From contig CAZKVI010000003.1 of assembly GCA_964556185.1 (NCBI GenBank), forward strand, positions 2,089 to 66,088: a stretch of DNA of 64,000 nucleotides, given 5' to 3'. Both the position numbers and the translations under genes were made by a program. Under the pieces are notes generated by a model. The model made no database searches, was not told the origin of the DNA, and saw only the letters and a list, made by a program, of their open reading frames with translations. The DNA is from an uncultured Methanosarcinales archaeon. GTDB taxonomy: Archaea > Nanobdellota > Nanobdellia > Woesearchaeales > DSVV01. Within the stretch, counting starts at the first letter, position 1. Each line of letters starts with the position of its first letter. This document shows positions 1 through 64,000 of the stretch, piece after piece.

Positions 1-683
1 AACGAGGTTTTGCAGTTAAACAAAAATATCTTGTAAAAACTTTTGTAATCGGCGGATTAATATTTGGATTAGTTCCAATTGCATTGTGTTTATTAGGGTT
101 TGTTGCAGCAAATCCAGCTGTAAGTATAGAAGTAGCAGATCCACAAATGGTTGGTCCATTAGTTATTGGACACTTTTTACCAAAAGCAGCATTATTGTTA
201 TTTGTATTTATGGCTTTTGCAGGTTTGTCCTCGACACTAGACTCTGCTTATTGTGCAATTAGTTCTTTGGGAACAATTGATTTGTATAAAAAATACATAA
301 ATCCAAATGCAAGTAGTAGAATATTATTAAAAGTTTCAAGAACTTTAATGATAGCCATGGCTGTAATTGGTACAGTAATTGCATTATTACAACCAAAACT
401 ACTTTGGGTGTTCTTAATTTACGGTGCACTAGCATCTGCTGCCTTATTTCCAACAATATTTAGTTTGTATTGGGATAGATTAGAGAAAAATGCTGCATTC
501 TTAGCAGTAGCATTGTCCTTAGTAATTGGATTACCACTTTCAATCTATGCCAATGTTGTTGAGAATGTAAACTTGATTGTATTAGCAGCAGTATTAAGCG
601 CAACTATTGGATTAGTTGTTTGTTTAGTTGGTGGATTCATGAATACAAAACGATATAAGTTTGAAGTTTACGAGAAAGAGTAA
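1..683 (+). CDS. sodium:solute symporter family protein, C-terminal part (5' end lies outside the window)
   Basis: Frame 3 is open from nt 3 with no stop before the listed ORF at 84. The product is all hydrophobic TM segments. 'GLSSTLDSAYCAISSLGTIDLY' resembles the conserved SSS-family TM motif. Confidence 0.5.
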   Translation, partial: RGFAVKQKYLVKTFVIGGLIFGLVPIALCLLGFVAANPAVSIEVADPQMVGPLVIGHFLPKAALLLFVFMAFAGLSSTLDSAYCAISSLGTIDLYKKYINPNASSRILLKVSRTLMIAMAVIGTVIALLQPKLLWVFLIYGALASAALFPTIFSLYWDRLEKNAAFLAVALSLVIGLPLSIYANVVENVNLIVLAAVLSATIGLVVCLVGGFMNTKRYKFEVYEKE

Positions 684-1055
684 TCAAACCTCACAAACCA
701 ATCTAGAATTTGGCAATGGCTCAGAGATCTGTTGCATTATGATTGGATTCTTTTCTATAATTTTATTTCTAATCTCTACTTGGAACATCAATCTAATCTC
801 TAATTTTCCATCATTAACACTTACATTAAATTCCCATTTTGGAATTTTTAAAAGTTTATTCTTACTTAATTCTAAAAATTTAGATGCTTCGAATATTTGA
901 ATACCAACAATATAACCTTCTTTATCTATATCAAGAACTATGTTCTCCAATTCTATTGATTTAATATAATCTCTTTCTAATGTTTTAAAGAATAATATAT
1001 CTTGTTTAAAGTCATAATCAAATTCTCCTTTTGCTCTTAAAAATTTATCTTTCAT
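684..1055 (-). CDS. DUF2283 (YuzE-like) small protein
   Basis: 123-aa ORF. The 'DYD..D.L....Y..S.E..VLDIDKEGYIVGIQIFEAS' pattern is typical of DUF2283. Confidence 0.4.
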   Translation of the reverse strand: MKDKFLRAKGEFDYDFKQDILFFKTLERDYIKSIELENIVLDIDKEGYIVGIQIFEASKFLELSKNKLLKIPKWEFNVSVNDGKLEIRLMFQVEIRNKIIEKNPIIMQQISEPLPNSRLVCEV

Positions 1056-1057
1056 TG

Positions 1058-1408
1058 TTATCTATGTTTAACAACAATCTTTTTCTTTATTTTGTTGTGT
1101 ACATGGTGTTTGGTTGTTTCCCAATAGAAATCTCTGAATTTTTTAATTACTGGGTTTGTTAATGCAAGTTTATACATCTTGGCTTTTCCAACAATTCTTG
1201 TATTAATTACAATTCCTTCATCTTCTAATCTTTGCCAAAATAATTTTAATGTAGAATAACCAACTCCAGATAAACTAGCTATGTCTGTCATACTGTAATC
1301 AAAGTCTTCATTAACTACAAGAAAATCTAAAACTCTCAAAATAGGAGTATCTCCAAATATTTCCAAAAATACTGTTTTTCCTTCCATTGTATACATAATA
1401 AGACACAT
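1058..1408 (-). CDS. winged-helix transcriptional regulator
   Basis: 'YSMTDIASLSGVGYSTLKLFWQRLEDEGIV' is an HTH plus wing. Several in-frame ATGs at the 5' end leave the start uncertain. Confidence 0.5.
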   Translation of the reverse strand: MCLIMYTMEGKTVFLEIFGDTPILRVLDFLVVNEDFDYSMTDIASLSGVGYSTLKLFWQRLEDEGIVINTRIVGKAKMYKLALTNPVIKKFRDFYWETTKHHVHNKIKKKIVVKHR

Positions 1409-1502
1409 TTCATATATAAATCTTTCTATTTATAGCCAATATAAGCTATATATAAGAACTAAAATAAATAAGCTTTTAAATAATTACTTTATTGAATTTT
1501 TT

Positions 1503-1772
1503 ATGGGGAAAAAGTTAACTAATTCTGATTATGTAAAAATTAAGAAAAACATTCTTAAAAGATTATATTCTAAACAAGCATTTAGTCAAGGCCATTTGTT
1601 ATATGAAAGATTACGATCAAGTATCCCCCCTCATTTACATGGATTTGTAGAAGATGTTCTTAAAGATCTTATAAAAGATGGGTTAGTTATATCTTATGGA
1701 AAAACAAAACATGGAAATGCTTATCAATTAAATATTAAGAAATTAGATGAGATTGAGAATATAATAATTTAA
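1503..1772 (+). CDS. hypothetical small protein (possible wHTH)
   Basis: 89-aa ORF with a TATA-like 'ttttaaataatt' upstream. No recognisable family. Confidence 0.3.
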   Translation: MGKKLTNSDYVKIKKNILKRLYSKQAFSQGHLLYERLRSSIPPHLHGFVEDVLKDLIKDGLVISYGKTKHGNAYQLNIKKLDEIENIII

Positions 1773-2914
1773 TTGAAATAACTCAAAACCCTATCTATTT
1801 TTTTATTTTTCTTATATTCTTTAGCTAAAGACATAACTTTCTTCTTGTCAATATCCAATCCACTTCTCTCGATAAACTTACCTGAAGAGAAGAATTGCAG
1901 AACTTGAGTTACATTCTTTGGTCTTTCAGAATAATTAGATCTTTCAAAGTCAATCAAATGAATTTTGTTCTTGTCGTCGATTATAATATGTTTCATTGGT
2001 TTATGCATCTCTTCTTTGTTTATGTTTAATTCATCCATTTTCTTCATCAATCGCAATAATTGTCTCATTACATCTTTTATTTCTTTTTTATTTCCTTTCT
2101 CAAATAAATCATGTATCAATTTCCCGTCAACAAATTCCATTACAAAGTAATCATCGCAACCAAAACACAATTTTGGACCTATTTTTTCTTTATTTAGTTT
2201 CTTTAGCCAGTTTTTCTCAATCTTTACTCTTGATATTGCTTCACTCATAGGATTTTTAGATTTGACAACAACTTTTTTACCTTTATAATTAGCTAAAAAC
2301 AATAATCCTCTATTACCTTTTGTAAAATATTGAACATTTGTTAATCCTTTTCCTTCTAAAGTTTTCAAAAACTTTTGTTTTTCAATAATATAAACATACA
2401 ATTCTTCAAAACCAACTTTCAACTTATCAATTTCCTTAAACTCAAATAAATTTCTATCTAAAATCTCACAAACTTTCTTTTTCTTAGATAATGAACTAAA
2501 TAATAACAATATTTTACCATTTTCAACTAAATAAGAATTAACATTATCCAAAAACCTCTCAATAAGTTCATAACCTTTTTTACCTCCATCTAATGCAATA
2601 TCTCGAGCATAATCTTTCTCAGGATCTGGTAAATAAGGCGGATTAAAAATAACTAAATCAAACTTCCCAGTAACTTTTGAGAACAAATCACTTTCAATAA
2701 CTTTTACATTCTTCAAATTTTGTTGTTTAACATTCTTTTGAACAAACTTAACAGCTTCTGGATTAATATCAACAGCTAATACATTAGCATATTTAGCAGC
2801 TTCTAAAGCAAGTATTCCAGAACCAGTACCTATTTCCAATACATTACCTTTGCAATAGTCTTTCAAATGCTTTTGCAATAGATAAGAGTCTTCTCTTGGT
2901 TGATATATTTCCAT
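1769..2914 (-). CDS. fusion of an N5-glutamine/HemK-Mtq2-type SAM methyltransferase and a Bud32/RIO-like small kinase-fold domain
   Basis: N-terminal part has 'VLEIGTGSGILAL', 'DINPEAV' and 'FNPPYLP' (the NPPY motif). C-terminal part has 'KKVVVKSK', 'YFVMEFVDG' and 'KIHLIDFERS' (kinase-like VAIK, hinge and DFG-like order). Confidence 0.6.
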   Translation of the reverse strand: MEIYQPREDSYLLQKHLKDYCKGNVLEIGTGSGILALEAAKYANVLAVDINPEAVKFVQKNVKQQNLKNVKVIESDLFSKVTGKFDLVIFNPPYLPDPEKDYARDIALDGGKKGYELIERFLDNVNSYLVENGKILLLFSSLSKKKKVCEILDRNLFEFKEIDKLKVGFEELYVYIIEKQKFLKTLEGKGLTNVQYFTKGNRGLLFLANYKGKKVVVKSKNPMSEAISRVKIEKNWLKKLNKEKIGPKLCFGCDDYFVMEFVDGKLIHDLFEKGNKKEIKDVMRQLLRLMKKMDELNINKEEMHKPMKHIIIDDKNKIHLIDFERSNYSERPKNVTQVLQFFSSGKFIERSGLDIDKKKVMSLAKEYKKNKKIDRVLSYFN

Positions 2915-2950
2915 AAAGGTAATAATTCATAACTATTTATTAATTCTTTC

Positions 2951-3412
2951 CTAAAAATCCAAATCAATTTTCCTAAAATAGTCAGTTACTCTGCTCATTA
3001 TTGGTGGTAAAACATATTGTTCAATCTTCTCCCTATAAACATCTTGTAAATCACTGAATTCAACAATTCTATAATTATTCTTAATTTTCTCAACAAGAAA
3101 AATATCTCGAAGTCTTTTAATTTGTCTTCTTACATTTGAAGAAGCCACTCCAGTCAAAGGTAATTCATAATTATTCCTTGTTTCAATTACCATTGATCTT
3201 ATTTCATCAGAACTTAAGTTCTTTCTGTCTTTTTTTGCTTCTAAAATAACATAGAGTACATCAACAATTACATCTCTACTATCACCTGGCTGTAAAAGAC
3301 CCATGCTTAAGCAGAACTTTCTTACTAATTCTCTTTTATCCAAGGAATCTGGTTTTTCATATCTTCTTAATGTGAGTTCCATCAAAGGAGTATCGCGGGA
3401 GATTGTTGCCAT
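2951..3412 (-). CDS. hypothetical protein (possible DNA/RNA-binding)
   Basis: Start moved to ATG 3412 (MATISRD), which is preceded by GAGGTGAT at 3424-3417. The longer listed ORF runs into the SRP RNA element. Confidence 0.5.
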   Translation of the reverse strand: MATISRDTPLMELTLRRYEKPDSLDKRELVRKFCLSMGLLQPGDSRDVIVDVLYVILEAKKDRKNLSSDEIRSMVIETRNNYELPLTGVASSNVRRQIKRLRDIFLVEKIKNNYRIVEFSDLQDVYREKIEQYVLPPIMSRVTDYFRKIDLDF

Positions 3413-3433
3413 AATTATCACCTCAATTATATG

Positions 3434-3547
3434 TAGCAGCATTGAGCTCAAAATTCACTCAAAGAACACATCGCGACCGTTGCGAGGGGTTGCTCCCTCC
3501 GGGAACGCAGGTCCTTTGAAACATCATCCAGAATTTTGAAGCTGCTA
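3434..3547 (-). ncRNA. ffs: SRP RNA (7S/4.5S-like), apparently only helix 5 plus helix 8
   Basis: The minus strand reads 'GGACCUGCGUUCCCGGAGGGAGCAACCCCUCGCAACGGUC'. This contains the near-universal helix-8 motif CCCGGA(A)GGGAGCAAC. It is closed by long terminal pairing TAGCAGC/GCUGCUA and UCAAAAUUC/GAAUUUUGA. A TATA 'GTATATAAAC' lies about 21 nt upstream. The element is a GC island in AT-rich DNA. Confidence 0.55.
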
Positions 3548-3741
3548 TATTTATTATGATCAAACTTGTTTATATACTTCACACCAACCTGTCCAGTGTA
3601 AACAATAATACAAGCTATAACAACAAAATATAGCTAATACAAGCCATATCAACCACTCGCCAACACCTTGTCCAATACATTATTTACATATAAAAAAACT
3701 AAAATTCTGTCCACTGGATGCTAAGAAATAATAAGTAATTC

Positions 3742-6700
3742 CTAAACCTTCTCACAACTTATCAAAACTTCCATCTTTTTAATCTTCTCTTTAGAACAAT
3801 CTTGTAATGTGTCTGCTTCAACACCAACAAAGATCTCAACAGCCCCACATTTGTCTTTAATATCATCTTGCCATTTGATTAACATATCAACATATGATTG
3901 AGTACTCTGCAAATGCAATTTAATATTATCTTTTTTCTCCAATCCTAACTTTTTCCTAAATGCTTGAACTCTTCGCATGACTTCTCTGGAATAACCTTCT
4001 GCATCTAAGTCAGGAGTTCTTGTTTTATCTAAAAACAATTGTCCATGTCTATATTCTGCTTCAACTAAGTTCTCAGGCAGTTCTTTCTCAATAATAAAGT
4101 GCTCTTTTTTCAAACTTACTTTATGTCCATCTAAAACAACAGTATGTGCACCTTTTTCAACATCTGCCAAGATTTTCTCGTCAGCAACTTGTATTAATCT
4201 AGTAATTATTTTAGGAACTAATTCACCATATTCTTGACCAATTGTTCTATGGTTTGGTTTCATTTTTATCTTAACTTCAGTACACTTATCAACTAATTCA
4301 ATATGTTTGACATTTGTTTGTTTTTTAATAGTTTCATCTAACTTAGTAATAGATTCAATAGTATCATTATCAGTAACTACAATCCTAATTTTACCAACAG
4401 GCCATCTTACTCCTAGTTGTGCTCTTTCACGAGCAGCTAAAATACTTTGAATTGTATCTTTTGCAATAGAAAACTCTTTTTCTAAAGAGTTATCAATAAA
4501 CTTTGCATCAAATTTAGGCCAATCAAACAAATGAATACTCTCAACCTCAAGATCAAAGTACTCTTTCAAATCTTGATACATTCTCTCAGCTATAAATGGA
4601 GAAACAATTGCAAACATTTTCAAATTCTCTAAAAATGTTTCAAATATAACATTAAATACAACTTGTTTTTGTTCTTCCAACCCAAGAGCTGCTTTCTCAC
4701 GAACCAATTGAATATATGTTCTTGATAATTCCATAAATATTTCTTCAACTTTCAAAGGAACTTCATTTATCTTATAACTATCCATTAATTCTGTTATTTC
4801 TTTAATACCAGAATGTAATTTTGAAATCATATACTCTTCTTCTTGTTCTAAACAATTCTTATCAATTCCAGTGAATTTCAAACCATTATTCTTAGCTAAA
4901 TCAATTATAAACTTGTGCAGATTCCAATACACACCTAAATTCTTATATTTTAATTTACAGTCATCAAAATTATAATTAATATCAATTCCAGGATTAGCTC
5001 CACCAATCATATAATATCTTAATGTGTCTGCTCCGTATTTATCAACAACTTCTTGAGGTAAAATATAATTACCAAGAGATTTACTCATCTTACGTCCCTG
5101 TGAATCTTGTACAAAACCATGCATGTAAACATTTCTAAAAGAAGGTTTTTCCATGCTTACCATAGAAGCAACATGTAATAAATTAAACCAACCTCTAATT
5201 TGATCTTTTCCTTCTAAAATAAAATCAGGTGGAAACAAATTCTTAAAATTCTCTTCTTTATGTGGATAATCCAAACAAATCCATGAAGTACAACCAGCAT
5301 CTACCCAAACATCTAAAATATCTGGAATTCTTTTTTTAACACCACCACAATCACATTTGATTGTTACTTCATCAATCCAAGGTTTATGTAATTTCTCTAC
5401 TTTTTGTCCTGATAACTTTTCTAATTCAGCAACATCACCGACGACAATATAATTATCACACTCTTCACATCTCCATACTGGTACTGGTGTTCCCCAGAAT
5501 CTTTGTTTTGTAATAGAATTGTCTCTTAAGTTTTCTAACCATGAATTAAAAGCATTATAAGCAGCTTGAGGTACCCATTTAATTTTATTATTCTCTTCAA
5601 TTAACTTTTCTTTCATATCATCTACTTTAAAGAACCATTGTTTTGTAGTTTTATAGACAACAGCTTCATGACATCTCCAACAATGTGCATAACTATGATT
5701 AGTTTTACTTTGTGCAATTAAAGTGCCATTCTCATCCATTAGTTCAACAAATTTCTTATCATCTTTCTTAGCAACTAAACCAGAGAACTTTGAATCATCC
5801 TTTGGATATGTGCCATTTTCATCAATAAGATTAAATGGTTTAATACCTTTTCTTACACATAATTCATAATCAGAATCCCCGCAACCAGGTGCAAAATGCA
5901 CTAAACCAGTACCATCATCTAAATGTACATATTCATCTGATAATAAAACTGTATAAATCTTATCTTGTGTTTTTCTTGCTTCTTTAATTTGAGGAAATGA
6001 ATTTTCAAAAGAAGGAATATATTCTTTGCCTTCTAATTTCTTTCCTTTGAATTCTTCAACAATTTCATAATCTTTTCCTGCTTTTAATTTAATAACTTCT
6101 TCTGCAAGGTCTTTTGCAACAATCCAATGTTCATCACCAACTTTACATTTAACATATTCAAAATCAGGATGTACAACAACTGCTAGATTAAAAGGAATTG
6201 TCCATGGAGTTGTTGTCCAAATGATTAAATAATCATTTTCAGTTCCTCTTAATTTAAATCTTAAATAAATAGAATCATCAGTAATATCTTGGTATTCTAA
6301 TTCATGCTTTGCTAATGCTGTTGCACACGAAGCACACCAAGTCATTGCTCTTTCTCCTTCATACAATCTTTTATTTTCATGTGCTTTTTTAATTAACCAC
6401 CATTCTCCTTCAATAAATTCTTTTGAAATAGGTTGGTAAGCATTTTCAAAGCCCATCCATACACCTAATCTAGTAAAATCCTTATTCATTACATGCATAT
6501 TTTCTATAGATAGTTTTTTACATTCTTCAATAAACTTAGCAACACCAAACTTCTTGATTCCTTCTTTTCCATTAATTCCTAGTTTCTTTTCAACTGCATG
6601 CGCTGTAGGTAATCCATGCATATCATAGCCAGCTCTATCCCAAACATTGAAACCAGCCATTCTTTTATATCTAAGAACCATATCTTTTAGTGATTTGTTC

Positions 6701-6870
6701 CAAGCAGTACCTATATGAACCTTCCCAGAAGTATAAGGTGGTCCATCTAAGAAATAGTAGTCTTGGCCATCTTTACATTTATCTTTAGCTTTCTGGTATA
6801 TACTGTTCTTATCCCAGAACTCTAAAGTGCCTTCTTCAACTTCCTTGAAATCATAATTCCCTACTTGCAT
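3742..6870 (-). CDS. ileS: isoleucyl-tRNA synthetase
   Basis: Contains 'PPYTSGKVHIGTAWNK' (HIGH), 'KMSKSLGN' (KMSKS), zinc-binding CxxC pairs and the editing domain. Start placed at MQVGNYDF (ATG 6870), 26 nt downstream of the TATA 'atatttataaatc'. Confidence 0.95.
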   Translation of the reverse strand: MQVGNYDFKEVEEGTLEFWDKNSIYQKAKDKCKDGQDYYFLDGPPYTSGKVHIGTAWNKSLKDMVLRYKRMAGFNVWDRAGYDMHGLPTAHAVEKKLGINGKEGIKKFGVAKFIEECKKLSIENMHVMNKDFTRLGVWMGFENAYQPISKEFIEGEWWLIKKAHENKRLYEGERAMTWCASCATALAKHELEYQDITDDSIYLRFKLRGTENDYLIIWTTTPWTIPFNLAVVVHPDFEYVKCKVGDEHWIVAKDLAEEVIKLKAGKDYEIVEEFKGKKLEGKEYIPSFENSFPQIKEARKTQDKIYTVLLSDEYVHLDDGTGLVHFAPGCGDSDYELCVRKGIKPFNLIDENGTYPKDDSKFSGLVAKKDDKKFVELMDENGTLIAQSKTNHSYAHCWRCHEAVVYKTTKQWFFKVDDMKEKLIEENNKIKWVPQAAYNAFNSWLENLRDNSITKQRFWGTPVPVWRCEECDNYIVVGDVAELEKLSGQKVEKLHKPWIDEVTIKCDCGGVKKRIPDILDVWVDAGCTSWICLDYPHKEENFKNLFPPDFILEGKDQIRGWFNLLHVASMVSMEKPSFRNVYMHGFVQDSQGRKMSKSLGNYILPQEVVDKYGADTLRYYMIGGANPGIDINYNFDDCKLKYKNLGVYWNLHKFIIDLAKNNGLKFTGIDKNCLEQEEEYMISKLHSGIKEITELMDSYKINEVPLKVEEIFMELSRTYIQLVREKAALGLEEQKQVVFNVIFETFLENLKMFAIVSPFIAERMYQDLKEYFDLEVESIHLFDWPKFDAKFIDNSLEKEFSIAKDTIQSILAARERAQLGVRWPVGKIRIVVTDNDTIESITKLDETIKKQTNVKHIELVDKCTEVKIKMKPNHRTIGQEYGELVPKIITRLIQVADEKILADVEKGAHTVVLDGHKVSLKKEHFIIEKELPENLVEAEYRHGQLFLDKTRTPDLDAEGYSREVMRRVQAFRKKLGLEKKDNIKLHLQSTQSYVDMLIKWQDDIKDKCGAVEIFVGVEADTLQDCSKEKIKKMEVLISCEKV

Positions 6871-6991
6871 AAGAATTAGTGAATGAATGAGTGATTTATA
6901 AATATTATGGCATAATAACACATATTATATATGAAAAAGGCGTATTTTATTACACAAAAATTTAAATACTTCCTTACCAAGAAATTAAATC

Positions 6992-7219
6992 ATGGCTAAA
7001 TTATGGTTCAAAGCTAAGAAATATGGATGGGGATGGACTCCATGCACAAAAGAAGGATGGTTAATAACTTTGCTTTTTATTTTAGCTGTAATAACAATAG
7101 CAATGAGATACGCAGAAACAAATAGTATAATGTTCTTTACTTCTTTGATTGCATTAATAGCAATTTTCTTATTAATTGCTTACAAAAAAGGCGAAAAACC
7201 AAGATGGTCTTGGGGATAA
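6992..7219 (+). CDS. small membrane protein
   Basis: 75 aa with two predicted TM helices. The N-terminus is W/K-rich. Confidence 0.4.
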   Translation: MAKLWFKAKKYGWGWTPCTKEGWLITLLFILAVITIAMRYAETNSIMFFTSLIALIAIFLLIAYKKGEKPRWSWG

Positions 7220-7239
7220 TAAAAATCGAGGTGAATTAA

Positions 7240-7452
7240 ATGGGATTAATAAATTGGATGGAAAGTATGATAAAAAAGATGAAATGGTATGATATTTCAC
7301 TTGTTAAAATGTCAACACTATGTTCAACATTGTTTTTAATGACAGTTTGGCCAGCATTTGCAAACTTTGTATACAGCATTGCTTGGTATTATTGGTTAAT
7401 CTTAGTGTTTGTATTCGCAGCAATACCATTGAAAAGAATGTTTCTAGATTGA
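7240..7452 (+). CDS. small membrane protein
   Basis: 70 aa with two hydrophobic helices. SD 'cgaggtga' lies upstream. Confidence 0.4.
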   Translation: MGLINWMESMIKKMKWYDISLVKMSTLCSTLFLMTVWPAFANFVYSIAWYYWLILVFVFAAIPLKRMFLD

Positions 7453-8769
7453 ACATAACATATGCTCTCTGAAGAAATTCATCTTCCGAGGGTATTTATT
7501 TATTTTTTCTATTGTTTTCTTATAATTATTTCTTAATTTAATAGCTTCTTTATTAGTCAATCCTGAAGAAACTTCATAAGTTAATCTAGGCTCCAATACA
7601 GTTCTTTGTTCTTCAATAATCTTAGTTATTTTGAATTTCTTTGGGTTTTTGTATACTTGAGAATCTTTTTGCAAACCAAATATTGAAACAGAGACTAAAT
7701 CAATATATTCATCATTATCTTTTAAGAATTGAATAGTTTCTAAGAATTCTTCTCTAGTTTCCCCTGGAAAACCAAACATTATGTAGACTACATTCTTTAT
7801 TCCTACTTCATGTGAATGTTTTAATACTTTTTCAACTTCTTCTTTGTTTGTTCCTTTGTTCATTAATTTCAAAACTCTATTATTTCCAGACTCAACACCC
7901 CAAATAACCATTGATAAACCAGATTCTTTTAATTTAACTAATGTTTCTTTGTTAATATCTTTTGGTTTTAATTGACAAGTGTAATTAACTTTTAATGGTT
8001 TTAAAACATTAGCTATTTCTAATAATCTTTTCTCATGTATCATGTCATCAATTAAAAAGAAATGTTTTTGTTTTGATTTCTTAATTGTTTGTTTTATTAA
8101 TTCTAAATTATATTCACAATAAGGTTGATTTGTAAAATGTGTACAAAAAGTACATCCTTTATAATAACAAGTTGATGATGTTTTAATTGGAATAACTGGT
8201 TCTGGACAAAAATACTCTTTTAGATTGTAAATAGAAAAATCAGGAACAATTTCACAGTTTAATTCATCATGTTTCACTTCTTCACCAATATATTTCAATA
8301 ATTCAACTTCATTATTCAAACACTTGGCCAGAGATTTTAATTTATCATTAACAGCAGGCCCACCAATTACAACATTCTTTAATTCTTTCAATAAAGCATA
8401 TGCATAAAATGCTTGACTTGAATAAACTAAACTAAATAAAACCAAATCAGGTTTCTTTTCTTGAATTTTCTTTAACATTTCTTCAAACAATTCTGGTTTT
8501 TCACCATTTACAACTGCTCTATTATTTTTCAGATATAATTTTGAAGTTATTTTGTTAAATTCTGTTGTTGTTTTTTCATAATCATCAAATTTACCTTCTT
8601 GGTAGTATTTATGATACTCTGGAAATTTCTTTTTATGAAATTCTAAATTCAAATCTAATACATCAATATTATGCTTTGAATTAGCCTTTAGAAATGAAGC
8701 TAAATAAGTCAATGAATAAGGAGGACTCGCAGGAGTACAAAACGGTAAATATACTAGTAATATGTTCAT
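7444..8769 (-). CDS. B12-binding-domain radical SAM protein
   Basis: The N-terminus is a Rossmann-like B12-binding region. 'CYYKGCTFCTH' is the CxxxCxxC radical-SAM cluster motif, followed by 'VIWGVESGN'. Confidence 0.75.
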   Translation of the reverse strand: MNILLVYLPFCTPASPPYSLTYLASFLKANSKHNIDVLDLNLEFHKKKFPEYHKYYQEGKFDDYEKTTTEFNKITSKLYLKNNRAVVNGEKPELFEEMLKKIQEKKPDLVLFSLVYSSQAFYAYALLKELKNVVIGGPAVNDKLKSLAKCLNNEVELLKYIGEEVKHDELNCEIVPDFSIYNLKEYFCPEPVIPIKTSSTCYYKGCTFCTHFTNQPYCEYNLELIKQTIKKSKQKHFFLIDDMIHEKRLLEIANVLKPLKVNYTCQLKPKDINKETLVKLKESGLSMVIWGVESGNNRVLKLMNKGTNKEEVEKVLKHSHEVGIKNVVYIMFGFPGETREEFLETIQFLKDNDEYIDLVSVSIFGLQKDSQVYKNPKKFKITKIIEEQRTVLEPRLTYEVSSGLTNKEAIKLRNNYKKTIEKINKYPRKMNFFREHMLCSI

Positions 8770-8852
8770 TTCTTTAGTTAATTATCAATTGTTATTAAGG
8801 TTTTGGGTAAATAAGCATAGTCTTATATACTACCACTAATTTCACATGAATT

Positions 8853-9290
8853 ATGGGAAGATTTGAAGGTTCAAGAGGCAGAAGTTCTGGCCGTGGAAGA
8901 GACTCAAGAAGAGGCGGTAGAAGCGGCAATAGAAGAGATTCTAGTTATAGTAGAGACTCTAGCAGAAGTAATTATGGCAGAAGAGACTCTGGCAGAAGTT
9001 CTTATGGTGGAAGATCTAGCAGAGGCAGAGATTCTGGACGAAGTTATGGTGGCAGAGGCAGTAGAAGAGATAGTAATGACATTGAAATGACCAAAGTTAT
9101 TTGTGCTTCTTGTAAAGAAGAATGCGAAATCCCATTCAAACCTAAAACAGACAAGCCAGTCTATTGCAGAGATTGTTATTCAAAAGAAGGCAATGGCAGA
9201 TCATCTGGCAGATCTAATAATTCTAGCAGAGACCTTGACCAAATCAACGAAAAACTCAACAAAATCATGAAAGCATTAAATGTTGAATAA
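8853..9290 (+). CDS. RG/RS-rich low-complexity protein with a C-terminal CxxC...CxxC zinc ribbon (probably RNA-binding)
   Basis: About 75 aa of GR/SR/RD repeats are followed by 'CASCKEECEIPFKPKTDKPVYCRDCY'. Confidence 0.6.
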   Translation: MGRFEGSRGRSSGRGRDSRRGGRSGNRRDSSYSRDSSRSNYGRRDSGRSSYGGRSSRGRDSGRSYGGRGSRRDSNDIEMTKVICASCKEECEIPFKPKTDKPVYCRDCYSKEGNGRSSGRSNNSSRDLDQINEKLNKIMKALNVE

Positions 9291-9339
9291 ACTCTTAGTT
9301 AGGTTTATATACTGTATTTGATTTCTCTAGTATAAAGAG

Positions 9340-10713
9340 GTGGTTTTATGGGTGCAAAAATTGAGTTTAATAATAGATCCAAACGCAGCAGAAGAATTTG
9401 ATTATCAATTAGATAGATCTCTAAGAGTTGATATTACTTATGATCTTGATCTTGGTCTTTCAGAAAATTTAGAAAGAAAAATAGCAGCAGTCGCTAGTTC
9501 AAGAGAAAGACCAGATATTATTTGTGGGCAAAGATCTTCTTTAATACAATTACCTGAACCTTCTACTATTTTCAAAGGCTTTGATTTACAAGCCATACAA
9601 GTAAAAGGACATTTCTTTAGACCAACAGAAGAAAGCCGTGTTATTCATAATCCACAAATGACTATTTACACAGGAAGAGGTCATCCTGAAGTAATTTGGC
9701 ATTTCGATGATAAAGGAACACTAATTCTTATTCCAAATCCTGATATTCCTTGTGGTGCAATGCTCTTAGAAAATGCAAAACTTGAATTTAGAGCAGCAAA
9801 AGAAATGATGGAAGTAGGTTTACCTGTTGTTTGTCCAATGGGTTATGGAAATTTTCCTGATTTAGGATTTAATGTATATGATTCTATAATGGCTGCAACT
9901 CCAGGCACACTAAGTGGGTTTGCTATACAAGCTGGAGCATATGGTGATTTGGCAGCTATTAATAGAAGACAAGAAGTTGGATTTATGGTTTATGGAATTT
10001 ACACACCTGATAATTGTCGTTGTTTTGAAAGTGTTCTCAATGTAACTTCTGAATTAGATAAATCAAATAAAAGATTATTTTTAGCTGATTTCTTTAGAGC
10101 TTATGGAGCAGCACTAAGACAATTTCATGATAAAGGTTATATTCATGGGTCTCCTAATTTAGATAATCTTTCTCTTGTACCAGTTAGTGAAGCTAGACGA
10201 GGAATGAAATTACCAAATAAATTACAAACATTTTCTGTGTATGAAATTGTTTTCCATGATCTAACAGGAGACCTTGGAACTATTACGAGAAGAAAAGATG
10301 TTTCAAAAGAAAAATGGTTAAGTCATGTTATTTGGGATTTATCAGTTACAACAGGATTGTTATCTAATTTTTATTTTACACCAGAACGATGGGATATGGT
10401 TTATGGACATGATGGAGAAGCCCGTAGAAATATAATTAGAAGAAACCAAAGAATTGCTGAATTAACACAAGAAGTAGGTTATAATCCTGGTCCTGCTTTT
10501 TTTAAAGGATATTTAGGTGAAGATTTTCATAAACTTCCATCAGATTATTTTGAACATGATGGCAGTATGCTTATGCCATGCGATATAAGAACAAGAATAA
10601 CAATACCTTTACAATTAGCCATGAACAGAGGAGAAAAACCACAAGTAAACATCCCAGAATTCTGCAAAACAGAACCTTTAATGAATGTTGTTAGAAATGT
10701 TTATATGCAGTAA
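9340..10713 (+). CDS. hypothetical protein, possible atypical protein-kinase-like fold; start codon unresolved
   Basis: Long ORF with 'AIQVKG', 'GYIHGSPNLDNLSL' (catalytic-loop-like) and 'VFHDLTGDLG' (DFG-like). The only SD-linked ATG (9348) is out of frame by one nt; see findings. Confidence 0.5.
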   Translation: MVLWVQKLSLIIDPNAAEEFDYQLDRSLRVDITYDLDLGLSENLERKIAAVASSRERPDIICGQRSSLIQLPEPSTIFKGFDLQAIQVKGHFFRPTEESRVIHNPQMTIYTGRGHPEVIWHFDDKGTLILIPNPDIPCGAMLLENAKLEFRAAKEMMEVGLPVVCPMGYGNFPDLGFNVYDSIMAATPGTLSGFAIQAGAYGDLAAINRRQEVGFMVYGIYTPDNCRCFESVLNVTSELDKSNKRLFLADFFRAYGAALRQFHDKGYIHGSPNLDNLSLVPVSEARRGMKLPNKLQTFSVYEIVFHDLTGDLGTITRRKDVSKEKWLSHVIWDLSVTTGLLSNFYFTPERWDMVYGHDGEARRNIIRRNQRIAELTQEVGYNPGPAFFKGYLGEDFHKLPSDYFEHDGSMLMPCDIRTRITIPLQLAMNRGEKPQVNIPEFCKTEPLMNVVRNVYMQ

Positions 10714-10757
10714 ATATTATAAATACTACTTCATTTCTCTCTTTTTGGGGTTAGTTA

Positions 10758-11843
10758 ATGGGTGTTGAAGAACTTAGAGCAGCAGTAATTGGAGCAAATA
10801 AAACTAATTCAGGCTTAGGTCTATATATTGTTCAGAAATTCCATAAATTAAGTAGAGTAGATTTAGTTGCATTCTCGTGTAGAACAGAAGAATCTGCTAG
10901 ATATGCAAATACTGCTTTTAGAGAACACGGAATTGATGCAACACCTTATTATACTCATAATGGTTCTCCAGAAGATTCAATAGATGCAATGTTAACAGAA
11001 AAAAGACCAGATATTGTTGCAATATGTACACCTAATAGAACACATTTAGATTATCTTGAACTTGTTCTTGATCATAATGATACTTCTGATCGTAAAACCC
11101 ATGTTCTTCTTGAAAAACCTTTAGCAGAAAGTTCTCCAGAGCATATAGAAAGAGATCTTGACAGAGCAATTGAACTTGTAGAAAGAGCTGAAAAACAAGA
11201 CATAGTTCTTACATACAATGCTTCACTTGCTGCATTAGTTGACCCATATAAAGGAAAAGTTGGAGATTTAGATGATAATCAATTTACTGTAGCAATGCAT
11301 ATGAAACATAAAGGAGGGGAATTACCTTCTCCAAGAACACTCCAATACTCAATCTTATCCCATACAATAGGAATACTTCAAGCATATTTTGGTCCAAACA
11401 TGGGTATTGAAAATCTTGAAAGAAAAACTACTGAGCCAACAGGTGATGATAATGCAGTTGGTGCTTATCACAAATTTACATTAACATATGGTGGATGGAA
11501 AAGTGTTCCTTGCATTATTGATCTTTCTAAATCACCAGAACTTGCGAAGCATGAAAGATATTTTGGAGTTAAAGACAATTATGCTCACATTGAAAAGAAA
11601 GATGGTTTCTGGCATCTTGTTTTCAAAGATGAAGAACGAAAAGTTGAAGACTTCCAAGACACAGTTATTGCAAACATGGTAGATGTAGTCAGAACAGAAC
11701 CAAATCGTCGAGGTGTACTTGATCACCCAAAACCAATCCTCGACGGTAGAGCAATGATAATGAACCAAGTCATATTGCACACATTAATGGGAGATCTAAC
11801 ACCAGAAAAAGCTGAACAATATCAGAGAAAGTTGTATAATTAG
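10758..11843 (+). CDS. Gfo/Idh/MocA-family NAD(P)-dependent oxidoreductase
   Basis: N-terminal Rossmann region 'AAVIGANKTNSGLG', then 'PDIVAICTPNRTHLDY' and the 'LLEKPLA' signature. Confidence 0.75.
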   Translation: MGVEELRAAVIGANKTNSGLGLYIVQKFHKLSRVDLVAFSCRTEESARYANTAFREHGIDATPYYTHNGSPEDSIDAMLTEKRPDIVAICTPNRTHLDYLELVLDHNDTSDRKTHVLLEKPLAESSPEHIERDLDRAIELVERAEKQDIVLTYNASLAALVDPYKGKVGDLDDNQFTVAMHMKHKGGELPSPRTLQYSILSHTIGILQAYFGPNMGIENLERKTTEPTGDDNAVGAYHKFTLTYGGWKSVPCIIDLSKSPELAKHERYFGVKDNYAHIEKKDGFWHLVFKDEERKVEDFQDTVIANMVDVVRTEPNRRGVLDHPKPILDGRAMIMNQVILHTLMGDLTPEKAEQYQRKLYN

Positions 11844-11937
11844 ATCTTATTCTACCGTAACCTTTATAAACCACCTCTCAATTCATCAGTCTATTCCCGT
11901 ACAACTATTACCAGAACGGCAATAGGAGGGCCTAAAC

Positions 11938-12585
11938 ATGAAAACAGAAGATATTCAAAAAGCATTAGAAACAATAAGAAAGGACTCTAAAAAGCGTAAT
12001 TTCCCACAAACTGTGGAATTAATTCTAGGATTACAAAACTTAGATTTGAAAAAACCTGATCATCAAGTAGAGTTCTTTACAACATTAGCAAAATCACCTA
12101 AAAAACGAAGAATTTGTGCTTTCGTAGGTCCAGAATTAAAAGATGAAGCAGAGAAAGTATGTGATTTAATAATCTCAGCAGATGACTTTAATAAATATAC
12201 AGACAAGAAAAAAGCTAAAGCATTAGCAGTAGGTTACGACTTCTTCATAGCCCAGGCAAACATCATGGCAAAAGTAGCAACTGCATTTGGTAGAACATTA
12301 GGTCCAAGAGGAAAGATGCCAAATCCAAAAGCAGGTTGTGTAGTTCCACCTAAAGCAAACTTACAACCATTATACGATAAATTACAAAGAACAATAAAAG
12401 TAAGTGCAAAAACTCAATTACAATTACAACTTTCAATTGCAAATGAAGACATGGAAGATAAAGATATTATTGAAAACATATCACATGTTTACAAACAATT
12501 AGTACATCACTTACCAACACATGAAAATAATATAAAAACTACTTATATTAAATTTACAATGTCAAAACCAGTTAGGGTGTTATAA
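11938..12585 (+). CDS. rpl1: 50S ribosomal protein L1
   Basis: Product resembles L1 ('FPQTVELILGL..LD', 'GPRGKMPNPKAG'). SD 'taggaggg' upstream. It lies first in the L1-P0-P1 order. Confidence 0.9.
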   Translation: MKTEDIQKALETIRKDSKKRNFPQTVELILGLQNLDLKKPDHQVEFFTTLAKSPKKRRICAFVGPELKDEAEKVCDLIISADDFNKYTDKKKAKALAVGYDFFIAQANIMAKVATAFGRTLGPRGKMPNPKAGCVVPPKANLQPLYDKLQRTIKVSAKTQLQLQLSIANEDMEDKDIIENISHVYKQLVHHLPTHENNIKTTYIKFTMSKPVRVL

Positions 12586-12587
12586 AG

Positions 12588-13892
12588 ATGGTAAAAAGAG
12601 CTGGAATGAAACAAAAGTTAGGAGTAATTAAGGAATTTGAAGACTTAATAGTTGAATATCCTATTATTGGTTCTGTTAATATGACTTCTTTACCAACTAA
12701 AACAGTTCAGCAAATGAGAGCTCAATTAAGAAAAAAAGGCGTTGTCCTTAAAATGAGCAAAAGAAGATTAATTAATATTGCAATAAATAATTGTAAAGAG
12801 AAAAAGAAAGGTATTGAAAATCTTCTACCTGAACTTAAAGGTATGCCAGCATTAATATTCACAAAAGAAAATCCTTTTGCATTATACAAGTTTTTATCTA
12901 AGAATAAATCATCTGCTCCTGCAAAAGCAGGCCAAATAGCTCCAAATGAAATTGTAGTTAAAGCAGGTCCAACAGGTTTTTCACCAGGACCAATTATTGG
13001 AGAACTAGGTGCTGTAGGAATTAAAGCAGGTGTTGATGGTGGAAAGATTGCAATCAAAGCAGATAGTGTTGTAGCTAAAGAAGGAGATGAAATTACAGAA
13101 CAATTAGCAGCAATATTAACAAGACTTGGTATTGAACCAATGGAAATTGGTTTAAACATGGTTGCAGTATTTGAAGAAGGTAATGTTTATGATAGTAAAA
13201 TCTTAGCAATTGATGAAGATGAATACATGAATAACATAACAACAGCAGCAACTTGGGCTTTCAACTTAGCAGTTGAAGCAGCAATACCAACACCAGATAC
13301 AACAGAATTACTATTACAAAAATGTTTCAAAGATTCCAAAGCAGTTGCAATGGAAGGAAATATTATGGCAGATGCTGTTGCAGAAGAATTACTTGCAAAA
13401 GCTGAAAGAGAAATGTTAGCTCTAAAAGCAGAAGCAAATATTAGTGATGCACCAGTAGTTGACAAAGTCAACGAAGAAGCGCAAGCTTCTGTAAAAGAAG
13501 AAGTTAAAGAAGAACCAAAAGCTGAAGAAAAACCAGCTGAAGAAGCAAAAGAAACAGAAACAAAAGAAGTTTCCGAACTTTCCGAGGGAAAGCAAGAAGC
13601 TGATAAAGCTTCTGTGGGAAACGAAGAAGTCGCAGAGACTTCTGAAGAAAAACCAGCAGAAACTACAGAAACTAAAGAAGGACCTGAAGCAGAAGGAGCT
13701 GATGAGGCACCTAAAGCAGAAGAAAAACCAGCTGAACCTGCACCAGCAGAGGAAGCAAAAGCTGAAGAGAAAGCTGATGAGGCTAAACCTGAAGCTAAAG
13801 AAGAAGCTGCACCAGAAGAACCAGCTAAAGAAGAACCTAAAGCTGAAGAAGCTCCTGCAAAAGCAGAAGATAAACCAGCTGATGAATCATAA
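12588..13892 (+). CDS. rplP0: 50S ribosomal stalk protein P0 (L10) with a long E/K/A/P-rich C-terminal extension
   Basis: The N-terminal 280 aa are typical archaeal P0. The C-terminal ~140 aa are low-complexity and end 'AEDKPADES' rather than the GLGALFG-type tail. Confidence 0.9.
13576..13617. repeat. copy of the 42-nt double-hairpin module (inside the P0 coding sequence)
   Basis: 'aactttccgagggaaagcaagaagctgataaagcttctgtgg' is 36/42 identical to 53151-53192. The stem differences are compensatory (CT..AG versus TC..GA). Confidence 0.7.
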
Positions 13893-13933
13893 TCAAGAGG
13901 TTGATTAATTATTATAACAAGGAGGAATTAAAA

Positions 13934-14245
13934 ATGGAATACGTTTATGCCGCAATGTTAATCCACAAAGCAGGTGGAAAAGTTGATGAAGCTAATGTTA
14001 AAAAAGTTTTAGAAGCAGCCGGAGTTAAAGCTGATGATGCAAGAATCAAAGCTTTAGTCGCAGCTCTCGATGGTGTCAATATTGACGAAGCAGTCGAGAA
14101 AGCAGCAGCAGCTCCTGTCGCAGCCGCACCAGCAGCTGCTCCAGCAGAAGGAGACGCAGCACCAGCTGAAGCTAAAAAAGACGAAGCTAAAGAAGAAGAG
14201 AAAAAAGAGGAAGCAGCAGCTGGCCTTGGAGCTCTTTTCGGATAA
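13934..14245 (+). CDS. rpl12: 50S ribosomal stalk protein P1 (L12)
   Basis: Starts '[15 protein letters not shown]' and ends '[12 protein letters not shown]'. SD 'aaggagga' lies 7 nt upstream of ATG 13934. Confidence 0.9.
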
Positions 14246-14307
14246 AGGCTTTTTAGCCTTTTTTTATTTTATTTTTAATAGAAGTTGACAACGCCAAGTG
14301 AGATCTA

Positions 14308-15198
14308 ATGGATAAAAAAGAAAAAGATAATTTATTGAAAGACATTTCTGATAAAAAGAAGGATGTTTCTGGGTTAAAACAACAACTCAATGACATTAAT
14401 TTAGAAAAGGAAAAATTCTATCAAGAAAAAGAAACTCATTCTAAGAAGATAAAAGAATTATTATCTAATCTAAAGTCTCTAAAAAAAGAAAGAGATAAGT
14501 TTACTAGAGCTGTAAGAGAACATAAAGGTAAAAGAGAAGTTATCAATAAACAAATTCAAAAGAAAATTAAAGTAGTAAGAGAATTTACTAAAGAAAAAGA
14601 CCAAGTAACTAAAAAACTCCAGATTAAAGACGATCCTGTAAAATTAAAGAAAACTATTGACCATTTAGAGCTTTCAATTGAAATAGAAGCAATGTCTTTT
14701 AAAAAAGAACAAGGAGTTATGAAAAAAATCAAGGAATTAAAGAAGAAATACGAAGATCTTTCTGAAATTACAGTTGTTCATAAAAAAATTAAAGAATTTT
14801 CAAAAGAAATAAAGAAATTAAAAAAAGAAGCAGACCAAATTCATAGAAGTGTTCAAGAGAATGCTAAAAACTCTCAAGAAAGACATGAAAAACTATTAGG
14901 ATTTTCTAAAGAAATTGACGAATTAAAAGAAAAAGAAAAAACAGCTTATGAAAAATTCTTAGAACAAAAGAAAGCTTTTACTAAAATAAATAATAAACTA
15001 AAAGAAATCTTGCCTGATATGAATAAATTACATGGAAAACTAAGTGACGAAAAGAAAAAACAAAGAAAAAAACACGAAGAAAAACAACAAAAAACTCTTC
15101 AAGAAAAAAAGAAACAAGTAAACGAGAAACTCAAAAAAGGCAAAGGCGTTACATTAACAATGGAAGATCTTCTAGCATTTCAATCTGGTAAAGAATAA
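14308..15198 (+). CDS. K/E-rich coiled-coil protein, function unknown
   Basis: 296-aa ORF that is almost entirely heptad-like K/E/L sequence. Confidence 0.5.
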   Translation: MDKKEKDNLLKDISDKKKDVSGLKQQLNDINLEKEKFYQEKETHSKKIKELLSNLKSLKKERDKFTRAVREHKGKREVINKQIQKKIKVVREFTKEKDQVTKKLQIKDDPVKLKKTIDHLELSIEIEAMSFKKEQGVMKKIKELKKKYEDLSEITVVHKKIKEFSKEIKKLKKEADQIHRSVQENAKNSQERHEKLLGFSKEIDELKEKEKTAYEKFLEQKKAFTKINNKLKEILPDMNKLHGKLSDEKKKQRKKHEEKQQKTLQEKKKQVNEKLKKGKGVTLTMEDLLAFQSGKE

Positions 15199-15262
15199 TT
15201 CCGAGTAAATATCTAACTTTTCTACAGAAAGTAAAGAATAAGTATAAATAAAAAAAATAATT

Positions 15263-15439
15263 TTACAATTTCTCCATATAATGGCATTTACCGCAAGTCA
15301 TTCTGTTTTTGTGTTGTGCCATGAATACACCTTTACCACACTTTGGACAGAATTTATTTTTAGATTTGCCATTCTCATAGGATTTGTATAATTGTGATGG
15401 TTTTCTTTTAGTATCTTTTTTTCCTTTGTCTGCTGCCAT
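15263..15439 (-). CDS. rps27ae: 30S ribosomal protein S27ae
   Basis: Absent from the ORF track because it is only 58 aa. My translation is '[58 protein letters not shown]'. It has a C4 zinc ribbon and lies directly after rps24e. Confidence 0.85.
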
Positions 15440-15441
15440 TT

Positions 15442-15873
15442 TTATTCACTCTTTTCTGCAGGTGCTTCTGCTTTCTCTTCACCAGCGTCTTCTTTCTTTT
15501 CTTCGGCTGGAGCTTCTTTTTTATCATCAGCACTTTCTTCCTTCTTTTCTGGTGCTGGAGCTTCTTGTTCTTCCTTCTTCTCAATCACTTTCTTAAAATG
15601 CTTTGCAATTAAACCTTCGCTCTCTAATTTCTCAAGCAAGTCTTTTTTATCATAGACATGAGCAATTAATTTAGCTCTTCTTGCTCCAAATCTTTGATAA
15701 ATGTGTTTAATTATAACTAAATCAGGATTAACTTTTAATTGAGTACCTAATGCAAACTTTAATTCTAGTCTTGAAGGTGTTGTAGCTGCAAAATTAACAA
15801 ATGCAGTTACTCTTTTCCTTGATAATAAAGGTGCGTCATTTTGTTTTGTTACTTCGATTTCCATCATCTTCAC
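15442..15873 (-). CDS. rps24e: 30S ribosomal protein S24e with an acidic/Lys-rich C-terminal tail
   Basis: '[12 protein letters not shown]...TPSR.E' type core. It is followed by the tail '[32 protein letters not shown]...'. Confidence 0.85.
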
Positions 15874-16058
15874 CTACACTTAATTGCATATTCGCCATCT
15901 TTTTCTATGCCAATCTTCTTTGCAATCTCAGATTTTTTAACATCAGTTATTGTGATTTTCCCTTGCCAGTTATTTGTAAAAGAACTTGCCTTACAAAGTG
16001 GACATTTAGCTCCTTCAACAAAACTTTTGCATAATTTACAAACTTTTTTCTTTGCCAT
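15870..16058 (-). CDS. spt4: transcription elongation factor Spt4 (RpoE'')
   Basis: 62 aa with zinc ribbon 'CKLCKSFVEGAKCPLC' followed by 'W.GKITI'. It has the conserved position after rpoE'. Confidence 0.8.
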   Translation of the reverse strand: MAKKKVCKLCKSFVEGAKCPLCKASSFTNNWQGKITITDVKKSEIAKKIGIEKDGEYAIKCR

Positions 16059-16059
16059 T

Positions 16060-16638
16060 TTACTTACCTGCTTTTGAGACTTTCTTTACTTTGCCTTCTC
16101 TTTTAGCTTTGTCCTCGTCAAACCATTCAGGCTTACCCAAACCTGATTGTCTCATTGTAAGTCCTAATTTTGGATTTGTTGGATCTTTGTAACTTACTGC
16201 AATAACCCTTGCTTTACAATCGTCACCAACTTTTAAACTTCTTTTACTTTCTTTTCCAAGTAAAACCTTATCCTTAGAAAAACTCACAAAATCATCCATT
16301 GTTTGTGATACATGAACCATTCCTTCTGTTGGTCCAATACTTAAGAAACCTCCAAAGTCTGCAATATCTTTCATTTTTCCTAAGAGAACTTCTTGCAACT
16401 CTGGTTTAAATGTGAATAAGTCAAAAACACATTCATAATAAGGGCTTCCATCGCCCGGAATTATAATTCCATCTTTTATCTCTTCAATACCACCTACATC
16501 AATAACGATTCCTAGGTCTTTTGAGATAAAACCCTCAAACTTAGCTTTGATTTGTTTAACAACTGCACTCTTTAATTCTAAATCGAATAATTCAGGAGTG
16601 ACTCTTATATGATCCCTAACTTTTGTTTTATAAAACAT
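16060..16638 (-). CDS. rpoE: DNA-directed RNA polymerase subunit E' (Rpo7)
   Basis: The N-terminal Rpb7-like region and the S1 domain 'VGDDCKARVIAVS' are both present. Confidence 0.85.
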   Translation of the reverse strand: MFYKTKVRDHIRVTPELFDLELKSAVVKQIKAKFEGFISKDLGIVIDVGGIEEIKDGIIIPGDGSPYYECVFDLFTFKPELQEVLLGKMKDIADFGGFLSIGPTEGMVHVSQTMDDFVSFSKDKVLLGKESKRSLKVGDDCKARVIAVSYKDPTNPKLGLTMRQSGLGKPEWFDEDKAKREGKVKKVSKAGK

Positions 16639-16640
16639 TT

Positions 16641-17021
16641 TTATTCAAACACCAAATATTTTTTTTGTCTTAGGAAGACTTTCCTTCCTGTCAATCTTTT
16701 TTTCAACTCTGTATCTTGCGTTGCAATAATGTAATCATCATTTAACCTTACTAATACATCATCAACATAGTCATCAGAGTCTTCTATTAACACATTGATT
16801 TTCTTTGCGTCAATTAAACTCAAAGCAAGCTTAGCTTCCCTCGAATCCTTGCCACGGCCCCTTTCCTGGATTCTCTCCAGTTCTTGCTTGGACTTTTCCA
16901 AGACAAAAAGCTCATAGGGGAAATCACACATTTCCTCAAACTTCTCAAAGATATCTACACCAAGACTGGCTGGTATCATCAAAAAGTTTGTATCAAGTAT
17001 GATTTTCTTTGCCACAGGCAT
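16641..17021 (-). CDS. PIN-domain protein (Fcf1/Utp24-like)
   Basis: 'ILDTNFLM' is the first acidic PIN motif and 'IIATQDTELKKRL' follows. This is the conserved neighbour of rpoE' in archaea. Confidence 0.7.
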   Translation of the reverse strand: MPVAKKIILDTNFLMIPASLGVDIFEKFEEMCDFPYELFVLEKSKQELERIQERGRGKDSREAKLALSLIDAKKINVLIEDSDDYVDDVLVRLNDDYIIATQDTELKKRLTGRKVFLRQKKYLVFE

Positions 17022-17164
17022 TTATAGAGAAGATTTGAAGGGGATTTATAAATGTTTAGGTCCTTACTACTATTTTCCATTACATACAGAAGCTAACGCT
17101 TCTTACTTTACTGCGTAAAGTTTATATATGAACTAATCCCTAAAATACTAAAAGAGGGGACAAT

Positions 17165-19261
17165 ATGGCATTCTTTGGATCAGGATATAAAGGAGAAATG
17201 AAAGAGTACTTCTCAAGTCCAGCAGGTTATTTAGGTAGTTTTGGTGATAATCCTAGAGCTCCAAACATAGAAGCACCAATTATAGGTGTGAAAGATCTTG
17301 GCCAGAGCGTTACAGAAGGTCAAAGATTTGGTAGCTTATTACAAACTTCTACAGAAGCAATAAGAAGAGGAGCAGGTAATATGGAACTTGCAACTATTGC
17401 AGGTGGTCAAGAACCAGGCGGTGCAGAATCTTATGGTGTAGAAGCTAGACAAGCACTAAGAGAATTAGCAAGAGCAAATAATATTTACTTTACTTCAGTC
17501 CATTCGCCTGTTCAAGTTGGAAATGTTTCTGGATTTAATCCTCAAGAAAGAGGTTTTAATGATGAATTTAGACATAGAAGTGTTGAAGAAGTTAAAAGAG
17601 CAATTGAATTTGCAGCAGATGTAGGCGCAGGCGCAGTTGTTGTACATACAGGAGAAGCACAAAGAGATATGTCTCAAGCTCCTTGGAATAGAGAAATTGC
17701 TCCAGGACTGATGGAAATGATGAGTTTTGAAGAAGAACCAGGCAGACAAGTTCTTTATATGGTAGACAGAAGAAATGGTAAATTAATTACAGAAGTTAGA
17801 AAATCTCAAATTGTTTTCGAACCAGAATATGAAAGAGTAGAAATAGCAAACGGTGATTGGAGATATGTATCTGCAGATGGAGATATATTAGATGAGAATA
17901 ATGTCGACCATCTACTACTGAGAGTACCAAAATGGGATAATGAAAGAGCTAAGTTTAAAACATTTAGAAGAGATTGGGATTGGTTTAAATATAAAGCAGA
18001 ACGTTGGGATAAACTTTATCCAAGACCAGATAAAAGAAACTGGACAGCAGAAGAAATGTTTTTTAGAACACAAATGGAAACCAGAATTTTACAATCAAGA
18101 GGTCATTCTTTATTCTATGCAGGTAGATATGAAAAACAAGTAAAACAAAGAGATAGATTATTGAAAGCATTGGAATATTATGGGGAACTTGAGAAAAATA
18201 TACCTGAAGAAGAACTTTGGAAAATTATGAGAGAAGATACTGTATTTTATGGTGCTGCAGGCCAGATTGTCCACGGTGAAAAGAAAAAACCATCTGAAAT
18301 ATTAAAAGATGAACTTAGAGAAACAAATTTAAGTCTAAGACAGATTCATGAAGCTTCTTCTGCAGCAGACGCGCAAGCGGACGAGTATGAAGAAACCCTA
18401 TTACATGTCATGCCAGTTGTTGATTATGCAAAAGATAAAACATCTAGAAGTTATGCAGAAGCAGGAATCTTAGCAATGGATGTAACCCAAAATAATAAAA
18501 ATGTTCAACAAGATGTTTTTGTTGCTCCAGAAAACCTTTGGCCAGAGATGGGTTATGGAACACACCCTCAAGAATTAATTGAATTAGTGTCTGGTGCAAG
18601 AGAACGAATGGTTCAAATGCTTACAGAACAAATGATACCTGATCCTCACGAGCGAAGAGATGAAAAAGGACACCTTCTTATGGTTCCAAATCCTAATTAT
18701 CAGAAAATGGAGAAAGGCAAAGCACAAGAATATGCAAAAAGACATATTAGAGCAACATTTGATACACAACATTTAGGTATGTGGTGGAAACATTTTCAAC
18801 CTTTACCAGGAGAAACAAGAGATAAAAGAAGAGGACGTTTTAAAAAATGGTTTAAGTCTCAAGTTAAAGATATGTTAAAAAAAGATATTCTTGGTCATGT
18901 GCATGCAGTCGATGCTCTTGGTGGTGGTCATCATCACTTACCAATTGGTCAAGGTGACTTACCAGTTAAATGGGCCTTAGAATATCTAAAAAAGAAAGGT
19001 TTCAAAGGAACAATGGTTTCAGAAGGTCATGAAGAAGAATCAAGATTTGGTGCAGGAAGACAATTAACAGCTTCTTGGAGACACTTAGGCACAAATATTA
19101 CTGGTTCTCATGCTGGTGCAGGTGGTGCTGTACCAGGTGGTGGAAATTGGAATGATATTCAATATTCTTATTTCAGAAATATGCAATCTCCTTATTTTAT
19201 TTTCGGAGCTTATTCACCAAGCAATGATTGGCAATTATGGTCACAAGTACCAATGGAATGA
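17165..19261 (+). CDS. xylose-isomerase-like TIM-barrel (AP endonuclease 2 superfamily) protein with a very large internal insertion
   Basis: The motif order 'FTSVHSP', 'AVVVHTGE', 'FDTQHLGMWW', 'GHVHAVDALGGGHHHLPIGQGDLP', 'MVSEGHEE' matches Endo IV/sugar-isomerase barrels. About 350 aa of charged helical sequence lie between the second and third motifs. Confidence 0.55.
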   Translation: MAFFGSGYKGEMKEYFSSPAGYLGSFGDNPRAPNIEAPIIGVKDLGQSVTEGQRFGSLLQTSTEAIRRGAGNMELATIAGGQEPGGAESYGVEARQALRELARANNIYFTSVHSPVQVGNVSGFNPQERGFNDEFRHRSVEEVKRAIEFAADVGAGAVVVHTGEAQRDMSQAPWNREIAPGLMEMMSFEEEPGRQVLYMVDRRNGKLITEVRKSQIVFEPEYERVEIANGDWRYVSADGDILDENNVDHLLLRVPKWDNERAKFKTFRRDWDWFKYKAERWDKLYPRPDKRNWTAEEMFFRTQMETRILQSRGHSLFYAGRYEKQVKQRDRLLKALEYYGELEKNIPEEELWKIMREDTVFYGAAGQIVHGEKKKPSEILKDELRETNLSLRQIHEASSAADAQADEYEETLLHVMPVVDYAKDKTSRSYAEAGILAMDVTQNNKNVQQDVFVAPENLWPEMGYGTHPQELIELVSGARERMVQMLTEQMIPDPHERRDEKGHLLMVPNPNYQKMEKGKAQEYAKRHIRATFDTQHLGMWWKHFQPLPGETRDKRRGRFKKWFKSQVKDMLKKDILGHVHAVDALGGGHHHLPIGQGDLPVKWALEYLKKKGFKGTMVSEGHEEESRFGAGRQLTASWRHLGTNITGSHAGAGGAVPGGGNWNDIQYSYFRNMQSPYFIFGAYSPSNDWQLWSQVPME

Positions 19262-19498
19262 TTAAGGTAAGAAATCAAAGTCAGCTGGATGTCTATAAAT
19301 TTTAGGATTAACAGGTTTTTTGTTTTTCTTATAACAATCTTTACAAAAAAAGAATTTCTTATAAGTGTTAGGAATTTTTCTAGCATGCATATGTTCTTTA
19401 CAAATATACATACCACAATGATCACAGAACATATCTGTATGGGCTTTGCATTCTTTACACTTTCCGTCGACATGCATACGAATTCCCAATAAAATCAC
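19262..19498 (-). CDS. Cys/His-rich zinc-finger protein
   Basis: 'CKECKAHTDMFCDHCGMYICKEHMH' and 'FCKDCY' are present. The start could be the internal MHVDGK. Confidence 0.4.
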   Translation of the reverse strand: MILLGIRMHVDGKCKECKAHTDMFCDHCGMYICKEHMHARKIPNTYKKFFFCKDCYKKNKKPVNPKIYRHPADFDFLP

Positions 19499-19505
19499 CT
19501 ATTAA

Positions 19506-19775
19506 TTATTTAATTAGTTCATCTAATTTATCAGTTGCTTTTTCATCACCAGGTTGCTTTGCAGCCATTTCCTTAGCTTGTGCTTCTAAATCAACACCTA
19601 AATCCTTAAGTCCTTTAACATGCATTTGCATTAATTGCTCTACAATATTTAAGATCTTAATCATTTCTTCTCTTTCTTTTGCTAATGTAGCTAATGCTCC
19701 CTTGTGAAAACCTATTTGTTCTTCTTTACTTGCTGCAGGAACTTGAGCAGCAGGTTGTGGTTGTTCTTCAGCCAT
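19506..19775 (-). CDS. hypothetical helical protein
   Basis: ORF with start at MAEEQ. A leaderless-type TATA lies upstream. Confidence 0.4.
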   Translation of the reverse strand: MAEEQPQPAAQVPAASKEEQIGFHKGALATLAKEREEMIKILNIVEQLMQMHVKGLKDLGVDLEAQAKEMAAKQPGDEKATDKLDELIK

Positions 19776-19896
19776 TATGTACACCTCATAATCTTGATAA
19801 AGTTGATTAAATTACAATCATATATAAATTAATCGCTTAAAATTATTTATTCTAATAGCGTAAACTTTATATATCTCTACATACTAAATCAACAAC

Positions 19897-20112
19897 ATGG
19901 GAACAAAAAGATCAACAATAATACCAAAAGCACCTTTAGCAAGAATTCTAATGAATGCAGGTGCAAAAAGAGTTTCAGCAGATGCAGTAAATGCACTAAC
20001 AGATGCAATGGAAGATTTCGCAGAAAGAATAGGAACACAATCTGTTAAAATCGCAAAACACTCAGGTAGAAAAACAGTACATGAAGGAGATGTTAAATTA
20101 GCTGCAAAATAA
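19897..20112 (+). CDS. archaeal histone (HMf family)
   Basis: 71-aa histone fold with 'PKAPLARILMNAGAKRVSADAV' and 'HSGRKTVHEGDVKLA'. BRE/TATA 'cgtaaactttatatat' lies upstream. Confidence 0.85.
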   Translation: MGTKRSTIIPKAPLARILMNAGAKRVSADAVNALTDAMEDFAERIGTQSVKIAKHSGRKTVHEGDVKLAAK

Positions 20113-20144
20113 GTTATTTCTTTTATTATTTAATTTAGAATTGA

Positions 20145-21047
20145 TTAAGCTGCAGGTCTAGGTTGTTGTTGACGTACTGGTCGAGGTCTTGCAGCAAGAT
20201 ATGTTCCAGTAGCATCTTCTAAAGAATATGCATGAACATCTATTCTTGTTTCTATTGTTGTAGTTGCATCAGCTTCAATAATTTTTGGTCTTGATCTAGC
20301 CTTAGCAGCACAAGCCATCATCGCATCAATTGTACTATTAGCTCTTGTTGATCCATCATATTTATTGAAAGCTCTCATTGTATATTGAAGTCTTTGATCT
20401 TCCATTCTTTGTTGTATCTGTAAATCTTCTTCACGAGCAGCATCTTCTGTTTCTCTATATCTATCAACTGCTGCAACTAAAGTAGATCTATTAACTTCTC
20501 TCTTAATAGGTTGCCTTAGTGGAACTACATTAGCAGGTCTTTCTAAATACTCATCAACTGCTGTAACTATTCCTGGTTTAGTACCAGAAGCTCTCCTACT
20601 ACCTACTAAATCTCCATAAGAATAACCTGTTGCAGCCCTTGTTCTTGCTCTTTGCTTAGCAGCTGTTTGAGAATATTGTCTAACTTGAGGTTTAGCATAA
20701 CTTTTTCCACCATATGCTGAAACCATATCTGCATGACTTGGACTATTTCCATAAGCTGATCTTCCAGAACGTACAGCAGGTTTTCTTTCTGAGTCTGCAT
20801 ATGTTATAGCAGGAAGATTTGCATACCATGTTCTATATGCTTGAGCTCCAGCTATTACTGCAGCACCTACCAAAGCAAATAATGATGAAGTTTTATCAAA
20901 TCCATAAGTTAATGCTTCATTAATACCAAAAAGAACTCCACCTAATCCAGCTGCTTGAGCTGTTCTAACCATCATTTCTGTAAGTAAATCTACTTCTCCT
21001 ACTGCTGACTCAACTACATCATCTATTGTTCTAGTTATTGAGGTCAT
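20145..21047 (-). CDS. hypothetical Arg/Ala-rich protein with an N-terminal hydrophobic region
   Basis: ATG start at MTSITR. By manual count the product has about 10 Lys against about 30 Arg. It ends 'RPRPVRQQQPRPAA'. Confidence 0.5.
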   Translation of the reverse strand: MTSITRTIDDVVESAVGEVDLLTEMMVRTAQAAGLGGVLFGINEALTYGFDKTSSLFALVGAAVIAGAQAYRTWYANLPAITYADSERKPAVRSGRSAYGNSPSHADMVSAYGGKSYAKPQVRQYSQTAAKQRARTRAATGYSYGDLVGSRRASGTKPGIVTAVDEYLERPANVVPLRQPIKREVNRSTLVAAVDRYRETEDAAREEDLQIQQRMEDQRLQYTMRAFNKYDGSTRANSTIDAMMACAAKARSRPKIIEADATTTIETRIDVHAYSLEDATGTYLAARPRPVRQQQPRPAA

Positions 21048-21134
21048 CCCATATCTATTAAACACTTCAATTATTTAAAATTTTACTTATTATCACCTAA
21101 AAGTTTATAAATAACCCCGAAAAAACAGACTATA

Positions 21135-21172
21135 GCCTGTGACTAATGAGAATCGAAAGGTTTGAATGAGGC
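21135..21172 (+). promoter_or_regulatory. putative kink-turn (K-turn) in the rpl7ae 5' leader
   Basis: 'GCC-UGU-GA-C...U-GA-GGC' has a 3-bp C-stem, a 3-nt bulge and tandem G.A/A.G. These enclose AAUC-GAAA-GGUU. The element starts about where a TSS is expected, 25 nt from the TATA 'aaagtttataaata'. Confidence 0.4.
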
Positions 21173-21227
21173 CATAAGTTCTATTAGTCATTTACTATTA
21201 ATTAAAGGCATATTGGAGGTAAATAAA

Positions 21228-21545
21228 ATGGCAGACAATGATAAAGTATACGAAGCTATTGAAGTAGCAAAAGCTACTGGAAAAATTAGAAAAGGTACAA
21301 ATGAAGTTACAAAAGCAATTGAAAAAGGCAATGCAAAATTAGTTGCAGTTGCATCTGATGTTAATCCACCAGAAATTACAATGCATCTTCCTTTATTATC
21401 AAAAGAAAAAGGTGTTCCATGTTTTACAGTTGGAAATAGAGAAGAACTTGGAGCTGCTGCTGGTTTAGGAGTTTCTACAACTGCTGTTGCAATTGTTCAA
21501 GAAGGAGAAGCAAAAAACCTTATTGGAAGATTATCTAAAGAATAA
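21228..21545 (+). CDS. rpl7ae: 50S ribosomal protein L7Ae
   Basis: '[29 protein letters not shown]' matches L7Ae. SD 'ggaggt' lies upstream of ATG 21228. The listed ORF start at 21162 is an upstream extension. Confidence 0.9.
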
Positions 21546-21556
21546 GGTGTAATAAG

Positions 21557-21847
21557 ATGGCAGCAATAAAGAAAATGGTTAAAAAACCTGGCAAAGAAGA
21601 AGCCTCTGCAAAAGGTCAAGTTAATTTTTCTTATGCAGTTCCTGCAAAAGTTGAAGAAGTAATTGGCAGAACTGGATCAAGAGGAGAAGCTACTCAAGTA
21701 AGATGCAGGGTTTTAGATGGTCGTGATAAAAACAAAGTATTGAGAAGAAATGTTAAAGGTCCTGTTCAAAAAGATGATGTGTTAATGTTAAGGGAAACAG
21801 AAATCGAAGCTAGACCATTAACAAAAGCAGGAAGAGGACAAGGGTGA
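21557..21847 (+). CDS. rps28e: 30S ribosomal protein S28e (with N-terminal extension)
   Basis: '[51 protein letters not shown]' matches S28e. Confidence 0.85.
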
Positions 21848-21852
21848 TTATA

Positions 21853-22035
21853 ATGGTTAAATGTACTTTTTGTGCAAACGAATTCCCTAAAGGAACTGGA
21901 AAGATCTTTGTTAAAAAAGATGGAAAAATATTTTATTTTTGTTCAAGCAAATGCGAAAAAAGTCTCTTAAAATTAAAGAGAAATCCAAGAAAAACTTCAT
22001 GGACAGAAACATGGAGAAAAATAAAAAAGAAATAG
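21853..22035 (+). CDS. rpl24e: 50S ribosomal protein L24e
   Basis: 'MVKCTFCANEFPKGTGKIFVKKDGKIFYFCSSKCEK' matches L24e. Confidence 0.85.
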   Translation: MVKCTFCANEFPKGTGKIFVKKDGKIFYFCSSKCEKSLLKLKRNPRKTSWTETWRKIKKK

Positions 22036-22047
22036 GTGATGTTAATG

Positions 22048-22524
22048 ATTCAACAAACATTAGTTTTACTAAAACCTGATGCAGTCGAAAGAGGACTTAC
22101 AGGTAGAATAATTGATAGGTTTGAAACAGCTGGATTAAAACTTATAGCTATGAAAATGGTTTGGATTGATAAGGAGTTTTCAAAAAAGCATTACAAAGCT
22201 CACGTCGACAAACCTTTTTATGCAGGTCTTGAAGAATTTATTGTTTCAGGTCCAGTAGTTGCAATAGCTATTGAAGGTATTGAAGCTGTTGAACTTGTAA
22301 GAAAAATGGTTGGTGCAACAGAACCAAAAGCTGCTCAACCTGGTACAATTAGAGGAGATTTTTCACATCACTCTTATGGTTATGCTGACGAAAAAGGCAT
22401 AGCAATCAAAAACCTAGTTCATGCTTCTGGTAGCTTAGATGATGCTAAAGAAGAAATGAAAATTTGGTTTACAGAAGAAGAACTACATAAATATGATTTA
22501 GTTCATGAAAAACATACAAGATAA
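22048..22524 (+). CDS. ndk: nucleoside diphosphate kinase
   Basis: 'QQTLVLLKPDAVERGL', 'GATEPKAAQPGTIRGDF' and 'NLVHASGS' are present. SD 'aggtga' lies 9 nt before ATG 22048. Confidence 0.9.
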   Translation: MQQTLVLLKPDAVERGLTGRIIDRFETAGLKLIAMKMVWIDKEFSKKHYKAHVDKPFYAGLEEFIVSGPVVAIAIEGIEAVELVRKMVGATEPKAAQPGTIRGDFSHHSYGYADEKGIAIKNLVHASGSLDDAKEEMKIWFTEEELHKYDLVHEKHTR

Positions 22525-22549
22525 ACAAAAGAATTAGTGAGGTAGTAAA

Positions 22550-24718
22550 ATGGGAGAAAAGATGGTAGATAGGGTTACAAGAAGTATGAAGAACAAAGAA
22601 CAAATTAGAAATATTGCTATTTGTGCTCATATTGATCATGGTAAAACAACATTCTCAGATAACTTATTAGCAGGAGCAGGAATGTTGAGTGAAGAAATCG
22701 CAGGAAAAGCTTGTGTTCTTGATTTTCACGATGACGAACAAGAAAGAGGAATCACAATTGATTCTGCAAGTGTATCTATGGTTCACACTTTCAAAGAAAA
22801 AGATTACTTAATTAACTTAATTGATACTCCTGGTCACGTTGATTTTGGTGGAGACGTTACAAGAGCAATGCGTGCAGTTGATGGTGCAATTGTTTTAGTA
22901 GACGCTGTTGAAGGTGTTATGCCACAAACAGAAACAGTTCTAAGACAAGCATTAAAAGAAAGAGTTAAACCAATACTTTTCATTAATAAATCTGATAGAT
23001 TAATCAAAGAATTACAATTAACACCAGAACAAATGCAAGAAAAGTTTGTCAAAGTGATTACACATGTTAATAAATTAATCAAAGATATTGCAGGCGAAGA
23101 ACTTGGAAACAAATGGCAAGTTAATGTTCAAGACGGTTCTGTTTGTTTTGGATCTGCTTTCCACAATTGGGCACTTTCTATTGACTACATGCAGTCAAAA
23201 GGAATTTCTTTTAAAGATATTATTGATGCTTATGAAGCAGGCGAAGAAGCTTACAAAGAACTTGGAAAAAAAGCACCTTTGCATGAAGTTATCTTAAATT
23301 CTGTTATTACACATCTACCAAATCCAGATGAAGCTCAAAGATATAGAATTCCAAAGCTTTGGAGAGGAGATATGGAAAGTGAAGACGGAAAAGGATTAAT
23401 ATCATGTGATCCAAATGGCCCTTTATTTTTTATAATTACAAAAATTGTTGTTGATCCTCAAGCAGGAGAAATCTCTGCCGGTAGATTATTCTCAGGAACA
23501 ATGAAAAAAGGGACACCTGTTTACTTAAACAGAGCAAAGTGTAATTTAAGAGTACAACAAGTGTTTATTTACAATGGATCTAAAAGAGAAATTGTCGACG
23601 AGGTTCCAGCAGGAAACATTATTGGTGTAGCTGGATTAAAAGCAGCTCCTGGAGAAACAATTACATTAGAACCTTCAGAACCTTTTGAAGAAATTAAACA
23701 CATTTTTGATCCTGTTGTTACAAAAGCAATTGAAGCAGCAAGACCAAGCGATCTTCCAAAATTAATTGAAGTCTTAAGAATGGTTCAAAAAGAAGATCCA
23801 ACAATTAAAATTGAAATTAATGAAGAAACAGGCGAACATTTAATGAGTGGAATGGGTGAACTACACCTGGAAGTAATTGAAAATAGAATTAAGACAGAGA
23901 AAAATGTAGAAGTAAAGACTTCACCACCTGTTGTTGTTTACAGAGAAACCATTACAAAAACATCTGAAATATTTATGGGTAAATCCCCTAATAAACACAA
24001 CCATTTATTCTTTAGTGTGGAACCAGTTCCACAAGCTGTAGCTGATGCAATTAAGTCTGGCGACATCCCATCTGGAAGAATAAAGAAAAAAGACATTGAA
24101 TTAAGAGACAAATTGGTTGATTTAGGAATGGACTCTAAAATGGCTTCACAAGTTAAAAATATTCATGAAGGAAATATGTTATTTGAAACCACACGTGGTC
24201 AAGTACATATTGGAGAAATCATGGAAATGGTTAACGATATGTTTGAAGATGTTATGCATGCAGGTCCAGTTGCTAGAGAACCATGTACAGGAGTTTTAGT
24301 GAAATTTGTTGATTGTAAATTACATGAAGATGCTATTCACAGAGGTCCTGCACAAATGTACCCAGCAATTAGAGAAGGTATTAGAGAAGCAATGGCACAT
24401 GCAAAACCAATGATCTTTGAACCAGTACAAACCCTTCAATTCGAGGCTCCTGAAGAATTTATGGGAGAAGTTTCCAAATTAATCTCTAACAAAAGAGGAC
24501 AACTATTAGACATGCAACAAGATGCAGGTACAGTAGTTGTAAAAGGTAAAATGCCAGTTGGAGAAATGTTTGGGTTAAGTAATGATCTTAGATCTGCAAC
24601 AGGGGGAAGAGGAAGCTCTTCTTTAGTTGATCAGACATTCGAAAGACTACCTGATGAATTACAGCAAAAGATCATAAAACAAATTAGAGATAGAAAAGGG
24701 CTAACAGATGCTCAATAA
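22550..24718 (+). CDS. fusA: translation elongation factor 2 (aEF-2)
   Basis: G domain motifs 'AHIDHGKTT', 'DTPGHVDF' and 'NKSDR' are present, as is the diphthamide region 'HEDAIHRGPAQ'. Confidence 0.95.
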   Translation: MGEKMVDRVTRSMKNKEQIRNIAICAHIDHGKTTFSDNLLAGAGMLSEEIAGKACVLDFHDDEQERGITIDSASVSMVHTFKEKDYLINLIDTPGHVDFGGDVTRAMRAVDGAIVLVDAVEGVMPQTETVLRQALKERVKPILFINKSDRLIKELQLTPEQMQEKFVKVITHVNKLIKDIAGEELGNKWQVNVQDGSVCFGSAFHNWALSIDYMQSKGISFKDIIDAYEAGEEAYKELGKKAPLHEVILNSVITHLPNPDEAQRYRIPKLWRGDMESEDGKGLISCDPNGPLFFIITKIVVDPQAGEISAGRLFSGTMKKGTPVYLNRAKCNLRVQQVFIYNGSKREIVDEVPAGNIIGVAGLKAAPGETITLEPSEPFEEIKHIFDPVVTKAIEAARPSDLPKLIEVLRMVQKEDPTIKIEINEETGEHLMSGMGELHLEVIENRIKTEKNVEVKTSPPVVVYRETITKTSEIFMGKSPNKHNHLFFSVEPVPQAVADAIKSGDIPSGRIKKKDIELRDKLVDLGMDSKMASQVKNIHEGNMLFETTRGQVHIGEIMEMVNDMFEDVMHAGPVAREPCTGVLVKFVDCKLHEDAIHRGPAQMYPAIREGIREAMAHAKPMIFEPVQTLQFEAPEEFMGEVSKLISNKRGQLLDMQQDAGTVVVKGKMPVGEMFGLSNDLRSATGGRGSSSLVDQTFERLPDELQQKIIKQIRDRKGLTDAQ

Positions 24719-24738
24719 TTCTTTCTTTATTTTTCTTA

Positions 24739-26331
24739 TTATTTTTTCAATTGCTCAGATTTAGCAAAATCTCTATTTGCTTCATCTTGTCTATCCATCC
24801 TTTCTAGTGCACAACCTCTATTGTTATAACATGTAGCCAAGAATTCATCTGAAACGTCTTCTGCTTTATCAATTACAATTGAATATTGTTCAAATGCATT
24901 TTCATTATCTCCTTTTTTAAGGTAAGCATATCCTAATCCTGATATTGCATCATAATCATCTGGTTCTAATTTTAATTGTTCAAATCTACACTCAATAGCT
25001 AAATCATATTCTTCTAAGCTTACAGCTGCAACTGCAGCATTATTATAAACAGCTTTTTGTGTTCCTTCCTCTAATTCATTTCTAACTTCTATTAATATTT
25101 TATAATGACGTAGTGCATCTTCTTTATTTCCAAGTTCTCCATTAGCATAAGCTACACCAAAACGTGCATCATGATTATTTGGATCAAAAGCAAGTAAATA
25201 ATAACCATCTACAATAGCACCTTTCCAATCACCGACTTCTCTTCTTGCACCAAAACTATTAGTTCGTATATACATACAATTAGGAAATAAAGAACTTGCT
25301 CTATTCAAACAATCAGAAGCTTTTTCCATACATTGCTCTTTTTCACCTTCTTCAGCAATATCAGATCTTACTATCCATTCATATCCTAAGTTCCCATACA
25401 TAATTCCAGCAATTTGTTTTTTATTAAGACCTTTCATATATCCTCCTCTTTCTAATTCATCTCTACCTAAACCAAATTCTTCAATATATTCTTCATCACT
25501 CCTTGCAATTCCTGCAGTAGTTTCCCAATTCACATGACTACCATCAAATTTCCCCCATCTTACAAACATATGTTCTGGGCCTAATACAGCTTCAATAGGG
25601 AAATTAAGTACTTGCCCAATTGCAAGATAAATCATTGACATATTGTCACAATCCATTTGGTAAAATCCTTGACTATATTTTTCTATTTTTCTTCTTCTTG
25701 AACCTCTTCTATATTCACTAAGGAAAGAGAAATAACCAGAAGGAGATTGAGTACGTAAAATATGATCATTTATGAAATCATTTACTTCTTCTGATGCTTC
25801 TGTAAATTCATCTCCTTCAAAATCAATAATTTTTTGAGCATTTCCTTCATCTTTTAGATATTCTACAATTTCTCCTTCTTGTTTTGTAAATGCTGAACCT
25901 AGTCTATTATTTTCTTTATAAACAACATTAAATATATCAGAAAGAGCTTCATCAATCCATCCCATAATCTTTCTTATGTCATCTAGATCATATGTTTCTA
26001 TCATTTCACTACTAAAAGCTGAGTCAACTCCTTCCTCACCAAGCCTTGAACCTAAAGATACTCTTTCTGGGCTTGCAATTTCTGCTTTATATTTTGTTCT
26101 AATTTCATGAATAACAGAATCTAAGAAATCATAATTTTCTTGAGTTACTTCAAAACCTTGTAGATGTTCAGCATCTAAAAATGAATGAGCATATGTATTA
26201 TATCTAGAATCAAATCCAGATCTTTCTCTCTCAATTGCCAAGGCTGTAACAGGTGCAAAACTAGTCACAATTGCTGCCAAACCAGCTGCAGCTCCACTAG
26301 CACCCAAAAACCACCTTCTACTCCTTTCCAT
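24739..26331 (-). CDS. Tat-signal protein with a SirB1-like transglutaminase-fold domain and C-terminal TPR repeats
   Basis: 'MERSRRWFLGASGAAAGLAAIV' carries a twin-Arg motif. 'DCDNMSMIYLAIGQVLNFPIEAVLGPEHMFVRW' shows the Cys...His spacing of Transglut_core2. The C-terminal ~200 aa are TPR-like. Confidence 0.55.
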   Translation of the reverse strand: MERSRRWFLGASGAAAGLAAIVTSFAPVTALAIERERSGFDSRYNTYAHSFLDAEHLQGFEVTQENYDFLDSVIHEIRTKYKAEIASPERVSLGSRLGEEGVDSAFSSEMIETYDLDDIRKIMGWIDEALSDIFNVVYKENNRLGSAFTKQEGEIVEYLKDEGNAQKIIDFEGDEFTEASEEVNDFINDHILRTQSPSGYFSFLSEYRRGSRRRKIEKYSQGFYQMDCDNMSMIYLAIGQVLNFPIEAVLGPEHMFVRWGKFDGSHVNWETTAGIARSDEEYIEEFGLGRDELERGGYMKGLNKKQIAGIMYGNLGYEWIVRSDIAEEGEKEQCMEKASDCLNRASSLFPNCMYIRTNSFGARREVGDWKGAIVDGYYLLAFDPNNHDARFGVAYANGELGNKEDALRHYKILIEVRNELEEGTQKAVYNNAAVAAVSLEEYDLAIECRFEQLKLEPDDYDAISGLGYAYLKKGDNENAFEQYSIVIDKAEDVSDEFLATCYNNRGCALERMDRQDEANRDFAKSEQLKK

Positions 26332-26569
26332 TAAATCAAGGAATAAATTGGCTATATATAATCCTTTCTATAGCGTATTATTTCTAAGTAAATACGCTTT
26401 ATTCAGCTAAAAAACCCAAAAAAAGCCCATTTTCAGCTTTAGAATACGTAACCTTTTTAAATCACTGAAATTTTATCCCTAATACATAAAAAGAGGCAAA
26501 GAAGCCTTTAAATCATGAATAGGGCTCAATTAAGGCTCAAAATCAAGAAAACAGTTGGAGGAATAGAGA

Positions 26570-27862
26570 ATGGCAGATAAAAAAATCCATATAAACCTTG
26601 TTTTTATCGGACACGTCGATCACGGTAAATCCACTACAGTAGGAAGACTACTTTTCGATTCAGGAAATATTGATGAAGCAGCAATGAGAAAGTTAAAAGA
26701 CAAAGCACAAGAGCTTGGAAAAGGTGGCTTTGAATTCGCTTTTGTCATGGACAACTTAAAAGAAGAAAGAGAAAGAGGAGTTACAATTGATCTAGCTCAC
26801 AAAAAGTTTGAGACAGACAAATACTACTTCACTATTATCGATGCACCAGGTCACAAGGACTTTATCAAGAACATGATTACAGGAGCATCACAAGCAGATG
26901 CAGGTGTTTTAGTTGTAGCTGCAAATGATGGTGTAAATGCACAAACAAAAGAACACGTCTTCTTATCCAAAACACTTGGAGTTAACCAATTAATTGTTGC
27001 AGTTAACAAAATGGATATCTCAGGTGTTGACTATGCTGAAGCAAAATTCAATTCAGTTCAAGAAGAAGTAGGAACACTTTTGAAATCAGTAGGTTATAAA
27101 GCAGATGAAATTCCATTTGTAGCAATCGCTTCTTTACCAGGAGATAATGTTGTTAAGAAAACAGACAAAATGCCATGGTATAAAGGAAAATCATTATTAG
27201 AAACAATCAATGATCTTAAGGAACCTGAAAAACCAACAGAACTTCCACTAAGACTTCCAATCCAAGATGTTTATAACATCACAGGTATTGGTGTTGTCCC
27301 AGTTGGAAGAGTTGAAACAGGTGTACTAAAAGTTGGACAAAAAGTTGTAGCAATTCCAGGAAGAGAAGGAAAAGGAGTTCCAGGCGAAGTTAAATCTATT
27401 GAGATGCATCACGAACAATTACAAGAAGCTGTTCCAGGTGACAACTGCGGATTTAATGTTCGAGGCTTTGGAAAAACAGACATTGCAAGAGGCGATGTTA
27501 TTGGTCCAGCAGATAATGCACCAACATTAGCAACAGAATTCACAGCACAAATTGTTGTGTTAAATCATCCATCTGTTGTAACTGTCGGTTACACACCAGT
27601 ATTCCACATACATACAGCTCAAGTTGCATGTCAAATTACAGCAATTGAGAAAAAGCTAAATCCAGCAACTGGAGAAGTTTTAGCAGAAAATCCTGACTTC
27701 ATCAAAAATGGTGACGCAGCAATTGTTAAAATTAAACCAGTACAACCTTTAGTAATTGAAACACAAAAGGAAATTCCACAACTTTCAAGATTCGCAATCA
27801 GGGATTCCGGTGCAACAGTTGCAGCAGGTATGTGTACAGCTTTAACTAAAAAGGAACTTTAA
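26570..27862 (+). CDS. tuf: translation elongation factor 1-alpha (aEF-1A)
   Basis: '[10 protein letters not shown]', 'DAPGHKDF' and 'NKMD' are present. SD 'ggagga' lies upstream. Confidence 0.95.
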
Positions 27863-27926
27863 ACCTTTTTATTTTATTTTATTTTTTTCATGATCATTCA
27901 CACGGTTTTCATGAGGTAAACAGAGA

Positions 27927-28235
27927 ATGCAAAAAGCAAGAATAAAGATAGCAAGTACAGACATAGACAAGATTAATAATACTTGTAGGTATATTTCTGA
28001 TATAGCTGATAAAACTGGTGTTGATATGCGTGGTCCTATTCCTTTACCAACTAAAAAATTAAAATTAACTACTCGTAAAACTCCTTGCGGAGACGGAAAA
28101 GCTTCCTGGGAAAGATACGAAATGCGAATTCATAAAAGATTCATTGATCTCGGCTTAGATGAAAGAGCTTTAAGATTGGTTATGAGGGTACCAATACCTG
28201 AAGGCTTGAACATAGAAATTGAAATGATTGATTAA
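27927..28235 (+). CDS. rps10: 30S ribosomal protein S10
   Basis: 'ARIKI.S.D...L...C..I...A...G....GPIPLPTK' pattern. It has the conserved position after tuf. Confidence 0.9.
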   Translation: MQKARIKIASTDIDKINNTCRYISDIADKTGVDMRGPIPLPTKKLKLTTRKTPCGDGKASWERYEMRIHKRFIDLGLDERALRLVMRVPIPEGLNIEIEMID

Positions 28236-28262
28236 GTTTGTTCTTGATTAACTCTTAGAATT

Positions 28263-28293
28263 GAGGCCGAAAGGCTCGAAGTCGAAGACTTCG
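28263..28293. repeat. two adjacent GC-rich mini-hairpins between the rps10 3'-end copies
   Basis: GAGGCC-GAAA-GGCTC is followed directly by (C)GAAGTC-GAA-GACTTC(G). The second hairpin recurs at 51907-51923 and, in variant forms, elsewhere. Confidence 0.6.
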
Positions 28294-28297
28294 CCCG

Positions 28298-28336
28298 CCT
28301 GAAGGCTTGAACATTGAGATTGAAATGATAGACTGA
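28298..28336 (+). repeat. second copy of the last 12 codons plus stop of rps10
   Basis: 'cctgaaggcttgaacattgagattgaaatgatagactga' versus 28197-28235 'cctgaaggcttgaacatagaaattgaaatgattgattaa'. The two are 34/39 identical and both translate to PEGLNIEIEMID*. Confidence 0.85.
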
Positions 28337-28390
28337 TTCTACCCAAAAGCTTTTATTTGATACTTGATTTCTCTCTATTTAGGGTGCAAA

Positions 28391-28828
28391 ATGGCTAAAG
28401 TTAAGAGTAATGCAATTGGAAAACTTGAAGATGGTACTGAAGATAATAGAGCATATAATGCATTGGTTCGTCAATATGGTGTTGCATTTAAAGAATTATA
28501 TGATAATTTTCCAAGAGAACCAAAACCAAGATTAGGTCTTTATATGATGAGTATTAAAAGACCTGAAGGAGTCTTACGTCTTACACCAGGGGTTGTTGGT
28601 AGTTCATCAGATGGGATCCAGAAAAGAGTTCAAGCACATCTAGGAAAATGCTTAGATCAAATTGGATTAGATGATTTATGTATGGACGTTTTTACAGTTT
28701 CTTGTAATAGTACGAGCAGTGTTTGTGAAATAACTCCTTACACACTTGAAGCTAGAGCTTATTTAAAACATTATGGACAACAAATACTTGTTCCAGAAAT
28801 GCGAAGATTAAGATCTCAATCAAAATAA
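28391..28828 (+). CDS. hypothetical protein
   Basis: ATG 28391 follows 'gggtgcaaa'. The listed TTG start at 28364 lies in the promoter-proximal 'ttgatttctct' block. No family recognised. Confidence 0.5.
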   Translation: MAKVKSNAIGKLEDGTEDNRAYNALVRQYGVAFKELYDNFPREPKPRLGLYMMSIKRPEGVLRLTPGVVGSSSDGIQKRVQAHLGKCLDQIGLDDLCMDVFTVSCNSTSSVCEITPYTLEARAYLKHYGQQILVPEMRRLRSQSK

Positions 28829-29232
28829 TCTTCATAAGCAAATTTTCTTTTTTCAAATGTACAAGATCCTTTGTCTTCAATAACATTTCCATCTAGAGAA
28901 TTCCTAAATCTAGCAATTAATGCATTACAATCACTACATCTTCGAAAACAAGTTCCAATTTCCACTTCAAAACCTTTTTCATTTAATTGTTTTAACTTAG
29001 TTGGCACTTCTGCTCTTTCTCTGAAGACATTATAAACATTATGAACAAAAGAAGAATCAATTATTGCATCAGAGAGTCTAATTTGAAGTTTACATTTCTT
29101 AGGTGCTTTAGTTTCAACAACATCTTTCCTTATAAGGATACATCTAGAATTCTTTAGTCTATTCTCTCTATCTTGCTTTTGCTTTGCAAACTTATCAGGA
29201 AGTTTAATACTTCCATCAGGATTGAATTCCAT
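28816..29232 (-). CDS. hypothetical protein
   Basis: Start moved to MEFNPDGS (ATG 29232), because the listed N-terminal 32 codons are the antisense or same-strand read-through of a tRNA gene. The ATG lies 5 nt after the tRNA 3' end. Confidence 0.45.
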   Translation of the reverse strand: MEFNPDGSIKLPDKFAKQKQDRENRLKNSRCILIRKDVVETKAPKKCKLQIRLSDAIIDSSFVHNVYNVFRERAEVPTKLKQLNEKGFEVEIGTCFRRCSDCNALIARFRNSLDGNVIEDKGSCTFEKRKFAYEDYFD

Positions 29233-29236
29233 TTTA

Positions 29237-29356
29237 CGGGCCCACGGGGATTCGAACCCCGGGCCTATGGCTGTCTGTGCGTAAGCAAAGACCCAGTGGA
29301 TCTTTGATCCTAACGCGTAAGAGGCCACCGCTCTAACCAGGCTGAGCTATGAGCCC
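29237..29356 (-). tRNA. tRNA-Lys(CUU) with a 45-nt canonical (37/38) intron
   Basis: Acceptor GGGCTCA/TGGGCCC. D arm GCTC-AGCCTGGTTA-GAGC. Anticodon stem GTGGC/GCCAT with loop CTCTTA|A. T arm CGGGG-TTCGAAT-CCCCG. G73. Confidence 0.75.
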
Positions 29357-29361
29357 ATAAA

Positions 29362-29442
29362 GGGCTTGACTGACCAAAGGGAAGGAAACCCTTCTTGCGT
29401 GTCGACCGAGCGTAACCAGTCGCCACGGGTGAGATTGAGCCC
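29362..29442 (-). ncRNA. 81-nt GC-rich structured element transcribed ahead of tRNA-Lys (leader or independent small RNA)
   Basis: TATA 'tttataaa' lies about 27 nt upstream on the minus strand. End pairing is GGGCU/AGCCC, with inner helices GACUG/CAGUC and AAGGG-UUUCCUU-CCCUU. It starts with GGGCTCA, as the tRNA does. Confidence 0.35.
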
Positions 29443-29485
29443 ATATTATTCTCAGAATTAAATATTAATTTATAAAAGTTCTTGA

Positions 29486-30367
29486 TTATCCTTGATAAAA
29501 ACCAATTAACTGTCTTTGTCTCTTAACATGTCTTAATTTTCTTAAGGCTTTTACTTCGATTTGTCTTATTCTTTCTCTTGTTAAATCAAATACTTGACCA
29601 ATCTCTTCAAGAGAATAATGACGAGGATGATCAATTCCATATCTCATTTTCATAACTTTTTCTTCTCTGGGTGTTAATTCAGCAAGTACACTTCTAACAG
29701 CCTTTGCTAAATCAGAATCCCCTACATTTTCATCAGGTCTTCGAACACTAGCTCCTTCTATAAAATCACCTATGGTTGCATCTGATTCATCACCAACTTT
29801 TTGCTCTAATGATAATGGTTCTCTTGCAAGCCTATAAATATCTTCAATTTTTTCAACTGGTTCACCTAACCAATCTGCAATTTCTTCAGAAGTTGGTTCT
29901 CTACCAAGATCAGTAACAAGTTTTCGAGCCGTTCTTCTAACTTTAGTAACCATTTCTAATTTATAAATTGGAATTCTTATTGTTCTTACTGTAGCTTCTA
30001 TTCCTCTAATAACACTTTGTCTAATCCACCAAGAAGCATATGTAGAAAATTTATATCCTCTTCTATATTCAAATTTTTCAACAGCTCTTATTAAACCTAA
30101 ATTACCTTCTTGAATTAAATCACCAAGTGGCAAGCCTCTATATTGGTATTGTCTTGCAATACTAACAACTAGTCTTAAATTGCCTTTTATTAAATCTTCT
30201 TTAGCTGTAGCTGCTTCATAAGGAGTGCCTTCTTCCATTGTTGTAGCTAATCTAACTTCATCATCTCTAGATAATAATGCTACAGCCCCCATTTGATTCA
30301 TATACTTCCTTAGAACTCTAGGATCATCTCTATATCTTGGCCCACCTTGATAATGACTAACACCCAT
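29486..30367 (-). CDS. bacterial-type RNA polymerase sigma-70 family factor (regions 2, 3 and 4; no region 1.1)
   Basis: '[61 protein letters not shown]' covers regions 2.1-2.4. '[13 protein letters not shown]' is region 3.0. '[15 protein letters not shown]' and '[29 protein letters not shown]' cover regions 4.1-4.2. Confidence 0.9.
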
Positions 30368-30502
30368 TTCATAAGGTAATCAATAGTTACTTTTAAACCT
30401 TCCTAGGTGGTCTGTGTTGATTATACCCATTCTCAAGTAGTTAAAAACAGAAAGGCTTATATATGGGATAAAGTACCTTCATATATAAAGTGGGGTTTAA
30501 AT

Positions 30503-31510
30503 ATGAGTAAAGCAAGACAGCTTATACAAAGAGCATTGGCAGCAAAAGATGATGAATTTTTTGATGGTGTTTATAGATTTAAAAGAGGAAATGTGTTTTC
30601 ACCAATCCCTATAGACACAGCTGACCATCTTGATCTTTATAGTTCTATAGTTCAGCTTTTGAGACCAAGCAGAACACCAAGAAAATCTATTGGGGCAACT
30701 CTACTTTATCTTTTCTTAGTATCTTCACAGGAGTTTTATGGTCAAGGACCTAAAAATTATACAACTTTTGGAAGAAGAGGAAGAGATCAAATGAAAGAAC
30801 AATTGGAAGCATATTGTAGTTCTATATCTGCTTTAGAAATTGTTTATCATGATAATAATACACCAGATGGAGCTAATGCAACTGTAGGTAAATTTGATGA
30901 ACATAGCACAAGACATGAATTAGAAGATTTACTAGATCTTGTTCGAACTGATGAATGGAGAGAAGGAAGAAGTTATGAAATTGTTTATGTACAATCACCA
31001 GGAGATCTTGTTAGTGAAGATGGCAGAGAAGATATTGTAGCAGGTAGTTTATCTCAAAGATTTATAGAAGGACTTAGAGTACACGAAGATTATTTTGCAA
31101 CAAATGATACATTTAGAGAAGAAGTACCTGATGAAGATTATGCACACCTTTTTGAAGGTGATGTTAGTCATAGGGAAACATATGAACTATGTGATCAATA
31201 TCTTGTAGATCACCAAGAACTTTCAGATACAACAAGAGAACATCTTGAAGGATTTAGAGCTAGAATGTTATTCATGGCATGCTCACAAGAACAAGACCCA
31301 AAGGCGGAAGCTTTCTTTGATGGATTAGTTGCCCAAGTTTTACCAGCTCTCCCAACAGAAGAGTTTTACATAAATCAACTAGCTAGAAACGTTGCACAAA
31401 CTGGCGGTGTGTTAATTCTTGAAGGATTCCAACAACAAGAAGTAGAAGGTTTCGAACTTCTCCAAGAAGATAGGAATGTTCGTTTATACACTAGAGTTGT
31501 TGAGGAATAA
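30503..31510 (+). CDS. hypothetical acidic protein, divergent from the sigma-70 gene
   Basis: ATG 30503 follows 'gtggggtttaaat'. The BRE/TATA 'gaaaggcttatatat' lies about 35 nt upstream. No family recognised. Confidence 0.55.
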   Translation: MSKARQLIQRALAAKDDEFFDGVYRFKRGNVFSPIPIDTADHLDLYSSIVQLLRPSRTPRKSIGATLLYLFLVSSQEFYGQGPKNYTTFGRRGRDQMKEQLEAYCSSISALEIVYHDNNTPDGANATVGKFDEHSTRHELEDLLDLVRTDEWREGRSYEIVYVQSPGDLVSEDGREDIVAGSLSQRFIEGLRVHEDYFATNDTFREEVPDEDYAHLFEGDVSHRETYELCDQYLVDHQELSDTTREHLEGFRARMLFMACSQEQDPKAEAFFDGLVAQVLPALPTEEFYINQLARNVAQTGGVLILEGFQQQEVEGFELLQEDRNVRLYTRVVEE

Positions 31511-31561
31511 CTCTAACTATTTATCAATAAACTTTAAAAGGACTTAATTTATTCCTAATTT

Positions 31562-32260
31562 ATGGATAACTCATTTATTGCTGAAGTTTTGAAATATTCT
31601 AATATGATGAATGTTGAGCAAGGTATGAATATTTATCATTTATTAAGTCAAGTACTTGCACAAGATATTCCTGGAGAAATAGTTGAACTTGGGTGTTATG
31701 AAGGTATTACAGGTGTTCTTATCCAGAAAACATTAGATCAAGCAAATAGTAAAAAAGAATTACATTTATTTGATTCTTTTGAAGGCTTACCAAAAGTCTT
31801 ACCAGAAGATGGTCTTACTACAGCAAAAGAAGGTATGTTACGAACAGCAAAAGATAGTGTTATAGCAAACTTTAACAGATTTAATTTAAAACAACCTACT
31901 ATTTTTGAAGGTTGGTTTAAAGATACTTTACCAACTAATCTACCTGATAAAATATGTTTTGCACATTTAGATGGAGATATGTATTCTTCAATAATAGAAA
32001 GTCTTAATTATATTTATCCAAAACTTTCTAAAGGTGCAATTGTTATTATTGATGATTATTATTGTCGTGAAGGCCATATGAAAATAGAAAAAAGAATGAA
32101 TGAAAATTCATACCAACAATTTCGTAATATAATAACAGAAGTCAAAGATATTCTTCCAGGTGTAAAAAAAGCATGTGATGAGTTCTTTGAAGATAAACCA
32201 GAGAAAATAATTGTTTTAATGGCAGGTTGCGAAAGACATGCATATTTTAAGAAAATGTAG
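31562..32260 (+). CDS. TylF/MycF-like class I SAM-dependent methyltransferase
   Basis: 'IVELGCYEGITG', 'LFDSFEGLP', 'AHLDGDMYSS' and 'GAIVIIDDY' match macrocin-O-MTase-family motifs. Confidence 0.65.
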   Translation: MDNSFIAEVLKYSNMMNVEQGMNIYHLLSQVLAQDIPGEIVELGCYEGITGVLIQKTLDQANSKKELHLFDSFEGLPKVLPEDGLTTAKEGMLRTAKDSVIANFNRFNLKQPTIFEGWFKDTLPTNLPDKICFAHLDGDMYSSIIESLNYIYPKLSKGAIVIIDDYYCREGHMKIEKRMNENSYQQFRNIITEVKDILPGVKKACDEFFEDKPEKIIVLMAGCERHAYFKKM

Positions 32261-32295
32261 TTAAATTTATAATACATTGCTTCTAATCTAAGAAA

Positions 32296-32973
32296 ATGGA
32301 AAAACTACACAGAGTTCAGAAATTATTAAGCAACTACGGCTATTGTTCTAGACGAAAAGCTGAAACATTAATCCAAGATGGAAGAGTTAGAGTAAATAAC
32401 AAAAGAATTACAATTGGTGATAAAGCTACTGAGAAAGATAATTTATATGTAGATAATAAACTAGTAAATAAAGAAAGTAAAATATACATAATCTTCAACA
32501 AACCTGTTGGTTGTGTAACTGCAGTAAGAGACAGAGATTACAAAACAGTTATGGATTTTGTAAAAGTTAAAGAAAGAGTTTTCCCAATTGGAAGATTAGA
32601 TTTCAACACTTCTGGATTATTATTGTTAACAAATGATGGAGACTTTGCTAACAAAGTAATGCATCCAAGATATGAAGTAGAGAAAACATACATCGTAGAA
32701 ATTGACAGACAAATTAGTAAAAAAGATATGCTAAATATCCAAAGAGGAGTTAAATTAAGAGATGGATTCACTTCCCCAGCTAAACTTAGAAGAATTAACT
32801 TAGATATAATAGAAATTAAAATCCACGAGGGCAAAAACAGAGTTGTAAGAAGAATCTTCAACAAATTAGGTTATAGAATTAACTCATTAGAAAGAGTTGC
32901 AATTGGTAAACTAAGATTAGGCAAATTACAATCTAAAAAATACAAAATTCTAAAAACAGAACCAAGAATTTAA
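32296..32973 (+). CDS. RsuA/RluB-family pseudouridine synthase with an S4 domain
   Basis: S4 domain 'RVQKLLSNYGYCSRRKAETLIQDGRVRVN'. Catalytic motif 'PIGRLDFNTSGLLLLTNDG'. Confidence 0.85.
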   Translation: MEKLHRVQKLLSNYGYCSRRKAETLIQDGRVRVNNKRITIGDKATEKDNLYVDNKLVNKESKIYIIFNKPVGCVTAVRDRDYKTVMDFVKVKERVFPIGRLDFNTSGLLLLTNDGDFANKVMHPRYEVEKTYIVEIDRQISKKDMLNIQRGVKLRDGFTSPAKLRRINLDIIEIKIHEGKNRVVRRIFNKLGYRINSLERVAIGKLRLGKLQSKKYKILKTEPRI

Positions 32974-35222
32974 CCCCAAGAATAATCAACAACTATATGC
33001 ACTGGAACTATTGTGCCACCATACTCAAAATTTCCCATACCTGCTCCTTGTAATCTTGTTGCATCGTTATTTAATTCTGCTAAAACATCTGGATTATTTG
33101 GATAATGAGGAACAACACTAGTCTTACTTGTAGATGAATCATGGAAATATCCAAATGGATCTGGTGTTGCAATTCCCCAGAAATCACATGTTCTTGAGAA
33201 CTCAGAAGACTCCCACCAAGATAATAACCAGTCAGTACTTCCATCATAAACATTCAAATTAACTTCATAAGCAGAAGGATCATCTTCAGAAGCTTCTAAT
33301 CTTGTTGGTGCTTTACTTGAAGAAGGATATTTCTCATCAACTTCCCATGTATTATATTCAGAACCACTTACAGTACTTGAATCACTTTCCCATTGCAGAC
33401 TACATGATCTTGCGTATTCTATAAATTGGTGTTCATTATAACTATAATAAAGCATTTGATCTTTAACAACAAACTCATCATTGTCCTCGTCATAAACCAA
33501 TGTATCTCTTGACATCATATATCCTCTTTCAAACCAAGATCCTGTTCCAGGATCTCCTGATAAAGTTAATTCAGACATATCTACAGATGTACTATAACTC
33601 CATGAATAAGTTGTATAACCACTCCATTCAGGAGCACATTTACCTTCTGCATCAATATCAAATTGAGTAAATGCAATATTATCTAAATGTGAATTTGCAA
33701 CAATAACAACTGCTACATCTATTTCTTCTGTTGGTCTTGTTCTACAAAATTTTAACTTTTTCAACTCAGAAACATCTTGGTAAAACCAATGCTCTCCAAT
33801 TTTATAAACTATTTGTGTTGCAAAGTCTGGTTGAGAATCTGTAGTAATTAAACTAAAATCAAACTCAACTCTATCAATATCATCTTCAAAGAAATAATAA
33901 TAATACATTATTCCTCCTGGGTTTAAATTAACTTCTTGAGTGTATTTTTCTTTATTCTCAAATGTTTTCTTTTTCCTACTTTGTCCATATGGTTTTTTTG
34001 TTGGTTTATTATTATGATCATAATAAAACTTAAATGGTTCTGTATTGTAATTGTATAAAGCATATTGTTTAAACTCTTCATAAAAGTCTGGTCTATTTTT
34101 TATTGCATCTTTCATACCTAATAAACCTGCTTCATCTAACATTTTCTTGACGACCATTCCATCTTTTCCATATCTATGTGATAAAAACCAAGGCCATAAA
34201 TAAGAACCATATTGATGATAAGTTACATTATCAGAGTCAAAAAAATCTTTATTAAAATAAGGAAAAATATTACTATCAAAACCATGCTCTGTATTAACTT
34301 CAGGATATGTAAAATCTTCTGACCATGTTGCAGTTGATTCCCAAATCCATTCTTCTGTAGAATATGACTTCAAAGGAATATATTGTTGAAAACAATGAAA
34401 TAATTCATGTGCTGTTGATGTTTTTAATGCATCATCACTTTGTGAAGTACTAATTAAAATATGACATCTATTAGCTCCTTCATGATCATCCATATATTGT
34501 TGTCCATCATCTTCTAAGCTTTGTACTTTTACATAAATCCAATCTGTTGGTTCTTTCATTCCAAGATTTTTATATTTATTATAAGAATGTTCTAAAGCAG
34601 CTTTTACAATATCTGCTTTATCAGTTATCCAAGGATCATCATAATGCACTTGCCATTTTCCATCAATTGGATGTTCATTATCCATTGCATTTACTGAAGG
34701 TATAATAGCTACTGCATCTAAAAATTCCCTTGCTAAAGATTCATCTTCTTGATTAATTTTATACCAATAACTTTCAGGATCATCAGGATTTGTAACAAAA
34801 GGTCTTAGAATATCTTGTGTTTCCTCAGAGAAATCATCAATTCTATCATTAATCATCAATAATAAGAAAGAACTATCTCTTCTTTCTGCTCTAATTGATT
34901 TGTATTCATTTGGTAAGTTTTTATGATCAAATGCTTCCAAAACTCTTAGAATATAATACTCTTCTTCTGTAATTATTCCTTTATTATGATAAGCATCATT
35001 GATTAATGTTAGAGATAATGGTTCTTCAGGTTCCTCTGGTTCTCTTTCTTCATAAATATCTAATAACCAGTCTTCAAAATCACTTGTATCTACATTACCA
35101 CCACCAATTGAAAATCCACTATCATCACTTCCACAACCTTTGAATAACAAGAATAGAATTACTAATATTACAATACCTACAATTGCAAGAAGAATAGTTT
35201 TCCGCCCCATAGGCATTTCCAA
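32970..35222 (-). CDS. membrane-anchored or secreted protein with an HExxH metalloprotease-like motif
   Basis: N-terminal anchor 'KTILLAIVGIVILVILFLLFKGC'. 'TSTAHELFHCFQQ' contains HExxH. The extracellular part is large, W/Y/D-rich and contains very few Lys (Lys-poor). Confidence 0.5.
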   Translation of the reverse strand: MEMPMGRKTILLAIVGIVILVILFLLFKGCGSDDSGFSIGGGNVDTSDFEDWLLDIYEEREPEEPEEPLSLTLINDAYHNKGIITEEEYYILRVLEAFDHKNLPNEYKSIRAERRDSSFLLLMINDRIDDFSEETQDILRPFVTNPDDPESYWYKINQEDESLAREFLDAVAIIPSVNAMDNEHPIDGKWQVHYDDPWITDKADIVKAALEHSYNKYKNLGMKEPTDWIYVKVQSLEDDGQQYMDDHEGANRCHILISTSQSDDALKTSTAHELFHCFQQYIPLKSYSTEEWIWESTATWSEDFTYPEVNTEHGFDSNIFPYFNKDFFDSDNVTYHQYGSYLWPWFLSHRYGKDGMVVKKMLDEAGLLGMKDAIKNRPDFYEEFKQYALYNYNTEPFKFYYDHNNKPTKKPYGQSRKKKTFENKEKYTQEVNLNPGGIMYYYYFFEDDIDRVEFDFSLITTDSQPDFATQIVYKIGEHWFYQDVSELKKLKFCRTRPTEEIDVAVVIVANSHLDNIAFTQFDIDAEGKCAPEWSGYTTYSWSYSTSVDMSELTLSGDPGTGSWFERGYMMSRDTLVYDEDNDEFVVKDQMLYYSYNEHQFIEYARSCSLQWESDSSTVSGSEYNTWEVDEKYPSSSKAPTRLEASEDDPSAYEVNLNVYDGSTDWLLSWWESSEFSRTCDFWGIATPDPFGYFHDSSTSKTSVVPHYPNNPDVLAELNNDATRLQGAGMGNFEYGGTIVPVHIVVDYSWG

Positions 35223-35294
35223 TGTCTTCTACTATTTAAATTTTAAGAAAATCTTTATAAATAACTATATTAATTAATTCCATGGGGTGATATA

Positions 35295-35828
35295 ATGAAA
35301 TACTTAGCAATAATCTTAGCAATTTCACTTTTATTTTTAGCAGCCTGTGGTGGAGATAATGATGACCAATCTGCTCTACAACAAAGAGCAGCTGAAAAAC
35401 AAGTTGAATATGCAGCAGACGCAGCTGAAGATGCTGCAGAAGAAGCAGCTCACGAAGCTTCACAAGAATTAGTAAACTTCAAATGTGTAATTGCAGACAT
35501 GCAAACAATATATTTCTACAAAGAAAAAGCCAAAATAAAATCTGATTGGAGTGAATCATGGTTAAATGATGATGGTTCTTTTGTAGTAATGGAATTAATG
35601 GGTGAAGAATATCTTGTTCAATACCCAGCAGATCAATCTGAAATGGATAGAGAAGGAATGATGACAACTTATCACACTTCTAAAACATTAGATAATATTG
35701 ATTGTGAATTAGATGTTGTCACAGAAGCAGACGTAACTCTTCCAGACTTAGAAATAGTTAGTGACGAAGAATTCCAGAACTTATTAATGGAAGATATGAT
35801 GGCTGGTTACGAAGATATGTATGAATAA
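35295..35828 (+). CDS. lipoprotein, function unknown
   Basis: Signal peptide plus lipobox 'LLFLAACGG'. The mature part is acidic. Confidence 0.55.
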   Translation: MKYLAIILAISLLFLAACGGDNDDQSALQQRAAEKQVEYAADAAEDAAEEAAHEASQELVNFKCVIADMQTIYFYKEKAKIKSDWSESWLNDDGSFVVMELMGEEYLVQYPADQSEMDREGMMTTYHTSKTLDNIDCELDVVTEADVTLPDLEIVSDEEFQNLLMEDMMAGYEDMYE

Positions 35829-35846
35829 TTATTTCTTTTTTTCTTT

Positions 35847-36605
35847 TTATTCTTTTGCTTGTTTCCATAAAGTCTCAAAAAACTTTCTAAAACCATCAAC
35901 TGTTTCTTGATTTTTCATTAAAATTCCAATTGGTTTTTTCTGAGAAATAAACAAAAGCACATATTCATTATAAACATAAGTTTCAACTAATGTTTTTTGA
36001 TGTAAATATCTTATTTCATGTAATTTACAATTATCATAATATATATGTCTTTGTTTTCTTTTTCTCATGTCCTCATTAAAGATTATTCTAACTTTGAAAC
36101 CTCGTTTCTCAACTCTAGCTTGGTGTTTTCTCCAAAAAATATCACCAACTTCAGGTTCTTTTCCAGCACTTGCTCCAAAAACTAAACTTTCATCTCCTTT
36201 TGACATAGAATTCTCAAGAGTTAAAAAAGCAGTTTTCAATCCATCCCAACCATAAAAGACTTCAACATCAACACTTTCTTCTGTTTTTTGATACTTCAAC
36301 AATAATGTTGGTAATAATTCTTCAACTAAAGTTTCTTCTTCAATAATCTCTTTTTTCTTTTCTTGAATAAAGTCCTTTAGTCTTTTAGGATTCGCAGCAC
36401 TAAAATGAATTACTCCATTTTTCTTTACAGATGAGATAATACCTTTTTCTAATAATCTATTTGCTATTTCATAAACCTTTGAAGAAGAAATACCAGATTT
36501 CTTAACTAGTTTTGTTCTAGTACTTTCACCTAATTCTAATAAAGCATTGTATACCTTGATTTCACCTTCTGTAAGCCCTATTTTCTTTAAATCTTTGAGA
36601 TCCAT
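35847..36605 (-). CDS. TrmB-family transcriptional regulator
   Basis: 'LKKIGLTEGEIKVYNALLELGESTRTKLVKKSGISSSKVYEIANRLLEKGI' matches the TrmB N-terminal domain. Confidence 0.75.
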   Translation of the reverse strand: MDLKDLKKIGLTEGEIKVYNALLELGESTRTKLVKKSGISSSKVYEIANRLLEKGIISSVKKNGVIHFSAANPKRLKDFIQEKKKEIIEEETLVEELLPTLLLKYQKTEESVDVEVFYGWDGLKTAFLTLENSMSKGDESLVFGASAGKEPEVGDIFWRKHQARVEKRGFKVRIIFNEDMRKRKQRHIYYDNCKLHEIRYLHQKTLVETYVYNEYVLLFISQKKPIGILMKNQETVDGFRKFFETLWKQAKE

Positions 36606-36702
36606 ATATTTAGATTATATTAAGAATATATAAATCTTTCTATAGTTGCCCCTGAAGGGGGTGCATGAGTTTAAATACCTAATACTATTCAGTAGTAATA
36701 AA

Positions 36703-38541
36703 ATGTGCGGAATAAATGGAATAGTGGATTATAAAGCCTCAATTGATGATTCAATAGTTCATGCTATGAATGATTCATTAGCACATAGGGGTCCAGATGG
36801 TGAAGGAATTTTCACATCAAGAACCAGGAATGTCGCATTAGGGAATAGGAGATTAAGTATTGTTGATATTGACAATGGTTCACAACCTGTTGTTGTAACT
36901 CACAATGGTTATGAATTTGCAATAACTTATAATGGTGAAGTTTACAATCACAAAGAGTTAAGACACGAATTAGAAAGCAGAGGATATAAATTTAAAACAA
37001 ACTCTGATACAGAAGTTGTATTAAATGCATATGTTGAATTTGGAGAAAGATGTGTAGATAGATTTAATGGTCAATTTGCTTTTGCAATCTATGATGGAAA
37101 AAAAGATTCAGTTTATTTAGCAAGAGATAAATTTGGAATTAAACCTTTATATTATGCTAATGTTAATGGTGCACTTGTTTTTAGTTCAGAACCAAAAGGA
37201 ATTTTAACTCATCCTAATTTTAATGCTAAACCAAATTTAGAAACAATTGCAGACTTTTTTTTAACAATGGATATATTTACAGATGGCCATATTTCATTAA
37301 ATAGAACTTTTTTTGATGGAATTCATGCACTTGAACCAGGAATGTATTGTGTTGTTGATAGAAATGGTTCTGAAATACAAAGATATTGGGATGTTAATAT
37401 TCATACAGATAATCCGGATGAAATTACAGAAGAATTAATTAGAAATGCAGTCTCAATTAGAATTCCTGATGAAGTTAGAGTAGGAACTGCTTTAAGTGGT
37501 GGTTTAGATTCAAGTATTGTAACTTATTTAACATTACAACAAGGACACCAACTTCCTGCTGCAACTGTTAAATACAATGGTGTTAAGTACAATCCAGATT
37601 GGGATCATGCACAATTATTTGCAGACGAGTTTGGAGTAGAAAATCTTTGTGTAGGATTAGATGCAAACACACTACTTGATGATATTGATCCAATGATTAG
37701 AGCAATGGATGAACCACATACTTCAATAAGACAACTTGGGTTGTATGCAACTTATAGGGCTTTAAGTAATGCAGGTTGTAAAGTTGTATTGGTTGGAGAG
37801 GGTGCAGATGAATTTAACATGGGTTATTTCTGGGATTATCCTGGGTTTTTTAAAGATCATGATAAAGTCGCTAGTGCAAATTCACTAAGAACATTCATGC
37901 AAAGAAAAGTAGGATTTGTTTCAAGATATTTTACAAGAGATTTTTTAGATGGGATTAATTTTAACACAGTAATTGATTCTACAATTGAAAATTATTACAG
38001 TAGATGTAAACATCCAGATAAATTTGAAAGAATGAGATATTATTATGCTAAAAAATTCTTAAAATATAGATTGGATGCTAATGATAAGTGTGGAATGGCA
38101 CATTCAGTTGAAGCTCGTGTCCCATTTTTAGATCCGGGTGTTGTGGCTGCAGCATTAAGCATACCTTACAAAGATCATTTAAGATTTGGAAGTGAAAAAT
38201 ATCCTTTAAGACATGCATTTGAAACCCAACTTCCACAAGCAATCATTGATAGAAGAAAATATTCTTTTCCTGAGAGCCAAGATGTTAGATTTCATAAAAT
38301 GGTTGCAGATGAATTAGATAGAAATATGTATGGAATTAATAGTGAAGTTTGGGATATTTTTGATAGAAATTATGTAACAGAATTAAATACAAGATTCAGA
38401 AGAAAATTAAGTTTATTACATGGAAAAGACGCTACTGATTTAACCACTGAAACAGCAATGAATGAAGATGATGATGTCAGAATAAAACATGTATTTAGTG
38501 TATTAACATTCATGCGTTGGTTTGAGATGAATTTTGGTTAA
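36703..38541 (+). CDS. asnB: asparagine synthase (glutamine-hydrolysing)
   Basis: Starts 'MCGINGIV' with the Ntn Cys2. The 'SGGLDSS' PP-loop is present. TATA 'agtttaaatacc' lies 23 nt upstream. The listed TTG start at 36646 lies in the promoter. Confidence 0.85.
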   Translation: MCGINGIVDYKASIDDSIVHAMNDSLAHRGPDGEGIFTSRTRNVALGNRRLSIVDIDNGSQPVVVTHNGYEFAITYNGEVYNHKELRHELESRGYKFKTNSDTEVVLNAYVEFGERCVDRFNGQFAFAIYDGKKDSVYLARDKFGIKPLYYANVNGALVFSSEPKGILTHPNFNAKPNLETIADFFLTMDIFTDGHISLNRTFFDGIHALEPGMYCVVDRNGSEIQRYWDVNIHTDNPDEITEELIRNAVSIRIPDEVRVGTALSGGLDSSIVTYLTLQQGHQLPAATVKYNGVKYNPDWDHAQLFADEFGVENLCVGLDANTLLDDIDPMIRAMDEPHTSIRQLGLYATYRALSNAGCKVVLVGEGADEFNMGYFWDYPGFFKDHDKVASANSLRTFMQRKVGFVSRYFTRDFLDGINFNTVIDSTIENYYSRCKHPDKFERMRYYYAKKFLKYRLDANDKCGMAHSVEARVPFLDPGVVAAALSIPYKDHLRFGSEKYPLRHAFETQLPQAIIDRRKYSFPESQDVRFHKMVADELDRNMYGINSEVWDIFDRNYVTELNTRFRRKLSLLHGKDATDLTTETAMNEDDDVRIKHVFSVLTFMRWFEMNFG

Positions 38542-38647
38542 TTTCCTCAGTAAACCTTAAATACTTGTTCTGTATTCTAACTAATGATAAGGGCTCTTTG
38601 AACAATAGTTTTCTATTGGCTTGATGATAAGTATTTAGAGGAATATT

Positions 38648-39094
38648 ATGCTAGACGGAAAACAAATTGCAGATGTTGTTAGAGCTTTTGAAGAAGAAGT
38701 ATTAAGCCAAATAGCTCCTGATCAAGCAGCAGATGCAGCTGCAGATCTTGATATGAGGTTACGTAGAGATTTATTAGGTGATGCAGTGTTCGGTGATATT
38801 GTTTTTAAAGATGGTTATTATTATAGCACAAGTTCCCAGTATGGCAAACAAAAAGCAGACTCAACACCAGGTCTTATCTTAAGGTATTTATTGGACCATG
38901 AAGGAGAAACTTTCTCAAAAGATGAACTCTTTCCAAACATTCCACGTGAAGACAGTACTTGTTCTGGTGCATTAACACTTGATGTTATTCCTTGGGTAAA
39001 TGAATATTCAAAAGTCTATGAAGCATTTAAAGAAGGATATGCACCTACAAAATATGGAATAAGAAGAATACAAGAAGCTCCTCAAGATACTTAA
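38648..39094 (+). CDS. hypothetical protein
   Basis: 148-aa ORF with SD 'agagga'. No family recognised. Confidence 0.45.
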   Translation: MLDGKQIADVVRAFEEEVLSQIAPDQAADAAADLDMRLRRDLLGDAVFGDIVFKDGYYYSTSSQYGKQKADSTPGLILRYLLDHEGETFSKDELFPNIPREDSTCSGALTLDVIPWVNEYSKVYEAFKEGYAPTKYGIRRIQEAPQDT

Positions 39095-40077
39095 TCTTCC
39101 ATATCTTTTATTTTCTTCCAATCTTCTTCCATCTCTCGCAACAATTCAATATCAAATTTCTCAGATAACTTTTTCCTTAATTTTGCAGCACCAGGAACAC
39201 CTTTTGTGAAAAAGAATGCGTGCTGTTTTAAGTCATTGAAATCAAGATTAAACTCTTTCCATAACTTAAGATACTCTTCAAACATTTCAACTTTCGATTT
39301 CTGCTCCAAAACTTTCCCAGTCCTAAGATACTCATCAATCTGTTTAAACAAAAATGGATTTCCACATGCAGCTCTTCCAATCATTATTCCATCACAATTA
39401 GTCTGTTTCAATAATAACTCTGCACTTTTGCAATCAACAACATCTCCATTTCCAATAACTGGAATATTTAATTCATCCTTAACTTCCTTAATCACAAACC
39501 ATTTTGCTTTGCCAGAATAAGATTGCGCAACTGTTCTACCATGAATAGTTATTGCAGATGCTCCTGCCTTCTCTATCACCCTCGCAATCTTCAAACAATT
39601 ATGCTTTTTAATACCAGATCGAATTTTCGCAGTAACTGGTTTATCAGTAGAAGAAACCATTGCTTCAATAATTTCTTTAATCTTTGCAGGCCTTTTCAAT
39701 AAAGCAGAACCAGCACCTTGTTGTATAATTTTTCTAGCAGGACAACCAAAATTAAAATCAATTATATCTGCTTTTTTCTCAATAATTGAAACAGCTTTTT
39801 TAATAACATCTATTCTAGTTCCAAATAATTGCATTGCTACTGGCTTATCTCTAGCACAAGTAGCTGTCATTCTTATTGTAGCTTTATTATTCCTAGATAA
39901 GGCATTTGCATTGATCATCTCACTAACACATAATCCAGCATTATACTTATTACACATAACCCTAAAAGCCACATTTGAAACACCTGCCATAGGTGCCAAT
40001 ATAAGGTTATTCCTTAACTTTAGCTTGCCAATCTTCATATATGTGAAGAAATTCATAATATTTATAAAACCTTCCAA
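39091..40077 (-). CDS. dus: tRNA-dihydrouridine synthase (DusB-like)
   Basis: 'LILAPMAGVSNVAFRVMC', 'NFGCPARKI' and 'ITIHGRT' are present. The true start may be the internal MKIGKL. Confidence 0.8.
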   Translation of the reverse strand: MEGFINIMNFFTYMKIGKLKLRNNLILAPMAGVSNVAFRVMCNKYNAGLCVSEMINANALSRNNKATIRMTATCARDKPVAMQLFGTRIDVIKKAVSIIEKKADIIDFNFGCPARKIIQQGAGSALLKRPAKIKEIIEAMVSSTDKPVTAKIRSGIKKHNCLKIARVIEKAGASAITIHGRTVAQSYSGKAKWFVIKEVKDELNIPVIGNGDVVDCKSAELLLKQTNCDGIMIGRAACGNPFLFKQIDEYLRTGKVLEQKSKVEMFEEYLKLWKEFNLDFNDLKQHAFFFTKGVPGAAKLRKKLSEKFDIELLREMEEDWKKIKDMED

Positions 40078-40091
40078 CTTCGCAATTTTCT

Positions 40092-42887
40092 ATGTCAATA
40101 CAACCTACAAAGAAAAACCCAATATTCTCATTTATTATACCGATCTTAATTGTAATTTTCTTTTCATCAACTAAATTAATCAATTTAGTAACAGATTATT
40201 GGTGGTTCGATGCATTAGGTTTCAAAGAAATCTTTATGATCAGCTTAAAAGCTAAATTAACATTATTCATAGCAGCAGCATTATTCTTCTTCATATTCGC
40301 ATTAATTAATCTAACTATCTCAACCTATCTAAACAAGAAAATAACAATGCCAAAAGGTGTTAAACCAATACCATTTAGATTCAAACTTTTATTAACATCT
40401 TTAGTGGCTTTATTTGTTGGTTTTGTATCTTACAATTCTTGGTTTAATGTTTTGCAATACTTAAATCAAACACCTTTTAATTTACAAGATCCAATATTTT
40501 TTAGAGATGTTGCATTCTATGTGTTTTCATTGCCATTTTTCTTATTTGCCTGGAAATTTTTAATGGCAACTTTAGTAATTACAACAATTATTGTAGCTAT
40601 AGATTATTTACAAGCAATATTCTTTTCATTACTTAAGAAAAAACATGACAAACCACAAGTTGTTGATGCAAACGGAATCCCAAGAAGTACTGGTCAAATA
40701 AACATAGCTGAAATATTCAAAAACATAAAACAATATGCATTAGTACATCTAGCTTTCTTAGGTTCATTATTTTTCATTTTATTAGCTGTAAAACATTATT
40801 TAACAAAATTCTCAATTATGTATTCAGAAGCAGGAATTGTCGTCGGAGCCGGTTATACAGATGTAGTAGTTTTTGTCCCAATTGTAAAATTACTTACAAT
40901 CTTAGCAGTCATTGTGTCTGTATTATTCTTTGTCTGGATTTTTGTAATATCAAAATCACAAAGATTAAAGAAAAGACATATTTTAGCTTACTTCGTAATC
41001 CTATATTTGATATTTTTCTTTATAGCACCAACAGTAATCCCAGGTGTAATTCAAGCATTAAAAGTTGATCCAAATGAAATCAATCTAGAAAAACCTTATA
41101 TTGAAAACAATATTGAATTTACAAAAATTGCTTACGGTTTAGAAGATGTTGAAGAAACAGATTTCTCAGTAGAAATGTCATTAACACCAGAAATCTTAGA
41201 AGAAAATCCAGAAACAATTGATAATGTAAGAATATTAGATTGGAGACCATTAACACAAACATATAAACAAACACAAGAAATAAGGTTGTATTATGATTTA
41301 GCAAATATTGATATTGATAGATATACAATTGAAGGAAAATATACAGAAGTCATGCTCTCACCAAGAGAAATTAATCAATATCAAATCATAGATAATGCAC
41401 AAACATGGGTTAATTTACACATGGTTTATACTCATGGTTATGGTGTTGTAGTAAGTCCTGTTAATAAAGTCACAGAACAAGGAATGCCTGAGTATCTTGT
41501 ACAAGATATTCCATCTGTGTATAATGTTGATGAACCTTCTTTAATTGTAGAAACACCACAAATATATTATGGAGAAATAGACAATGATTTTATCTTAACA
41601 AACACATTAACTCCAGAATTTGATTATCCAAAGGGAAACACAAATGAATACCTGCATTATGATGGAAATGGCGGAATTGTTCTCGACACTTTCTGGAAAA
41701 AAGCATTAATGGCATTAAGATTCATGGATATTAAGATATTATTATCAGATGATTTAACTATAGAAAGTAAGATAATGTTTACAAGAGCAATCCAAGACAG
41801 AATTGCAAAATTAACACCATTCTTAATGCTTGATTATGATCCTTATTTAGTTATCAATGATGGAAAATTATATTGGATACAAGATGCTTACACTTATACA
41901 GGGAACTTCCCATACTCTGAAAAATACAACATGATTAATTACATGAGGAACTCTGTGAAAATTGTAGTCGATGCATACAATGGAGATGTAACTTATTATA
42001 TTGTTGACACAGAAGATCCATTAATTGCAACATATGCAAAAATCTTCCCAGATCAATTTAAGTCATTCGAAGAATTCCCAGAAGGATTAATTGAACATAT
42101 TAGATATCCTGAAAACTTATTTGATATACAAGCTTACATTTATAGTACATATCATATGAATGATCCAACTGTCTTTTATAATAAAGAAGATGCATGGGAT
42201 ATTCCTACAGAAGTCTATGGTACTGGTCAACAAATATATGTTGAACCATATTATATTATTATGAAATTACCAGGAGAAGAATCTGAAGAATTTGTTTTAA
42301 TGACTTCATTTACTCCAATAAGTAAAGATAATATGATTGCATGGCTAGCAGCAAGATCTGACGGAGATAATTATGGTAAACTATTGTTATACAAATTCCC
42401 AAAAGATAAATTAATCTATGGTCCATTACAAATAGAAGCTAAATTTGACCAAGACTCAGAAATATCTCAGCAATTAACACTTTGGTCTCAACAAGGTTCT
42501 AGTGTTACAAGAGGTAACTTATTAGTAATTCCAATTGATGATAGTATTTTATACATTGAACCACTTTATATCCAAGCAGAAACAGGTCAATTGCCAGAAT
42601 TAAAAAGAGTTTTAGTTTCAGATGGAGAAAGAGTAGTAATGGAACAATATTTATCAGATGCATTAGAAATTCTATTCGGAAAATCATCAACAGTTGAAGA
42701 TACAGAAGACGACAGGGAATATACTGGAGATGTAGAATACTCAGGCGATGAAACAGATGAAGAATTAATGCAATCTGCTCAAGATTACTATGATTCAATA
42801 TTAGAATCTATGGAATCTGGTGATTGGGTAGAATTTGGAGAAAACTTTGACAATCTTGGCCAAGTTTTGAATGAATTGAATAATTAA
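40092..42887 (+). CDS. UPF0182-family large membrane protein
   Basis: The N-terminus has multiple TM helices with 'LVTDYWWFDALGF'. A large soluble C-terminal domain follows. Confidence 0.65.
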   Translation: MSIQPTKKNPIFSFIIPILIVIFFSSTKLINLVTDYWWFDALGFKEIFMISLKAKLTLFIAAALFFFIFALINLTISTYLNKKITMPKGVKPIPFRFKLLLTSLVALFVGFVSYNSWFNVLQYLNQTPFNLQDPIFFRDVAFYVFSLPFFLFAWKFLMATLVITTIIVAIDYLQAIFFSLLKKKHDKPQVVDANGIPRSTGQINIAEIFKNIKQYALVHLAFLGSLFFILLAVKHYLTKFSIMYSEAGIVVGAGYTDVVVFVPIVKLLTILAVIVSVLFFVWIFVISKSQRLKKRHILAYFVILYLIFFFIAPTVIPGVIQALKVDPNEINLEKPYIENNIEFTKIAYGLEDVEETDFSVEMSLTPEILEENPETIDNVRILDWRPLTQTYKQTQEIRLYYDLANIDIDRYTIEGKYTEVMLSPREINQYQIIDNAQTWVNLHMVYTHGYGVVVSPVNKVTEQGMPEYLVQDIPSVYNVDEPSLIVETPQIYYGEIDNDFILTNTLTPEFDYPKGNTNEYLHYDGNGGIVLDTFWKKALMALRFMDIKILLSDDLTIESKIMFTRAIQDRIAKLTPFLMLDYDPYLVINDGKLYWIQDAYTYTGNFPYSEKYNMINYMRNSVKIVVDAYNGDVTYYIVDTEDPLIATYAKIFPDQFKSFEEFPEGLIEHIRYPENLFDIQAYIYSTYHMNDPTVFYNKEDAWDIPTEVYGTGQQIYVEPYYIIMKLPGEESEEFVLMTSFTPISKDNMIAWLAARSDGDNYGKLLLYKFPKDKLIYGPLQIEAKFDQDSEISQQLTLWSQQGSSVTRGNLLVIPIDDSILYIEPLYIQAETGQLPELKRVLVSDGERVVMEQYLSDALEILFGKSSTVEDTEDDREYTGDVEYSGDETDEELMQSAQDYYDSILESMESGDWVEFGENFDNLGQVLNELNN

Positions 42888-43204
42888 TCAACTTTCATAT
42901 CTTTTAATTTCTTATTTATTGTAATTTCAATTAAATCTAAATTAATATTTTCATAACCTTTAGATATTCTTAATTGTAACTCTGCATTTACTTTTCTGTT
43001 TAATTTATTCTTAATATTTTCAATATCTTTATCTGGCAATACTGTATAAGTTGGATTTATCTTCTCTCTGTATTTCATAGAAATATCAAAACTATTCTTA
43101 AGTTCTTTATCATAATGTTTTCTAATGTTGTCGTCATCAATGGCTTTAGATAATATTTCATGGATTATTGAATTTGATAAGTTACCAATAAATAAGTCTA
43201 TCAA
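42884..43204 (-). CDS. hypothetical protein (non-ATG start, uncertain)
   Basis: The ORF begins at TTG. It is preceded by the palindromic promoter module at 43207-43300. Confidence 0.3.
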   Translation of the reverse strand: MIDLFIGNLSNSIIHEILSKAIDDDNIRKHYDKELKNSFDISMKYREKINPTYTVLPDKDIENIKNKLNRKVNAELQLRISKGYENINLDLIEITINKKLKDMKVD

Positions 43205-43206
43205 TT

Positions 43207-43300
43207 TATACTAAAAGTGATTAATTTTCGTACAAATTAATCACTTTTGTATATACCAGAGTGTAAAATAATTTGACTTTATTTTACACTTTAAGTATAT
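43207..43300. repeat. palindrome-rich intergenic module, copy 1
   Basis: 'tatactAAAAGTGATTAATTTtcgtacAAATTAATCACTTTTgtatata...AGTGTAAAATAAtttgactTTATTTTACACTttaagtatat'. It shares its ends and core with 50041-50116. Confidence 0.7.
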
Positions 43301-43302
43301 TT

Positions 43303-44100
43303 CTATTTTGAACCACTTTTAATCCCTCTCAAAATCTTTGTTTCTAATTTCTTATACAATTTCTTGTATTTTCTAAGAAATCTCTTTTTATCACTTATTA
43401 TGTTCTCTTTTATTTCTTTGTATGCATTCTTTCCGAACAATTTATCAATTTCCTTGTCAACTTTATCTTTACTTATCTTATTTTTATTTAAAAACAATGA
43501 AATAGAAACAACATTCCTTAACATTTCATATTTTTCATTACCATTTAACATATTAAAGTTTTCAATTAATAATTTGCTTTTTAATAAGTGCAAATCTAAT
43601 ATTTTATAATTAATTTTATGTTTTGTTTTATAGATAAATCTTTTTCTAGTAATACATTTACTTAACATTGTTTGATACAATGGATCTGTATTCAAACCAT
43701 TAATTAAGGCTTTATTATTTATTAGAATTATGTGCGGTTTAATACCTAATTTATTTTCTAATTCTTCTTCAAGATATTTCTCATCAATTTGATCATCCAT
43801 AATAACTAATACATCAATATCATTAAAATGAAACCCTTTTTCTAAAAATGAACCTGTTATGATTAGGTTATCATAAGTTTTGAATATTTTATCTATATTC
43901 TCAAATATTTGGCTGATTATATTAACTTTTACAGGCTCTAAGAAGTCAATATTATAGAAAAATGGTTTCTCAATAGGTCTTTCTAACTCTTGTAATGGTT
44001 TTATGGTTACATGACTACCTACTTCAAACCCAAGCCTTCTTTTTGGGATGTATATTTGATCCATCCTACTTCCTTTACTAATCTTACTTATTAGTTTCAT
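43303..44100 (-). CDS. Pol-beta-superfamily nucleotidyltransferase-domain protein
   Basis: 'LIITGSFLEKGFHFNDIDVLVI' has the GS...DxD motif. The N-terminal 'IYIPKRRLGFEVGSHVTIKPL' is AbrB/SpoVT-like. Confidence 0.5.
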   Translation of the reverse strand: MKLISKISKGSRMDQIYIPKRRLGFEVGSHVTIKPLQELERPIEKPFFYNIDFLEPVKVNIISQIFENIDKIFKTYDNLIITGSFLEKGFHFNDIDVLVIMDDQIDEKYLEEELENKLGIKPHIILINNKALINGLNTDPLYQTMLSKCITRKRFIYKTKHKINYKILDLHLLKSKLLIENFNMLNGNEKYEMLRNVVSISLFLNKNKISKDKVDKEIDKLFGKNAYKEIKENIISDKKRFLRKYKKLYKKLETKILRGIKSGSK

Positions 44101-44140
44101 ATTACGTAATATTACGTAATAATATATAAATCTTTCGGTT

Positions 44141-44443
44141 TTATTTCAGGCTTTTATTATTTAATCTAGCTTTTCTAATTTTAATAAGCTTCTTAATCTT
44201 CTTATTCCATCTTTTAATATCTAAAAATTTAGCAAAACAAGATTTATCACTTCTTAATTTTGTTCTGTCATCATAACCTCTAAATCCATCTCTATAATTT
44301 GTCCAATCATCATACATTTCTTTTGGTTCTAGACATTCTTCAATTAGTTTACTCTTTTTTAACTTAATGGTTGAGTTAGGAGTAACTCTACCACTATGTC
44401 TTCTTTTCTTTCTGTTCATTTTATTAGAATACCCTAATGACAA
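44141..44443 (-). CDS. small basic protein, unknown
   Basis: 100-aa K/R-rich ORF. Confidence 0.35.
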   Translation of the reverse strand: MSLGYSNKMNRKKRRHSGRVTPNSTIKLKKSKLIEECLEPKEMYDDWTNYRDGFRGYDDRTKLRSDKSCFAKFLDIKRWNKKIKKLIKIRKARLNNKSLK

Positions 44444-44556
44444 GGCTTTTACCTTGCCATTTTAAGATTATATCTATTAAGGGTAGCAGCACATGGCTTT
44501 GCATCTTTTCTCACCATCTGTCCAAAAGTACATGACTTATTTTTATTGTTCTTGGA

Positions 44557-44904
44557 CTATGAGTTAATTGTTGGAGAAGTTTTACTAATCTCTTCAATAG
44601 ATTTTAAAGCTTCTTCAATTGCTTTAATCTTTTCTTCAGAGATCTCTTCTTTTTCCACAATCCTTTGTTTCATATTATCATATTCTTGTATGGCTTTCTC
44701 AATCTCTCTTTCTTTATTCCTTTTTTCTCTTTTTATGTCTTCTTCAATATCTTTGTTCCAGTTTTCTAAATCAATCTTTAATTCTTCTATTTGTTGTTCT
44801 TTGTGTTTTAATTTTTCCTTAAATGTTGACTTGGTAGTCATGATGTCAAGTTTTCTTCCTGTAAGTCTTTCCACAATACTATATCTTGATTGACTTTCTG
44901 TCAT
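44557..44904 (-). CDS. coiled-coil protein, unknown
   Basis: 115 aa. SD GAGGTGA lies upstream. The gene begins 30 nt after the 3' end of the unusual tRNA. Confidence 0.4.
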   Translation of the reverse strand: MTESQSRYSIVERLTGRKLDIMTTKSTFKEKLKHKEQQIEELKIDLENWNKDIEEDIKREKRNKEREIEKAIQEYDNMKQRIVEKEEISEEKIKAIEEALKSIEEISKTSPTINS

Positions 44905-44934
44905 GTTCTCACCTCATTTTTTTACTGTTAATAG

Positions 44935-45070
44935 CGCCAGGGACGGGAGTTTCAGTAACTTCAAAGAGTTACACCCCATCAGTTGACATTTGAACCCACG
45001 TGACATTCAGGGGACGAATGTCAACTGGATCATCAGTCCAGCGTCTTGAGCCAGACTCGACCACCCTGGC
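44935..45070 (-). tRNA. unusual class-II (long variable arm) tRNA with anticodon loop CUGAUGA (formal anticodon GAU) and a 40-nt insertion in the T arm
   Basis: Acceptor GCCAGGG/CCCTGGC with G73. Ser/Leu-type D arm 'TGGTCGAGTCTGGCTCAAGAC'. Anticodon arm CTGGA-CTGATGA-TCCAG. Variable hairpin TGACATTC-GTCCCCT-GAATGTCA (8 bp). T arm GTGGG-TTCAAAT-[40 nt]-CCCGT. Confidence 0.55.
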
Positions 45071-45119
45071 CTCGCCAACAGTAAAGTTTATATACTTGTT
45101 TGAATATACAATTAATTAA

Positions 45120-52469: not shown

Positions 52470-53072
52470 ATGCAGTGGAAAAAACTATCTCCATACATAT
52501 TATCTTTCTTTGTGTTACTTACAGCAGTTTATGCAAGAACTAGGTTTCCAACAGGAGAATTAAGAGATGTTATGAATGTATTTGGAGATATTTACAACCA
52601 AGCACCATATTTAGTTGATGCATTAGTATTATTAATTATATTTGTACCTTTAGCAAGGAAGATCCTAGGAGAAAGACTAGGTAAAGTCCCAGCAACAGGC
52701 TTAGGATTTTTATTAGTGCTTTCAGTTATTGTTTCAGAAGCAAAATTCGATTATAGTATTATTAGGGATTTTAGTATTCCAGCAGTTATAATCTTATTAT
52801 CAATGTTTGGAATTAGTTTATTTGTTATGTTAAAACAATTTGATGCAAATACTTGGTTAGCAGTCAGTGCTGGTTGGGTAGCTGTTGTCGTAGTATCTTA
52901 TTTTGCAGTCCCAGATGTTGTTGAAATGATACAAAGAGATTATGAAGTCATTTGGTGGTTTTTAATTGTATTAACTGGATTTTTTATACTTGCATTTGTT
53001 TTTAGTATGTTCTTTGGCGGTGGCGGAGGGGGCCATCATGAACCAGCAGCTCCAGCAGCACCTCATCCTTAA
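52470..53072 (+). CDS. multi-pass membrane protein with a Gly/His/Pro tail
   Basis: Signal or first TM helix, then 'IYNQAPYLVDALVLLIIFVPLARK'. It ends 'GGGGGGHHEPAAPAAPHP'. It is a paralog of the next gene. Confidence 0.5.
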   Translation: MQWKKLSPYILSFFVLLTAVYARTRFPTGELRDVMNVFGDIYNQAPYLVDALVLLIIFVPLARKILGERLGKVPATGLGFLLVLSVIVSEAKFDYSIIRDFSIPAVIILLSMFGISLFVMLKQFDANTWLAVSAGWVAVVVVSYFAVPDVVEMIQRDYEVIWWFLIVLTGFFILAFVFSMFFGGGGGGHHEPAAPAAPHP

Positions 53073-53150
53073 TTACTTTTAGTATAAAATCAAACTAAAC
53101 ATTTATATATACTATTTCTTAGAAATTATACTATTGTGGGTAATCAATTA

Positions 53151-53192
53151 AACTTTCCGAAGGAAAGCAAGAAGTCGATGAGACTTCTGTGG
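53151..53192. repeat. copy of the 42-nt double-hairpin module at the 5' end of gene 53178
   Basis: 'aaCTTTCCgaaGGAAAGcaAGAAGTCgATGaGACTTCTgtgg'. ATG 53178 lies in the loop of the second hairpin. Confidence 0.7.
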
Positions 53193-54143
53193 AAGAGGAT
53201 AATATTAGTTTTATCTATATTTCTTGCTACATTGCAGACTACTCTAGCTTATTCTTGGAGTGAGTTTGTAAGCACAACAATGAAAATATACAATGCTCAA
53301 GCAGATTTCTTTTCTAATATATTTAATGCAGCACCTCCTTTATTCCATGCACTCTTTTATTGGCTTTTTATCTATATTGCAATCTTCAGAAAATATGTAA
53401 AACCAAAATTAGGAGCAGGTTTTGCATTGGGAATGCCTGTTTTATTAGCTCTTGGGGTTGTTACAGCTGAACGCTTAACAGGAGTAAGCTTTTTTTGGAT
53501 GTTTTTAATCTTTTTTGGAATATATAAAACATTGTTTGTAATTCTTGCATTCAGAAAAGCTAATTTTCCAGTAATTTTAATTGGATCATTAGCTTTTATT
53601 ATTGCATTTGTTCTTTTATTATTTTACCAACCAGCATGGTTTATTGATTTTAGACAAGATCATCCACTTATTATGTTATTAGGATATATTTTGTTTGCAA
53701 TCTTTTCAATAATTACTTTATTTGGTGCTTTTAGATACATAATTGGTGGAGGTTATAGTAATATTCAATGGCCACCTCCATTTAGACAAACATATAAAGA
53801 TTTATATGGTGATCCAGGATCCTCCTCCTCTTCAGGTCAATCAACACCAAATATGTCAAGATTACATAGAAAAGCTGAAAAGTTTCTTGCAAATTCTGCA
53901 GAATACGCTGCTGCAGAACAAAAGTATGCACAAATGAATGCATCACAAAGAGCAAAAGTAGAAAAAGATATGCAAGATAGTCGAATTTCTTTGATAGCAA
54001 GGGGAACTGCAATAAGAAATCATAAAAAATATGAAAGAGATGTTCCACAAGATGTTAAACATAGATTTGAAACAGCATTTAATGCTATTATGACTCAAGG
54101 TGGCTCACATGGTGGAGCAGGTGGCGGAGGCCCTGGCCATTAA
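53178..54143 (+). CDS. multi-pass membrane protein with a helical cytosolic tail, paralog of 52470
   Basis: ATG 53178 gives the signal-like 'MRLLWKRIILVLSIFLATLQTTLA'. 'IFNAAPPLFHALFYWLFIYIAIFRK' parallels the upstream paralog. It ends 'GGSHGGAGGGGPGH'. The listed GTG 53136 start is less likely. Confidence 0.5.
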   Translation: MRLLWKRIILVLSIFLATLQTTLAYSWSEFVSTTMKIYNAQADFFSNIFNAAPPLFHALFYWLFIYIAIFRKYVKPKLGAGFALGMPVLLALGVVTAERLTGVSFFWMFLIFFGIYKTLFVILAFRKANFPVILIGSLAFIIAFVLLLFYQPAWFIDFRQDHPLIMLLGYILFAIFSIITLFGAFRYIIGGGYSNIQWPPPFRQTYKDLYGDPGSSSSSGQSTPNMSRLHRKAEKFLANSAEYAAAEQKYAQMNASQRAKVEKDMQDSRISLIARGTAIRNHKKYERDVPQDVKHRFETAFNAIMTQGGSHGGAGGGGPGH

Positions 54144-54176
54144 CCAGGACATTAAAATAAAGAAAAGAGGGAATAA

Positions 54177-55388
54177 ATGGGAATAAGAGATCTTTTTGAA
54201 TCACATCTACAAAGAGTCTTTGAAGATGCAATGGCTAAAGTAGAAGAAGATCTAGAATACTTAGAACAAGAAATAGCTAAAATAAAAGCTAGAGCAGAGA
54301 AAAAAAGACAATTAATTTTACAAGCACAACAATCTGGTCAATATACAGAAGCTCAAGCAGCAGAGCAATTAAGATTTGTAAATGGCAAAGAAGAAAGAGA
54401 ACTAAATAGATTAAGGCAAGGTTTGGATTTAGTTGATGGAACTACCCCAGAAAAAGAAACAGCAGCAAAAGCAGAAATCCCTCGAAGAAAAGAATTTGAT
54501 TCTTTAAGTCATCAAGTTGAAGGTTGTGCAGATGATGCAGAACATACTTTAGCTAAAACTAGAAAATATCTAAATTACTTAAAATCACTTTTGGTTCTAA
54601 GAGTTAGAGAAACACATGAAATTGAAGCAGATATGCAAAAAATAAGAACTCTACTTTCAAATTTTCAACATGCAACGGAATCTGAACAATTAAAACAAGA
54701 TTCAACAAGAATGCAAAAAATAAAACACAATGCTCTTAAAGAATTAGAGGTACTTATAATGCAAGCATCTCATTTTCTTAAATTAGAAGAAAGAGCAGAG
54801 AGAAAAGTAGTAAGAATTGAGAGAAGAATCTTTAGCACAGAAGCAGATTTTGAAAAAGCAGACCAACAATTACAACAATTTATTCTTAAAACAGAATATT
54901 TTATTAAACAAGCATGGCATAATCAACAAGCTTATCAAAAAGCAGAACAACAATTTGGTCAATTAAACTCAGCTTTACATTCCCTGAATGATGATTTTAT
55001 TAATGTTTATAGGCCATTATTAGCAATGACAAAAAAAGTTTATCTAAGAGAACAAAGAATGGAATCTGCATTAAAACAAGTAAGGAACATGGTAGAAACA
55101 TTAGATACTTCATCTAATCAATTACAAAATGCACAAACTTTTAGAAGATTATTTGAACAACTTAGTTTAATTGAACAAGTTTTACAACAAGAAATGGGTA
55201 CTGGTTCTATCCAAGAGTTCTTTCCAGGAATACAAGGAGAAGTGCGAGCATTAAGAAGAGCTGAACAAGATATAGATAGAATGATCCAAGTTCTTGAACA
55301 AATAAATTCTATATTTGATGAATTAAGAAAAATGGAACTTGAAGCAATACAACAACAATCTCCTGAATTAATAGAGCTAGCAGCATAA
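54177..55388 (+). CDS. Q/E/R-rich all-helical coiled-coil protein
   Basis: 403 aa. SD 'agaggga'. No TM segment and no recognisable family. Confidence 0.5.
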   Translation: MGIRDLFESHLQRVFEDAMAKVEEDLEYLEQEIAKIKARAEKKRQLILQAQQSGQYTEAQAAEQLRFVNGKEERELNRLRQGLDLVDGTTPEKETAAKAEIPRRKEFDSLSHQVEGCADDAEHTLAKTRKYLNYLKSLLVLRVRETHEIEADMQKIRTLLSNFQHATESEQLKQDSTRMQKIKHNALKELEVLIMQASHFLKLEERAERKVVRIERRIFSTEADFEKADQQLQQFILKTEYFIKQAWHNQQAYQKAEQQFGQLNSALHSLNDDFINVYRPLLAMTKKVYLREQRMESALKQVRNMVETLDTSSNQLQNAQTFRRLFEQLSLIEQVLQQEMGTGSIQEFFPGIQGEVRALRRAEQDIDRMIQVLEQINSIFDELRKMELEAIQQQSPELIELAA

Positions 55389-55389
55389 A

Positions 55390-57348
55390 ATGAAAAACAA
55401 ACTTATTCTTATAATTTGTATCTCAATCTTTTTAATAATTCCATTATTTTCCACAATATCTTTTGCACAAGCTGGCCATTTAAAATTATTAGCAGTAACT
55501 TCTGAGACTAAAGGTGTAGAAGCAAACCTTGATTTAAGACTAATGCCAGGTACTGGAAGTGTTTTTATTGCAACATCTCCTTTAACAAAAATAGATACAC
55601 AATTATCTACAAGATTTGCTAAAGATATTGCATGCAAATTCCTCGAGAAGGATTGTTCAAATTTAGATTTCTTTTATACAATAACAAGTAATGCATCTAT
55701 TGTTGGTGGCCCAAGTGCAGGTGCAGCAATAAGTGCTTTAACAATAGCCTTACTTGAGGGCTATGAATTAGATGAAAGCTTTACAATAACAGGAACAATT
55801 AATTCAGGTGGTCTAGTCGGAAGTGTAGGTGGCTTAAAACCTAAAATAGAAATTGCTTCAAAAATTGGAGTAAAGAAAGTTTTAATACCTGCAGGAGAAA
55901 GATTTATCATAAATGAAACAATTATTTCTTTAAACACCACTGGATCAAATGCAACATTAAATTCATCAATCAATAATATTAACAATACAAACACTAATAA
56001 TAACACAACAAACACCAATTCAACACTTACTGCAACTATAAACAATACAATTGATTTATACGAATTTGGTAAAGAATTTGGAATAGAAGTAAAAGAAGTT
56101 GCAAATTTATATGATGTTATGTATGAATTTACAAATATAACTTATGAACAACTCTCAGGAGAAATCACACCAGATGATTGGTATATTGAAACAATGAGAA
56201 ATATTTCTAATGATCTTTGCGAAAGAAGCAATAACTTACAAAATGAACTTACTACACCTGAAAACACATCTAGTGATTACTTGTTTTACTCAACAGGATT
56301 AAATTTAACACAAAATGCAGAATCTGCATTATCTGAACAAGATTATTACTCAGCAGCATCATTTTGTTTTGGAGCAGCAGGTAAATTTGGTTATTTATTT
56401 CTAAAAAAACAAAATATGACAAACAATGAAACCTTAATAATACTTAATGAAACAAATGGTTCTATTGATTCAATAAGACAAAAAATAAACAATATTAATT
56501 TACAAACAATCACAGATATTCAAACTTATGTTATTGTAAATGAAAGATTAAAAGAAGCAGAGAACACATTAACTCTTGTTAATGATGCTCTTCAAGAATA
56601 TATTAATATGACTTTAACTTTAACAAATGCTAATATAACAGAAACAAATAACACAAAACAACAACTTGAACAAGTTCATGATATACTTTTACAAAAATTA
56701 GCTTATTCAATAGAAAGATTAAATAGTGCAGTTGCCTGGAGTAGCTTTTTCAATAAACCAGGTTCTACTTTTAACTTTAGCCCAGAATCTATTCATCAAT
56801 CATGTATAATAAAACAAAAAGAAGTAGAAGAAAGAATAAACTATATTCAAATTATTACTCTATTAGGTTTAGAAGGTGTAAAACAAGGTTTAGATGATGC
56901 AAAACAAGAAGAAAAAAGAGGTAATTTTATTCTTTGTCTTTTCAAAGCATCTAAAGCAAAAGCAGAAGCAGATACTGTAATGAGTATGATTGGAGCTAAA
57001 GAAGACTCAATTCAAGGTATTATTGATACAAGATTAACATTAGCTACAGATGTTATACTAAAACAACAACGCCAAGCTAGTTTCCCAATATTTGGTTATA
57101 GTTATTATGAATATGCAAAGACATTACAAATTGATGATCCTAGTTCTGCTTTGATATATTCTCATTATGCTCTTGAATTAAGTAACCTTGATATGTACTT
57201 TGAAAAAGAGCTTGATTTAGCTACTTTAGATACAGAGCTAACTAAAGATCCTGGCAATACATTCTATTTTATAATTGGATTTATTCTAGGAATATTAGTA
57301 ACAATACTCTATGTAATGAATTTTAAACCAAAGAAATCAAAAAAGTAA
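55390..57348 (+). CDS. secreted, C-terminally anchored protein with a Lon-type (S16) protease domain and no ATPase domain
   Basis: Signal peptide, then 'IVGGPSAGAAISALTIALLEG...TITGTINSGGLVGSVGGLKPKIEIASKIGVKKVLIPAGE' (Ser-Lys dyad context). An N/T-rich linker 'NNTNTNNNTTNTNST' follows, then a C-terminal TM helix and 'KPKKSKK'. Confidence 0.65.
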   Translation: MKNKLILIICISIFLIIPLFSTISFAQAGHLKLLAVTSETKGVEANLDLRLMPGTGSVFIATSPLTKIDTQLSTRFAKDIACKFLEKDCSNLDFFYTITSNASIVGGPSAGAAISALTIALLEGYELDESFTITGTINSGGLVGSVGGLKPKIEIASKIGVKKVLIPAGERFIINETIISLNTTGSNATLNSSINNINNTNTNNNTTNTNSTLTATINNTIDLYEFGKEFGIEVKEVANLYDVMYEFTNITYEQLSGEITPDDWYIETMRNISNDLCERSNNLQNELTTPENTSSDYLFYSTGLNLTQNAESALSEQDYYSAASFCFGAAGKFGYLFLKKQNMTNNETLIILNETNGSIDSIRQKINNINLQTITDIQTYVIVNERLKEAENTLTLVNDALQEYINMTLTLTNANITETNNTKQQLEQVHDILLQKLAYSIERLNSAVAWSSFFNKPGSTFNFSPESIHQSCIIKQKEVEERINYIQIITLLGLEGVKQGLDDAKQEEKRGNFILCLFKASKAKAEADTVMSMIGAKEDSIQGIIDTRLTLATDVILKQQRQASFPIFGYSYYEYAKTLQIDDPSSALIYSHYALELSNLDMYFEKELDLATLDTELTKDPGNTFYFIIGFILGILVTILYVMNFKPKKSKK

Positions 57349-57406
57349 TATCTATATTAGTTATTCTAAAAAGCTCTAAATAATCTTCTTTTAACTAGAA
57401 ACGGTT

Positions 57407-57518
57407 AAAAAACCCCGCAAACACTCCCGAAGGAATGTTTGCGCGGGAAAAAGAGGTGATCGTGATTGTTATCTGGCCAATGGCCAATAAATCCCCAAAT
57501 TAGCTTAAGATACCTACT
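57407..57518 (-). ncRNA. candidate small RNA (~112 nt) with its own BRE/TATA and a hairpin plus U6 terminator
   Basis: On the minus strand, 'GGAAAGGTTTAAATA' (57555-57541) lies 22 nt upstream of the predicted start. The 3' end is 'CCCGCGCAAACAUUCCUUCGGGAGUGUUUGCGGGG' followed by UUUUUU. No ORF is present. Confidence 0.35.
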
Positions 57519-57658
57519 TCATTTATTAAGACCATAATCATATTTAAACCTTTCCATTCTAGAGTGGTGACATTTGTTTAGGAGTTTAGAGTGAACTTGG
57601 GATACATACTTCATGTTACCGGAAAATTTATATACCTTATTTCAGAGAAATAAGACTT

Positions 57659-58192
57659 ATGGCCACTGGTAAGAATGTCGACAGAAGTTTATTACAAGTT
57701 GTACGTTATAGGGGTATTTTTGATATAGAAGCAGTCTATAAAGCTGTATATGATTGGTTGAGATCAAGAGGTATGGAAGTCCAAGAAACAAAATTCAAGA
57801 CATATGATAGGGCATATGGAAGAGAACATCAAATTAAATGGAGTGCTTGGAATAATGAAACTGACTTTGTAAAAAATTGGATATTTATCACATGGAGATT
57901 TATTGATGTTGTAGAATTAGAAGTAGTTAAAGATGGAAAAAAGAAAAAGTTAAGTAAATGTCAAGCAGATATTAGAATTCAACACGCAATGGAGTTTGAT
58001 TATAGTGAACGTTTTACAAAAACAGTGTACCAAATCCGCGCATTGGAATTTATTACAGGTTGGTTATTTAGAAAAAAGATAGATACTTTATGGGAAGATA
58101 AGTTAAGGTTTAAATGTTATGAATTGCAAAATGTTGTAAAAGAAACATTAGAAGCTCAAACAAAAGGTAATGAGCATTATGATGTATGGTAA
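57659..58192 (+). CDS. hypothetical protein, tandem paralog A
   Basis: The leaderless promoter 'ccggaaaatttatata' lies 24 nt upstream. It shares the 'W(L)R.(R/K)G...E..W.....V...V.V..DG.KKKL' pattern with the next ORF. Confidence 0.5.
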   Translation: MATGKNVDRSLLQVVRYRGIFDIEAVYKAVYDWLRSRGMEVQETKFKTYDRAYGREHQIKWSAWNNETDFVKNWIFITWRFIDVVELEVVKDGKKKKLSKCQADIRIQHAMEFDYSERFTKTVYQIRALEFITGWLFRKKIDTLWEDKLRFKCYELQNVVKETLEAQTKGNEHYDVW

Positions 58193-58214
58193 TTAGATAA
58201 ACAAAGGTATTAAT

Positions 58215-58715
58215 ATGGTCGAGAGAAGAATTGTTGTAGATACAATGAGGATGCATTACCAAGGTCTTCTTAATGTAGTTGAATTTATGGAATTTGTAGA
58301 TCGTTGGCTTCGTGAAAAAGGTTATTATAAAAAAATTGGCAGAACAGATGAAAAAGTTTTCAAAGAAAACAGACAAGTAGAAATTGAATGGGAACCTTGG
58401 AAAAAAGTTGATGAAAATGCAAAAATAGTTATTCAAATGAAATTCTTATTCACAAATGTAAAAGATGTTGTTGTAGAAAAAGACGGAATGAAGAAAAAAC
58501 TTCAACAAGCCAAGATCTCAGTTACAATGATGGGACTTATGGAATCAGACTGGGAACACAAATGGGAAAAAAGACCTTTTTACTTCTTATTCTTCTCAGT
58601 TATTGATCAGTTTGTCTGGAAAATTCATTCTGATAAGTACTTTGGTTTAGTAGCAGAAGACTGCACAGAACTAAGAAACGAAATGAAAGCTTTCTTGAAT
58701 TTGTATAGGTTCTGA
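58215..58715 (+). CDS. hypothetical protein, tandem paralog B
   Basis: 166 aa, 22 nt downstream of paralog A. The order of conserved residues is the same. Confidence 0.5.
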   Translation: MVERRIVVDTMRMHYQGLLNVVEFMEFVDRWLREKGYYKKIGRTDEKVFKENRQVEIEWEPWKKVDENAKIVIQMKFLFTNVKDVVVEKDGMKKKLQQAKISVTMMGLMESDWEHKWEKRPFYFLFFSVIDQFVWKIHSDKYFGLVAEDCTELRNEMKAFLNLYRF

Positions 58716-58773
58716 GTCACAATACAAACATTTTTAAATATTCTAAATTTCATTTGAAAAAGACCAGATATTT

Positions 58774-58938
58774 GTGGGGGTAGCCCGTAAGAAGATTCTT
58801 TGGGTTCCCTAGAGCAAAGTCTGGTCAAATGCGCAGGACTTAAGATACACTGAAGACAGCCTTCACGGCAAAGTCTTTGTTTTGAATTAGACATCCTGTC
58901 ACTTAGTGTGTTCGGGGGTTCGAATCCCCTCCCCCACA
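58774..58938 (+). tRNA. tRNA-Leu(UAA) with two introns (about 31 nt in the D arm and 48 nt at 37/38)
   Basis: Acceptor GTGGGGG/CCCCCAC with A73. D arm TAG[intron]CAAAGTCTGGTCAAATGC. Anticodon stem CAGGA/TCCTG with loop CTTAAG|A. Variable arm TCACTTAGTGTGT. T arm GGGGG-TTCGAAT-CCCCT. Confidence 0.8.
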
Positions 58939-59035
58939 TTTTATTCTTTATTTTCTATTTTATGTGCGTACTGCTTTGCAAAGCAAATGCAGTACTCGCT
59001 GACTTTTTCCCAAGTTTTTACGAACGTAAAAAGCT

Positions 59036-59058
59036 GGTGGGGATCATCCTCCCCCACA
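59036..59058 (+). pseudogene. tRNA-Leu mini-helix remnant
   Basis: 'GTGGGGATCATCCTCCCCCACA' retains the acceptor 5' strand, a T-loop remnant and the acceptor 3' strand. 'cctcccccacatttt' repeats 58928-58942 exactly. Confidence 0.45.
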
Positions 59059-59083
59059 TTTTCTTTTTGATTTTGATTAAGAA

Positions 59084-60844
59084 TTAAGGTTCAGTTGGTT
59101 CATCTAGTGATGCACTTGTTTCTAAGCCACTTCTTCTTAAACCTTTAAGAGTATAAGTTGGATCTTCAAGATAACTCTCACACTGTGCTTTAATTCCAAG
59201 AGCAGCCATAAGCATTTTATCTTTATCATCGTAAATTTCTCTAATAGAATCTCTATCTTTCATTGTTCTTGGATTAAATACTTCTGATAAAATTCCATCA
59301 AAAGAAAATTCATCTGCTGATTCAGATTGTTCTGTTACTTCACCAAATCCTCCTTTTGCTTTATAAGTTTCATAAAGCCTATGGATTTTATAAACTTTAT
59401 AATGGCTTAAGGAAGAAGAATCACTTGTATGGTAAGAACACAAATGATCAATTATTTGGTTTGTTTCTTCTAAAGTTTTTCTTACTAATACAAAGTTTTG
59501 AACATCTGGAATTTCACGACCTTCTTCGGCTTTCCATCTTCTGTAAGCATTTACAAGAATAACATTTTTGTATAATCTGTATAATCTTTCAAATCCTGCA
59601 TAATATTTTGTTCCTTTTCTAACATTTATTATTGGGTGTTTTTCAGCTAATGCATTTGCTCTTTCCTTTAATTGAGTTCTTATATCTCTTGTCCCATGTA
59701 AATCTTGTCCACTATATGCTGCAATAATTTCATCATAAGTTATTTCTTCAATTGACTCACCATCATCAGTTAATCTTTTTCTTTTCTTACTTCCATGTTC
59801 TCGTCTGCGAATTTCATCAGTATTTGCATGACAATCTGCAAACTTAACCATTATAGCTCTTTCTATATCTTCTTCTTTTATTGCTCTCTCTTTTCCTCCC
59901 CAACAAATTATTCCATCCCAGTCACTAGGTCTAAATATTTTGTTTACAGAATCATAATAATTTTGTTTAGTCCCCTTTGTCAAAAGATAACTAGTAACAG
60001 CAACTCCTCCAATCATTTCAACCATTGTACTATCAATAGCACCACCAAGGTCTTTCATGTAATTTTCTAAACAATTATAAATCCCATGATCGACAAAAAT
60101 ATCAGCTACTCTTTCCCCTTTTGTCATTAATTTACCTCTAACTTCAGATTTCTCTGAGAAACCATGTTTTCTTATTTCATCCCTCTTTTCTTGGATAAAT
60201 TTCTTCTTCTCAATAATTTCTTCTTCAACTCCCTCTAGTTCTTCCATTCTTTCTGCAACCTTTGCTTTATAACCATCTCTTCTTTTCCCTTCTAATTGTT
60301 TAATACTTCTTGTTAAGAAACCATGTCTTTCTATCAATCCACCAAGTTCTTCATGTTCAGCCATATTATAAATTCTAACAGTGTCTCTGATATAATGATC
60401 AATAAATTCTTCAGCAGTATCATGATATAATGCTGCAATAATTGTTGTAAGATCAGTAACACCAGCTTTGATGAGTGTTCTTGTAACTCTTAGTGGATGT
60501 TGTACAAAAGGTGCTCCTGTTAATTTTCTATCTGGTGCAATTCTATATTTCTCAAAACTATCATACAATGCAACTTTTAAGAATGTTTGTTCATCATCTT
60601 CTAAAGCAGAATAAGCTTCTTCTTGACCTCTATAAAGCATTCCAACAACGCTTTCGAGTTTTTCTTCTTTGTCTTTAAAATCAACTTTAAAGCTATCATC
60701 AGAATCTTTGTTTGTAAAGAAAGCAACCATTCCATGATCTATTCGACTTAAATAAAGCTCATTTCTTCCAATAAGCCTTTCAAGATTTACATGGCCACTA
60801 TGTGGACTTGGACTAACACCCATCTTCTCTTCAAATAATCTCAA
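59084..60844 (-). CDS. HD-domain protein with a RelA/SpoT-type (p)ppGpp-hydrolase-like motif and a long unknown C-terminal region
   Basis: 'FVQHPLRVTRTLIKAGVTDLTTIIAALYHDTAEEF' matches HPLxV...G.D..tI.AALLHDxxED. Confidence 0.6.
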   Translation of the reverse strand: MRLFEEKMGVSPSPHSGHVNLERLIGRNELYLSRIDHGMVAFFTNKDSDDSFKVDFKDKEEKLESVVGMLYRGQEEAYSALEDDEQTFLKVALYDSFEKYRIAPDRKLTGAPFVQHPLRVTRTLIKAGVTDLTTIIAALYHDTAEEFIDHYIRDTVRIYNMAEHEELGGLIERHGFLTRSIKQLEGKRRDGYKAKVAERMEELEGVEEEIIEKKKFIQEKRDEIRKHGFSEKSEVRGKLMTKGERVADIFVDHGIYNCLENYMKDLGGAIDSTMVEMIGGVAVTSYLLTKGTKQNYYDSVNKIFRPSDWDGIICWGGKERAIKEEDIERAIMVKFADCHANTDEIRRREHGSKKRKRLTDDGESIEEITYDEIIAAYSGQDLHGTRDIRTQLKERANALAEKHPIINVRKGTKYYAGFERLYRLYKNVILVNAYRRWKAEEGREIPDVQNFVLVRKTLEETNQIIDHLCSYHTSDSSSLSHYKVYKIHRLYETYKAKGGFGEVTEQSESADEFSFDGILSEVFNPRTMKDRDSIREIYDDKDKMLMAALGIKAQCESYLEDPTYTLKGLRRSGLETSASLDEPTEP

Positions 60845-60893
60845 TTAATATTTAAATCTTCCCAACATTAACCACTATAAAGTGGAATAGAAA

Positions 60894-64000: not shown

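Follow-up and report, generated by a model that had tools for sequence, protein, structure and literature searches.

A dispersed double-hairpin DNA family with in-frame copies in ribosomal protein genes of Woesearchaeota, probably a selfish palindromic element

The DNA analysed here, a stretch of 64,000 nucleotides referred to as the window, encodes a ribosomal protein P0 (uL10) whose homologues are Woesearchaeota L10 proteins of hypervariable tail length (280-597 aa). The C-terminal tail of P0 is long, rich in E, K, A and P, and contains three units of a short repeated element, while the extreme C-terminus (..KPADES) is conserved 3' of the inserts. Further units were identified in two spacers and, in one case, at the 5' end of a gene for a membrane protein without a Pfam match (Table 1). 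The 36-nt intergenic unit sits between a divergent PIN-domain gene (16641-17021, -) and an ORF at 17165 (+), and between two TATA-like boxes recognised by eye. The 44-nt intergenic unit has a long loop in its first hairpin, runs antisense to its neighbours, which are minus-strand genes, and belongs to a region missing from the syntenic contig L056.

Table 1. Element units, their host genes and empty sites in the window
Feature	Position	Strand	Basis
Host gene, ribosomal protein P0 (uL10), 434 aa	12588..13892	+	ORF list; homologues with PF00466, PF17777
Unit E1, 36 nt, 12 codons: GTTGAC-AAA-GTCAAC, GA, AGAAGC-GCAA-GCTTCT, GTA	13458..13493	+	Model match 13454-13498, 33.4 bits, E 1.6e-9
Outer unit E2, 5' part: H1 5' arm GTTTCC and loop GAA	13569..13577	+	Reconstruction, fold
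Unit E3, inner: the P0 copy reported earlier, exactly 39 nt (13 codons)	13578..13616	+	Model match 13574-13621, 64.1 bits
Outer unit E2, 3' part: GGAAAC, GA, AGAAGTC-GCAGA-GACTTCT, tail GAA	13617..13646	+	Partial model match, reconstruction
Empty site, spacer from P1 to the next gene	14270..14290	.	35-column window gap opposite the L001 element
Intergenic unit, 36 nt: CTTTAC-GCA-GTAAAG, TA, AGAAGC-GTTA-GCTTCT, GTA	17085..17120	-	Model match 17080-17124, 38.4 bits
Empty site, tRNA-Met(CAU) gene with ~50-nt intron	48773..48897	-	Rfam tRNA match 54.6 bits, 52-nt anticodon-loop insert
Intergenic unit, 44 nt: GTTTACG-(8 nt)-CGTAAAC, TA, AGAAGTC-GAA-GACTTCT, GTA	51883..51926	+	Model match 51879-51931, 36.3 bits
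Copy 2, 39 nt: CTTTCC-GAA-GGAAAG, CA, AGAAGTC-GATGA-GACTTCT, GTG	53153..53191	+	Model match 53149-53196, 72.8 bits
Host gene of copy 2, multi-pass membrane protein	53136..54143	+	ORF; start GTG 53136 or ATG 53178

A sequence-only reading of the window had reported that a 42-nt segment of P0 recurs at 53151-53192. The recomputed match between 13576-13617 and 53151-53192 confirms the 36/42 identity, which lies above the best direct 42-mer match of each of 12 dinucleotide-preserving shuffles of the window (30-33, maximum 33). Only seven diagonals reach at least 34/42 in the real window, and the others correspond to paralogous gene ends, low-complexity repeats of P0 or another repeat family. Chance similarity in low-complexity purine-rich coding DNA, which the highly repetitive P0 tail might have suggested, is refuted by this excess and by 32 matches to a covariance model, when control DNA gave none away from pre-selected sites; its probability is close to nil. 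Both segments form the same two hairpins (-14.7 and -14.6 kcal/mol, z ~ -3.1). The first hairpin (H1) reads CTTTCC-GAR-GGAAAG in both, and the stem of the second (H2) is AGAAGCT/AGCTTCT in one segment and AGAAGTC/GACTTCT in the other.

The P0 segment is in all likelihood one copy of a dispersed family of double-hairpin mobile DNA, 36-44 nt long, from a narrow clade of Woesearchaeota (DPANN). The unit, typically 39 nt or 13 codons, consists of H1, a 2-nt spacer, H2 (AGAAGnn...nnCTTCT) and a GTR tail. H1, located at the 5' end, is a 6-bp stem of free sequence with a loop that is mostly GAA; H2 stops 3 nt short of the 3' end, and the two hairpins are dissimilar to each other. The unit ends (CTTTCC... 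/ ...CTGTG) are not inverted repeats, terminal inverted repeats being absent, and no target duplication was found at the nested P0 site described below or at the other sites compared. Among the 32 matches, the three bases after H2 are GTG (11), GTA (11), GAA (4) or GCA (3), and the 5' flank is AAA in 17, GAA in 6 and ATA in 4, with GAA^G at the nested site. The AAA/GAA preference could merely mirror the surroundings, as a genome of 31% GC and E/K-rich hosts give it a high background expectation.

The metagenome scan used a pattern fixing TTCCGARGGAA and AGRAG/CTYCT, and invariance at these positions is partly by construction. It returned 13 exact matches on 11 low-GC contigs, 9 of which share their metagenome with the close relative L001. 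The covariance model confirmed 10 of the 11 contigs, L057 being weak. The sequence-only reading had staked its proposal on further copies being detectable by such a model, and these were found: five full copies and one half-copy match in the window, and overall 32 matches of 21-74 bits in the window and relatives' contigs. Near-identical copies occur at unrelated loci; for instance, sequence W2 recurs in a PPDK_N-domain protein of L066. In 200 kb of unrelated control DNA, the model matched only where the pattern had selected sites, and never above 27 bits. A scan with the architecture pattern of a genome-contig collection that does not include the window's genome gave 31 matches, at chance level and in unrelated bacteria; one Pacearchaeota match (L014) is imperfect and scores 19 bits. 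Two viral-contig scans yielded one pattern match each, neither recognised by the covariance model. The peptide encoded by the element, searched as a profile against 5.8 billion proteins, gave no match at E<=10, an 18-aa unit being too short for significance.

Both stems are kept paired through compensatory changes. In the alignment of the 32 matches, 96% (96.2%) of the cells are paired and double-sided changes are present at 11 of 13 pairs (50 cells), a level of pairing and covariation reached by 0 of 500 shuffles; when the partner column is slid by one, pairing falls to ~52%. At stem positions outside the constraint of the search pattern, 16 double-sided changes and no one-sided change were observed. 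The compensatory difference in H2 had previously been taken as a sign of selection. The change itself is present and the hairpins are constrained, but the difference between the two segments represents distinct subfamilies or master copies, not in-situ co-evolution at the two window sites. Internal stem pairs are essentially all Watson-Crick, and G.T/T.G cells (5) are no commoner than A.C/C.A cells (6); this absence of a G.T excess is a hint of pairing at the DNA level. The palindromes were also considered as sites for dimeric DNA-binding proteins, a possibility rejected on the ground that the sequence of H1 changes freely while its pairing is kept.

In the P0 tail, unit E3 is nested inside the H1 loop of the older unit E2: excision of E3 joins flanks that are 47/51 identical to a copy in the DnaK tail of L100, the outer stem GUUUCC/GGAAAC of E2 is seen in the minimum-energy fold, and the junctions of E3 are unambiguous and without duplication. 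The element is able to insert into itself. This 39-nt nested insertion sets the limits of the unit and explains the third hairpin that had been described at 13625-13643, which is real (partial model match at 13624-13643, 19.7 bits) but is not a separate structure, being the H2 of the older, split copy. The subfamily of E1 was also found in the uL22 tail of L068 and in the L066 protein. Comparison with the closest P0 orthologues (84-92% core identity) showed the segment to be missing from them. The P0 tails are too divergent for a clean empty site against orthologues, and the nested insertion serves instead.

Element-bearing and empty versions of the same site were observed at other loci. In the syntenic contig L056, a copy is located within the intron of the tRNA-Met gene, and pairwise alignment leaves a 39-nt gap in the window opposite it. 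In L001, a reverse-oriented copy (7161-7208, model match 52.7 bits) occupies the P1 spacer that is empty in the window. Furthermore, the spacer at the PIN-domain gene holds different copies in opposite orientations in the window and in L001, representing two independent insertions. The element is a dispersed and recently active indel unit, present or absent at orthologous sites among close relatives.

About 20 of the 32 sampled matches are intragenic, in a sample biased by the search pattern. In agreement with the earlier suggestion of insertion into essential genes in the manner of the Rickettsia palindromic elements (RPEs), in-frame copies were identified in P0, uL22, eS1, DnaK (Hsp70), Rpb7 and S24e tails, as well as in a PPDK_N protein and a coiled-coil protein. 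All of the coding copies (~18) are sense-oriented, though the antisense frames are also open. This sense-only arrangement could indicate an RNA-level role or strand-specific insertion rather than peptide selection. Survival within genes is accounted for by a unit length that is a multiple of three and by the encoded peptides. The acidic sense frame gives a hydrophilic peptide, [LVGA]SEG[KNT][QE]E[VA]x[EK][TA]SV, that is tolerated in disordered E/K-rich tails and linkers, and another sense frame gives a basic peptide tolerated at N-termini.

In ~16 internal coding copies read in the acidic frame, the spacer codon is CAA, GAA or AAA (TTA in one weak match) and never TAA, which is found there in 8 of ~11 non-coding copies. 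Copies bearing TAA are retained in two situations only, outside ORFs and right at an ORF's end, in the latter case supplying the stop codon, as for the two copies in eS1 and Rpb7. Since TAA is avoided at this codon in coding copies but common in non-coding ones, ribosomes must translate through the coding copies, and an interpretation of these as bulge-helix-bulge (BHB) or spliced mini-introns was rejected.

The repeated acidic peptide raises the question of whether a short linear motif (xLSEGKQEVDETSVEE) is selected in disordered tails, with nucleotide similarity as a by-product, given that ~16 of the 32 matches encode this one peptide in long ORFs. This reading is effectively refuted, and we give it almost no weight. 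A second frame is also used, copies are found in spacers, in either orientation and within a tRNA intron, and all share rare codons (CTT, TCC, AAG, GTC, GTG). Moreover, the flanking residues covary as V..N, L..K, G..T and A..S, changes that have no protein-level logic and are sensible only as base pairs. The P0 copy and copy 2 are indeed in different reading frames, and the earlier proposal that conservation acts on the DNA or RNA holds given the two frames, the spacer copies in both orientations and the tRNA intron.

Copy 2 differs in its behaviour. In the frame of the ORF starting at GTG 53136 (element frame +2), it reads FPKESKKSMRLLW. An alternative start, ATG 53178, lies in the loop of its H2 and is the start in 3 of 5 database gene models (MRLLWKR...); with this start, copy 2 falls partly in the 5' leader. 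The copy is present in 5 of 5 orthologues, and L056 and L108 carry the element with 100% DNA identity; identity is 100% over ~100 nt of this region, against a gene-wide average of ~83%. Copy 2 is an old, fixed copy, probably exapted, that supplies the 5' end of the membrane-protein gene and probably also its start codon and charged N-terminus. Such strong conservation is not selfish behaviour and counts against a selfish-element interpretation.

The fixation of copy 2, which lies in the most conserved ~100 nt of its gene and has the start ATG in its H2 loop, speaks for a functional RNA module. Under this alternative, the hairpin pair would be selected in transcripts, whether for binding or processing, for stabilising the mRNA, or for signalling translation initiation or pausing, and would spread or be retained by regulating highly expressed genes. 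Strong stem covariation, the uniform sense orientation of coding copies and the frequent position of copies near gene ends, with H2 directly after the stop codon, are consistent with it. However, copies in intergenic DNA are found in either orientation, several of them antisense to the genes on both sides, and one lies between two divergent TATA boxes (by eye). Apart from copy 2, the set of occupied sites changes rapidly between genomes of ~90% identity. In addition, G.U is not in excess over A.C, no Rfam family matches the element and the host genes are functionally unrelated. Of the features that mark a cis-regulatory RNA, the covarying helices were observed, whereas consistent orientation or position, site conservation and G.U tolerance were not. 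We regard such an RNA function as quite unlikely.

The best reading, to which we assign a probability of roughly 0.8, is a selfish, non-autonomous palindromic DNA element that behaves like an RPE and is built like a PATE ('terminal-only', IS200/IS605 type). The hairpins would be the recognition features for single-stranded DNA mobilisation, and a trans-acting HUH/Y1 transposase, of IS200/IS605 type or RAYT-like, would mobilise the unit, making it a 'terminal-only' PATE-like or REP-like derivative. That H1 and H2 are unlike each other sets the unit apart from many elements of IS605 or PATE type, and counts against this mechanism. Pfam searches for transposases of any family were negative for window ORFs of at least 120 aa and for 20 size-selected ORFs of the relatives' contigs, the lineage DNA amounting to ~125 kb with the window included.

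This result leaves room for spread without a dedicated transposase, by template switching, microhomology-mediated repair or gene conversion between purine-rich sites, with hairpins promoting the copying as well as the 'correction' of the stems to perfect complementarity. Target and element share purine-rich microhomology (AAGAAG and GAAGA flanks; TCT or CT at two filled/empty junctions), and the host tails themselves consist of GAAGC..GCT-like repeats. Nevertheless, exact, sharp-edged 39-nt units are found at sites that are unrelated and lack homology, among them AT-rich spacers and the intron of a tRNA gene. These units and the opposite orientations at one spacer in two lineages argue against this route, and quasi-palindrome correction leaves subfamilies with fully different H1 stems unexplained. 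We consider it very unlikely. A bolder proposal, which is unlikely too, is that the 39-nt unit is a self-sufficient 'hairpin parasite' copied by host replication, repair or RNA processing without a dedicated transposase, whose repeated insertion and decay may also have built the lineage-specific acidic tails of P0, uL22, eS1, S24e and chaperones. If this were true, new disordered protein sequence, and occasionally new start and stop codons, would in these archaea have a nucleotide-level parasite as one of their main sources.

Comparison with known systems places the proposed selfish element near several of them. RPE-1 to RPE-10 are bacterial and mostly ~100-150 bp (Ogata et al. 2000, via PMC10969869, PMC3733652), and the short RPE-4 and RPE-6 carry a CGTC tag (PMC10969869, PMC3733652). 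Shared with them are a dispersed palindrome, a reduced host-dependent genome, in-frame copies in unrelated and often essential genes beside intergenic ones, and the same peptide always encoded and apparently tolerated in surface or flexible regions. In contrast to RPEs, the element is archaeal, 36-44 nt long, composed of two separate hairpins, without a CGTC/GTAG tag and also present in a tRNA intron. It resembles an RPE in the way it works but falls outside that group, differing in size, host and CGTC tag, and relatedness in sequence is not expected.

REPs associated with RAYT are single hairpins of 20-40 bp, mostly extragenic, often arranged as inverted dimers with a GTAG or CGTC tag, and described from bacteria only in the survey consulted (PMC3733652). 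The element resembles them in size class, stem-loop structure, conserved short tails, variable stems, occasional in-frame intragenic copies and a presumed single-stranded hairpin mobilisation by a Y1/HUH enzyme in trans. It differs in having two different stem-loops and most sampled copies intragenic. No RAYT was found among window ORFs of at least 120 aa or the 20 ORFs of relatives' contigs; GTAG occurs in few copies only, 3' of the stem rather than 5', and no CGTC was observed at either end.

The impression that no archaeal equivalent was known must be tempered, since PATEs, MITEs and SMRs exist in Haloquadratum (PMC3119063) and the kind is not wholly new. The terminal-only PATEs of Haloquadratum walsbyi are 52-bp derivatives of IS605 type that are possibly mobilised (PMC3119063). 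Like the element, they are archaeal, lack terminal inverted repeats and target duplication, have a palindrome near each end and a non-coding size, and show strain-specific insertions; the 5' flank of the element may represent a short preferred target, as in IS200/IS605. The palindromes of PATEs are demonstrably related to resident IS605-type transposons; in the ~125 kb of lineage DNA covered here, no transposase was seen. PATEs have not been reported in-frame in ribosomal-protein genes, and the element is also shorter (39 nt), with hairpins unlike in sequence. Prokaryotic MITEs measure 70-300 bp, are bounded by terminal inverted repeats of 15-30 bp and, as a rule, target-site duplications, and include archaeal examples in Sulfolobus, Halobacterium and Haloquadratum (PMC10969869). 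They are likewise non-autonomous, multicopy and able to make in-frame fusions, but the element has neither their size, inverted repeats nor target duplication. Finally, tandem repeats in Borg elements of archaea create intrinsically disordered regions (PMC9879509). These are also nucleotide repeats with a length that is a multiple of three, adding disordered hydrophilic sequence to archaeal proteins. However, they are local direct repeats arising in place, whereas the element is a dispersed palindrome copied between unrelated loci.

These observations extend to archaea the phenomenon of selfish in-frame palindromes in essential genes, known so far from Rickettsia and a small number of other bacteria. 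Their occurrence in a lineage with a reduced genome and a reportedly host-dependent life suggests that such parasites are convergently tolerated where selection is weak. With its sharp ends and 39 nt, the unit is among the smallest mobile units described and is tractable for defining minimal mobilisation features. It could also serve as a population-genetic marker at the strain level in uncultured Woesearchaeota. Its presence bears on annotation as well, contributing to the hypervariable tails of DPANN ribosomal proteins, to some start and stop codons, and to tRNA intron length, where it breaks tRNA detection.

The segment at 13576–13617, in the C-terminal tail of ribosomal protein P0, is identical to 53151–53192 at 36 of 42 positions, which exceeds the best direct 42-mer matches (30–33) in 12 shuffles that preserved the window's dinucleotide composition; the real window contains only seven diagonals of at least 34/42. 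Both copies share a two-hairpin fold, with H1 as CTTTCC-GAR-GGAAAG and H2 as AGAAGCT/AGCTTCT or AGAAGTC/GACTTCT, and the two 42-mers have fold energies of −14.7 and −14.6 kcal/mol (z about −3.1). The second segment, copy 2, is in a different frame from the P0 copy and lies at the extreme start of a membrane-protein ORF. The sequence-only reading was correct on the match, the shared hairpins and the differing frame, and the compensatory H2 change it had claimed is borne out.

An architecture pattern (TTCCGARGGAA-N4-AGRAG-N5..11-CTYCT) gave only chance-level matches in 185,579 species genomes, a set that excludes the genome of the window. In metagenome contigs, 13 exact matches were observed on 11 low-GC contigs, 9 of which share a metagenome with the close relative's contig L001. 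The conserved block spans just about 39–42 nt with unrelated flanks, and near-identical copies occur at unrelated loci; the copy-2 sequence, for example, recurs in another relative's contig (L066). A 14-copy covariance model confirmed 10 of the 11 contigs (L057 is weak) and detected five full copies and one half-copy in the window, the next match scoring 17.5 bits. Across the window and the relatives' contigs, the model gave 32 matches of 21–74 bits; in unrelated control DNA (200 kb) it matched at pattern-selected sites only, at no more than 27 bits. The element matched no Rfam family, and no member was found in two viral-contig scans.

Coordinates of element copies and other listed features (window unless a relative's contig is named)
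Feature	Location	Strand	Remark
Element, copy 2	53149-53196		covariance model match
Element, P0 copy	13574-13621		covariance model match
Element	17080-17124	-	covariance model match
Element, intergenic	51879-51931		covariance model match
Element	13454-13498		covariance model match
Element, half copy	13624-13643		covariance model match
tRNA gene, long intron	29237-29356	-	Rfam
tRNA gene, long intron	48650-48763	-	Rfam
tRNA gene, long intron	48773-48897	-	Rfam
Protein with P0-like extension	L068 607-1332
Protein with P0-like extension	L080 1746-2582
Protein with P0-like extension	L100 5770-7755
Protein with P0-like extension	L004 16490-16939
Second repeat family	43236-43272, 50054-50090		92% identical
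Second repeat family	L100 7774-7868

In the 14-copy alignment, stem positions not fixed by the search pattern showed 16 double-sided and no one-sided changes. In the 32-match alignment, which is model-fitted and hence leans towards structure, although the effect is large nonetheless, 96.2% of cells are paired and 11 of 13 pairs carry double-sided changes (50 cells). None of 500 shuffles equalled the observed covariation, and sliding the partner column by one reduced pairing to about 52%. The H1 sequence differs wholly among subfamilies (CTTTCC/GGAAAG, GGTTCC/GGAACC, GTTGAC/GTCAAC, CTTTAC/GTAAAG, TGTTGC/GCAACA), while the spacer-H2 NAAGAAG and the tail CTTCTGT are constant. Non-Watson-Crick cells lie almost all at helix ends, with G.T/T.G (5) not commoner than A.C/C.A (6); this pattern is better explained by a palindrome under constraint on both strands than by an RNA helix formed from one strand.

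Filled and empty sites were identified in relatives. In L056, a contig syntenic with the window and about 90% identical, an element lies within the tRNA-Met(CAU) intron; this site is empty in the window, with identical exons and a gap of 39 nt. The P1-downstream spacer contains a reverse-oriented copy in L001 that is absent from the window, and the PIN-gene spacers of L001 and the window contain different, oppositely oriented copies that flank a common TTTCCATTACA. The Rfam tRNA model fails to recognise the enlarged tRNA-Met of L056. In the window's tRNA-Met intron, a C-box-like GUGAUGA lies directly 5' of the position that the element occupies in the relative. Three long-intron tRNA genes of the window (introns of about 32–52 nt) were missed by ARAGORN and found by Rfam alone. 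Additionally, about 400 nt are extra in window 51332–51955 relative to L056 6757–6981; they adjoin the intergenic copy at 51879–51931, so the region is an indel hotspot.

The P0 copy is exactly 39 nt, or 13 codons (13578–13616), and its excision joins GTTTCCGAA to GGAAACGAAGAAGTCGCAGAGACTTCTGAA. The joined flanks are identical to the DnaK-tail copy of a relative (L100) at 47 of 51 positions, with differences confined to the H2 loop and flanks; an older copy thus carries the P0 copy inside its H1 loop (GAA^G). This nesting accounts for the outer stem in the fold and for the previously claimed third hairpin (13625–13643), which belongs to the older copy split by the insertion. The junctions are unambiguous and set the unit limits from the first H1 base to GTG, three bases past H2; neither target duplication nor inverted termini were found at this site. 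With a further 36-nt unit at 13458–13493, P0 carries three units in total, amounting to 38 tail residues, and the ..KPADES C-terminus, conserved among relatives, shows that they are translated through.

The window is an archaeal contig of 31% GC that carries an L1-P0-P1 operon and tRNA genes with introns, and P0 homologues place it in the Woesearchaeota (DPANN). Across the clade, P0 ranges from 280 to 597 aa since its C-terminal tail is hypervariable. The closest orthologues (84–92% core identity) are without the segment, and a more distant one in L004 (68%) contains two modules of like architecture with other stems (GTTTCC/GGAAAC with AGGAGC/GCTCCT; GCTTCC/GGAAGC with AGAAGC/GCTTCT). The P0 terminus (13860–13892) reads ...EDKPADES and lacks the C-terminal stalk motif retained by P1 (14225–14245), which suggests that mimicry of the P1 tail by the P0 tail has been lost in this clade.

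Of the 32 matches, about 16 lie within long ORFs and share one sense frame, two independent copies are read in a second, and about 11 are non-coding, in both orientations; no antisense copies inside real ORFs were found among the 32. Besides P0, Pfam-confirmed hosts are uL22, eS1 (S3Ae), Hsp70/DnaK and a PPDK_N-domain protein; the remaining hosts are S24e, Rpb7, a coiled-coil protein, a secreted protein rich in Cys and an FtsY-like protein, the last recognised only by eye. Acidic-frame internal coding copies have no stop at the spacer codon, which is nearly always CAA, GAA or AAA (TTA in one weak match), whereas 8 of the roughly 11 non-coding copies have TAA there. This contrast indicates that ribosomes read the coding copies; their removal as mini-introns is ruled out, as spacer-codon stops are avoided only in coding copies. 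The stop codons of eS1 (L080) and Rpb7 (L004) are the element's TAA, and in Rpb7 the former C-terminus is an untranslated remnant. Long E/K/A/P-rich C-terminal extensions, P0-like, were also observed in the clade's uL22, eS1, S24e and DnaK. Fragments such as GAAGCACCAGCTGAAG in ribosomal-protein and DnaK tails resemble decayed H2 hairpins; these tails may therefore be partly assembled from old element copies.

For copy 2, the membrane protein has five orthologues in the databases, with identities as low as 75%, and all of them start MRLLWKR... or MGIQLNFPKESKKSMRLLWKR...; the H2 loop holds the ATG start of three of the five gene models, and the H2 3' arm encodes MRLLW. Even L108, at 78% protein identity, matches the DNA of the element and of the next ~60 nt at 100%, compared with an average of about 83% over the whole gene. 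Copy 2 is old and fixed, and probably exapted. Within 53133–53245, compared with L056 and L108, about 100 nt, comprising copy 2 and roughly the next 20 codons, show 100% DNA identity; constraint past copy 2 could reflect a structured leader, an overlapping reading frame or a transfer in the recent past.

Other features were also identified in the window. A full-length bacterial-type sigma-70 factor (29489–30367, minus strand; Pfam regions 1.2, 2, 3 and 4, E 1e-8 to 1e-21) lies on this archaeal contig, with an intron-bearing tRNA gene (29237–29356) just upstream; the gene may have been acquired horizontally, or it may mark foreign DNA. The window also has a second repeat family, unrelated to the first and consisting of a near-perfect palindrome CACTTTTGTATATACAAAAGTG around a TATA-like core, which may be a promoter, an operator or another small element. 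The 310 gene-free nt at 57349–57658 contain a GC-rich long hairpin CCCGCAAACACTCCCGAAGGAATGTTTGCGCGGG (about 57413–57447) in a genome of 31% GC, have no Rfam match and fold only modestly better than shuffles (z −2.0); they may encode an unannotated small RNA. Two more short direct repeats (46596–46667/48257–48328, 81% identity; 28194–28235/28295–28336, 35/42) are possibly paralogous gene ends.

The anatomy of the element suggests mobilisation of the IS200/IS605 type: it is without inverted repeats or duplication, has one palindrome at each end, and 27 of 32 matches are preceded 5' by AAA, GAA or ATA, although AT-rich, E/K-rich surroundings could also account for these flanks. It also resembles the 52-bp 'terminal-only' palindrome-associated transposable elements (PATEs) of Haloquadratum, which originate from IS605-type transposons and are possibly still mobile (PMC3119063). 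A bacterial parallel is provided by RAYT-mobilised REPs, including in-frame intragenic REPs and short RPEs (PMC3733652; PMC10969869); Against this mechanism, the element lacks the GTAG and CGTC tags by which REP superfamilies are defined, and neither the window's ORFs of at least 120 aa nor 20 size-selected ORFs of relatives include a transposase recognised by Pfam. The literature covered, which is incomplete, contained no such element in DPANN and no in-frame palindromic elements in archaeal genes, and this missing precedent is only absence of evidence.

The finding is real: we show a dispersed indel unit, constrained in structure, active in recent times and tolerated in-frame, and its dispersal as a family, constrained stems, in-frame position in genes and indel sites in relatives support the proposed likeness to Rickettsia palindromic elements. 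The element is of a known kind, that of small palindromic non-autonomous mobile elements, with RPE-like behaviour and a PATE/REP-like build; what stands out is the minimal size, a unit made of two hairpins, a host among archaea (DPANN), and the use of ribosomal-protein genes and a tRNA intron as sites.

What the first reader, a model, noticed from the sequence alone, without database searches (positions are those of the whole stretch)
20145..21047. Interspersed set of Arg-rich, Lys-poor orphan proteins in a Lys-rich proteome
Core proteins here are very Lys/Ile/Asn-rich, as expected for AT-rich DNA. A subset of ORFs is conspicuously Lys-poor and rich in R, G, A, D, E and Q while still using AT-rich codons (Arg as AGA). 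The subset comprises 9340, 10758, 17165, 20145, 24739, 28391, 29486, 30503, 32970, 38648, 53178 C-terminus, 54177, 59084 and 62168. For example, 20145-21047 has about 10 K against about 30 R by my count. These ORFs sit as single genes or pairs between conserved ribosomal clusters, mostly with their own promoters. Several have clear bacterial affinities (sigma-70, SpoT-like HD, Tat signal). This suggests repeated acquisition followed by nucleotide amelioration, or selection for function in a different compartment or host.
Basis: partly seen in the sequence, partly recalled or inferred. Interest (0 to 1): 0.5.

Follow-up and report, generated by a model that had tools for sequence, protein, structure and literature searches.

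The report
Hypervariable arginine-rich orphan archaeal gene
In an AT-rich marine DPANN archaeon, a minority of genes really do encode lysine-poor, arginine-rich proteins; they are a mixed group, not one imported class, and the flagged gene is a clade-restricted orphan that occurs as three very different versions in otherwise almost identical genomes.

Summary
The window (31.5% GC) comes from a marine oxygen-poor-water Woesearchaeota/Nanoarchaeota (DPANN) population. The count for 20145-21047 is exact: 10 K, 30 R, 46 A in 300 aa. K:R heterogeneity among ORFs is real (chi2=355, df 67). ORFs with K/(K+R) below 0.45 are four times as frequent as in 68 related loci of similar GC (9/54 vs 36/780).

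The distribution is continuous, not bimodal. Only 6 of the 14 listed ORFs pass Bonferroni, 5 are not distinguishable, and two outliers were missed (8853, 36646).

The set has at least three parts:
- Clade-restricted, fast-evolving orphans: 20145, 30503, 28391, 38648 (dN/dS 0.5-1.1), plus the homologue-less singleton 24739.
- Conserved proteins with many arginines: an RpoD-like sigma-70, AsnB and a TIM-barrel protein.
- Exported or membrane proteins that are low in both K and R.

Synonymous codon use is native (AGA 83% vs 78%) and GC3 is lower than in core genes. The focal gene has three alleles, 52-55% identical, between flanks that are 95-100% identical, yet all keep GC1/GC2 near 0.5 and GC3 near 0.09. 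That points to selection on composition, not lagging amelioration. Its function is unknown. Moderate interest.

The parts
20145..21047 (-). Focal orphan gene: 300 aa, Ala 15%, Arg 10%, Lys 3.3%, GC1/2/3 = 0.53/0.52/0.08. It occurs as three deeply divergent alleles.
   Evidence: sequence and counts. (no family in Pfam, NCBIfam, PADLOC or PHROGs). (only three homologues). (52-55% aa identity, dN about 0.38, dN/dS 0.9-1.1, between flanks that are 95-100% identical). (AlphaFold2: 223 of 300 residues with pLDDT below 50; helix at 187-229).
21073..21080 (-). TATA-like box (TTTTAAAT) 33 nt upstream of the focal ATG, in the 114-nt divergent spacer shared with the L7Ae gene.
   Evidence: This is a sequence match only; function is inferred.
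29486..30367 (-). RpoD-like sigma-70 factor (regions 1.2, 2, 3, 4). R 11.9%, K 5.5%.
   Evidence: four Pfam regions. (NCBIfam RpoD 377 bits, below the equivalog cut-off). (52% identity to PDB RpoD). (75-84% aa identity to close relatives, dN/dS 0.30-0.51).
30503..31510 (+). Orphan gene always divergently paired with the sigma-70 gene. 335 aa, K 8, R 26. Fast-evolving.
   Evidence: start and counts. (four homologue clusters in 5.8 billion proteins). (pairing conserved in L008, L174, L175). (51-61% identity, dN/dS 0.52-0.88). (no confident fold, no structural match).
28391..28828 (+). Small orphan gene (145 aa). Its K:R is unremarkable (10:11) but it evolves fast. No homologue was found in L008.
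   Evidence: no family. (59% identity to L174, dN/dS 0.73). (no hit in L008).
38648..39094 (+). Small acidic orphan gene (148 aa). Fast-evolving.
   Evidence: no Pfam or NCBIfam family; one weak PHROG of unknown function. (36% identity to the L174 counterpart, dN/dS 0.79).
24739..26331 (-). Population-specific orphan with a twin-arginine-like signal (SRRWFLG), weak C-terminal TPR matches and a sub-threshold transglutaminase-like match. Inserted between the EF-2 and EF-1alpha genes.
   Evidence: (absent at this site in L008/L009). (no homologue other than itself). (K 26, R 34, Bonferroni-significant).
17165..19261 (+). 698-aa protein with a xylose-isomerase-like TIM barrel (AP_endonuc_2). K-poor but highly conserved.
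   Evidence: (96% identity to L008, dN/dS 0.08). (only a weak match to archaeal MJ1311).
9340..10713 (+). 457-aa orphan, K 4.2%, R 6.6%, with no family or solved relative.
8853..9290 (+). Unlisted outlier: an R/S/G/Y low-complexity N-terminus followed by a CxxC-x17-CxxC zinc finger. R 17.9%, K 6.2%.
   Evidence: PF23477. (TIGR04272)..
36646..38541 (+). Unlisted outlier: glutamine-hydrolysing asparagine synthase (AsnB type), K 32, R 40.
32970..35222 (-). Acidic lipoprotein-like protein (lipobox-type N-terminus) with an HExxH metalloprotease motif. Low in both K and R, so not Arg-rich.
   Evidence: (MXAN_6640 HExxH family, below cut-off). (83% identity, dN/dS 0.29).
62168..63631 (+). Gln-rich orphan with a predicted Sec-type signal peptide. 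K 2.5%, R 4.1%.
54177..55388 (+). Q/E-rich probable coiled-coil protein (weak SMC-like match) in an apparent operon with a polytopic membrane protein (53178-54143) and a Lon_C-domain protein. The K deficit is nominal only.
59084..60844 (-). 586-aa protein with a short MESH1/SpoT-type HD motif. K 8.2%, R 7.5%; only nominally K-poor.
   Evidence: HD_4, E=4e-4, below threshold..
10758..11843 (+). GFO_IDH_MocA-type oxidoreductase.

Best explanation
The Lys-poor, Arg-rich ORFs are the tail of a continuous distribution, and the tail has at least three unrelated parts. (1) Clade-restricted orphans. Four of them (20145, 30503, 28391, 38648) evolve 5-30 times faster at non-synonymous sites than their neighbours; the fifth, 24739, has no homologue at all, so its rate could not be measured. 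(2) Conserved proteins whose families carry many functional arginines, kept by purifying selection: an RpoD-like sigma-70, AsnB and a TIM-barrel protein. (3) Exported or membrane proteins that are low in both basic residues. In none of them is the composition a nucleotide-level relic: third codon positions are as AT-rich as, or more AT-rich than, those of native core genes. For the focal gene, the composition (Ala/Arg/Thr/Gln/Tyr-rich; Lys/Ile/Asn/Phe-poor) is itself the selected trait, while most individual positions are free to change. The protein is probably largely disordered and basic. It has a conserved N-terminal pair of weakly hydrophobic helices and a few invariant short motifs (SAYGN.PSHADM.SAYGGKS, LxAAVDxY, C-terminal QQ..AA). 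Shown: the gene exists as at least three alleles with in-frame indels, sharply bounded by near-identical flanks. Inferred: the alleles are exchanged by homologous recombination through the conserved L7Ae and histone genes, and the diversity is maintained by diversifying or frequency-dependent selection at an interface with a virus or a host. Also inferred: Arg is preferred to Lys for phosphate or aromatic contacts in the disordered region.
For: Organism: EF-2 is 58-77% identical to Woesearchaeota/Nanoarchaeota MAGs and SAGs, and the same contig occurs in five marine metagenomes. Composite nature: Pfam, NCBIfam and PDB annotation, export signals, and a category comparison defined after the fact (K/(K+R) 0.76 for core genes, 0.61 for exported, 0.46 and 0.42 for conserved-domain and orphan cytoplasmic genes; Kruskal p=2e-6). 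Native synonymous usage: AGA 0.83 vs 0.78, with G/C-ending codons about half as frequent in the listed set. Rates against close relatives: seven listed genes have dN/dS 0.08-0.91 and 13 unlisted genes 0-0.17 (Mann-Whitney p=0.002); K/(K+R) against dN gives rho=-0.55, p=0.011, n=20. Focal gene: pairwise aa identity 52-55%, dN 0.37-0.39, dS 0.34-0.43. Between L008 and L091 the flanking L24e, S28e and L7Ae genes have dS=0.00. Nucleotide identity falls from 97-100% to 17-76% within the gene and recovers at the histone gene. All three alleles hold GC1/2/3 at 0.53/0.49-0.52/0.08-0.10 and K at 3-5%. By regression on 128 Woesearchaeota loci this composition corresponds to a genome of 57-63% GC, where GC3 would be about 0.67. 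The ORF stays open with about 28 gapped codons per pair, all in frame. Orphan status. Sigma-70 K:R equals that of bacterial RpoD, with 20 of 29 R positions conserved.
Against: The functional part is not demonstrated: there are no expression, localisation or interaction data. Whole-gene dN/dS is about 1 (0.7 in the N-terminal half; 1.0-1.4 in the C-terminal half, where alignment is uncertain), so positive selection is not shown, only non-neutrality of composition. The disorder call rests on a three-sequence alignment. The N-terminal helices do not reach a transmembrane hydropathy threshold (maximum Kyte-Doolittle value 1.38). The three alleles come from different samples, so coexistence in one population was not tested. 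The categories were defined with knowledge of composition. Rates are available for only 20 genes and three relatives. Only 64 kb of the genome was seen.
Confidence: 0.55

Rival explanations
1. One reading: the Lys-poor genes were repeatedly acquired from GC-richer (mostly bacterial) donors. Synonymous sites have since ameliorated to the AT-rich host, and amino-acid composition lags behind.
For: Sigma-70 is a bacterial family and is clearly RpoD-like. Bacterial genes in DPANN are documented (PMC8204110). The K:R of the outliers matches Woesearchaeota loci of 50-63% GC. The junctions between conserved clusters vary in gene content: 24739 is absent in L008, L008 has an extra sigma-70 and a radical SAM gene, and L174 has a LAGLIDADG ORF. 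A tRNA lies next to the sigma-70 gene. None of the outliers occurs at the same position in 80 more distant EF-2 loci.
Against: There is no residual foreign codon usage, and GC3 (0.08-0.16) is below that of core genes. The strongest outliers have no homologues anywhere outside the clade. With dN about equal to dS in the focal gene, a legacy composition would decay as fast as GC3 did, yet three alleles keep it. 24739 is the only gene with evidence of recent gain or loss, and it is already fully native at synonymous sites (GC3 0.11). The sigma factor shows no net R-to-K drift relative to bacterial RpoD (5 positions K-to-R vs 2 R-to-K).
Confidence: 0.2
2. Relaxed constraint: the focal ORF and the other fast orphans are decaying or non-functional reading frames, and their odd composition carries no meaning.
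For: dN/dS is near 1. There are no known domains. Structure-prediction confidence is low.
Against: A 300-codon frame stays open in three alleles despite many indels, in 31-34% GC DNA where stop codons are frequent. Codon-position asymmetry is extreme (GC1/2 about 0.5, GC3 about 0.09), which non-coding or freely drifting sequence would not keep. There are invariant motifs and a more conserved N-terminal half (dN/dS about 0.7). Each allele was assembled independently in 4-11 contigs.
Confidence: 0.08
3. Targeted hypermutation (a diversity-generating retroelement or a similar system, as known in DPANN) creates the diversity of the focal gene.
For: DGRs are reported as frequent in DPANN genomes (from my own knowledge, not checked here). 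The divergence is confined to one gene.
Against: No template repeat matches the gene anywhere in the 64-kb window. No reverse-transcriptase domain appears among the ORFs that were scanned or that carry precomputed Pfam hits. Differences are spread over the whole gene, include many indels and are not adenine-specific.
Confidence: 0.03
4. Effector repertoire: the Lys-poor, fast-evolving orphans and the RpoD-like sigma factor act outside the archaeon's own cytoplasm, on or in a host cell (possibly a bacterium). Their composition reflects that destination.
For: [quoted passage not shown] An RpoD-like sigma has no obvious partner in an archaeon, and no anti-sigma factor was found in the published survey (PMC8204110). 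The sigma factor and its constant partner 30503 evolve fast. Several set members carry export signals. -35/-10-type promoter-like sites are not enriched in the archaeon's own DNA (71 found vs 82.5 +/- 9.2 expected).
Against: The focal protein, 30503 and the sigma factor have no recognisable export signal. No secretion apparatus was seen in the window. The host is unknown. All of this is circumstantial.
Confidence: 0.07

Closest known systems
Flexible 'metagenomic island' genes with allelic replacement in marine prokaryote populations
   Same: A single locus is highly divergent between genomes whose flanks are almost identical. The boundaries are sharp and compatible with homologous recombination through conserved flanks.
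   Different: This is one small gene of unknown function placed inside a ribosomal-protein, histone and EF-2 neighbourhood, not a multi-gene surface-polysaccharide island. A cell-surface location is not shown. Coexistence of alleles in one population was not tested.
Bacterial-type sigma-70 factors in Woesearchaeota (Castelle et al. 2021, PMC8204110)
   Same: The window's 29486-30367 is such a gene: all four regions are present and it lies on a contig with archaeal ribosomal proteins and a histone.
   Different: This work adds that it is RpoD-like with a bacterial K:R, that it evolves several times faster than core genes (dN/dS 0.3-0.5), and that it is always paired with a fast-evolving orphan (30503-31510) in four genome versions (the window, L008, L174, L175).
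Amelioration of horizontally transferred genes (Lawrence and Ochman model; from my own knowledge)
   Same: Compositionally atypical genes are interspersed among native ones, and some have a foreign (bacterial) family affiliation.
   Different: The atypical signal is at codon positions 1 and 2 only. Position 3 and codon choice are native or beyond. The most atypical genes have no detectable donor and evolve too fast for a relic composition to persist.
Arg/Tyr/Gly/Ser-rich low-complexity regions of RNA-binding proteins (FUS-like 'sticker' composition; from my own knowledge)
   Same: Residues 77-186 of the focal protein have a net charge of +10, with 12 R, 8 Y, 17 S+T, 9 G and several [S/G/A]Y[G/S] motifs. 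The neighbouring-type protein 8853-9290 has RGG/RS/SYG repeats before a zinc finger.
   Different: This is a resemblance in composition only. There is no homology, and no evidence here of RNA binding or condensate formation. Ala at 15% is not typical of those regions.
Diversity-generating-retroelement target proteins of DPANN archaea
   Same: A hypervariable protein in a DPANN genome.
   Different: There is no template repeat, no reverse transcriptase and no adenine-specific pattern. Variation spans the whole gene and includes indels.

Membership tests
Recently transferred genes undergoing amelioration | Nucleotide composition or synonymous codon usage differs from that of native genes. | tested here: not met
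   Codon preferences are the same (AGA 0.83 vs 0.78; GCA/GCT, ACA, CCA identical). GC3 is 0.08-0.16, below the core median of 0.19.
Recently transferred genes undergoing amelioration | Closer homologues exist in a donor lineage than in relatives of the recipient. | tested here: inconclusive
   Met for the sigma-70 gene (bacterial RpoD, E=3e-87). Not met for the focal gene, 30503 or 24739, which have no homologues outside the clade. Not tested for the remaining genes; the tools give no taxonomy for hits.
Recently transferred genes undergoing amelioration | Patchy presence among close relatives. | tested here: inconclusive
   24739 is absent in L008/L009. The focal gene, the sigma-70 gene, 30503 and 17165 are syntenic in all close relatives that could be examined. 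All are absent at the same position in more distant loci.
Sigma-70 family, RpoD-like (gene 29486-30367) | Regions 1.2, 2, 3 and 4 are present, with conserved core-binding and -10/-35 recognition motifs. | tested here: met
   Four Pfam regions at E of 2e-8 to 3e-21. The alignment to PDB RpoD shows FSTYA.WWIRQ, RTIRIP and [15 protein letters not shown].
Sigma-70 family, RpoD-like (gene 29486-30367) | Scores as an RpoD equivalog, i.e. a primary sigma factor. | tested here: not met
   The best NCBIfam RpoD models give 377 and 313 bits, against cut-offs of 555 and 354. Region 1.1 and the non-conserved region are absent in this 293-aa protein.
Sigma-70 family, RpoD-like (gene 29486-30367) | A bacterial RNA polymerase core to bind. 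| not testable with these tools
   Only 64 kb of the genome is available. The window encodes archaeal RpoE, Spt4 and TFE and no bacterial RNA polymerase subunit.
Hypervariable locus with allelic replacement | Divergence is sharply confined between near-identical flanks. | tested here: met
   Between L008 and L091, L24e, S28e and L7Ae have dS=0.00 and the focal gene has dS=0.34 and dN=0.39. The 100-nt identity profile drops to 0.17-0.76 only inside the gene.
Hypervariable locus with allelic replacement | Several alleles segregate within one population. | not tested
   The three alleles were recovered from different metagenomes. Read-level data are not available here.
DGR variable protein | A template repeat paired with a variable region, a nearby reverse transcriptase, and adenine-specific substitutions. 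| tested here: not met
   No repeat involves 20145-21047. No reverse-transcriptase domain appears in the Pfam results for the window. The substitution spectrum is not adenine-specific and indels are frequent.
Intrinsically disordered protein | Predicted lack of a fixed fold, a disorder-type composition, and rapid evolution with indels while composition is conserved. | tested here: inconclusive
   pLDDT is below 50 for 223 of 300 residues, but from a three-sequence alignment. Composition is enriched in A, R, T, Q, P, S and depleted in F, W, C, I, L. Indels and conserved composition are shown.
Twin-arginine (Tat) exported protein (gene 24739-26331) | An S/T-R-R-x-F-L-K-type motif followed by a hydrophobic stretch and an A-x-A site. 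| tested here: met
   The N-terminus is MERSRRWFLGASGAAAGLAAIVTSFAPVTALA, with a hydrophobic segment at residues 8-26. This is a motif match only.
Twin-arginine (Tat) exported protein (gene 24739-26331) | TatA/TatC translocase encoded in the genome. | not testable with these tools
   No such gene lies in the window, and the rest of the genome is not available.

The most novel reading that the evidence does not exclude
The Lys-poor, Arg-rich, rapidly diversifying orphans (20145, 30503, 28391, 38648, 24739), together with the RpoD-like sigma-70, form a host-directed repertoire of an episymbiotic Woesearchaeon. On this reading the proteins act on or in another cell, possibly a bacterium, where a sigma-70 would find an RNA polymerase to redirect. 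Their composition and allelic turnover would then be driven by that antagonistic interface and not by the archaeon's own cytoplasm. Similar Lys-poor gene clusters in other AT-rich Woesearchaeota (L132, L109) would be lineage-specific versions of the same kind of repertoire.
Probability: 0.07. Interest if true: 0.85.

Novelty: new member of a known kind. Interest (0 to 1): 0.35.

Why it matters
In an AT-rich DPANN genome, a protein's amino-acid make-up can be held far from mutational equilibrium even while its sequence turns over at nearly the synonymous rate. Compositional outliers therefore cannot be read as horizontal-transfer scars without checking codon position 3, rates and donors. The work also picks out concrete candidates for symbiont-host or symbiont-virus interface genes in uncultured marine Woesearchaeota: a three-allele orphan beside the L7Ae and histone genes, and a sigma-70/orphan gene pair conserved across four genome versions. 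That pairing offers a way into the open question of what bacterial sigma factors do in archaea.

Tried and rejected
- Family searches. Pfam, NCBIfam, PADLOC and PHROGs gave nothing for the focal protein, 9340 or 30503, and nothing above the curated thresholds for 28391, 38648 or 62168.
- Remote homology. A profile search of the focal family over 1.84 billion representative proteins returned only the three input sequences. No GTDB species representative encodes it, and no IMG/VR viral contig encodes it or 30503.
- Structure. AlphaFold2 models were low-confidence for the focal protein (pLDDT 47) and 30503 (pLDDT 54). Foldseek against the PDB gave no match at E of 0.001 or better.
- PDB sequence searches. 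Nothing for 9340. Only a marginal MJ1311 hit for 17165, so I dropped the label 'bacterial-type' for that protein.
- Metagenome scan anchored on UPF0182, meant to obtain more close relatives. It returned one short close contig (93% identity); the rest were 67% identical or less, with no conserved synteny. Divergence data therefore cover only 20 genes.
- Bimodality of K/(K+R). Rejected; one Gaussian component is preferred.
- 'Orphans are generally Lys-poor in Woesearchaeota'. Rejected. Singleton ORFs in AT-rich loci average 0.69 and widely shared ORFs 0.71. Only the tail below 0.45 is confined to ORFs with few homologues.
- Positional analogues of the focal gene upstream of L7Ae in 38 more distant loci. 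None; the neighbour differs in every lineage.
- DGR or repeat-mediated variation. No repeats and no adenine bias.
- Enrichment of bacterial -35/-10 promoter-like sites near the sigma-70 gene. None (71 found vs 82.5 expected).
- Transmembrane anchoring of the focal protein. Hydropathy peaks at 1.38, below the usual 1.6 threshold, so it stays undecided.
- Literature search for hypervariable genes in Woesearchaeota. It returned only 16S-region papers.
Full report
**Source.** The window is 31.5% GC. It carries archaeal ribosomal-protein genes, a histone, RpoE, Spt4, TFE, EF-2 and EF-1alpha. Its EF-2 is 58-77% identical to EF-2 of Woesearchaeota/Nanoarchaeota MAGs and single-cell genomes. The same sequence (99.7-100% identical) was assembled from five marine metagenomes. 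So this is an uncultured marine DPANN archaeon. The focal protein is absent from every GTDB species representative.

**The observation.** Over 68 ORFs of at least 80 aa the pooled K/(K+R) is 0.65, and heterogeneity is very large (chi2=355, df 67, p~1e-40). Eight ORFs pass a Bonferroni-corrected test for a K deficit: 20145, 29486, 8853, 30407/30503, 9340, 17165, 36646 and 24739.

Of the 14 listed ORFs, six pass that test and three more are nominal. Five cannot be told apart from the pool (10758, 28391, 53178, 38648, 32970). Two outliers were missed (8853 and 36646).

The distribution is continuous and unimodal. It is nevertheless unusually broad. In 68 related Woesearchaeota loci of 30-36% GC, only 4.6% of ORFs fall below 0.45, against 17% here (Fisher p=0.0015). 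The SD is 0.13 there and 0.18 here.

**Codon level.** Synonymous codon choice is the same in listed and unlisted genes (AGA 0.83 vs 0.78; identical preferences for Ala, Thr, Pro, Ser). The one difference is that G/C-ending codons are about half as frequent in the listed genes. GC3 is 0.08-0.16 in the outliers and about 0.19 in core genes. GC12 and GC3 are negatively correlated (rho -0.40). The atypical signal therefore lies only in the encoded amino acids.

**What the genes are.** They are a mixed group.
- 29486-30367 is a complete sigma-70 (regions 1.2-4). It is RpoD-like, 52% identical to a bacterial RpoD, though below NCBIfam's equivalog cut-offs. Sigma-70 genes in Woesearchaeota have been reported, and their role is unexplained (PMC8204110).
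- 36646-38541 is an AsnB-type asparagine synthase.
- 17165-19261 has a xylose-isomerase-like TIM barrel. Its only (weak) solved relative is archaeal MJ1311.
- 59084-60844 has a roughly 50-aa MESH1/SpoT-type HD motif, below threshold.
- 24739 has a twin-arginine-like signal. 32970 has a lipobox-type N-terminus and an HExxH motif. 62168 has a Sec-type signal. 53136 is a polytopic membrane protein.
- 20145, 9340, 30503, 28391 and 38648 match nothing of known function in Pfam, NCBIfam, PADLOC or PHROGs; 38648 has one weak hit to a PHROG of unknown function.
- 8853-9290 is an RGG/RS/SYG low-complexity region followed by a CxxC-x17-CxxC zinc finger.

In a grouping made after the fact, core information-processing genes have K/(K+R) of 0.76. 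Exported or membrane proteins have 0.61, with both K and R low. Conserved-domain cytoplasmic proteins have 0.46 and cytoplasmic orphans 0.42.

**Evolutionary rates.** This is the most informative result. Three close relatives (L008, L174, L175) have core proteins 88-100% identical to the window's and share synteny. Against them, 13 unlisted genes have dN/dS of 0-0.17. The listed genes have:
- 0.91 (20145)
- 0.79 (38648)
- 0.73 (28391)
- 0.52-0.88 (30503)
- 0.30-0.51 (sigma-70)
- 0.29 (32970)
- 0.08 (17165)

The difference is significant (Mann-Whitney p=0.002), and K/(K+R) against dN gives rho=-0.55, p=0.011, n=20. The orthologues keep a low K/(K+R). The orphans are true orphans: three sequence clusters for the focal family among 5.8 billion proteins and 1.84 billion representatives, four for 30503, and only itself for 24739.

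**The focal gene in detail.** Its three alleles (P0001 in the window, P0002 in L008-L010, P0003 in L091-L093) are 52-55% identical pairwise. dN is 0.37-0.39, dS is 0.34-0.43, and there are about 28 gapped codons per pair, all in frame. The flanking NDK, L24e, S28e, L7Ae and histone genes are 95-100% identical. Between L008 and L091, the L24e, S28e and L7Ae genes have no synonymous difference at all. In 100-nt windows, identity drops from 97-100% to 17-76% inside the gene and recovers at the histone gene. Each allele was assembled independently in 4-11 contigs.

This pattern needs either allele import by recombination through the conserved flanks or local hypermutation. There is no repeat, template or adenine bias to suggest a retroelement.

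All alleles keep Ala at 14-16%, K at 3-5% and R at 6-10%, with GC1/2/3 of 0.53/0.5/0.08-0.10. By regression over 128 Woesearchaeota loci, that amino-acid make-up corresponds to a genome of 57-63% GC, where GC3 would be about 0.67. Non-synonymous change is as fast as synonymous change, so a relic composition could not survive while GC3 fell to 0.08. The composition itself must be under selection. This is an inference, but a strong one.

The protein has a more conserved N-terminal half (dN/dS about 0.7) with two weakly hydrophobic Gly/Ala-rich helices (maximum hydropathy 1.38, below a transmembrane threshold). It also has invariant motifs (SAYGN.PSHADM.SAYGGKS; LxAAVDxY; C-terminal QQ..AA), a basic Ser/Thr/Tyr/Arg-rich stretch (residues 77-186, net charge +10) and one confident helix (187-229). 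223 of 300 residues have pLDDT below 50, although the alignment has only three sequences. A TATA-like box lies 33 nt upstream of the ATG.

More distant Woesearchaeota have unrelated genes upstream of L7Ae. The gene is therefore specific to a narrow clade.

**Interpretation.** Acquisition followed by amelioration fits at most the sigma factor and possibly some enzymes. Even for the sigma factor, the arginines are the family's own: K:R is 15:31 against 19:29 in bacterial RpoD, and 20 of 29 R positions are conserved. It does not fit the orphans that dominate the tail.

The 'other compartment' idea fits four proteins with export or membrane signals, but these are not Arg-rich. My best account is therefore composite. 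The tail combines selection-maintained composition in fast-evolving clade-specific proteins, family-intrinsic arginines in conserved proteins, and a general depletion of basic residues in exported proteins.

For the focal gene I propose a largely disordered, basic protein whose alleles are exchanged by recombination and kept diverse by an antagonistic interaction with a virus or a host. That last step is inferred, not shown.

**Generality.** Other AT-rich Woesearchaeota loci also contain clusters of Lys-poor, low-GC3 ORFs without known domains: an eight-gene block with a ThiF/E1-like protein in L132, and several small ORFs in L109. However, most lineage-specific ORFs in the phylum are Lys-rich like the core. 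Lys-poor orphans are thus a recurrent minority, four times enriched in this window.

**Verdict.** Compositional heterogeneity, bacterial genes in DPANN and hypervariable loci are all known kinds of thing. The new elements are the three-allele orphan beside the L7Ae and histone genes, the link between Lys-poor composition and fast evolution at native GC3, and the conserved sigma-70/orphan pair. Interest is moderate (0.35). The most novel reading not excluded, a host-directed effector repertoire that includes the sigma factor, has low probability (about 0.07).

Noticed in passing
window 29237-29356 (-), 48650-48763 (-), 48773-48897 (-): Rfam finds three tRNA genes of 114-125 nt, apparently containing introns, that ARAGORN missed (it reported only tRNA-Ala at 50269-50342). 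One overlaps the start of the mechanically listed ORF 28816-29328, so that gene's true start is further downstream (138 aa in the JGI call).
   Followed up: partly
window 43236-43305 and 50054-50121, with the 6.8 kb between them: Direct repeats of about 70 nt (84-92% identical) bracket a low-GC (26-29%), very Lys-rich block of small genes (nucleotidyltransferase-like, DUF6036, unknowns). The block ends next to the tRNA cluster. The JGI assembly of the same population breaks inside this block. It is probably an integrated mobile element.
   Followed up: partly
window 29486-31510; L008 716-2577; L174 3874-5887; L175 567-2692: The RpoD-like sigma-70 gene is always divergently paired with the fast-evolving orphan 30503-31510. 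L008 carries a second, tandem sigma-70 and a radical SAM gene at this junction. L174 carries a LAGLIDADG ORF and an intron-less tRNA there. -35/-10 promoter-like sites are not enriched in the surrounding 20 kb (71 found vs 82.5 +/- 9.2 expected).
   Followed up: partly
window 8853-9290 (+); L132 9539-9922: A small protein whose N-terminal 75 residues are RGG/RS/SYG-type low complexity (R 17.9%), followed by a CxxC-x17-CxxC zinc finger (PF23477, TIGR04272). A homologue sits directly upstream of UPF0182 in a distant Woesearchaeota locus.
   Followed up: partly
L132 12736-20888 (- strand); L109 12746-17486: Other AT-rich Woesearchaeota loci hold clusters of Lys-poor, low-GC3 ORFs with no Pfam domain. 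The exception is one ThiF/E1-like protein in an eight-gene block in L132. They are not homologous to the window's outliers.
   Followed up: partly
window 12588-13892 (+), repeats at 13489-13899: The ribosomal stalk protein P0 (L10) is 434 aa long. It has a long Ala/Glu/Lys/Pro-rich C-terminal extension built from degenerate 60-80-nt repeats.
   Followed up: no
window 53136-57348 (+): An apparent three-gene operon: a polytopic membrane protein, a Gln/Glu-rich probable coiled-coil protein, and a 652-aa protein with a Lon_C protease domain flanked by N- and C-terminal hydrophobic segments (weak BrxL-like hit only).
   Followed up: no
whole window: Across genes, GC at codon positions 1 and 2 is negatively correlated with GC3 (rho -0.40, p=0.0014). 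The difference in G/C-ending codons between Lys-poor and Lys-rich genes reaches significance mainly in two-fold and three-fold degenerate codon families and Leu. Lys-poor genes also have higher dS (rho -0.49).
   Followed up: partly
window 51341-51843 (-): A ParE-toxin / MazE-type antitoxin pair lies next to small HTH proteins, just downstream of the tRNA-Ala gene.
   Followed up: no
window 13576-13624 and 53151-53199: A 49-nt direct repeat (82% identical) is shared between the P0 gene's C-terminal extension and the 5' end of the ORF at 53136. The called start of that gene (53178) lies inside the repeat. Its meaning is unknown.
   Followed up: no

Follow-up and report, generated by a model that had tools for sequence, protein, structure and literature searches.

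At the end of the ribosomal gene rps10, the window (the whole 64,000-nucleotide stretch of DNA analysed here, from an uncultured, tiny woesearchaeotal archaeon) carries the last codons of the gene twice, in two copies that differ only at silent sites and flank a short structured spacer. Comparison with related genomes suggests that this is a recurring cassette that swaps gene ends between lineages, and neither a chance repeat nor an assembly error. Our favoured explanation is a gene-end replacement cassette, recombinant and spread by homologous recombination, to which we give a probability of about 0.5. Below, we describe the arrangement, its relatives and its ancestry, and weigh other readings where the evidence bears on them; L-numbers denote individual rps10 loci.

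Two ends of rps10 in the window

The duplication affects the end of rps10, which closes a conserved tuf-rps10 unit. The S10 protein has 6045 homologues, the named ones labelled Woesearchaeota/Nanoarchaeota S10. The features around the gene end are as follows.

27927-28235, + strand: rps10, ribosomal protein S10, 102 aa (open reading frame list; Pfam PF00338, Ribosomal_S10, on an identical protein)
28197-28235, + strand: copy 1, the active gene end, encoding PEGLNIEIEMID and the stop TAA (sequence CCTGAAGGCTTGAACATAGAAATTGAAATGATTGATTAA)
28298-28336, + strand: copy 2, a gene end either displaced or of foreign origin, encoding PEGLNIEIEMID and the stop TGA (sequence CCTGAAGGCTTGAACATTGAGATTGAAATGATAGACTGA)
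28337-28341, + strand: TTCTA, directly behind the copy 2 stop (flank comparison)
28391-28828, + strand: ORF145, an orphan, fast-evolving reading frame with a conserved leader at 28337-28390

Reading the sequence confirmed the repeat reported in a first-pass annotation: the last 12 codons plus stop recur, the copies differ at 5 of 39 nt (ATA>ATT, GAA>GAG, ATT>ATA, GAT>GAC and TAA>TGA) and encode the same peptide, and the spacer between them (28236-28297) has the reported length of 62 nt. All five differences are silent, which has a probability of ~2e-4 because only ~18% of random single-base changes in this stretch of the rps10 tail are silent. Copy 2 is offset from copy 1 by +101 nt, which puts it in another frame, and has no start codon. 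It is not part of a longer ORF, a possibility that the annotation had raised; its frame opens after the TGA at 28262-28264, and no start codon precedes copy 2. Scanning the entire 64-kb window yielded no third tail copy at the nucleotide or peptide level and, low-complexity coding repeats apart, no other short-range repeats of this type.

TTCTA also stands behind the rps10 stop of many single-copy Woesearchaeota (L017, L163, L143, L082, L081, L089, L093 and others), and copy 2 with its flank is thus a native-type gene end. ORF145 and its leader are variable cargo beside the duplication, and close relatives differ in having ORF145. It shares 55% amino acid identity with ORF148 of a relative, against 88-95% for the neighbouring genes, has two relatives among 1.8 billion representatives and belongs to no Pfam family.

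The arrangement is found in independent assemblies

Four independent assemblies, made by JGI and ENA and coming from different samples, have an identical tail-spacer-tail arrangement (L001, L002, L003, L007), and in a sister lineage SPAdes and MEGAHIT assemblies contain a diverged version of it (L008, L011, L013). The source samples are JGI 3300009374, 3300009405 and 3300009332 and ENA ERZ23499057, ERZ23499040 and ERZ23499064. Three independent contigs end at one and the same base within the spacer (window position 28278).

These assemblies bear on a simple reading, in which slippage or unequal crossing-over duplicated the stretch locally in tandem and the copies then drifted neutrally, or else the arrangement is an assembly chimera of co-occurring strains. 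Direct repeats around a hairpin are typical slippage substrates, one locus (L085) carries a perfect 95-nt tandem unit, and related species share the same samples. However, by our estimate drift predicts at least roughly 60% non-silent differences, and we see 0 of 5 in the window and 5 of ~77 overall, while the arrangement is identical in the four assemblies and diverged in others. Copy 2 is moreover flanked on both sides by sequence of the window's own species complex, the spacer on one side and the ORF145 leader on the other, so that a chimera would need two switches in ~25 nt. Both forms of this reading, highly improbable in our judgement, are already contradicted by the assembly, silent-change and flank comparisons.

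The duplication recurs at rps10 and is restricted to it

One or two extra rps10 tails behind hairpin spacers were found in at least 10 other Woesearchaeota species and in one more distant DPANN lineage, with tail arrays examined in 80 of at least 580 confirmed rps10 loci. In 33 kb, there are 11 recurrences of the last four amino acids plus stop at most 400 nt downstream, versus 0 in 775 kb of control sequence. Among 1627 ORFs, only rps10 has a recurrent downstream tail; the one other match (L151, 384 nt downstream) looks like chance. Across 14 copy pairs, the codon differences are ~72 silent versus 5 non-silent, where 18% silent is expected at random, which is the opposite of the random divergence among tandem relatives that the first-pass annotation had set against its own reading. 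The repeats range from 15 to 42 nt and their period from 63 to 176 nt, the frame relation varies, the spacers (56-113 nt) are gene-free, and the same small size is seen in six lineages.

A structured module evolves by compensatory change

The spacer and the start of copy 2 together contain a structured module.

28236-28260, + strand: T-rich linker GTTTGTTCTTGATTAACTCTTAGAA, resembling native 3' flanks of single-copy relatives
28261-28268, + strand: arm TTGAGGCC (MFE fold, duplex energies and compensatory change across lineages)
28273-28275, + strand: 5' strand of P2, GGC, which pairs with GCC at 28297-28299 (the spacer G and the CC of the copy 2 Pro codon)
28277-28293, + strand: P3, the conserved GC-rich cassette hairpin CGAAGTC-GAA-GACTTCG
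28257-28315, + strand: extent of the structured module, by its match to a covariance model from five lineages

The linker is like the native 3' flanks of L017 (TTCTAGATAAAG), L158 (GTTTCGGATTAATGACTTCTTTAGAAT) and L086, and is a putative oligo-T termination tract. The arm complements the Gly-Leu-Asn codons GGCTTGAA in both copy 1 (28203-28210) and copy 2 (28304-28311), and this arm-tail helix shows compensatory change between lineages (AGGCC:GGCUU, AGACC:GGUCU and AGUCC:GGAUU). P3 has a seven-bp stem in all members with differing sequences (GCGAAUU/AAUUCGC, GCAAAAC/GUUUUGC, GCAAAUC/GAUUUGC), extended to 9 bp in L173, and four of its seven pairs have changed on both sides. P2 is invariant in every member (5/5 paired, zero variation) and is therefore uninformative for covariation. 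Over the module alignment, 96.4% of cells are paired and five pairs have changed on both sides, versus 20-54% of cells paired in slid controls. Compensatory evolution of this kind means that the structure of the module is under selection of some sort. The arm and hairpin occur only alongside the duplication; no single-copy tail of a close relative is followed by them, so the module is more than an ordinary 3' UTR that was carried along. The invariant GGC:GCC pairing over the right junction (G/CCNGAAGG) hints that the second copy itself belongs to the selected structure.

Both GC-rich hairpins of the first-pass annotation are present (GAGGCC-GAAA-GGCTC at 28263-28277, and P3), but of the two only the second is conserved, its changes being compensatory. 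The first occurs in the window genome alone, its conserved alternative being the arm helix with the Gly-Leu-Asn codons of a tail copy.

In the window, the module matches the covariance model with 71 bits (cmsearch, E=5e-15). The five training loci apart, there are no further members in the rest of the 64-kb window or in 75 other loci, and each genome has one copy. L173 is missed by the covariance model and was assigned to the module by eye only. Searching Rfam 15 with the whole window at the gathering threshold returned tRNAs alone, and the region 28100-28450 at E<=10 gave two matches (E 2.4 and 9.9), both far under threshold.

Several known motifs were tried and rejected. GAGGCCGAAAGGCUCGAA is not a hammerhead helix II, the CUGANGA core being missing from the window and its relatives as read from the sequences, and the geometry of a K-turn or C/D-box does not fit the GAA/UGAA loops by inspection. 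No R-box motifs of integron attC or IS200/IS605 ends were seen, and these elements produce no long duplication.

On another reading, the duplication is no scar and is upheld by selection as part of an RNA device that works in situ. The arm would pair either with a ribosome-free copy 1 or with copy 2, forming a long arm-P2-P3 hairpin, and the second tail would be the required decoy in a translation-sensing switch over 3'-end stability, processing or read-through to the gene that follows. Consistent with this, the two pairings are similar in strength in the window (-12.8 versus -17.1 kcal/mol), L008 (-14.3 versus -13.9) and L095 (-11.5 versus -15.6), the invariant P2 bridges the junction of spacer and copy 2, and P3 and the arm-tail helix change in compensation. 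The strand also fits, since a G-U pair in four of five members would be a C-A mismatch on the opposite strand, the module never occurs without a second copy, and the window region folds better than shuffled sequences (z = -2.6). Yet the first ~12 nt of copy 2 would suffice for such a switch, whereas the tail is kept in full, stop included, and differs only silently. For the arm, the upstream copy is by far the stronger partner in L105, L114, L173 and L102 (-15 to -19 versus -7 to -14 kcal/mol), and in L085, L086, L096 and L109 the duplicated stretch is just the final 5-8 codons, which leaves out the part that binds the arm. Close relatives live without the module, and copy 2 of L173 has acquired non-synonymous changes. 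Altogether, we regard an RNA device as possible but unlikely.

Close relatives lack the array or carry it in other states

The nearest relatives (L174, L175 and L176, rps10 body 96-97% identical) have one tail only. The sister lineage (95%) is polymorphic, with empty sites (L009, L010, L012, L015), a single-copy site with ORF148 (L014) and duplicated sites (L008, L011, L013) whose 56-nt spacer is homologous to that of the window; L170 is also among the relatives in an empty or single state. The spacers of window type and L008 type are ~20-25% diverged, as judged by eye on aligned sequences, and copy 2 is fully intact in both, as it is in L105 and L114. Had the arrays descended vertically, the untranslated copy 2 should have decayed, so the cassette model needs repeated re-creation or cycling.

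The copies in the window also have different relatives. Copy 2 with TTCT is identical at 36 of 39 positions to the single native rps10 tail of the co-occurring L163-L169, including ATG ATA GAC TGA TTCT; the rps10 body of these loci is <79% identical to the window's and absent from its six best matches. Codons 1-7 of copy 1 differ from the nearest relatives (L174, L175, L176, L014) at 7 of 21 nt (33%), against a background of 7 of 270 (2.6%) in the gene body, and its last six codons are those that natively end the gene in L174 and L014. Judged by these matches, copy 1 is a mosaic and the window's copies are mixed in ancestry.

Other loci allow the order of events to be read. The stop-proximal alleles ATT GAT TAA and ATA GAC TGA are in reversed order in L008, whose copy 2 bears the empty-site flank ATTCATTAATT, and the single tail of L014 consists of the 5' part of L008 copy 1 and the 3' part of L008 copy 2. 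In L173, copy 2 is the native tail of its sister L170 at background divergence, with two non-synonymous changes, and copy 1 has diverged by 25%. In the L095/L105/L114 clade, the single-copy L094 is of the copy-2 type (one difference from L095 copy 2), and copy 1 of L105 and L114 is a separate type, GGA CTY AAT (GGA CTT AAT in L173 copy 1), which the arm matches perfectly in L105 and L114 and with one mismatch in L173. Thus, where polarity is readable (L008, L173 and the L105/L114 clade), these comparisons identify the downstream copy as the displaced native end, and the upstream copy as one that appears to arrive with a spacer whose arm pairs with it. Some downstream copies are decaying, with a 6-nt deletion (L095), non-synonymous changes (L109, L127, L173) or truncation (L085, L086, L096).

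Two proposals of the first-pass annotation are borne out here. That both copies evolved as working ends in different lineages agrees with the L163-L169 match, the match of copy 1 to the tail of the nearest relatives, and L173. That recombination brought in a replacement end agrees with the diverged upstream copy of L173 and with the empty and single sites of the closest relatives, which the alignment recommended there uncovered along with the native status of the downstream copy where polarity is readable.

Silent-only divergence would also be accounted for in place if copy 2 were translated, with 101 nt removed as an archaeal bulge-helix-bulge (BHB) intron or skipped by ribosomal bypassing between matched codons, both ends then being under direct coding selection. 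The window has three intron-containing tRNAs, and splicing endonucleases of broad specificity occur in DPANN archaea (PMC5829648). However, copy 1 completes S10 with its own stop, so nothing needs removal, the period and frame relation vary, and the downstream copy decays in L173, L095, L109 and L127. Scans of six lineages turned up weak chance motifs but no canonical BHB motif whose splice points are homologous; the chance motifs are not conserved, and in the window none has an intron length equal to the repeat period. Around P2, both strands of the helix are looped on both sides, whereas a BHB would have staggered 3-nt bulges around a 4-bp helix. We consider splicing or bypassing very unlikely.

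Searches for a mobilising element

Pfam revealed no integrase or transposase in ORF145, in ORF138 or in 10 further ORFs scanned as far as 16 kb downstream, and the neighbours of duplicated loci in other lineages share no gene family. The suggestion that the insert is the stump of a larger element draws no support from this or from the same small size in six lineages; the suggested miniature element or cassette fits best of the annotation's three options. A MITE or transposon with target-site duplication does not match either, because the module is single-copy and the repeats are 15-42 nt and not identical. ORF145 was rejected as a mobiliser, being an orphan that is absent from the other duplicated loci. 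An integrase gene in L172 stands beside tRNA-Ser, 300 nt from rps10 and not at its tail, and a LAGLIDADG ORF in L008-type loci lies 1.1 kb downstream, outside both copies, and is not in the window. In viral contigs, there was no rps10-tail-like attP, the one match being by chance to an apparent phage structural protein (…YGLNIEIEMNKD…).

The spacer hairpin motif had 59 matches in metagenome contigs, all coding, in GC-rich contigs and due to chance; this collection evidently lacks relevant contigs, which makes the motif scan uninformative. An inverted-repeat scan between tails and flanks was too noisy in this AT-rich DNA. A literature search found no description of tandem rps10 ends.

The module might nevertheless be a non-autonomous mobile mini-element of ~95-125 nt, with the stop region of rps10 as its specific target, that relies on a recombinase or transposase encoded elsewhere to move it in trans. 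Arm, hairpin and tail would be its recognition or guide site, and a small circle of tail plus spacer with a dumbbell fold could integrate Campbell-style into the resident tail; the circle junction would read …GCCCG/CCTGAAGG… joined to the copy 1 end. The constant architecture and right junction in three host clades whose nearest relatives lack the array would fit, as would the size and insertion geometry, which are those of a single crossover of a one-tail circle. Read from the sequences, permuting the circle makes arm/P2 and tail start one continuous helix, and the three contigs that break at one spacer base would also fit. Against it, each genome has a single copy, with no other in the window or the 75 loci, all duplicated loci lack an integrase or transposase nearby, the sole integrase seen is at a tRNA gene, and no attP-like tail was found in the viral contigs scanned. 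Crossover points vary between lineages, as homologous rather than site-specific recombination predicts, and junctions and spacers differ in other lineages. As to a fixed crossover core, the copies share identical runs of 16 nt in the window and 29 nt in L008, but the allele order is swapped between lineages and the junctions differ. A mobile element of this kind thus seems doubtful.

More broadly, arm, hairpin and tail could constitute a new element, miniature and without protein, or a new RNA device, in either case confined to the DPANN rps10 stop region, a tentative idea that we hold to be improbable as a whole. As a new element, a ~100-nt dumbbell circle of DNA or RNA would base-pair through its arm with the Gly-Leu-Asn codons as target, its silently recoded end making insertion harmless. 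As a new device, the module would be retained as a translation-sensing 3' switch.

A model of gene-end replacement

In the gene-end replacement cassette that we favour, the final ~13 codons of rps10 would be the last stretch still common to diverged Woesearchaeota lineages before a hypervariable region. The cassette would comprise an rps10 tail and stop, the short T-rich linker, the arm complementary to that tail's Gly-Leu-Asn codons, P3 and the start of a second tail. We infer that it moves between genomes by ordinary homologous recombination, with the left crossover inside rps10 and the right one where the recipient's own tail lines up with the second tail of the cassette. The working gene end would then be the incoming tail, and the resident tail would be shifted downstream, untranslated. 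The copies would differ almost only silently because every copy was once a working gene end in some lineage. Recombination between copies may collapse arrays into hybrid single tails, and arrays may also stack to three copies, as in L102, where each of three units has its own matched arm. Tails would probably cycle in this way between active and displaced positions, with only arrays of well-diverged copies persisting. The module may act at the level of the + strand RNA, for instance by stabilising the 3' end of the rps10 transcript or insulating it, and such a role would account for its retention. The right-hand homology available for a crossover is short (<=39-44 nt), which counts against the cassette, as do the intact copy 2 in diverged arrays, the absence of arm and hairpin behind single-copy tails, the GGC:GCC pairing over the right junction and the silence of the model on the first duplication.

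If this reading is correct, recombination between lineages of uncultured DPANN archaea has repeatedly taken place at the end of an operon that ranks among the most conserved, and the tracts of silent differences at the rps10 end record DNA exchange partners, including two species from the same samples. The end of an essential gene would be replaced harmlessly by a ~100-nt vehicle, to our knowledge far below the size of any integrating element. Candidate reasons for selection on the module are protection of the mRNA 3' end, insulation from the variable neighbour or a role as recognition site, and learning which applies would extend the very thin knowledge of DPANN RNA and recombination. Tandem gene ends can also break assemblies, as in the three contigs that stop in the spacer, and mislead gene-based strain typing.

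Comparison with known systems

Programmed bypassing, as in T4 gene 60 and mitochondrial byps, requires a gap that interrupts the ORF, whereas copy 1 gives full-length S10 with its own stop. The arm recalls attenuator RNA switches in that it can pair with the start of either copy, a ribosome on the first favouring the second. Unlike attenuators, the rps10 arrays lie at a gene 3' end in an archaeon, have no readable terminator/anti-terminator logic and keep a full coding tail in the second partner; we know of no attenuator that needs such a tail.

Integrative elements at the 3' ends of tRNA genes likewise target a conserved gene end that the incoming DNA regenerates, and accrete in tandem at hot spots; the tRNA-Ser integrase of L172 is an example beside a relative's rps10. 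In contrast, the rps10 target is protein-coding, the repeats are non-identical, and the DNA between them contains neither an element body nor an integrase.

Paquin et al. in 1994 and 2000 reportedly described Allomyces atp6/Glomus hybrids, in which in-frame foreign DNA brings a replacement C-terminus and leaves the native end as a downstream remnant, and short hairpin elements are said to be associated with such mitochondrial mobile regions. A foreign end upstream and a native remnant downstream are also what we see in L008, L173 and the L105/L114 clade. The mitochondrial hybrids have an endonuclease or dpo ORF between the ends, whereas the rps10 spacers have no ORF, and the setting is an organelle rather than an archaeal chromosome. 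Mitochondrial double-hairpin elements are multi-copy, and the rps10 module is single-copy and bound to rps10. Gene hybrids and double-hairpin elements are both documented (PMC3787672).

The e14/phage 21 site in the icd gene of E. coli differs in that a 15-kb prophage with its own integrase lies between the copies, whereas the rps10 arrays have 56-113 nt, gene-free, with no integrase near. The arrays also differ in their variable crossover points, structured and compensating spacer, presence in many lineages and stacking to three copies. In both systems, a gene 3' end occurs twice in direct orientation (icd and the C-terminal pseudogene icdC), the incoming upstream copy completes the gene and displaces the resident end, the differences are mainly silent, and close relatives have unoccupied sites (here L009, L014, L174-L176 and L170). 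Excision of e14 by icd x icdC recombination brings in blocks of silent changes, so that collapse gives a functional hybrid end with a silent-substitution block (PMC13626634), which is the relationship of L014 to L008.

The duplicated rps10 end in the window

The window is AT-rich (GC ~31%), and its rps10 gene follows aEF-1alpha, in archaeal gene order. Named S10 homologues (85-89% identical) are all labelled Woesearchaeota or Nanoarchaeota.

24739-26331 (-): TPR-repeat gene, 530 aa, between a 722-aa ORF and aEF-1alpha
26570-27862: aEF-1alpha, directly before rps10
27927-28235: rps10, its last 12 codons and stop (28197-28235) being copy 1
28236-28297: spacer, 62 nt
28298-28336: copy 2
28337-28341: TTCTA after the copy 2 stop; it also follows the rps10 stop in L017, L163, L143, L082, L081, L089 and L093 (loci of other assemblies)
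28391-28828 (+): ORF145, an orphan beside rps10 (ORF145/148 also at L008 3468-3914 and L174 823-906)

As the first-pass annotation had proposed, the end of rps10 at 28197-28235 occurs again at 28298-28336; the two differ at five positions, each time silently, and both encode PEGLNIEIEMID*. Because a random single-base change here is silent in only ~18% of cases, the pattern has p ~2e-4 for the window locus alone. Copy 2 might have been a piece of a longer ORF, a possibility the same annotation had raised against its own view; the ORF reading of the window shows that it is not. The 64-kb window holds no third tail copy, and the spacer is single-copy within it. The tail-spacer-tail block is base-for-base identical in four contigs (L001-L003 and L007) from different samples and assembly pipelines. 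Among contigs L004-L007, which come from different assemblies, three end at the same spacer base (window 28278, directly after …GAGGCCGAAAGGCTCG) and the fourth stops where copy 2 does (28336); these shared breaks suggest a heterogeneous population, or else trouble with coverage or the assembly graph at the hairpin.

Ancestry and polarity of the copies

The native tail of the species represented by L163-L169, which has one copy only (…ATT GAG ATA GAA ATG ATA GAC TGA TTCTA), matches copy 2 and its flank (…ATT GAG ATT GAA ATG ATA GAC TGA TTCTA) at 36/39 nt. This species shares three samples with the window lineage (3300009405, 3300009332 and ERZ23499064) and was also recovered from sibling samples 3300009375 and ERZ23499038; its rps10 body is <79% identical to that of the window, as it ranks below the six best matches, which go down to 79%. 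Copy 1 ends in six codons that equal the native tail shared by L174 and L014, while over the seven codons before them it departs from L174 at 7/21 nt, versus 7/270 in the remaining gene; the linker behind copy 1 is similar to the native flanks of L017, L158 and L086. These separate matches make the block a mosaic of at least three ancestries. The pentamer TTCTA stands right after the rps10 stop in many single-copy Woesearchaeota whose downstream genes differ, which on sequence grounds makes it a conserved signal immediately beyond the coding sequence. Since stop plus TTCTA is common in single-copy loci, copy 2 with its flank resembles a complete native-type gene end.

The nearest relatives (L174, L175 and L176) all have a single-copy tail, and their rps10 bodies match the window at 263/270 nt (L174) or 259/270 (L175 and L176). 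Their tails read CCA/CCT GAA GGT CTT AAT ATC GAG ATT GAR ATG ATY GAT TAA, followed by 9 nt and TTCT; the ORF145 leader (TTCTACC…) comes next in L174 and L176, and L175 runs into other sequence (TTCTTTT…). A sister lineage with ~95% nucleotide identity to the window (EF-1alpha and rps10) shows three states at the rps10 end: an empty state with convergent ORF138 38 nt past rps10 (L009, L010, L012 and L015), a single tail with ORF148 (L014), and a duplicated tail with ORF148 (L008, L011 and L013). Between the duplicated tails lies a spacer of 56 nt, a clear homologue of the window spacer; ATA GAC TGA stands in copy 1 here and ATT GAT TAA in copy 2, so the window order is swapped. Over 1665 nt, L008 and L014 are 1.1% diverged, which makes their insertion/deletion difference recent. 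At its 5' side the L014 tail equals L008 copy 1 and at its 3' side copy 2, the hybrid that collapse by recombination between copies would give.

Several loci bear on which copy came in. The downstream copy of L008 is flanked by the 11-nt flank of the empty site (ATTCATTAATT). Against the native tail of its sister L170, L173 has 4/39 nt changed in the downstream copy (two of the four changes non-synonymous, E>K and M>R), in line with the 7.5-10% background, and 10/39 in the upstream copy. Within the L095/L105/L114 clade, single-copy L094 carries the copy-2 tail type, with one difference to L095 copy 2; L105 and L114 share with L173, from another clade, a distinct copy 1 type, GGA CTY AAT. The arm, a spacer segment (28261-28268 in the window) complementary to the Gly-Leu-Asn codons of a tail copy, is perfectly complementary to this type in L105 (GGGACUUAA:UUAAGUCCC) and L114 (GGGACUCAA:UUGAGUCCC), a compensatory pair, and each of the three copies in L102 is followed by its own matched arm. 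These observations indicate that tail, linker, matched arm and hairpin move as one unit and that the resident end is the one displaced, now the downstream copy. Decay of the downstream copies can be followed in steps from intact, through a 6-nt deletion (L095) and non-synonymous change (L109, L127 and L173), to 5-8 codons (L085, L086 and L096). Altogether, relatives, ancestry and polarity support the original interpretation that the copies are ends of different lineages joined by recombination.

Recurrence at rps10

We surveyed 80 rps10 loci of species-representative genomes (80 of at least 580 confirmed loci), plus further contigs. Among the loci examined, one extra tail lies behind a hairpin-containing spacer in L095, L105, L114, L086, L096, L109, L173 and the more distant L127, and two extra tails lie behind such spacers in L102 and L085; no non-DPANN archaeon of the set has a duplicated rps10 tail. 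Counting exact repeats of the final four residues and stop within 400 nt downstream gives 11 in 33 kb, versus none in 775 kb of control sequence. A check of 1627 ORFs (70 aa or longer, from the window and all loci) singled out rps10 as the sole recurrent case; the one further hit, an ORF in L151, has a single tail recurrence 384 nt downstream, probably by chance. Fourteen within-genome copy pairs hold ~72 silent versus 5 non-silent codon differences, a count in which the search criterion favours intact copies in the last four codons, the upstream codons being unbiased and equally silent. L085 (2797-3002) carries a perfect 95-nt tandem duplication of the last five rps10 codons and hairpin spacer, its third tail being silently diverged, which shows that tail arrays can also expand locally.

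Spacer structure

Six lineages (window, L008, L095, L105, L114 and L173) have a common architecture: arm, (C/U)GAA(A/U), GGC, 1-2 nt, a 7-9-bp hairpin (P3, window 28277-28293), 3-7 nt, and G^CC(N)GAAGG (^, copy 2 junction). Thus the double hairpin of the first-pass annotation stands in part: P3 is conserved in all six, but GAGGCC-GAAA-GGCTC is not, relatives pairing CC/GG alone there. In a structure-aware alignment of five of the six, 96.4% of cells are paired, versus only 20-54% when partners are slid by 1-3 columns, and five pairs, four of them in P3, have changes on both sides. In five related sequences, such compensatory change is supportive of the predicted structure, short of proof. Because one arm-tail pair is G-U in 4/5 members and would be a C-A mismatch on the opposite strand, + strand RNA (or + strand single-stranded DNA) is favoured. 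A covariance-model search of the window and 75 loci found no further module member, and Rfam gave no match to it. A P3-like palindrome at 51907-51923 (AGAAGTCGAAGACTTCT) has two mismatches to CGAAGTCNNNGACTTCG, a likeness that is probably coincidental.

The module might be an RNA switch working in place, with the second tail needed as the arm's alternative partner; we regard this as unlikely. By duplex energies, the arm pairs with either copy at similar strength in the window, L008 and L095, and strongly prefers the upstream copy in L105, L114, L173 and L102. A BHB intron was rejected, as the six lineages scanned have no canonical motif with frame-restoring splice points; translational bypassing is unneeded because copy 1 has its own stop.

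Neighbouring genes

29237-29356 (-): tRNA gene, Rfam tRNA model
48650-48763 (-): tRNA gene, Rfam tRNA model
48773-48897 (-): tRNA gene, Rfam tRNA model

These three tRNA genes (114-125 nt; 41-55 bits) presumably contain introns; ARAGORN missed all three and reported tRNA-Ala alone (50269-50342). A complete bacterial-type sigma-70 family gene lies at 29486-30367 (-) (Pfam Sigma70 regions 1.2, 2, 3 and 4 on the identical L001 protein), and L009, L010 and L012 have two in tandem. ORF145/148 shows presence/absence polymorphism adjoining rps10. With 55% aa identity, versus 88% for ORF138 and 95% for S10, it is evolving much more rapidly than the genes around it; it has only two relatives among 1.8 billion representative proteins, and keeps a well conserved leader (TTCTACCC…AGGGTGCAAAATG). 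As an orphan not found beside other duplicated loci, it was rejected as a mobiliser.

The 722-aa ORF (22550-24718) is probably EF-2, by length and position. Since an EF-G/EF-2 gene directly precedes aEF-1alpha in L009, L011 and L015, a conserved operon is broken in the window lineage. In the sister lineage, a free-standing 245-aa LAGLIDADG_3 ORF (L008 4445-5182, also in L011, L013 and L014) separates ORF138 from the sigma factor gene, a position held by an intron-containing tRNA gene in the window and by a radical SAM gene in empty-site genomes. Long imperfect GAA/AAA/CCA/GCT-rich coding repeats (13489-14211 and 15454-15549) encode acidic low-complexity, Lys/Glu/Pro/Ala-rich segments. A 27-nt direct repeat (CCTCCCCCACATTTT…) occurs at 58928-58954 and 59048-59074 (120-nt spacing, 89% identity).

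Mechanism and comparison with known systems

Diverged lineages share homology as far as the rps10 tail, behind which a variable region starts. A donor already carrying tail-spacer-tail could pass on the insertion through a plain double crossover, with the left exchange anywhere in rps10 or copy 1 and the right one between donor copy 2 and the recipient's sole tail. This would give variable crossover points, swapped allele order, excess divergence confined to the tail, recently displaced native ends still intact, three-unit stacks where donor and recipient both hold arrays, and collapse into hybrid single tails. Survivorship should favour arrays with many silent differences between copies, since similar copies recombine away, which would enrich for silently diverged arrays.

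We give this recombinant cassette model a probability of about one half. Alone, it leaves unexplained the compensatory conservation of the structured module, which is never found behind single-copy tails, the P2 pairing (GGC:GCC, 28273-28275 with 28297-28299) that reaches across the copy 2 junction, and the intact copy 2 in cassettes ~20-25% diverged (read by eye from aligned spacers). Because of these four points, the RNA device stays live, as does a mini-element mobilised in trans, which we consider slightly less probable still. No integrase or transposase was found in the 16 kb downstream of the duplication or beside the other duplicated loci, and the viral contigs scanned held no rps10-tail-like attachment site. 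All other readings are very improbable. L172, from another Woesearchaeota lineage, has a 425-aa tyrosine integrase gene (1816-2712) right behind a tRNA-Ser gene that is 300 nt downstream of an rps10 with a single tail; the island, present in one population variant and missing from two others (L170 and L171), is a classic tRNA-targeted one within the same variable region.

What appears to be new is a gene-less structured cassette of ~100 nt that does this recurrently, confined to rps10 and found in many DPANN lineages; the literature searched gave no description of it. Silently diverged duplicate gene ends at integration sites are already known. When the e14 prophage excises, icd gains a block of silent changes (PMC13626634); for the collapse step proposed here, this icd/icdC pair is the documented counterpart.

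Follow-up and report, generated by a model that had tools for sequence, protein, structure and literature searches.

The tRNA-Lys locus and its gene order

The locus under study lies on the minus strand of a 64,000-nucleotide stretch of DNA (hereafter the window, meaning the whole of the stretch that was analyzed) from an AT-rich, Woesearchaeota-like archaeon of the DPANN group with a genomic G+C content of 31%. Read in the direction of transcription, it presents a TATA box, an interval of 26 nt, a GC-rich element of 81 nt (E81), the linker TTTAT, the gene for tRNA-Lys(CUU), the spacer TAAA, and the ATG of an open reading frame for a protein of 138 amino acids (ORF138). The promoter (29469–29483) combines a BRE-like, purine-rich AAGAACT with the TATA box TTTATAAA at 29476–29469, a position that agrees with the first-pass annotation of this DNA, and exactly 26 nt separate the TATA box from the first GGGCTCA, with which E81 opens. 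E81 (29442–29362), the 5-nt TTTAT, and the intron-containing tRNA-Lys gene likewise lie where that annotation had placed them. Just upstream, on the same strand, is a gene for a sigma-70 factor of the bacterial type (29486–30367), recognized as an ORF and from Pfam domains in orthologous loci; it ends 10 nt before the TATA box, in keeping with the earlier statement that the unit is directly downstream of it. Genes for sigma-70 have been reported in Woesearchaeota (PMC8204110). A search of the genome collection with the sigma-70 protein returned bacterial loci only, and the homologs at 64–69% identity are bacterial and have no tRNA gene nearby; an exact search with the S10 protein of the window recovered the same population only. 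The sigma-70 gene is outside the transcription unit of tRNA-Lys and serves here as context only.

Two parts can be distinguished within E81. The 5′ part (29405–29442), defined by local alignment, opens with GGGCTCA as a decayed copy of positions 1 to about 20 of tRNA-Lys (a pseudo-exon) and continues with a hairpin arm whose homolog is the beginning of the D-loop intron in the tRNA-Lys genes of sister lineages. The 3′ part (29362–29404), defined from the predicted fold, supplies the arm that closes hairpin 1 and the whole of another hairpin (GAAGGG-UUUCCUU-CCCUUU), as well as AGCCC, which pairs in the fold with the initial GGGCU. The A/U linker TTTAT (29357–29361) lies between E81 and position +1 of the tRNA and is the putative site of 5′ processing; ATAGAA and ATAAAT form analogous A/T-rich junctions in two related lineages, L009 and L065. 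The tRNA-Lys(CUU) gene itself (29237–29356) was recognized by Rfam (RF00005, 55 bits), by ARAGORN on the spliced sequence, and from its ortholog in lineage L006. That ortholog is intronless and was used to define the exon junction: exon 1 spans 29356–29318, a 45-nt intron at position 37/38 spans 29317–29273, and exon 2 spans 29272–29237. ARAGORN missed the genomic form of the gene and called tRNA-Lys(ctt) after the intron had been removed in silico.

Inspection of the sequence revealed no TATA-like motif between E81 and tRNA-Lys or between tRNA-Lys and the ATG of ORF138, and in L006 the same promoter stands, again at 26 nt, before tRNA-Lys. The proposal that a single promoter serves the unit is supported, this being the most economical reading. 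Other tRNA promoters in the window have spacings of about 26 nt (tRNA-Met at 48897) and of 23–26 nt, depending on the choice of TATA octamer (tRNA-Ala at 50342). A similar arrangement of a tRNA followed by a coding sequence had been pointed out at 44935/44904. The order of the two genes there is real, but the arrangement is looser: the ATG at 44904 is separated by a 30-nt spacer, which contains a Shine-Dalgarno-like GGTGA, from a multi-intron tRNA gene (45070–44935) that ARAGORN calls as tRNA-Ile(gat) once it has been spliced in silico. Another decayed tRNA fragment is found upstream of this tRNA gene, at 45155–45115.

ORF138 (28816–29232, minus strand) begins 4 nt past the discriminator base of the tRNA (the spacer is TAAA, not the 5 nt counted previously) and has no visible promoter of its own. 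Its length of 138 amino acids was correctly given in the first-pass annotation, but it is not the orphan that it was taken to be: at least 122 homologs with 46–88% identity are present in DPANN archaea, and judged from these sequences it is a conserved DPANN protein family. The start codon is backed by an N-terminus, M-x-EFNPDGS, that is common to 30 homologs; four cysteines (C47, C99, C102, and C124) are invariant and a fifth (C31) is nearly so. Pfam gave only a sub-threshold match to Mut7-C (E = 0.065), and a PDB sequence search with ORF138 gave no match. An AlphaFold model (pLDDT 81) had no fold match in the PDB at E ≤ 0.001, the best being eIF1/SUI1- and Prp-like (E of 0.003–0.01, TM ≤ 0.48).

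Most relatives have a TATA box for ORF138 itself only about 21–25 nt before the ATG, and the homologous mRNAs would therefore be natively leaderless. Here the tRNA fills that position, and the ATG is preceded by 30 nt of GC-rich tRNA sequence. Because ORF138 is without its own promoter in the window, its co-transcription with tRNA-Lys is plausible; no promoter or terminator intervenes, and the ATG is a few nucleotides from the tRNA. As to the suggestion that tRNA processing would release a leaderless mRNA, a 4-nt leader produced by 3′ processing of the tRNA should be translatable, given that the homologs are natively leaderless; the cleavage itself is a prediction. In L009, only 8 nt lie between tRNA and ORF138; the distance is 25 nt in L070 and about 28 nt in L065. 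No tRNA was found upstream of ORF138 at any of 42 metagenome loci with upstream sequence, nor in L010, L249, or L250/251. Scanning metagenomes with an alignment of ORF138 yielded 50 loci, all with ORF identities of 62% or less, and two further look-ups gave 62–64%; the loci without the adjacency span ORF identities of 28–64%. Over that range, the tRNA-to-ORF adjacency appears as a feature that is confined to a narrow clade and not as a conserved operon.

Composition and ancestry of E81

With a G+C content of 59% in a genome of 31%, E81 is among only nine 60-nt GC islands in the 64 kb. The other islands are three tRNAs, a segment at 45010–45086 in the region of the multi-intron tRNA gene at 45070–44935, three coding stretches rich in Ala/Pro or Gly, and 3452–3533. 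The predicted fold of E81 (−29.5 kcal/mol) is modestly better than that of shuffled sequences (z = −2.2, with 5 of 200 as good). The first-pass annotation had regarded E81 as a distinct structured RNA and had recommended an Rfam scan. The GC-rich, multi-helix fold stands, but the 5′ half is copied from a tRNA, the element is patchy in relatives, and Rfam 15 has nothing that overlaps 29362–29442, whether at the gathering threshold or at E ≤ 10 over a 501-nt sub-window. The leaders and the cassette that we describe below as type 2 (at tRNA-Lys in other lineages and at tRNA-Leu in the window) are also without an Rfam match.

Nor does E81 resemble a familiar small RNA. It gave no match to RF00005 and no call by ARAGORN with relaxed thresholds, and its candidate for a T-like loop is UUUCCUU, as against a T-loop of the UUCRANY type. 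Reading of the sequence from 29442 to 29357 showed no C/D boxes (RUGAUGA, CUGA) and no ACA box, and no guide-RNA family of Rfam matched. No significant similarity links the 3′ half with mature tRNA, the type-2 leader, or the other sequences compared; the idea that E81 is a degenerate whole tRNA, with the T-arm and acceptor stem in its 3′ half, was rejected on these grounds (similarity p = 0.64). Copies of E81 were found neither elsewhere in the window nor in 79 related loci nor in viral, phage, and plasmid collections. Searches of the viral, phage, and plasmid sets for E81, the duplicated GGGCTCA pattern, and the type-2 cassette produced nothing, or chance matches in high-GC phage contigs, and BLAST against phage and plasmid records produced no match.

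The ancestry of the 5′ half, in contrast to that of the 3′ half, could be traced. Nucleotides 1–38 of E81 align locally with the tRNA-Lys gene of L070 with 31 of 39 positions identical (score 40), as compared with 15.5 ± 2.5 for shuffled controls, none of which (0 of 2,000) did as well, and significance persists (p about 0.001) when the first 7 nt are left out. The same nucleotides also align with exon 1 and the start of the D-loop intron of the L009 tRNA-Lys gene. Two derived changes, T8→A and an additional G in CCGTG, are common to E81 and L065 in their pseudo-exons. The identity between the first seven nucleotides of the element and those of the tRNA, to which attention had been drawn, is therefore real, but it is a direct repeat that arose by duplication or insertion and not a coincidence between two RNAs. 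E81 reads as having been created at the DNA level by such an event, with the repeat having since decayed. The direct repeat of the tRNA end amounts to 7 of 7 nt of GGGCTCA plus about 20 decayed nt in E81 and to 20 + 4 nt in L009. Two features of integrative elements are found at the locus: an incomplete copy of the tRNA that is oriented like the intact gene beside it, as in att-site duplication, and presence/absence polymorphism among close relatives. There is no gene for an integrase, recombinase, or transposase between the repeats, which are 45–77 nt apart, or beside them, and the neighboring ORFs have no recombinase domains.

Variation in related lineages and a cassette at tRNA-Leu

Of four close lineages that have this promoter and synteny in common, two carry E81 with 100% identity and two lack it; the identical copy is present at L061, L062, and L064, and the two lineages that carry it have been sampled from six or more metagenomes. 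Between the window and the L061 lineage there are 0 substitutions in 86 nt, whereas the flanking genes are 88–95% identical; an unchanged stretch of 86 nt has a probability of about 0.012 at 5% divergence. L006, L070, and L061 stand at roughly equal distance from the window. In L006, the same promoter leads, at the same 26 nt, directly into the intronless tRNA-Lys with no leader; L070 also has no leader, and its tRNA-Lys has a D-loop intron and a TATA spacing of 28 nt. In the more distant L009 and L065, a copy of tRNA nucleotides 1–20 is followed by another leader, which has two hairpins (type 2). A near-identical promoter precedes the leader in L061, L009, and L065, and the distance from the TATA box to the first GGGCTCA is 26 nt in the window, L006, L061, L009, and L065. 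In sum, two of the four close lineages lack E81, and two other lineages have in its place a sequence that is unrelated to it. The pattern would fit gain of the leader in some lineages or loss in others.

Across lineages that still have promoter and synteny in common, the single tRNA-Lys gene takes five architectures or more. Its 3′ halves and introns are mosaic among lineages, neighboring tRNA-Lys alleles carry introns in the D-loop, at 37/38, and in the T-loop, and the locus has received further insertions (in L006, a LAGLIDADG gene; in L061, a radical-SAM gene and a second sigma gene). The leaders of L009 and L065 keep their hairpin by means of two compensatory double changes (GUACUG/CAGUAC versus GUACGA/UCGUAC).

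A relative of the type-2 leader is present at a second tRNA in the window. By alignment and ARAGORN we recognized, on the plus strand at 58774–59058, a multi-intron gene for tRNA-Leu(UAA) (58774–58938; called as tRNA-Leu(taa) by ARAGORN on the gene spliced in silico), a 77-nt two-hairpin cassette (58962–59038), and a decayed copy of the 3′ end of the tRNA-Leu (59039–59058). The cassette is the reverse complement of the type-2 leader of L009 and L065 (alignment score 67, as compared with 14.9 ± 2.7 for shuffled sequences; z = 19), and its orientation relative to transcription of the tRNA is opposite to that of the tRNA-Lys leaders. Its boundaries are the same at the two different tRNAs, and the GTAC hairpin is always beside the intact gene and the TTTTA hairpin beside the pseudo-exon, on whichever side of the tRNA the cassette lies. 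A small conserved cassette with flanking duplications of tRNA ends is thus found at two different tRNAs. The 586-amino-acid protein encoded next to tRNA-Leu has no homolog but itself. Taken with these comparisons, E81 is most likely one case of a rapid remodeling of tRNA genes in these tiny archaea. Several of the tRNA genes here escape ARAGORN and Rfam, and GC-rich "orphan" islands beside tRNAs in AT-rich DPANN genomes should be compared with relatives before they are annotated as new small RNA genes.

Interpretation of E81 and comparison with known systems

The explanation that we favor, and hold to be probable, is that E81 is not a separate gene but forms part of the tRNA-Lys(CUU) precursor, as its structured 5′ leader. 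A duplication or insertion would have placed the first ~20 nt of the tRNA and the first ~18 nt of the D-loop intron between promoter and tRNA, followed by some 45 nt of hairpin-forming sequence. Transcription would begin at the pseudo-exon, some 26 nt past the TATA box, and the leader would fold upon itself during synthesis, with GGGCU pairing with AGCCC around two hairpins, and in this way would keep the false acceptor strand from the 3′ strand of the tRNA. An activity of the RNase P type, which we infer, would cut between TTTAT and G+1 and the leader would be discarded, the splicing endonuclease would take out the 37/38 intron, and 3′ processing past the discriminator base would free the ORF138 mRNA with its 4-nt leader. 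Some form of 5′ processing appears to be needed in this lineage because the first tRNA copy of L065 is too degenerate to be a real exon and because tRNA-Met and tRNA-Ser are only 9 nt apart in the window (48773/48763). Nanoarchaeum equitans, a relative, has no RNase P. RNAfold predictions of the self-folding depend on the 5′ and 3′ ends chosen: when there is no 3′ trailer, the false acceptor strand pairs with the 3′ strand of the tRNA (P = 0.95), but a trailer of at least 4 nt favors the true strand (P = 0.78–0.87). Selection on E81, if any, has probably been for harmless self-folding and not for a function in trans. The constraint on E81 exceeds the obvious need of a disposable leader, which could mean an independent function or a recent transfer.

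An independent function would belong to E81 if it were a small RNA that is co-transcribed with the tRNA and freed as a stable species of ~81–86 nt by the RNase P cut. A G+C content of 59% against 31%, a closed multi-helix fold, 100% identity in two lineages whose flanking genes differ by 5–12%, and the two compensatory double changes that hold the hairpin in the analogous leaders of L009 and L065 would all suit such an RNA. We nonetheless consider this improbable: E81 is missing from L006 and L070 and must be dispensable, because these lineages are about as close as L061; its 5′ half visibly comes from a tRNA gene; it has no further copy in the window, the 79 loci, or the viral, phage, and plasmid sets, no Rfam family, and no guide-RNA boxes; and the type-2 cassette occurs in either orientation with respect to transcription, which favors an entity at the DNA level. 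Far less probable still is that the first GGGCTCA is the mature 5′ end of a tRNA that is transcribed without a leader, as tRNAs are in Nanoarchaeum equitans, the next 86 nt being a giant non-canonical intron of the acceptor stem. When a junction falls within a direct repeat, the two strands are identical and not complementary, so that the 4-bp central helix cannot form and neither a bulge-helix-bulge nor a relaxed motif is available. A scan for such motifs found the T-loop introns strongly (h = 5, h′ = 5–8), gave a weak motif with a 1-nt offset for the D-loop intron, which by eye is a relaxed motif, and at strict settings did not recover the 37/38 intron; around E81 it returned weak, chance-level motifs only, none of which restores a tRNA. 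(E81 was also tried as an alternative exon 1 joined to the D-arm and rejected; the sole candidate motif, TGGC/GTTA with h = 3 and h′ = 3, is at chance level.) It is true that the 26-nt TATA spacing equals that of L006, where the promoter abuts tRNA +1, and is near that of tRNA-Met, and that RNAfold pairs the first copy with the 3′ strand of the tRNA when there is no trailer. But the first copy of L065 has diverged in what would be the exon, closely spaced tandem tRNAs imply a 5′-processing activity, and a complete tRNA-Lys lies downstream, with E81 5′ of +1 and outside the mature tRNA. On known splicing rules, an intronic E81 is close to refuted.

A different question is raised by the possibility, which we judge rather unlikely, that E81 is, or derives from, a miniature mobile cassette or integration scar, with the tRNA terminus having been duplicated on insertion, and that the same recombination process placed the type-2 cassette at tRNA-Lys in L009 and L065 and at tRNA-Leu in the window. 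This proposal concerns origin and is compatible with a leader as the present-day function. For E81, which is known from one locus only, plain tandem duplication and decay would give an equal picture, and beyond the pseudo-exon E81 shares nothing significant with the type-2 cassette. Repeats of the tRNA terminus flank each insert, however (~25 nt at tRNA-Leu), the type-2 cassette has constant boundaries and hairpin order at two tRNAs, and a patchy distribution is combined with perfect identity between lineages, mosaic tRNA-Lys 3′ halves and introns, and other insertions at the locus. This signature is exactly what a published integrase model predicts (PMC3293823), but no integrase or transposase gene lies between or beside the repeats, and an insert of 80–100 bp is very small for a substrate of site-specific recombination. 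More doubtful is a bolder version, according to which E81 and type 2 belong to an undescribed class of non-autonomous, two-hairpin elements of ~80 nt that enter tRNA termini in DPANN and duplicate 20–30 nt, yielding pseudo-exon leaders or trailers when outside the tRNA and non-canonical introns when inside it with a bulge-helix-bulge motif. Cassettes and non-canonical introns would then be linked by the homology of the E81 hairpin to the D-loop intron. Should the cassettes be mobile, tRNA genes would be disrupted by them directly, and if the class is real, it would offer a concrete, testable mechanism for introns in archaeal tRNAs and for split tRNAs.

Considered as the leader of a tRNA precursor, E81 invites comparison with dicistronic precursors from which a cut at the tRNA by RNase P or RNase Z frees the neighboring RNA; MALAT1-mascRNA, plant tRNA-snoRNA genes, and archaeal tRNA-C/D sRNA transcripts are examples. 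The locus is like these in its single promoter, in the use of the tRNA as processing punctuation, and in the near-leaderless mRNA predicted downstream; it is unlike them in that a role of E81 as a functional RNA is not supported and that the tRNA-ORF adjacency is found in a small clade only. Non-autonomous miniature mobile elements (MITE-like elements, PATEs derived from IS200/IS605, and cis-mobilizable elements) have terminal hairpins or att flanks. The cassettes at tRNAs resemble them in size (~80 nt), in having two hairpins kept by compensatory changes, and, for type 2, in recurring at different loci, but the duplications of tRNA termini, at 20–29 nt, are far longer than the target-site duplications of transposases. 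We know of no cognate autonomous element for E81 or the type-2 cassettes.

Disrupted tRNA genes are found in DPANN, Thermoproteales, and other archaea, with multiple non-canonical introns or in split or permuted form, and bulge-helix-bulge motifs serve in their processing (Kaneta et al. 2018, PMC5829648; Fujishima and Kanai 2014, PMC4033280). E81 occurs in the same lineage and gene class, and part of it is homologous to a D-loop intron; it differs in lying beyond the mature tRNA, in having no bulge-helix-bulge at its boundary, and in being unspliceable, and it behaves as a leader. The closest parallel is tRNA-Thr(GGU) of Caldiarchaeum subterraneum, where a 5′ fragment of the tRNA is found upstream of a reconstituted tRNA and the two copies are not alike in their introns (Sugahara et al. 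2012, PLoS One 7:e32504; PMC3293823). The direct repeats of tRNA fragments that integrative elements of archaea leave behind are a more general parallel. Both loci have a partial 5′ direct repeat upstream of an intact tRNA and introns that vary between copies or close genomes, and both are heterogeneous within a natural population. The insert in Caldiarchaeum, however, is 1.8 kb and encodes a recombinase, and the fragment there is outside the transcription unit, whereas at the present locus the repeats are only ~45–75 nt apart without a recombinase and the fragment, which lies between promoter and tRNA, is for that reason expected in the precursor transcript. To our knowledge, that one Caldiarchaeum locus has been the sole example at the level of populations of the way in which archaeal tRNA genes acquire extra introns or become split or permuted. 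The tRNA-Lys locus offers a second and richer example of tRNA disruption, one state of which keeps a decayed exon 1 and the start of an intron within the transcription unit.

Organization of the tRNA-Lys unit and its surroundings

All of the parts that the first-pass annotation had assembled into one unit (a promoter, an 81-nt element, tRNA-Lys and an ORF) were found on the minus strand, and both their existence and their layout are confirmed from the sequence. The TATA box TTTATAAA (29476–29469) is separated by 26 nt from the 81-nt element, here called E81 (29442–29362), which is joined by a TTTAT linker to the gene for tRNA-Lys(CUU) (29356–29237; Rfam, 55 bits). The tRNA gene contains a 45-nt intron at 37/38; ARAGORN misses the unspliced gene and calls tRNA-Lys(ctt) after splicing in silico. 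A TAAA spacer leads to the ATG (29232) of a 138-aa ORF, ORF138. It is plausible that one promoter serves the whole unit.

Upstream of the unit is a gene for a bacterial-type σ70 (29486–30367, minus strand), of a kind previously reported in Woesearchaeota (PMC8204110). Its nearest non-archaeal relatives are 64–69% identical and lie in bacterial-looking surroundings (MotA/ExbB, aminopeptidase; loci L071 and L072), which fits a bacterial origin in the fairly recent past. The related locus L061 has a tandem pair of σ70 genes, the upstream paralog being divergent. Because archaeal EF-1α and ribosomal protein S10 are encoded beside the tRNA-Lys locus, and homologs of the local ORFs are annotated as Nanoarchaeota, Woesearchaeota or "archaeon," we assign the host to the DPANN archaea.

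ORF138, at first taken for an orphan, proved to have at least 122 homologs, and its family is conserved in DPANN archaea and exhibits invariant cysteines. Most relatives have a TATA box of their own about 21–25 nt before the ATG and hence are natively leaderless. In the window, tRNA-Lys occupies the place of this promoter; given that it fills this space, the simplest reading is that ORF138 would be co-transcribed with tRNA-Lys and freed by tRNA 3′ processing. The two genes are adjacent only within a clade in which ORF identity is 71% or higher, and in L006 and L061 other genes have been inserted between them.

Variation at the tRNA-Lys locus and the origin of E81

We fetched DNA from around the closest ORF138 homologs and the σ70 orthologs. 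The gene order σ70, tRNA-Lys, ORF138 is kept in six lineages, among which the tRNA-Lys genes are strikingly unlike (alignment A2). The window (equivalent to L066–L068) has E81 and the 37/38 intron; L061, L062 and L064 have the same leader (86/86 identical), a T-loop intron and also another allele of the tRNA 3′ half. L006–L008 are without leader or introns, the same promoter directly abutting the tRNA, and L070 is without a leader and has introns in the D-loop and T-loop. Both L009 and L065 have introns in the D-loop, at 37/38 and in the T-loop, together with a different, "type 2" leader; in L009 this consists of a near-perfect copy of tRNA nt 1–20 followed by 77 nt with two hairpins, and in L065 it is the same except that the tRNA copy is decayed. 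The distance from the TATA box to the first GGGCTCA is constant at 26 nt across lineages, save for L070, where it is 28 nt. Compared with the window, flanking genes are 88–95% identical in L061 and 77–88% identical in L006 and L070.

The 45-nt intron at 37/38 (window 29273–29317, minus strand; L009 2886–2930) is common to the window and L009, which have different alleles of the tRNA-Lys 3′ half, and the two differences between its copies amount to one compensatory change of an A:U to a G:C pair. It is missing from L061, L006 and L070; at that site L065 carries an intron of 16 nt that is unrelated. The pattern is mosaic and suggests that introns were exchanged or that recombination took place. 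In L006 (2146–2883; also in L007 and L008) a gene for a 245-aa LAGLIDADG homing endonuclease lies on the opposite strand directly after the intronless tRNA-Lys, its called 3′ end overlapping the final ~30 nt of the tRNA; L061 has a radical-SAM gene in its place. The tRNA-Lys locus is an insertion hot spot.

E81 has a G+C content of 59% (window, 31.5%); nine GC islands, E81 among them, occur in the window. It is predicted to adopt a closed, multi-helix fold of −29.5 kcal/mol, with a z-score of only −2.2. Rfam returned no match at E ≤ 10, searches with Rfam and ARAGORN rejected it as a tRNA, its sequence has no C/D or ACA boxes, and there is no second copy within the window. Nucleotides 1–38 align with exon 1 of the tRNA-Lys genes of L070 and L009 together with ~18 nt from the start of their D-loop intron (31 of 39 identical; score 40, versus 15.5 ± 2.5 for shuffles), an alignment that is still significant with GGGCTCA left out. 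Two derived changes are common to the pseudo-exons (decayed copies of a tRNA end) of E81 and L065; the 3′ half of E81 has no similarity to any sequence compared. E81 thus consists of a copy, now decayed, of the 5′ exon of the tRNA itself and the beginning of an intron, followed by ~45 nt of other sequence, and the GGGCTCA already noticed at the start of both E81 and the tRNA is explained by this alignment as the remnant of a direct repeat. Rather than a structured RNA in its own right, as had been proposed, E81 is best read, given its tRNA-derived 5′ part and the lack of an Rfam match, as a pseudo-exon leader that arose when the tRNA gene was remodelled at the DNA level.

Separately, an intergenic GC-rich island at 3452–3533 (minus strand; 62% G+C) starts with GGATGATG and ends with TGAGTGA, which are C-box- and D-box-like. 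It has no match in Rfam and is a candidate for an unannotated small RNA.

Proposed removal and possible function of the leader

Could the first GGGCTCA instead be the mature 5′ end of the tRNA and the following 86 nt an intron? A bulge-helix-bulge scan strongly recovered the T-loop introns of the relatives (the D-loop intron has a relaxed motif, identified by eye); around E81 it found chance-level motifs only, none of which yielded a tRNA, and no central helix can form at a junction within a direct repeat. Moreover, the first copy in L065 is too degenerate to serve as an exon. As E81 is not spliceable, the leader would have to be removed by 5′ processing of the tRNA-Lys precursor. An activity of this kind in the lineage is implied by the degeneracy of the L065 copy and by a gap of only 9 nt (CC plus seven T) in the window between tRNA-Met(CAU) and the tRNA-Ser(GGA) that follows it. 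We leave a small probability to the intron because RNase P is absent in Nanoarchaeum equitans. The intron of tRNA-Met(CAU) (48773–48897, minus strand) has the motifs GTGATGA ... CCGATGATTA ... CTGG, resembling a C/D box guide; such guides are known within archaeal tRNA-Trp introns.

Whether the pseudo-exon leader has a selected structure or an independent function can be argued both ways. Selection on structure is favored by the high G+C of E81, by zero changes over 86 nt between two lineages (a chance of ~1% at 5% divergence), and by compensatory changes that keep the hairpins of type-2 leaders. Against an independent function, L006 and L070 dispense with E81, and it is found at one locus only. 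At its start the leader repeats the acceptor 5′ strand perfectly, and in RNAfold this copy and the true strand compete almost isoenergetically for the tRNA 3′ end, the outcome depending on the ends chosen. Co-transcriptional self-folding of the leader would avoid such competition; since the prediction varies with those ends, we offer this cis role as a hypothesis.

Duplicated tRNA ends elsewhere in the window

A BLAST search with the leaders against the window and the fetched loci pointed to 58774–59058 (plus strand), which contains a multi-intron tRNA-Leu(UAA) that escapes Rfam and ARAGORN unless spliced in silico. After it comes a two-hairpin cassette of 77 nt, homologous in reverse complement to the type-2 tRNA-Lys leader (46 invariant columns; z = 19), and beyond this cassette the 3′ end of tRNA-Leu is present a second time in decayed form. 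At both tRNA-Lys and tRNA-Leu the type-2 cassette has its GTAC hairpin toward the intact tRNA and its TTTTA hairpin toward the pseudo-exon. Relative to tRNA transcription the tRNA-Leu cassette points the other way, so what the two settings have in common is DNA geometry and not RNA function. Possibly, the cassettes are a family of mobile elements from which tRNA introns are seeded. Just past the tRNA-Leu cassette is a gene for a 586-aa protein (59084–60844, minus strand) with no homolog but itself among 5.8 billion proteins.

A third decayed tRNA fragment (45115–45155, minus strand) is an AT-enriched copy running from the D-arm to the variable arm. It sits ~45 nt upstream of an intact multi-intron tRNA (44935–45070, minus strand), beyond the TATA box of the latter, which is called as tRNA-Ile(gat) once spliced in silico but with an extra arm that is unusually long (96 nt). 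Across the tRNA-Lys, tRNA-Leu and 45155–45115 cases, tRNA termini are thus recurrently duplicated in part around small inserts in the window.

Read as such a leader, E81 is a variant of archaeal tRNA gene disruption, itself already known. The closest published precedent for the duplicated termini is the tRNA-Thr locus of Caldiarchaeum, at which a reconstituted gene is preceded by a 5′ tRNA fragment that a mobile element left behind, the two copies differing in intron content (PMC3293823). In contrast to that locus, the inserts in the window are tiny and without a recombinase, and the tRNA fragment lies inside the transcription unit.
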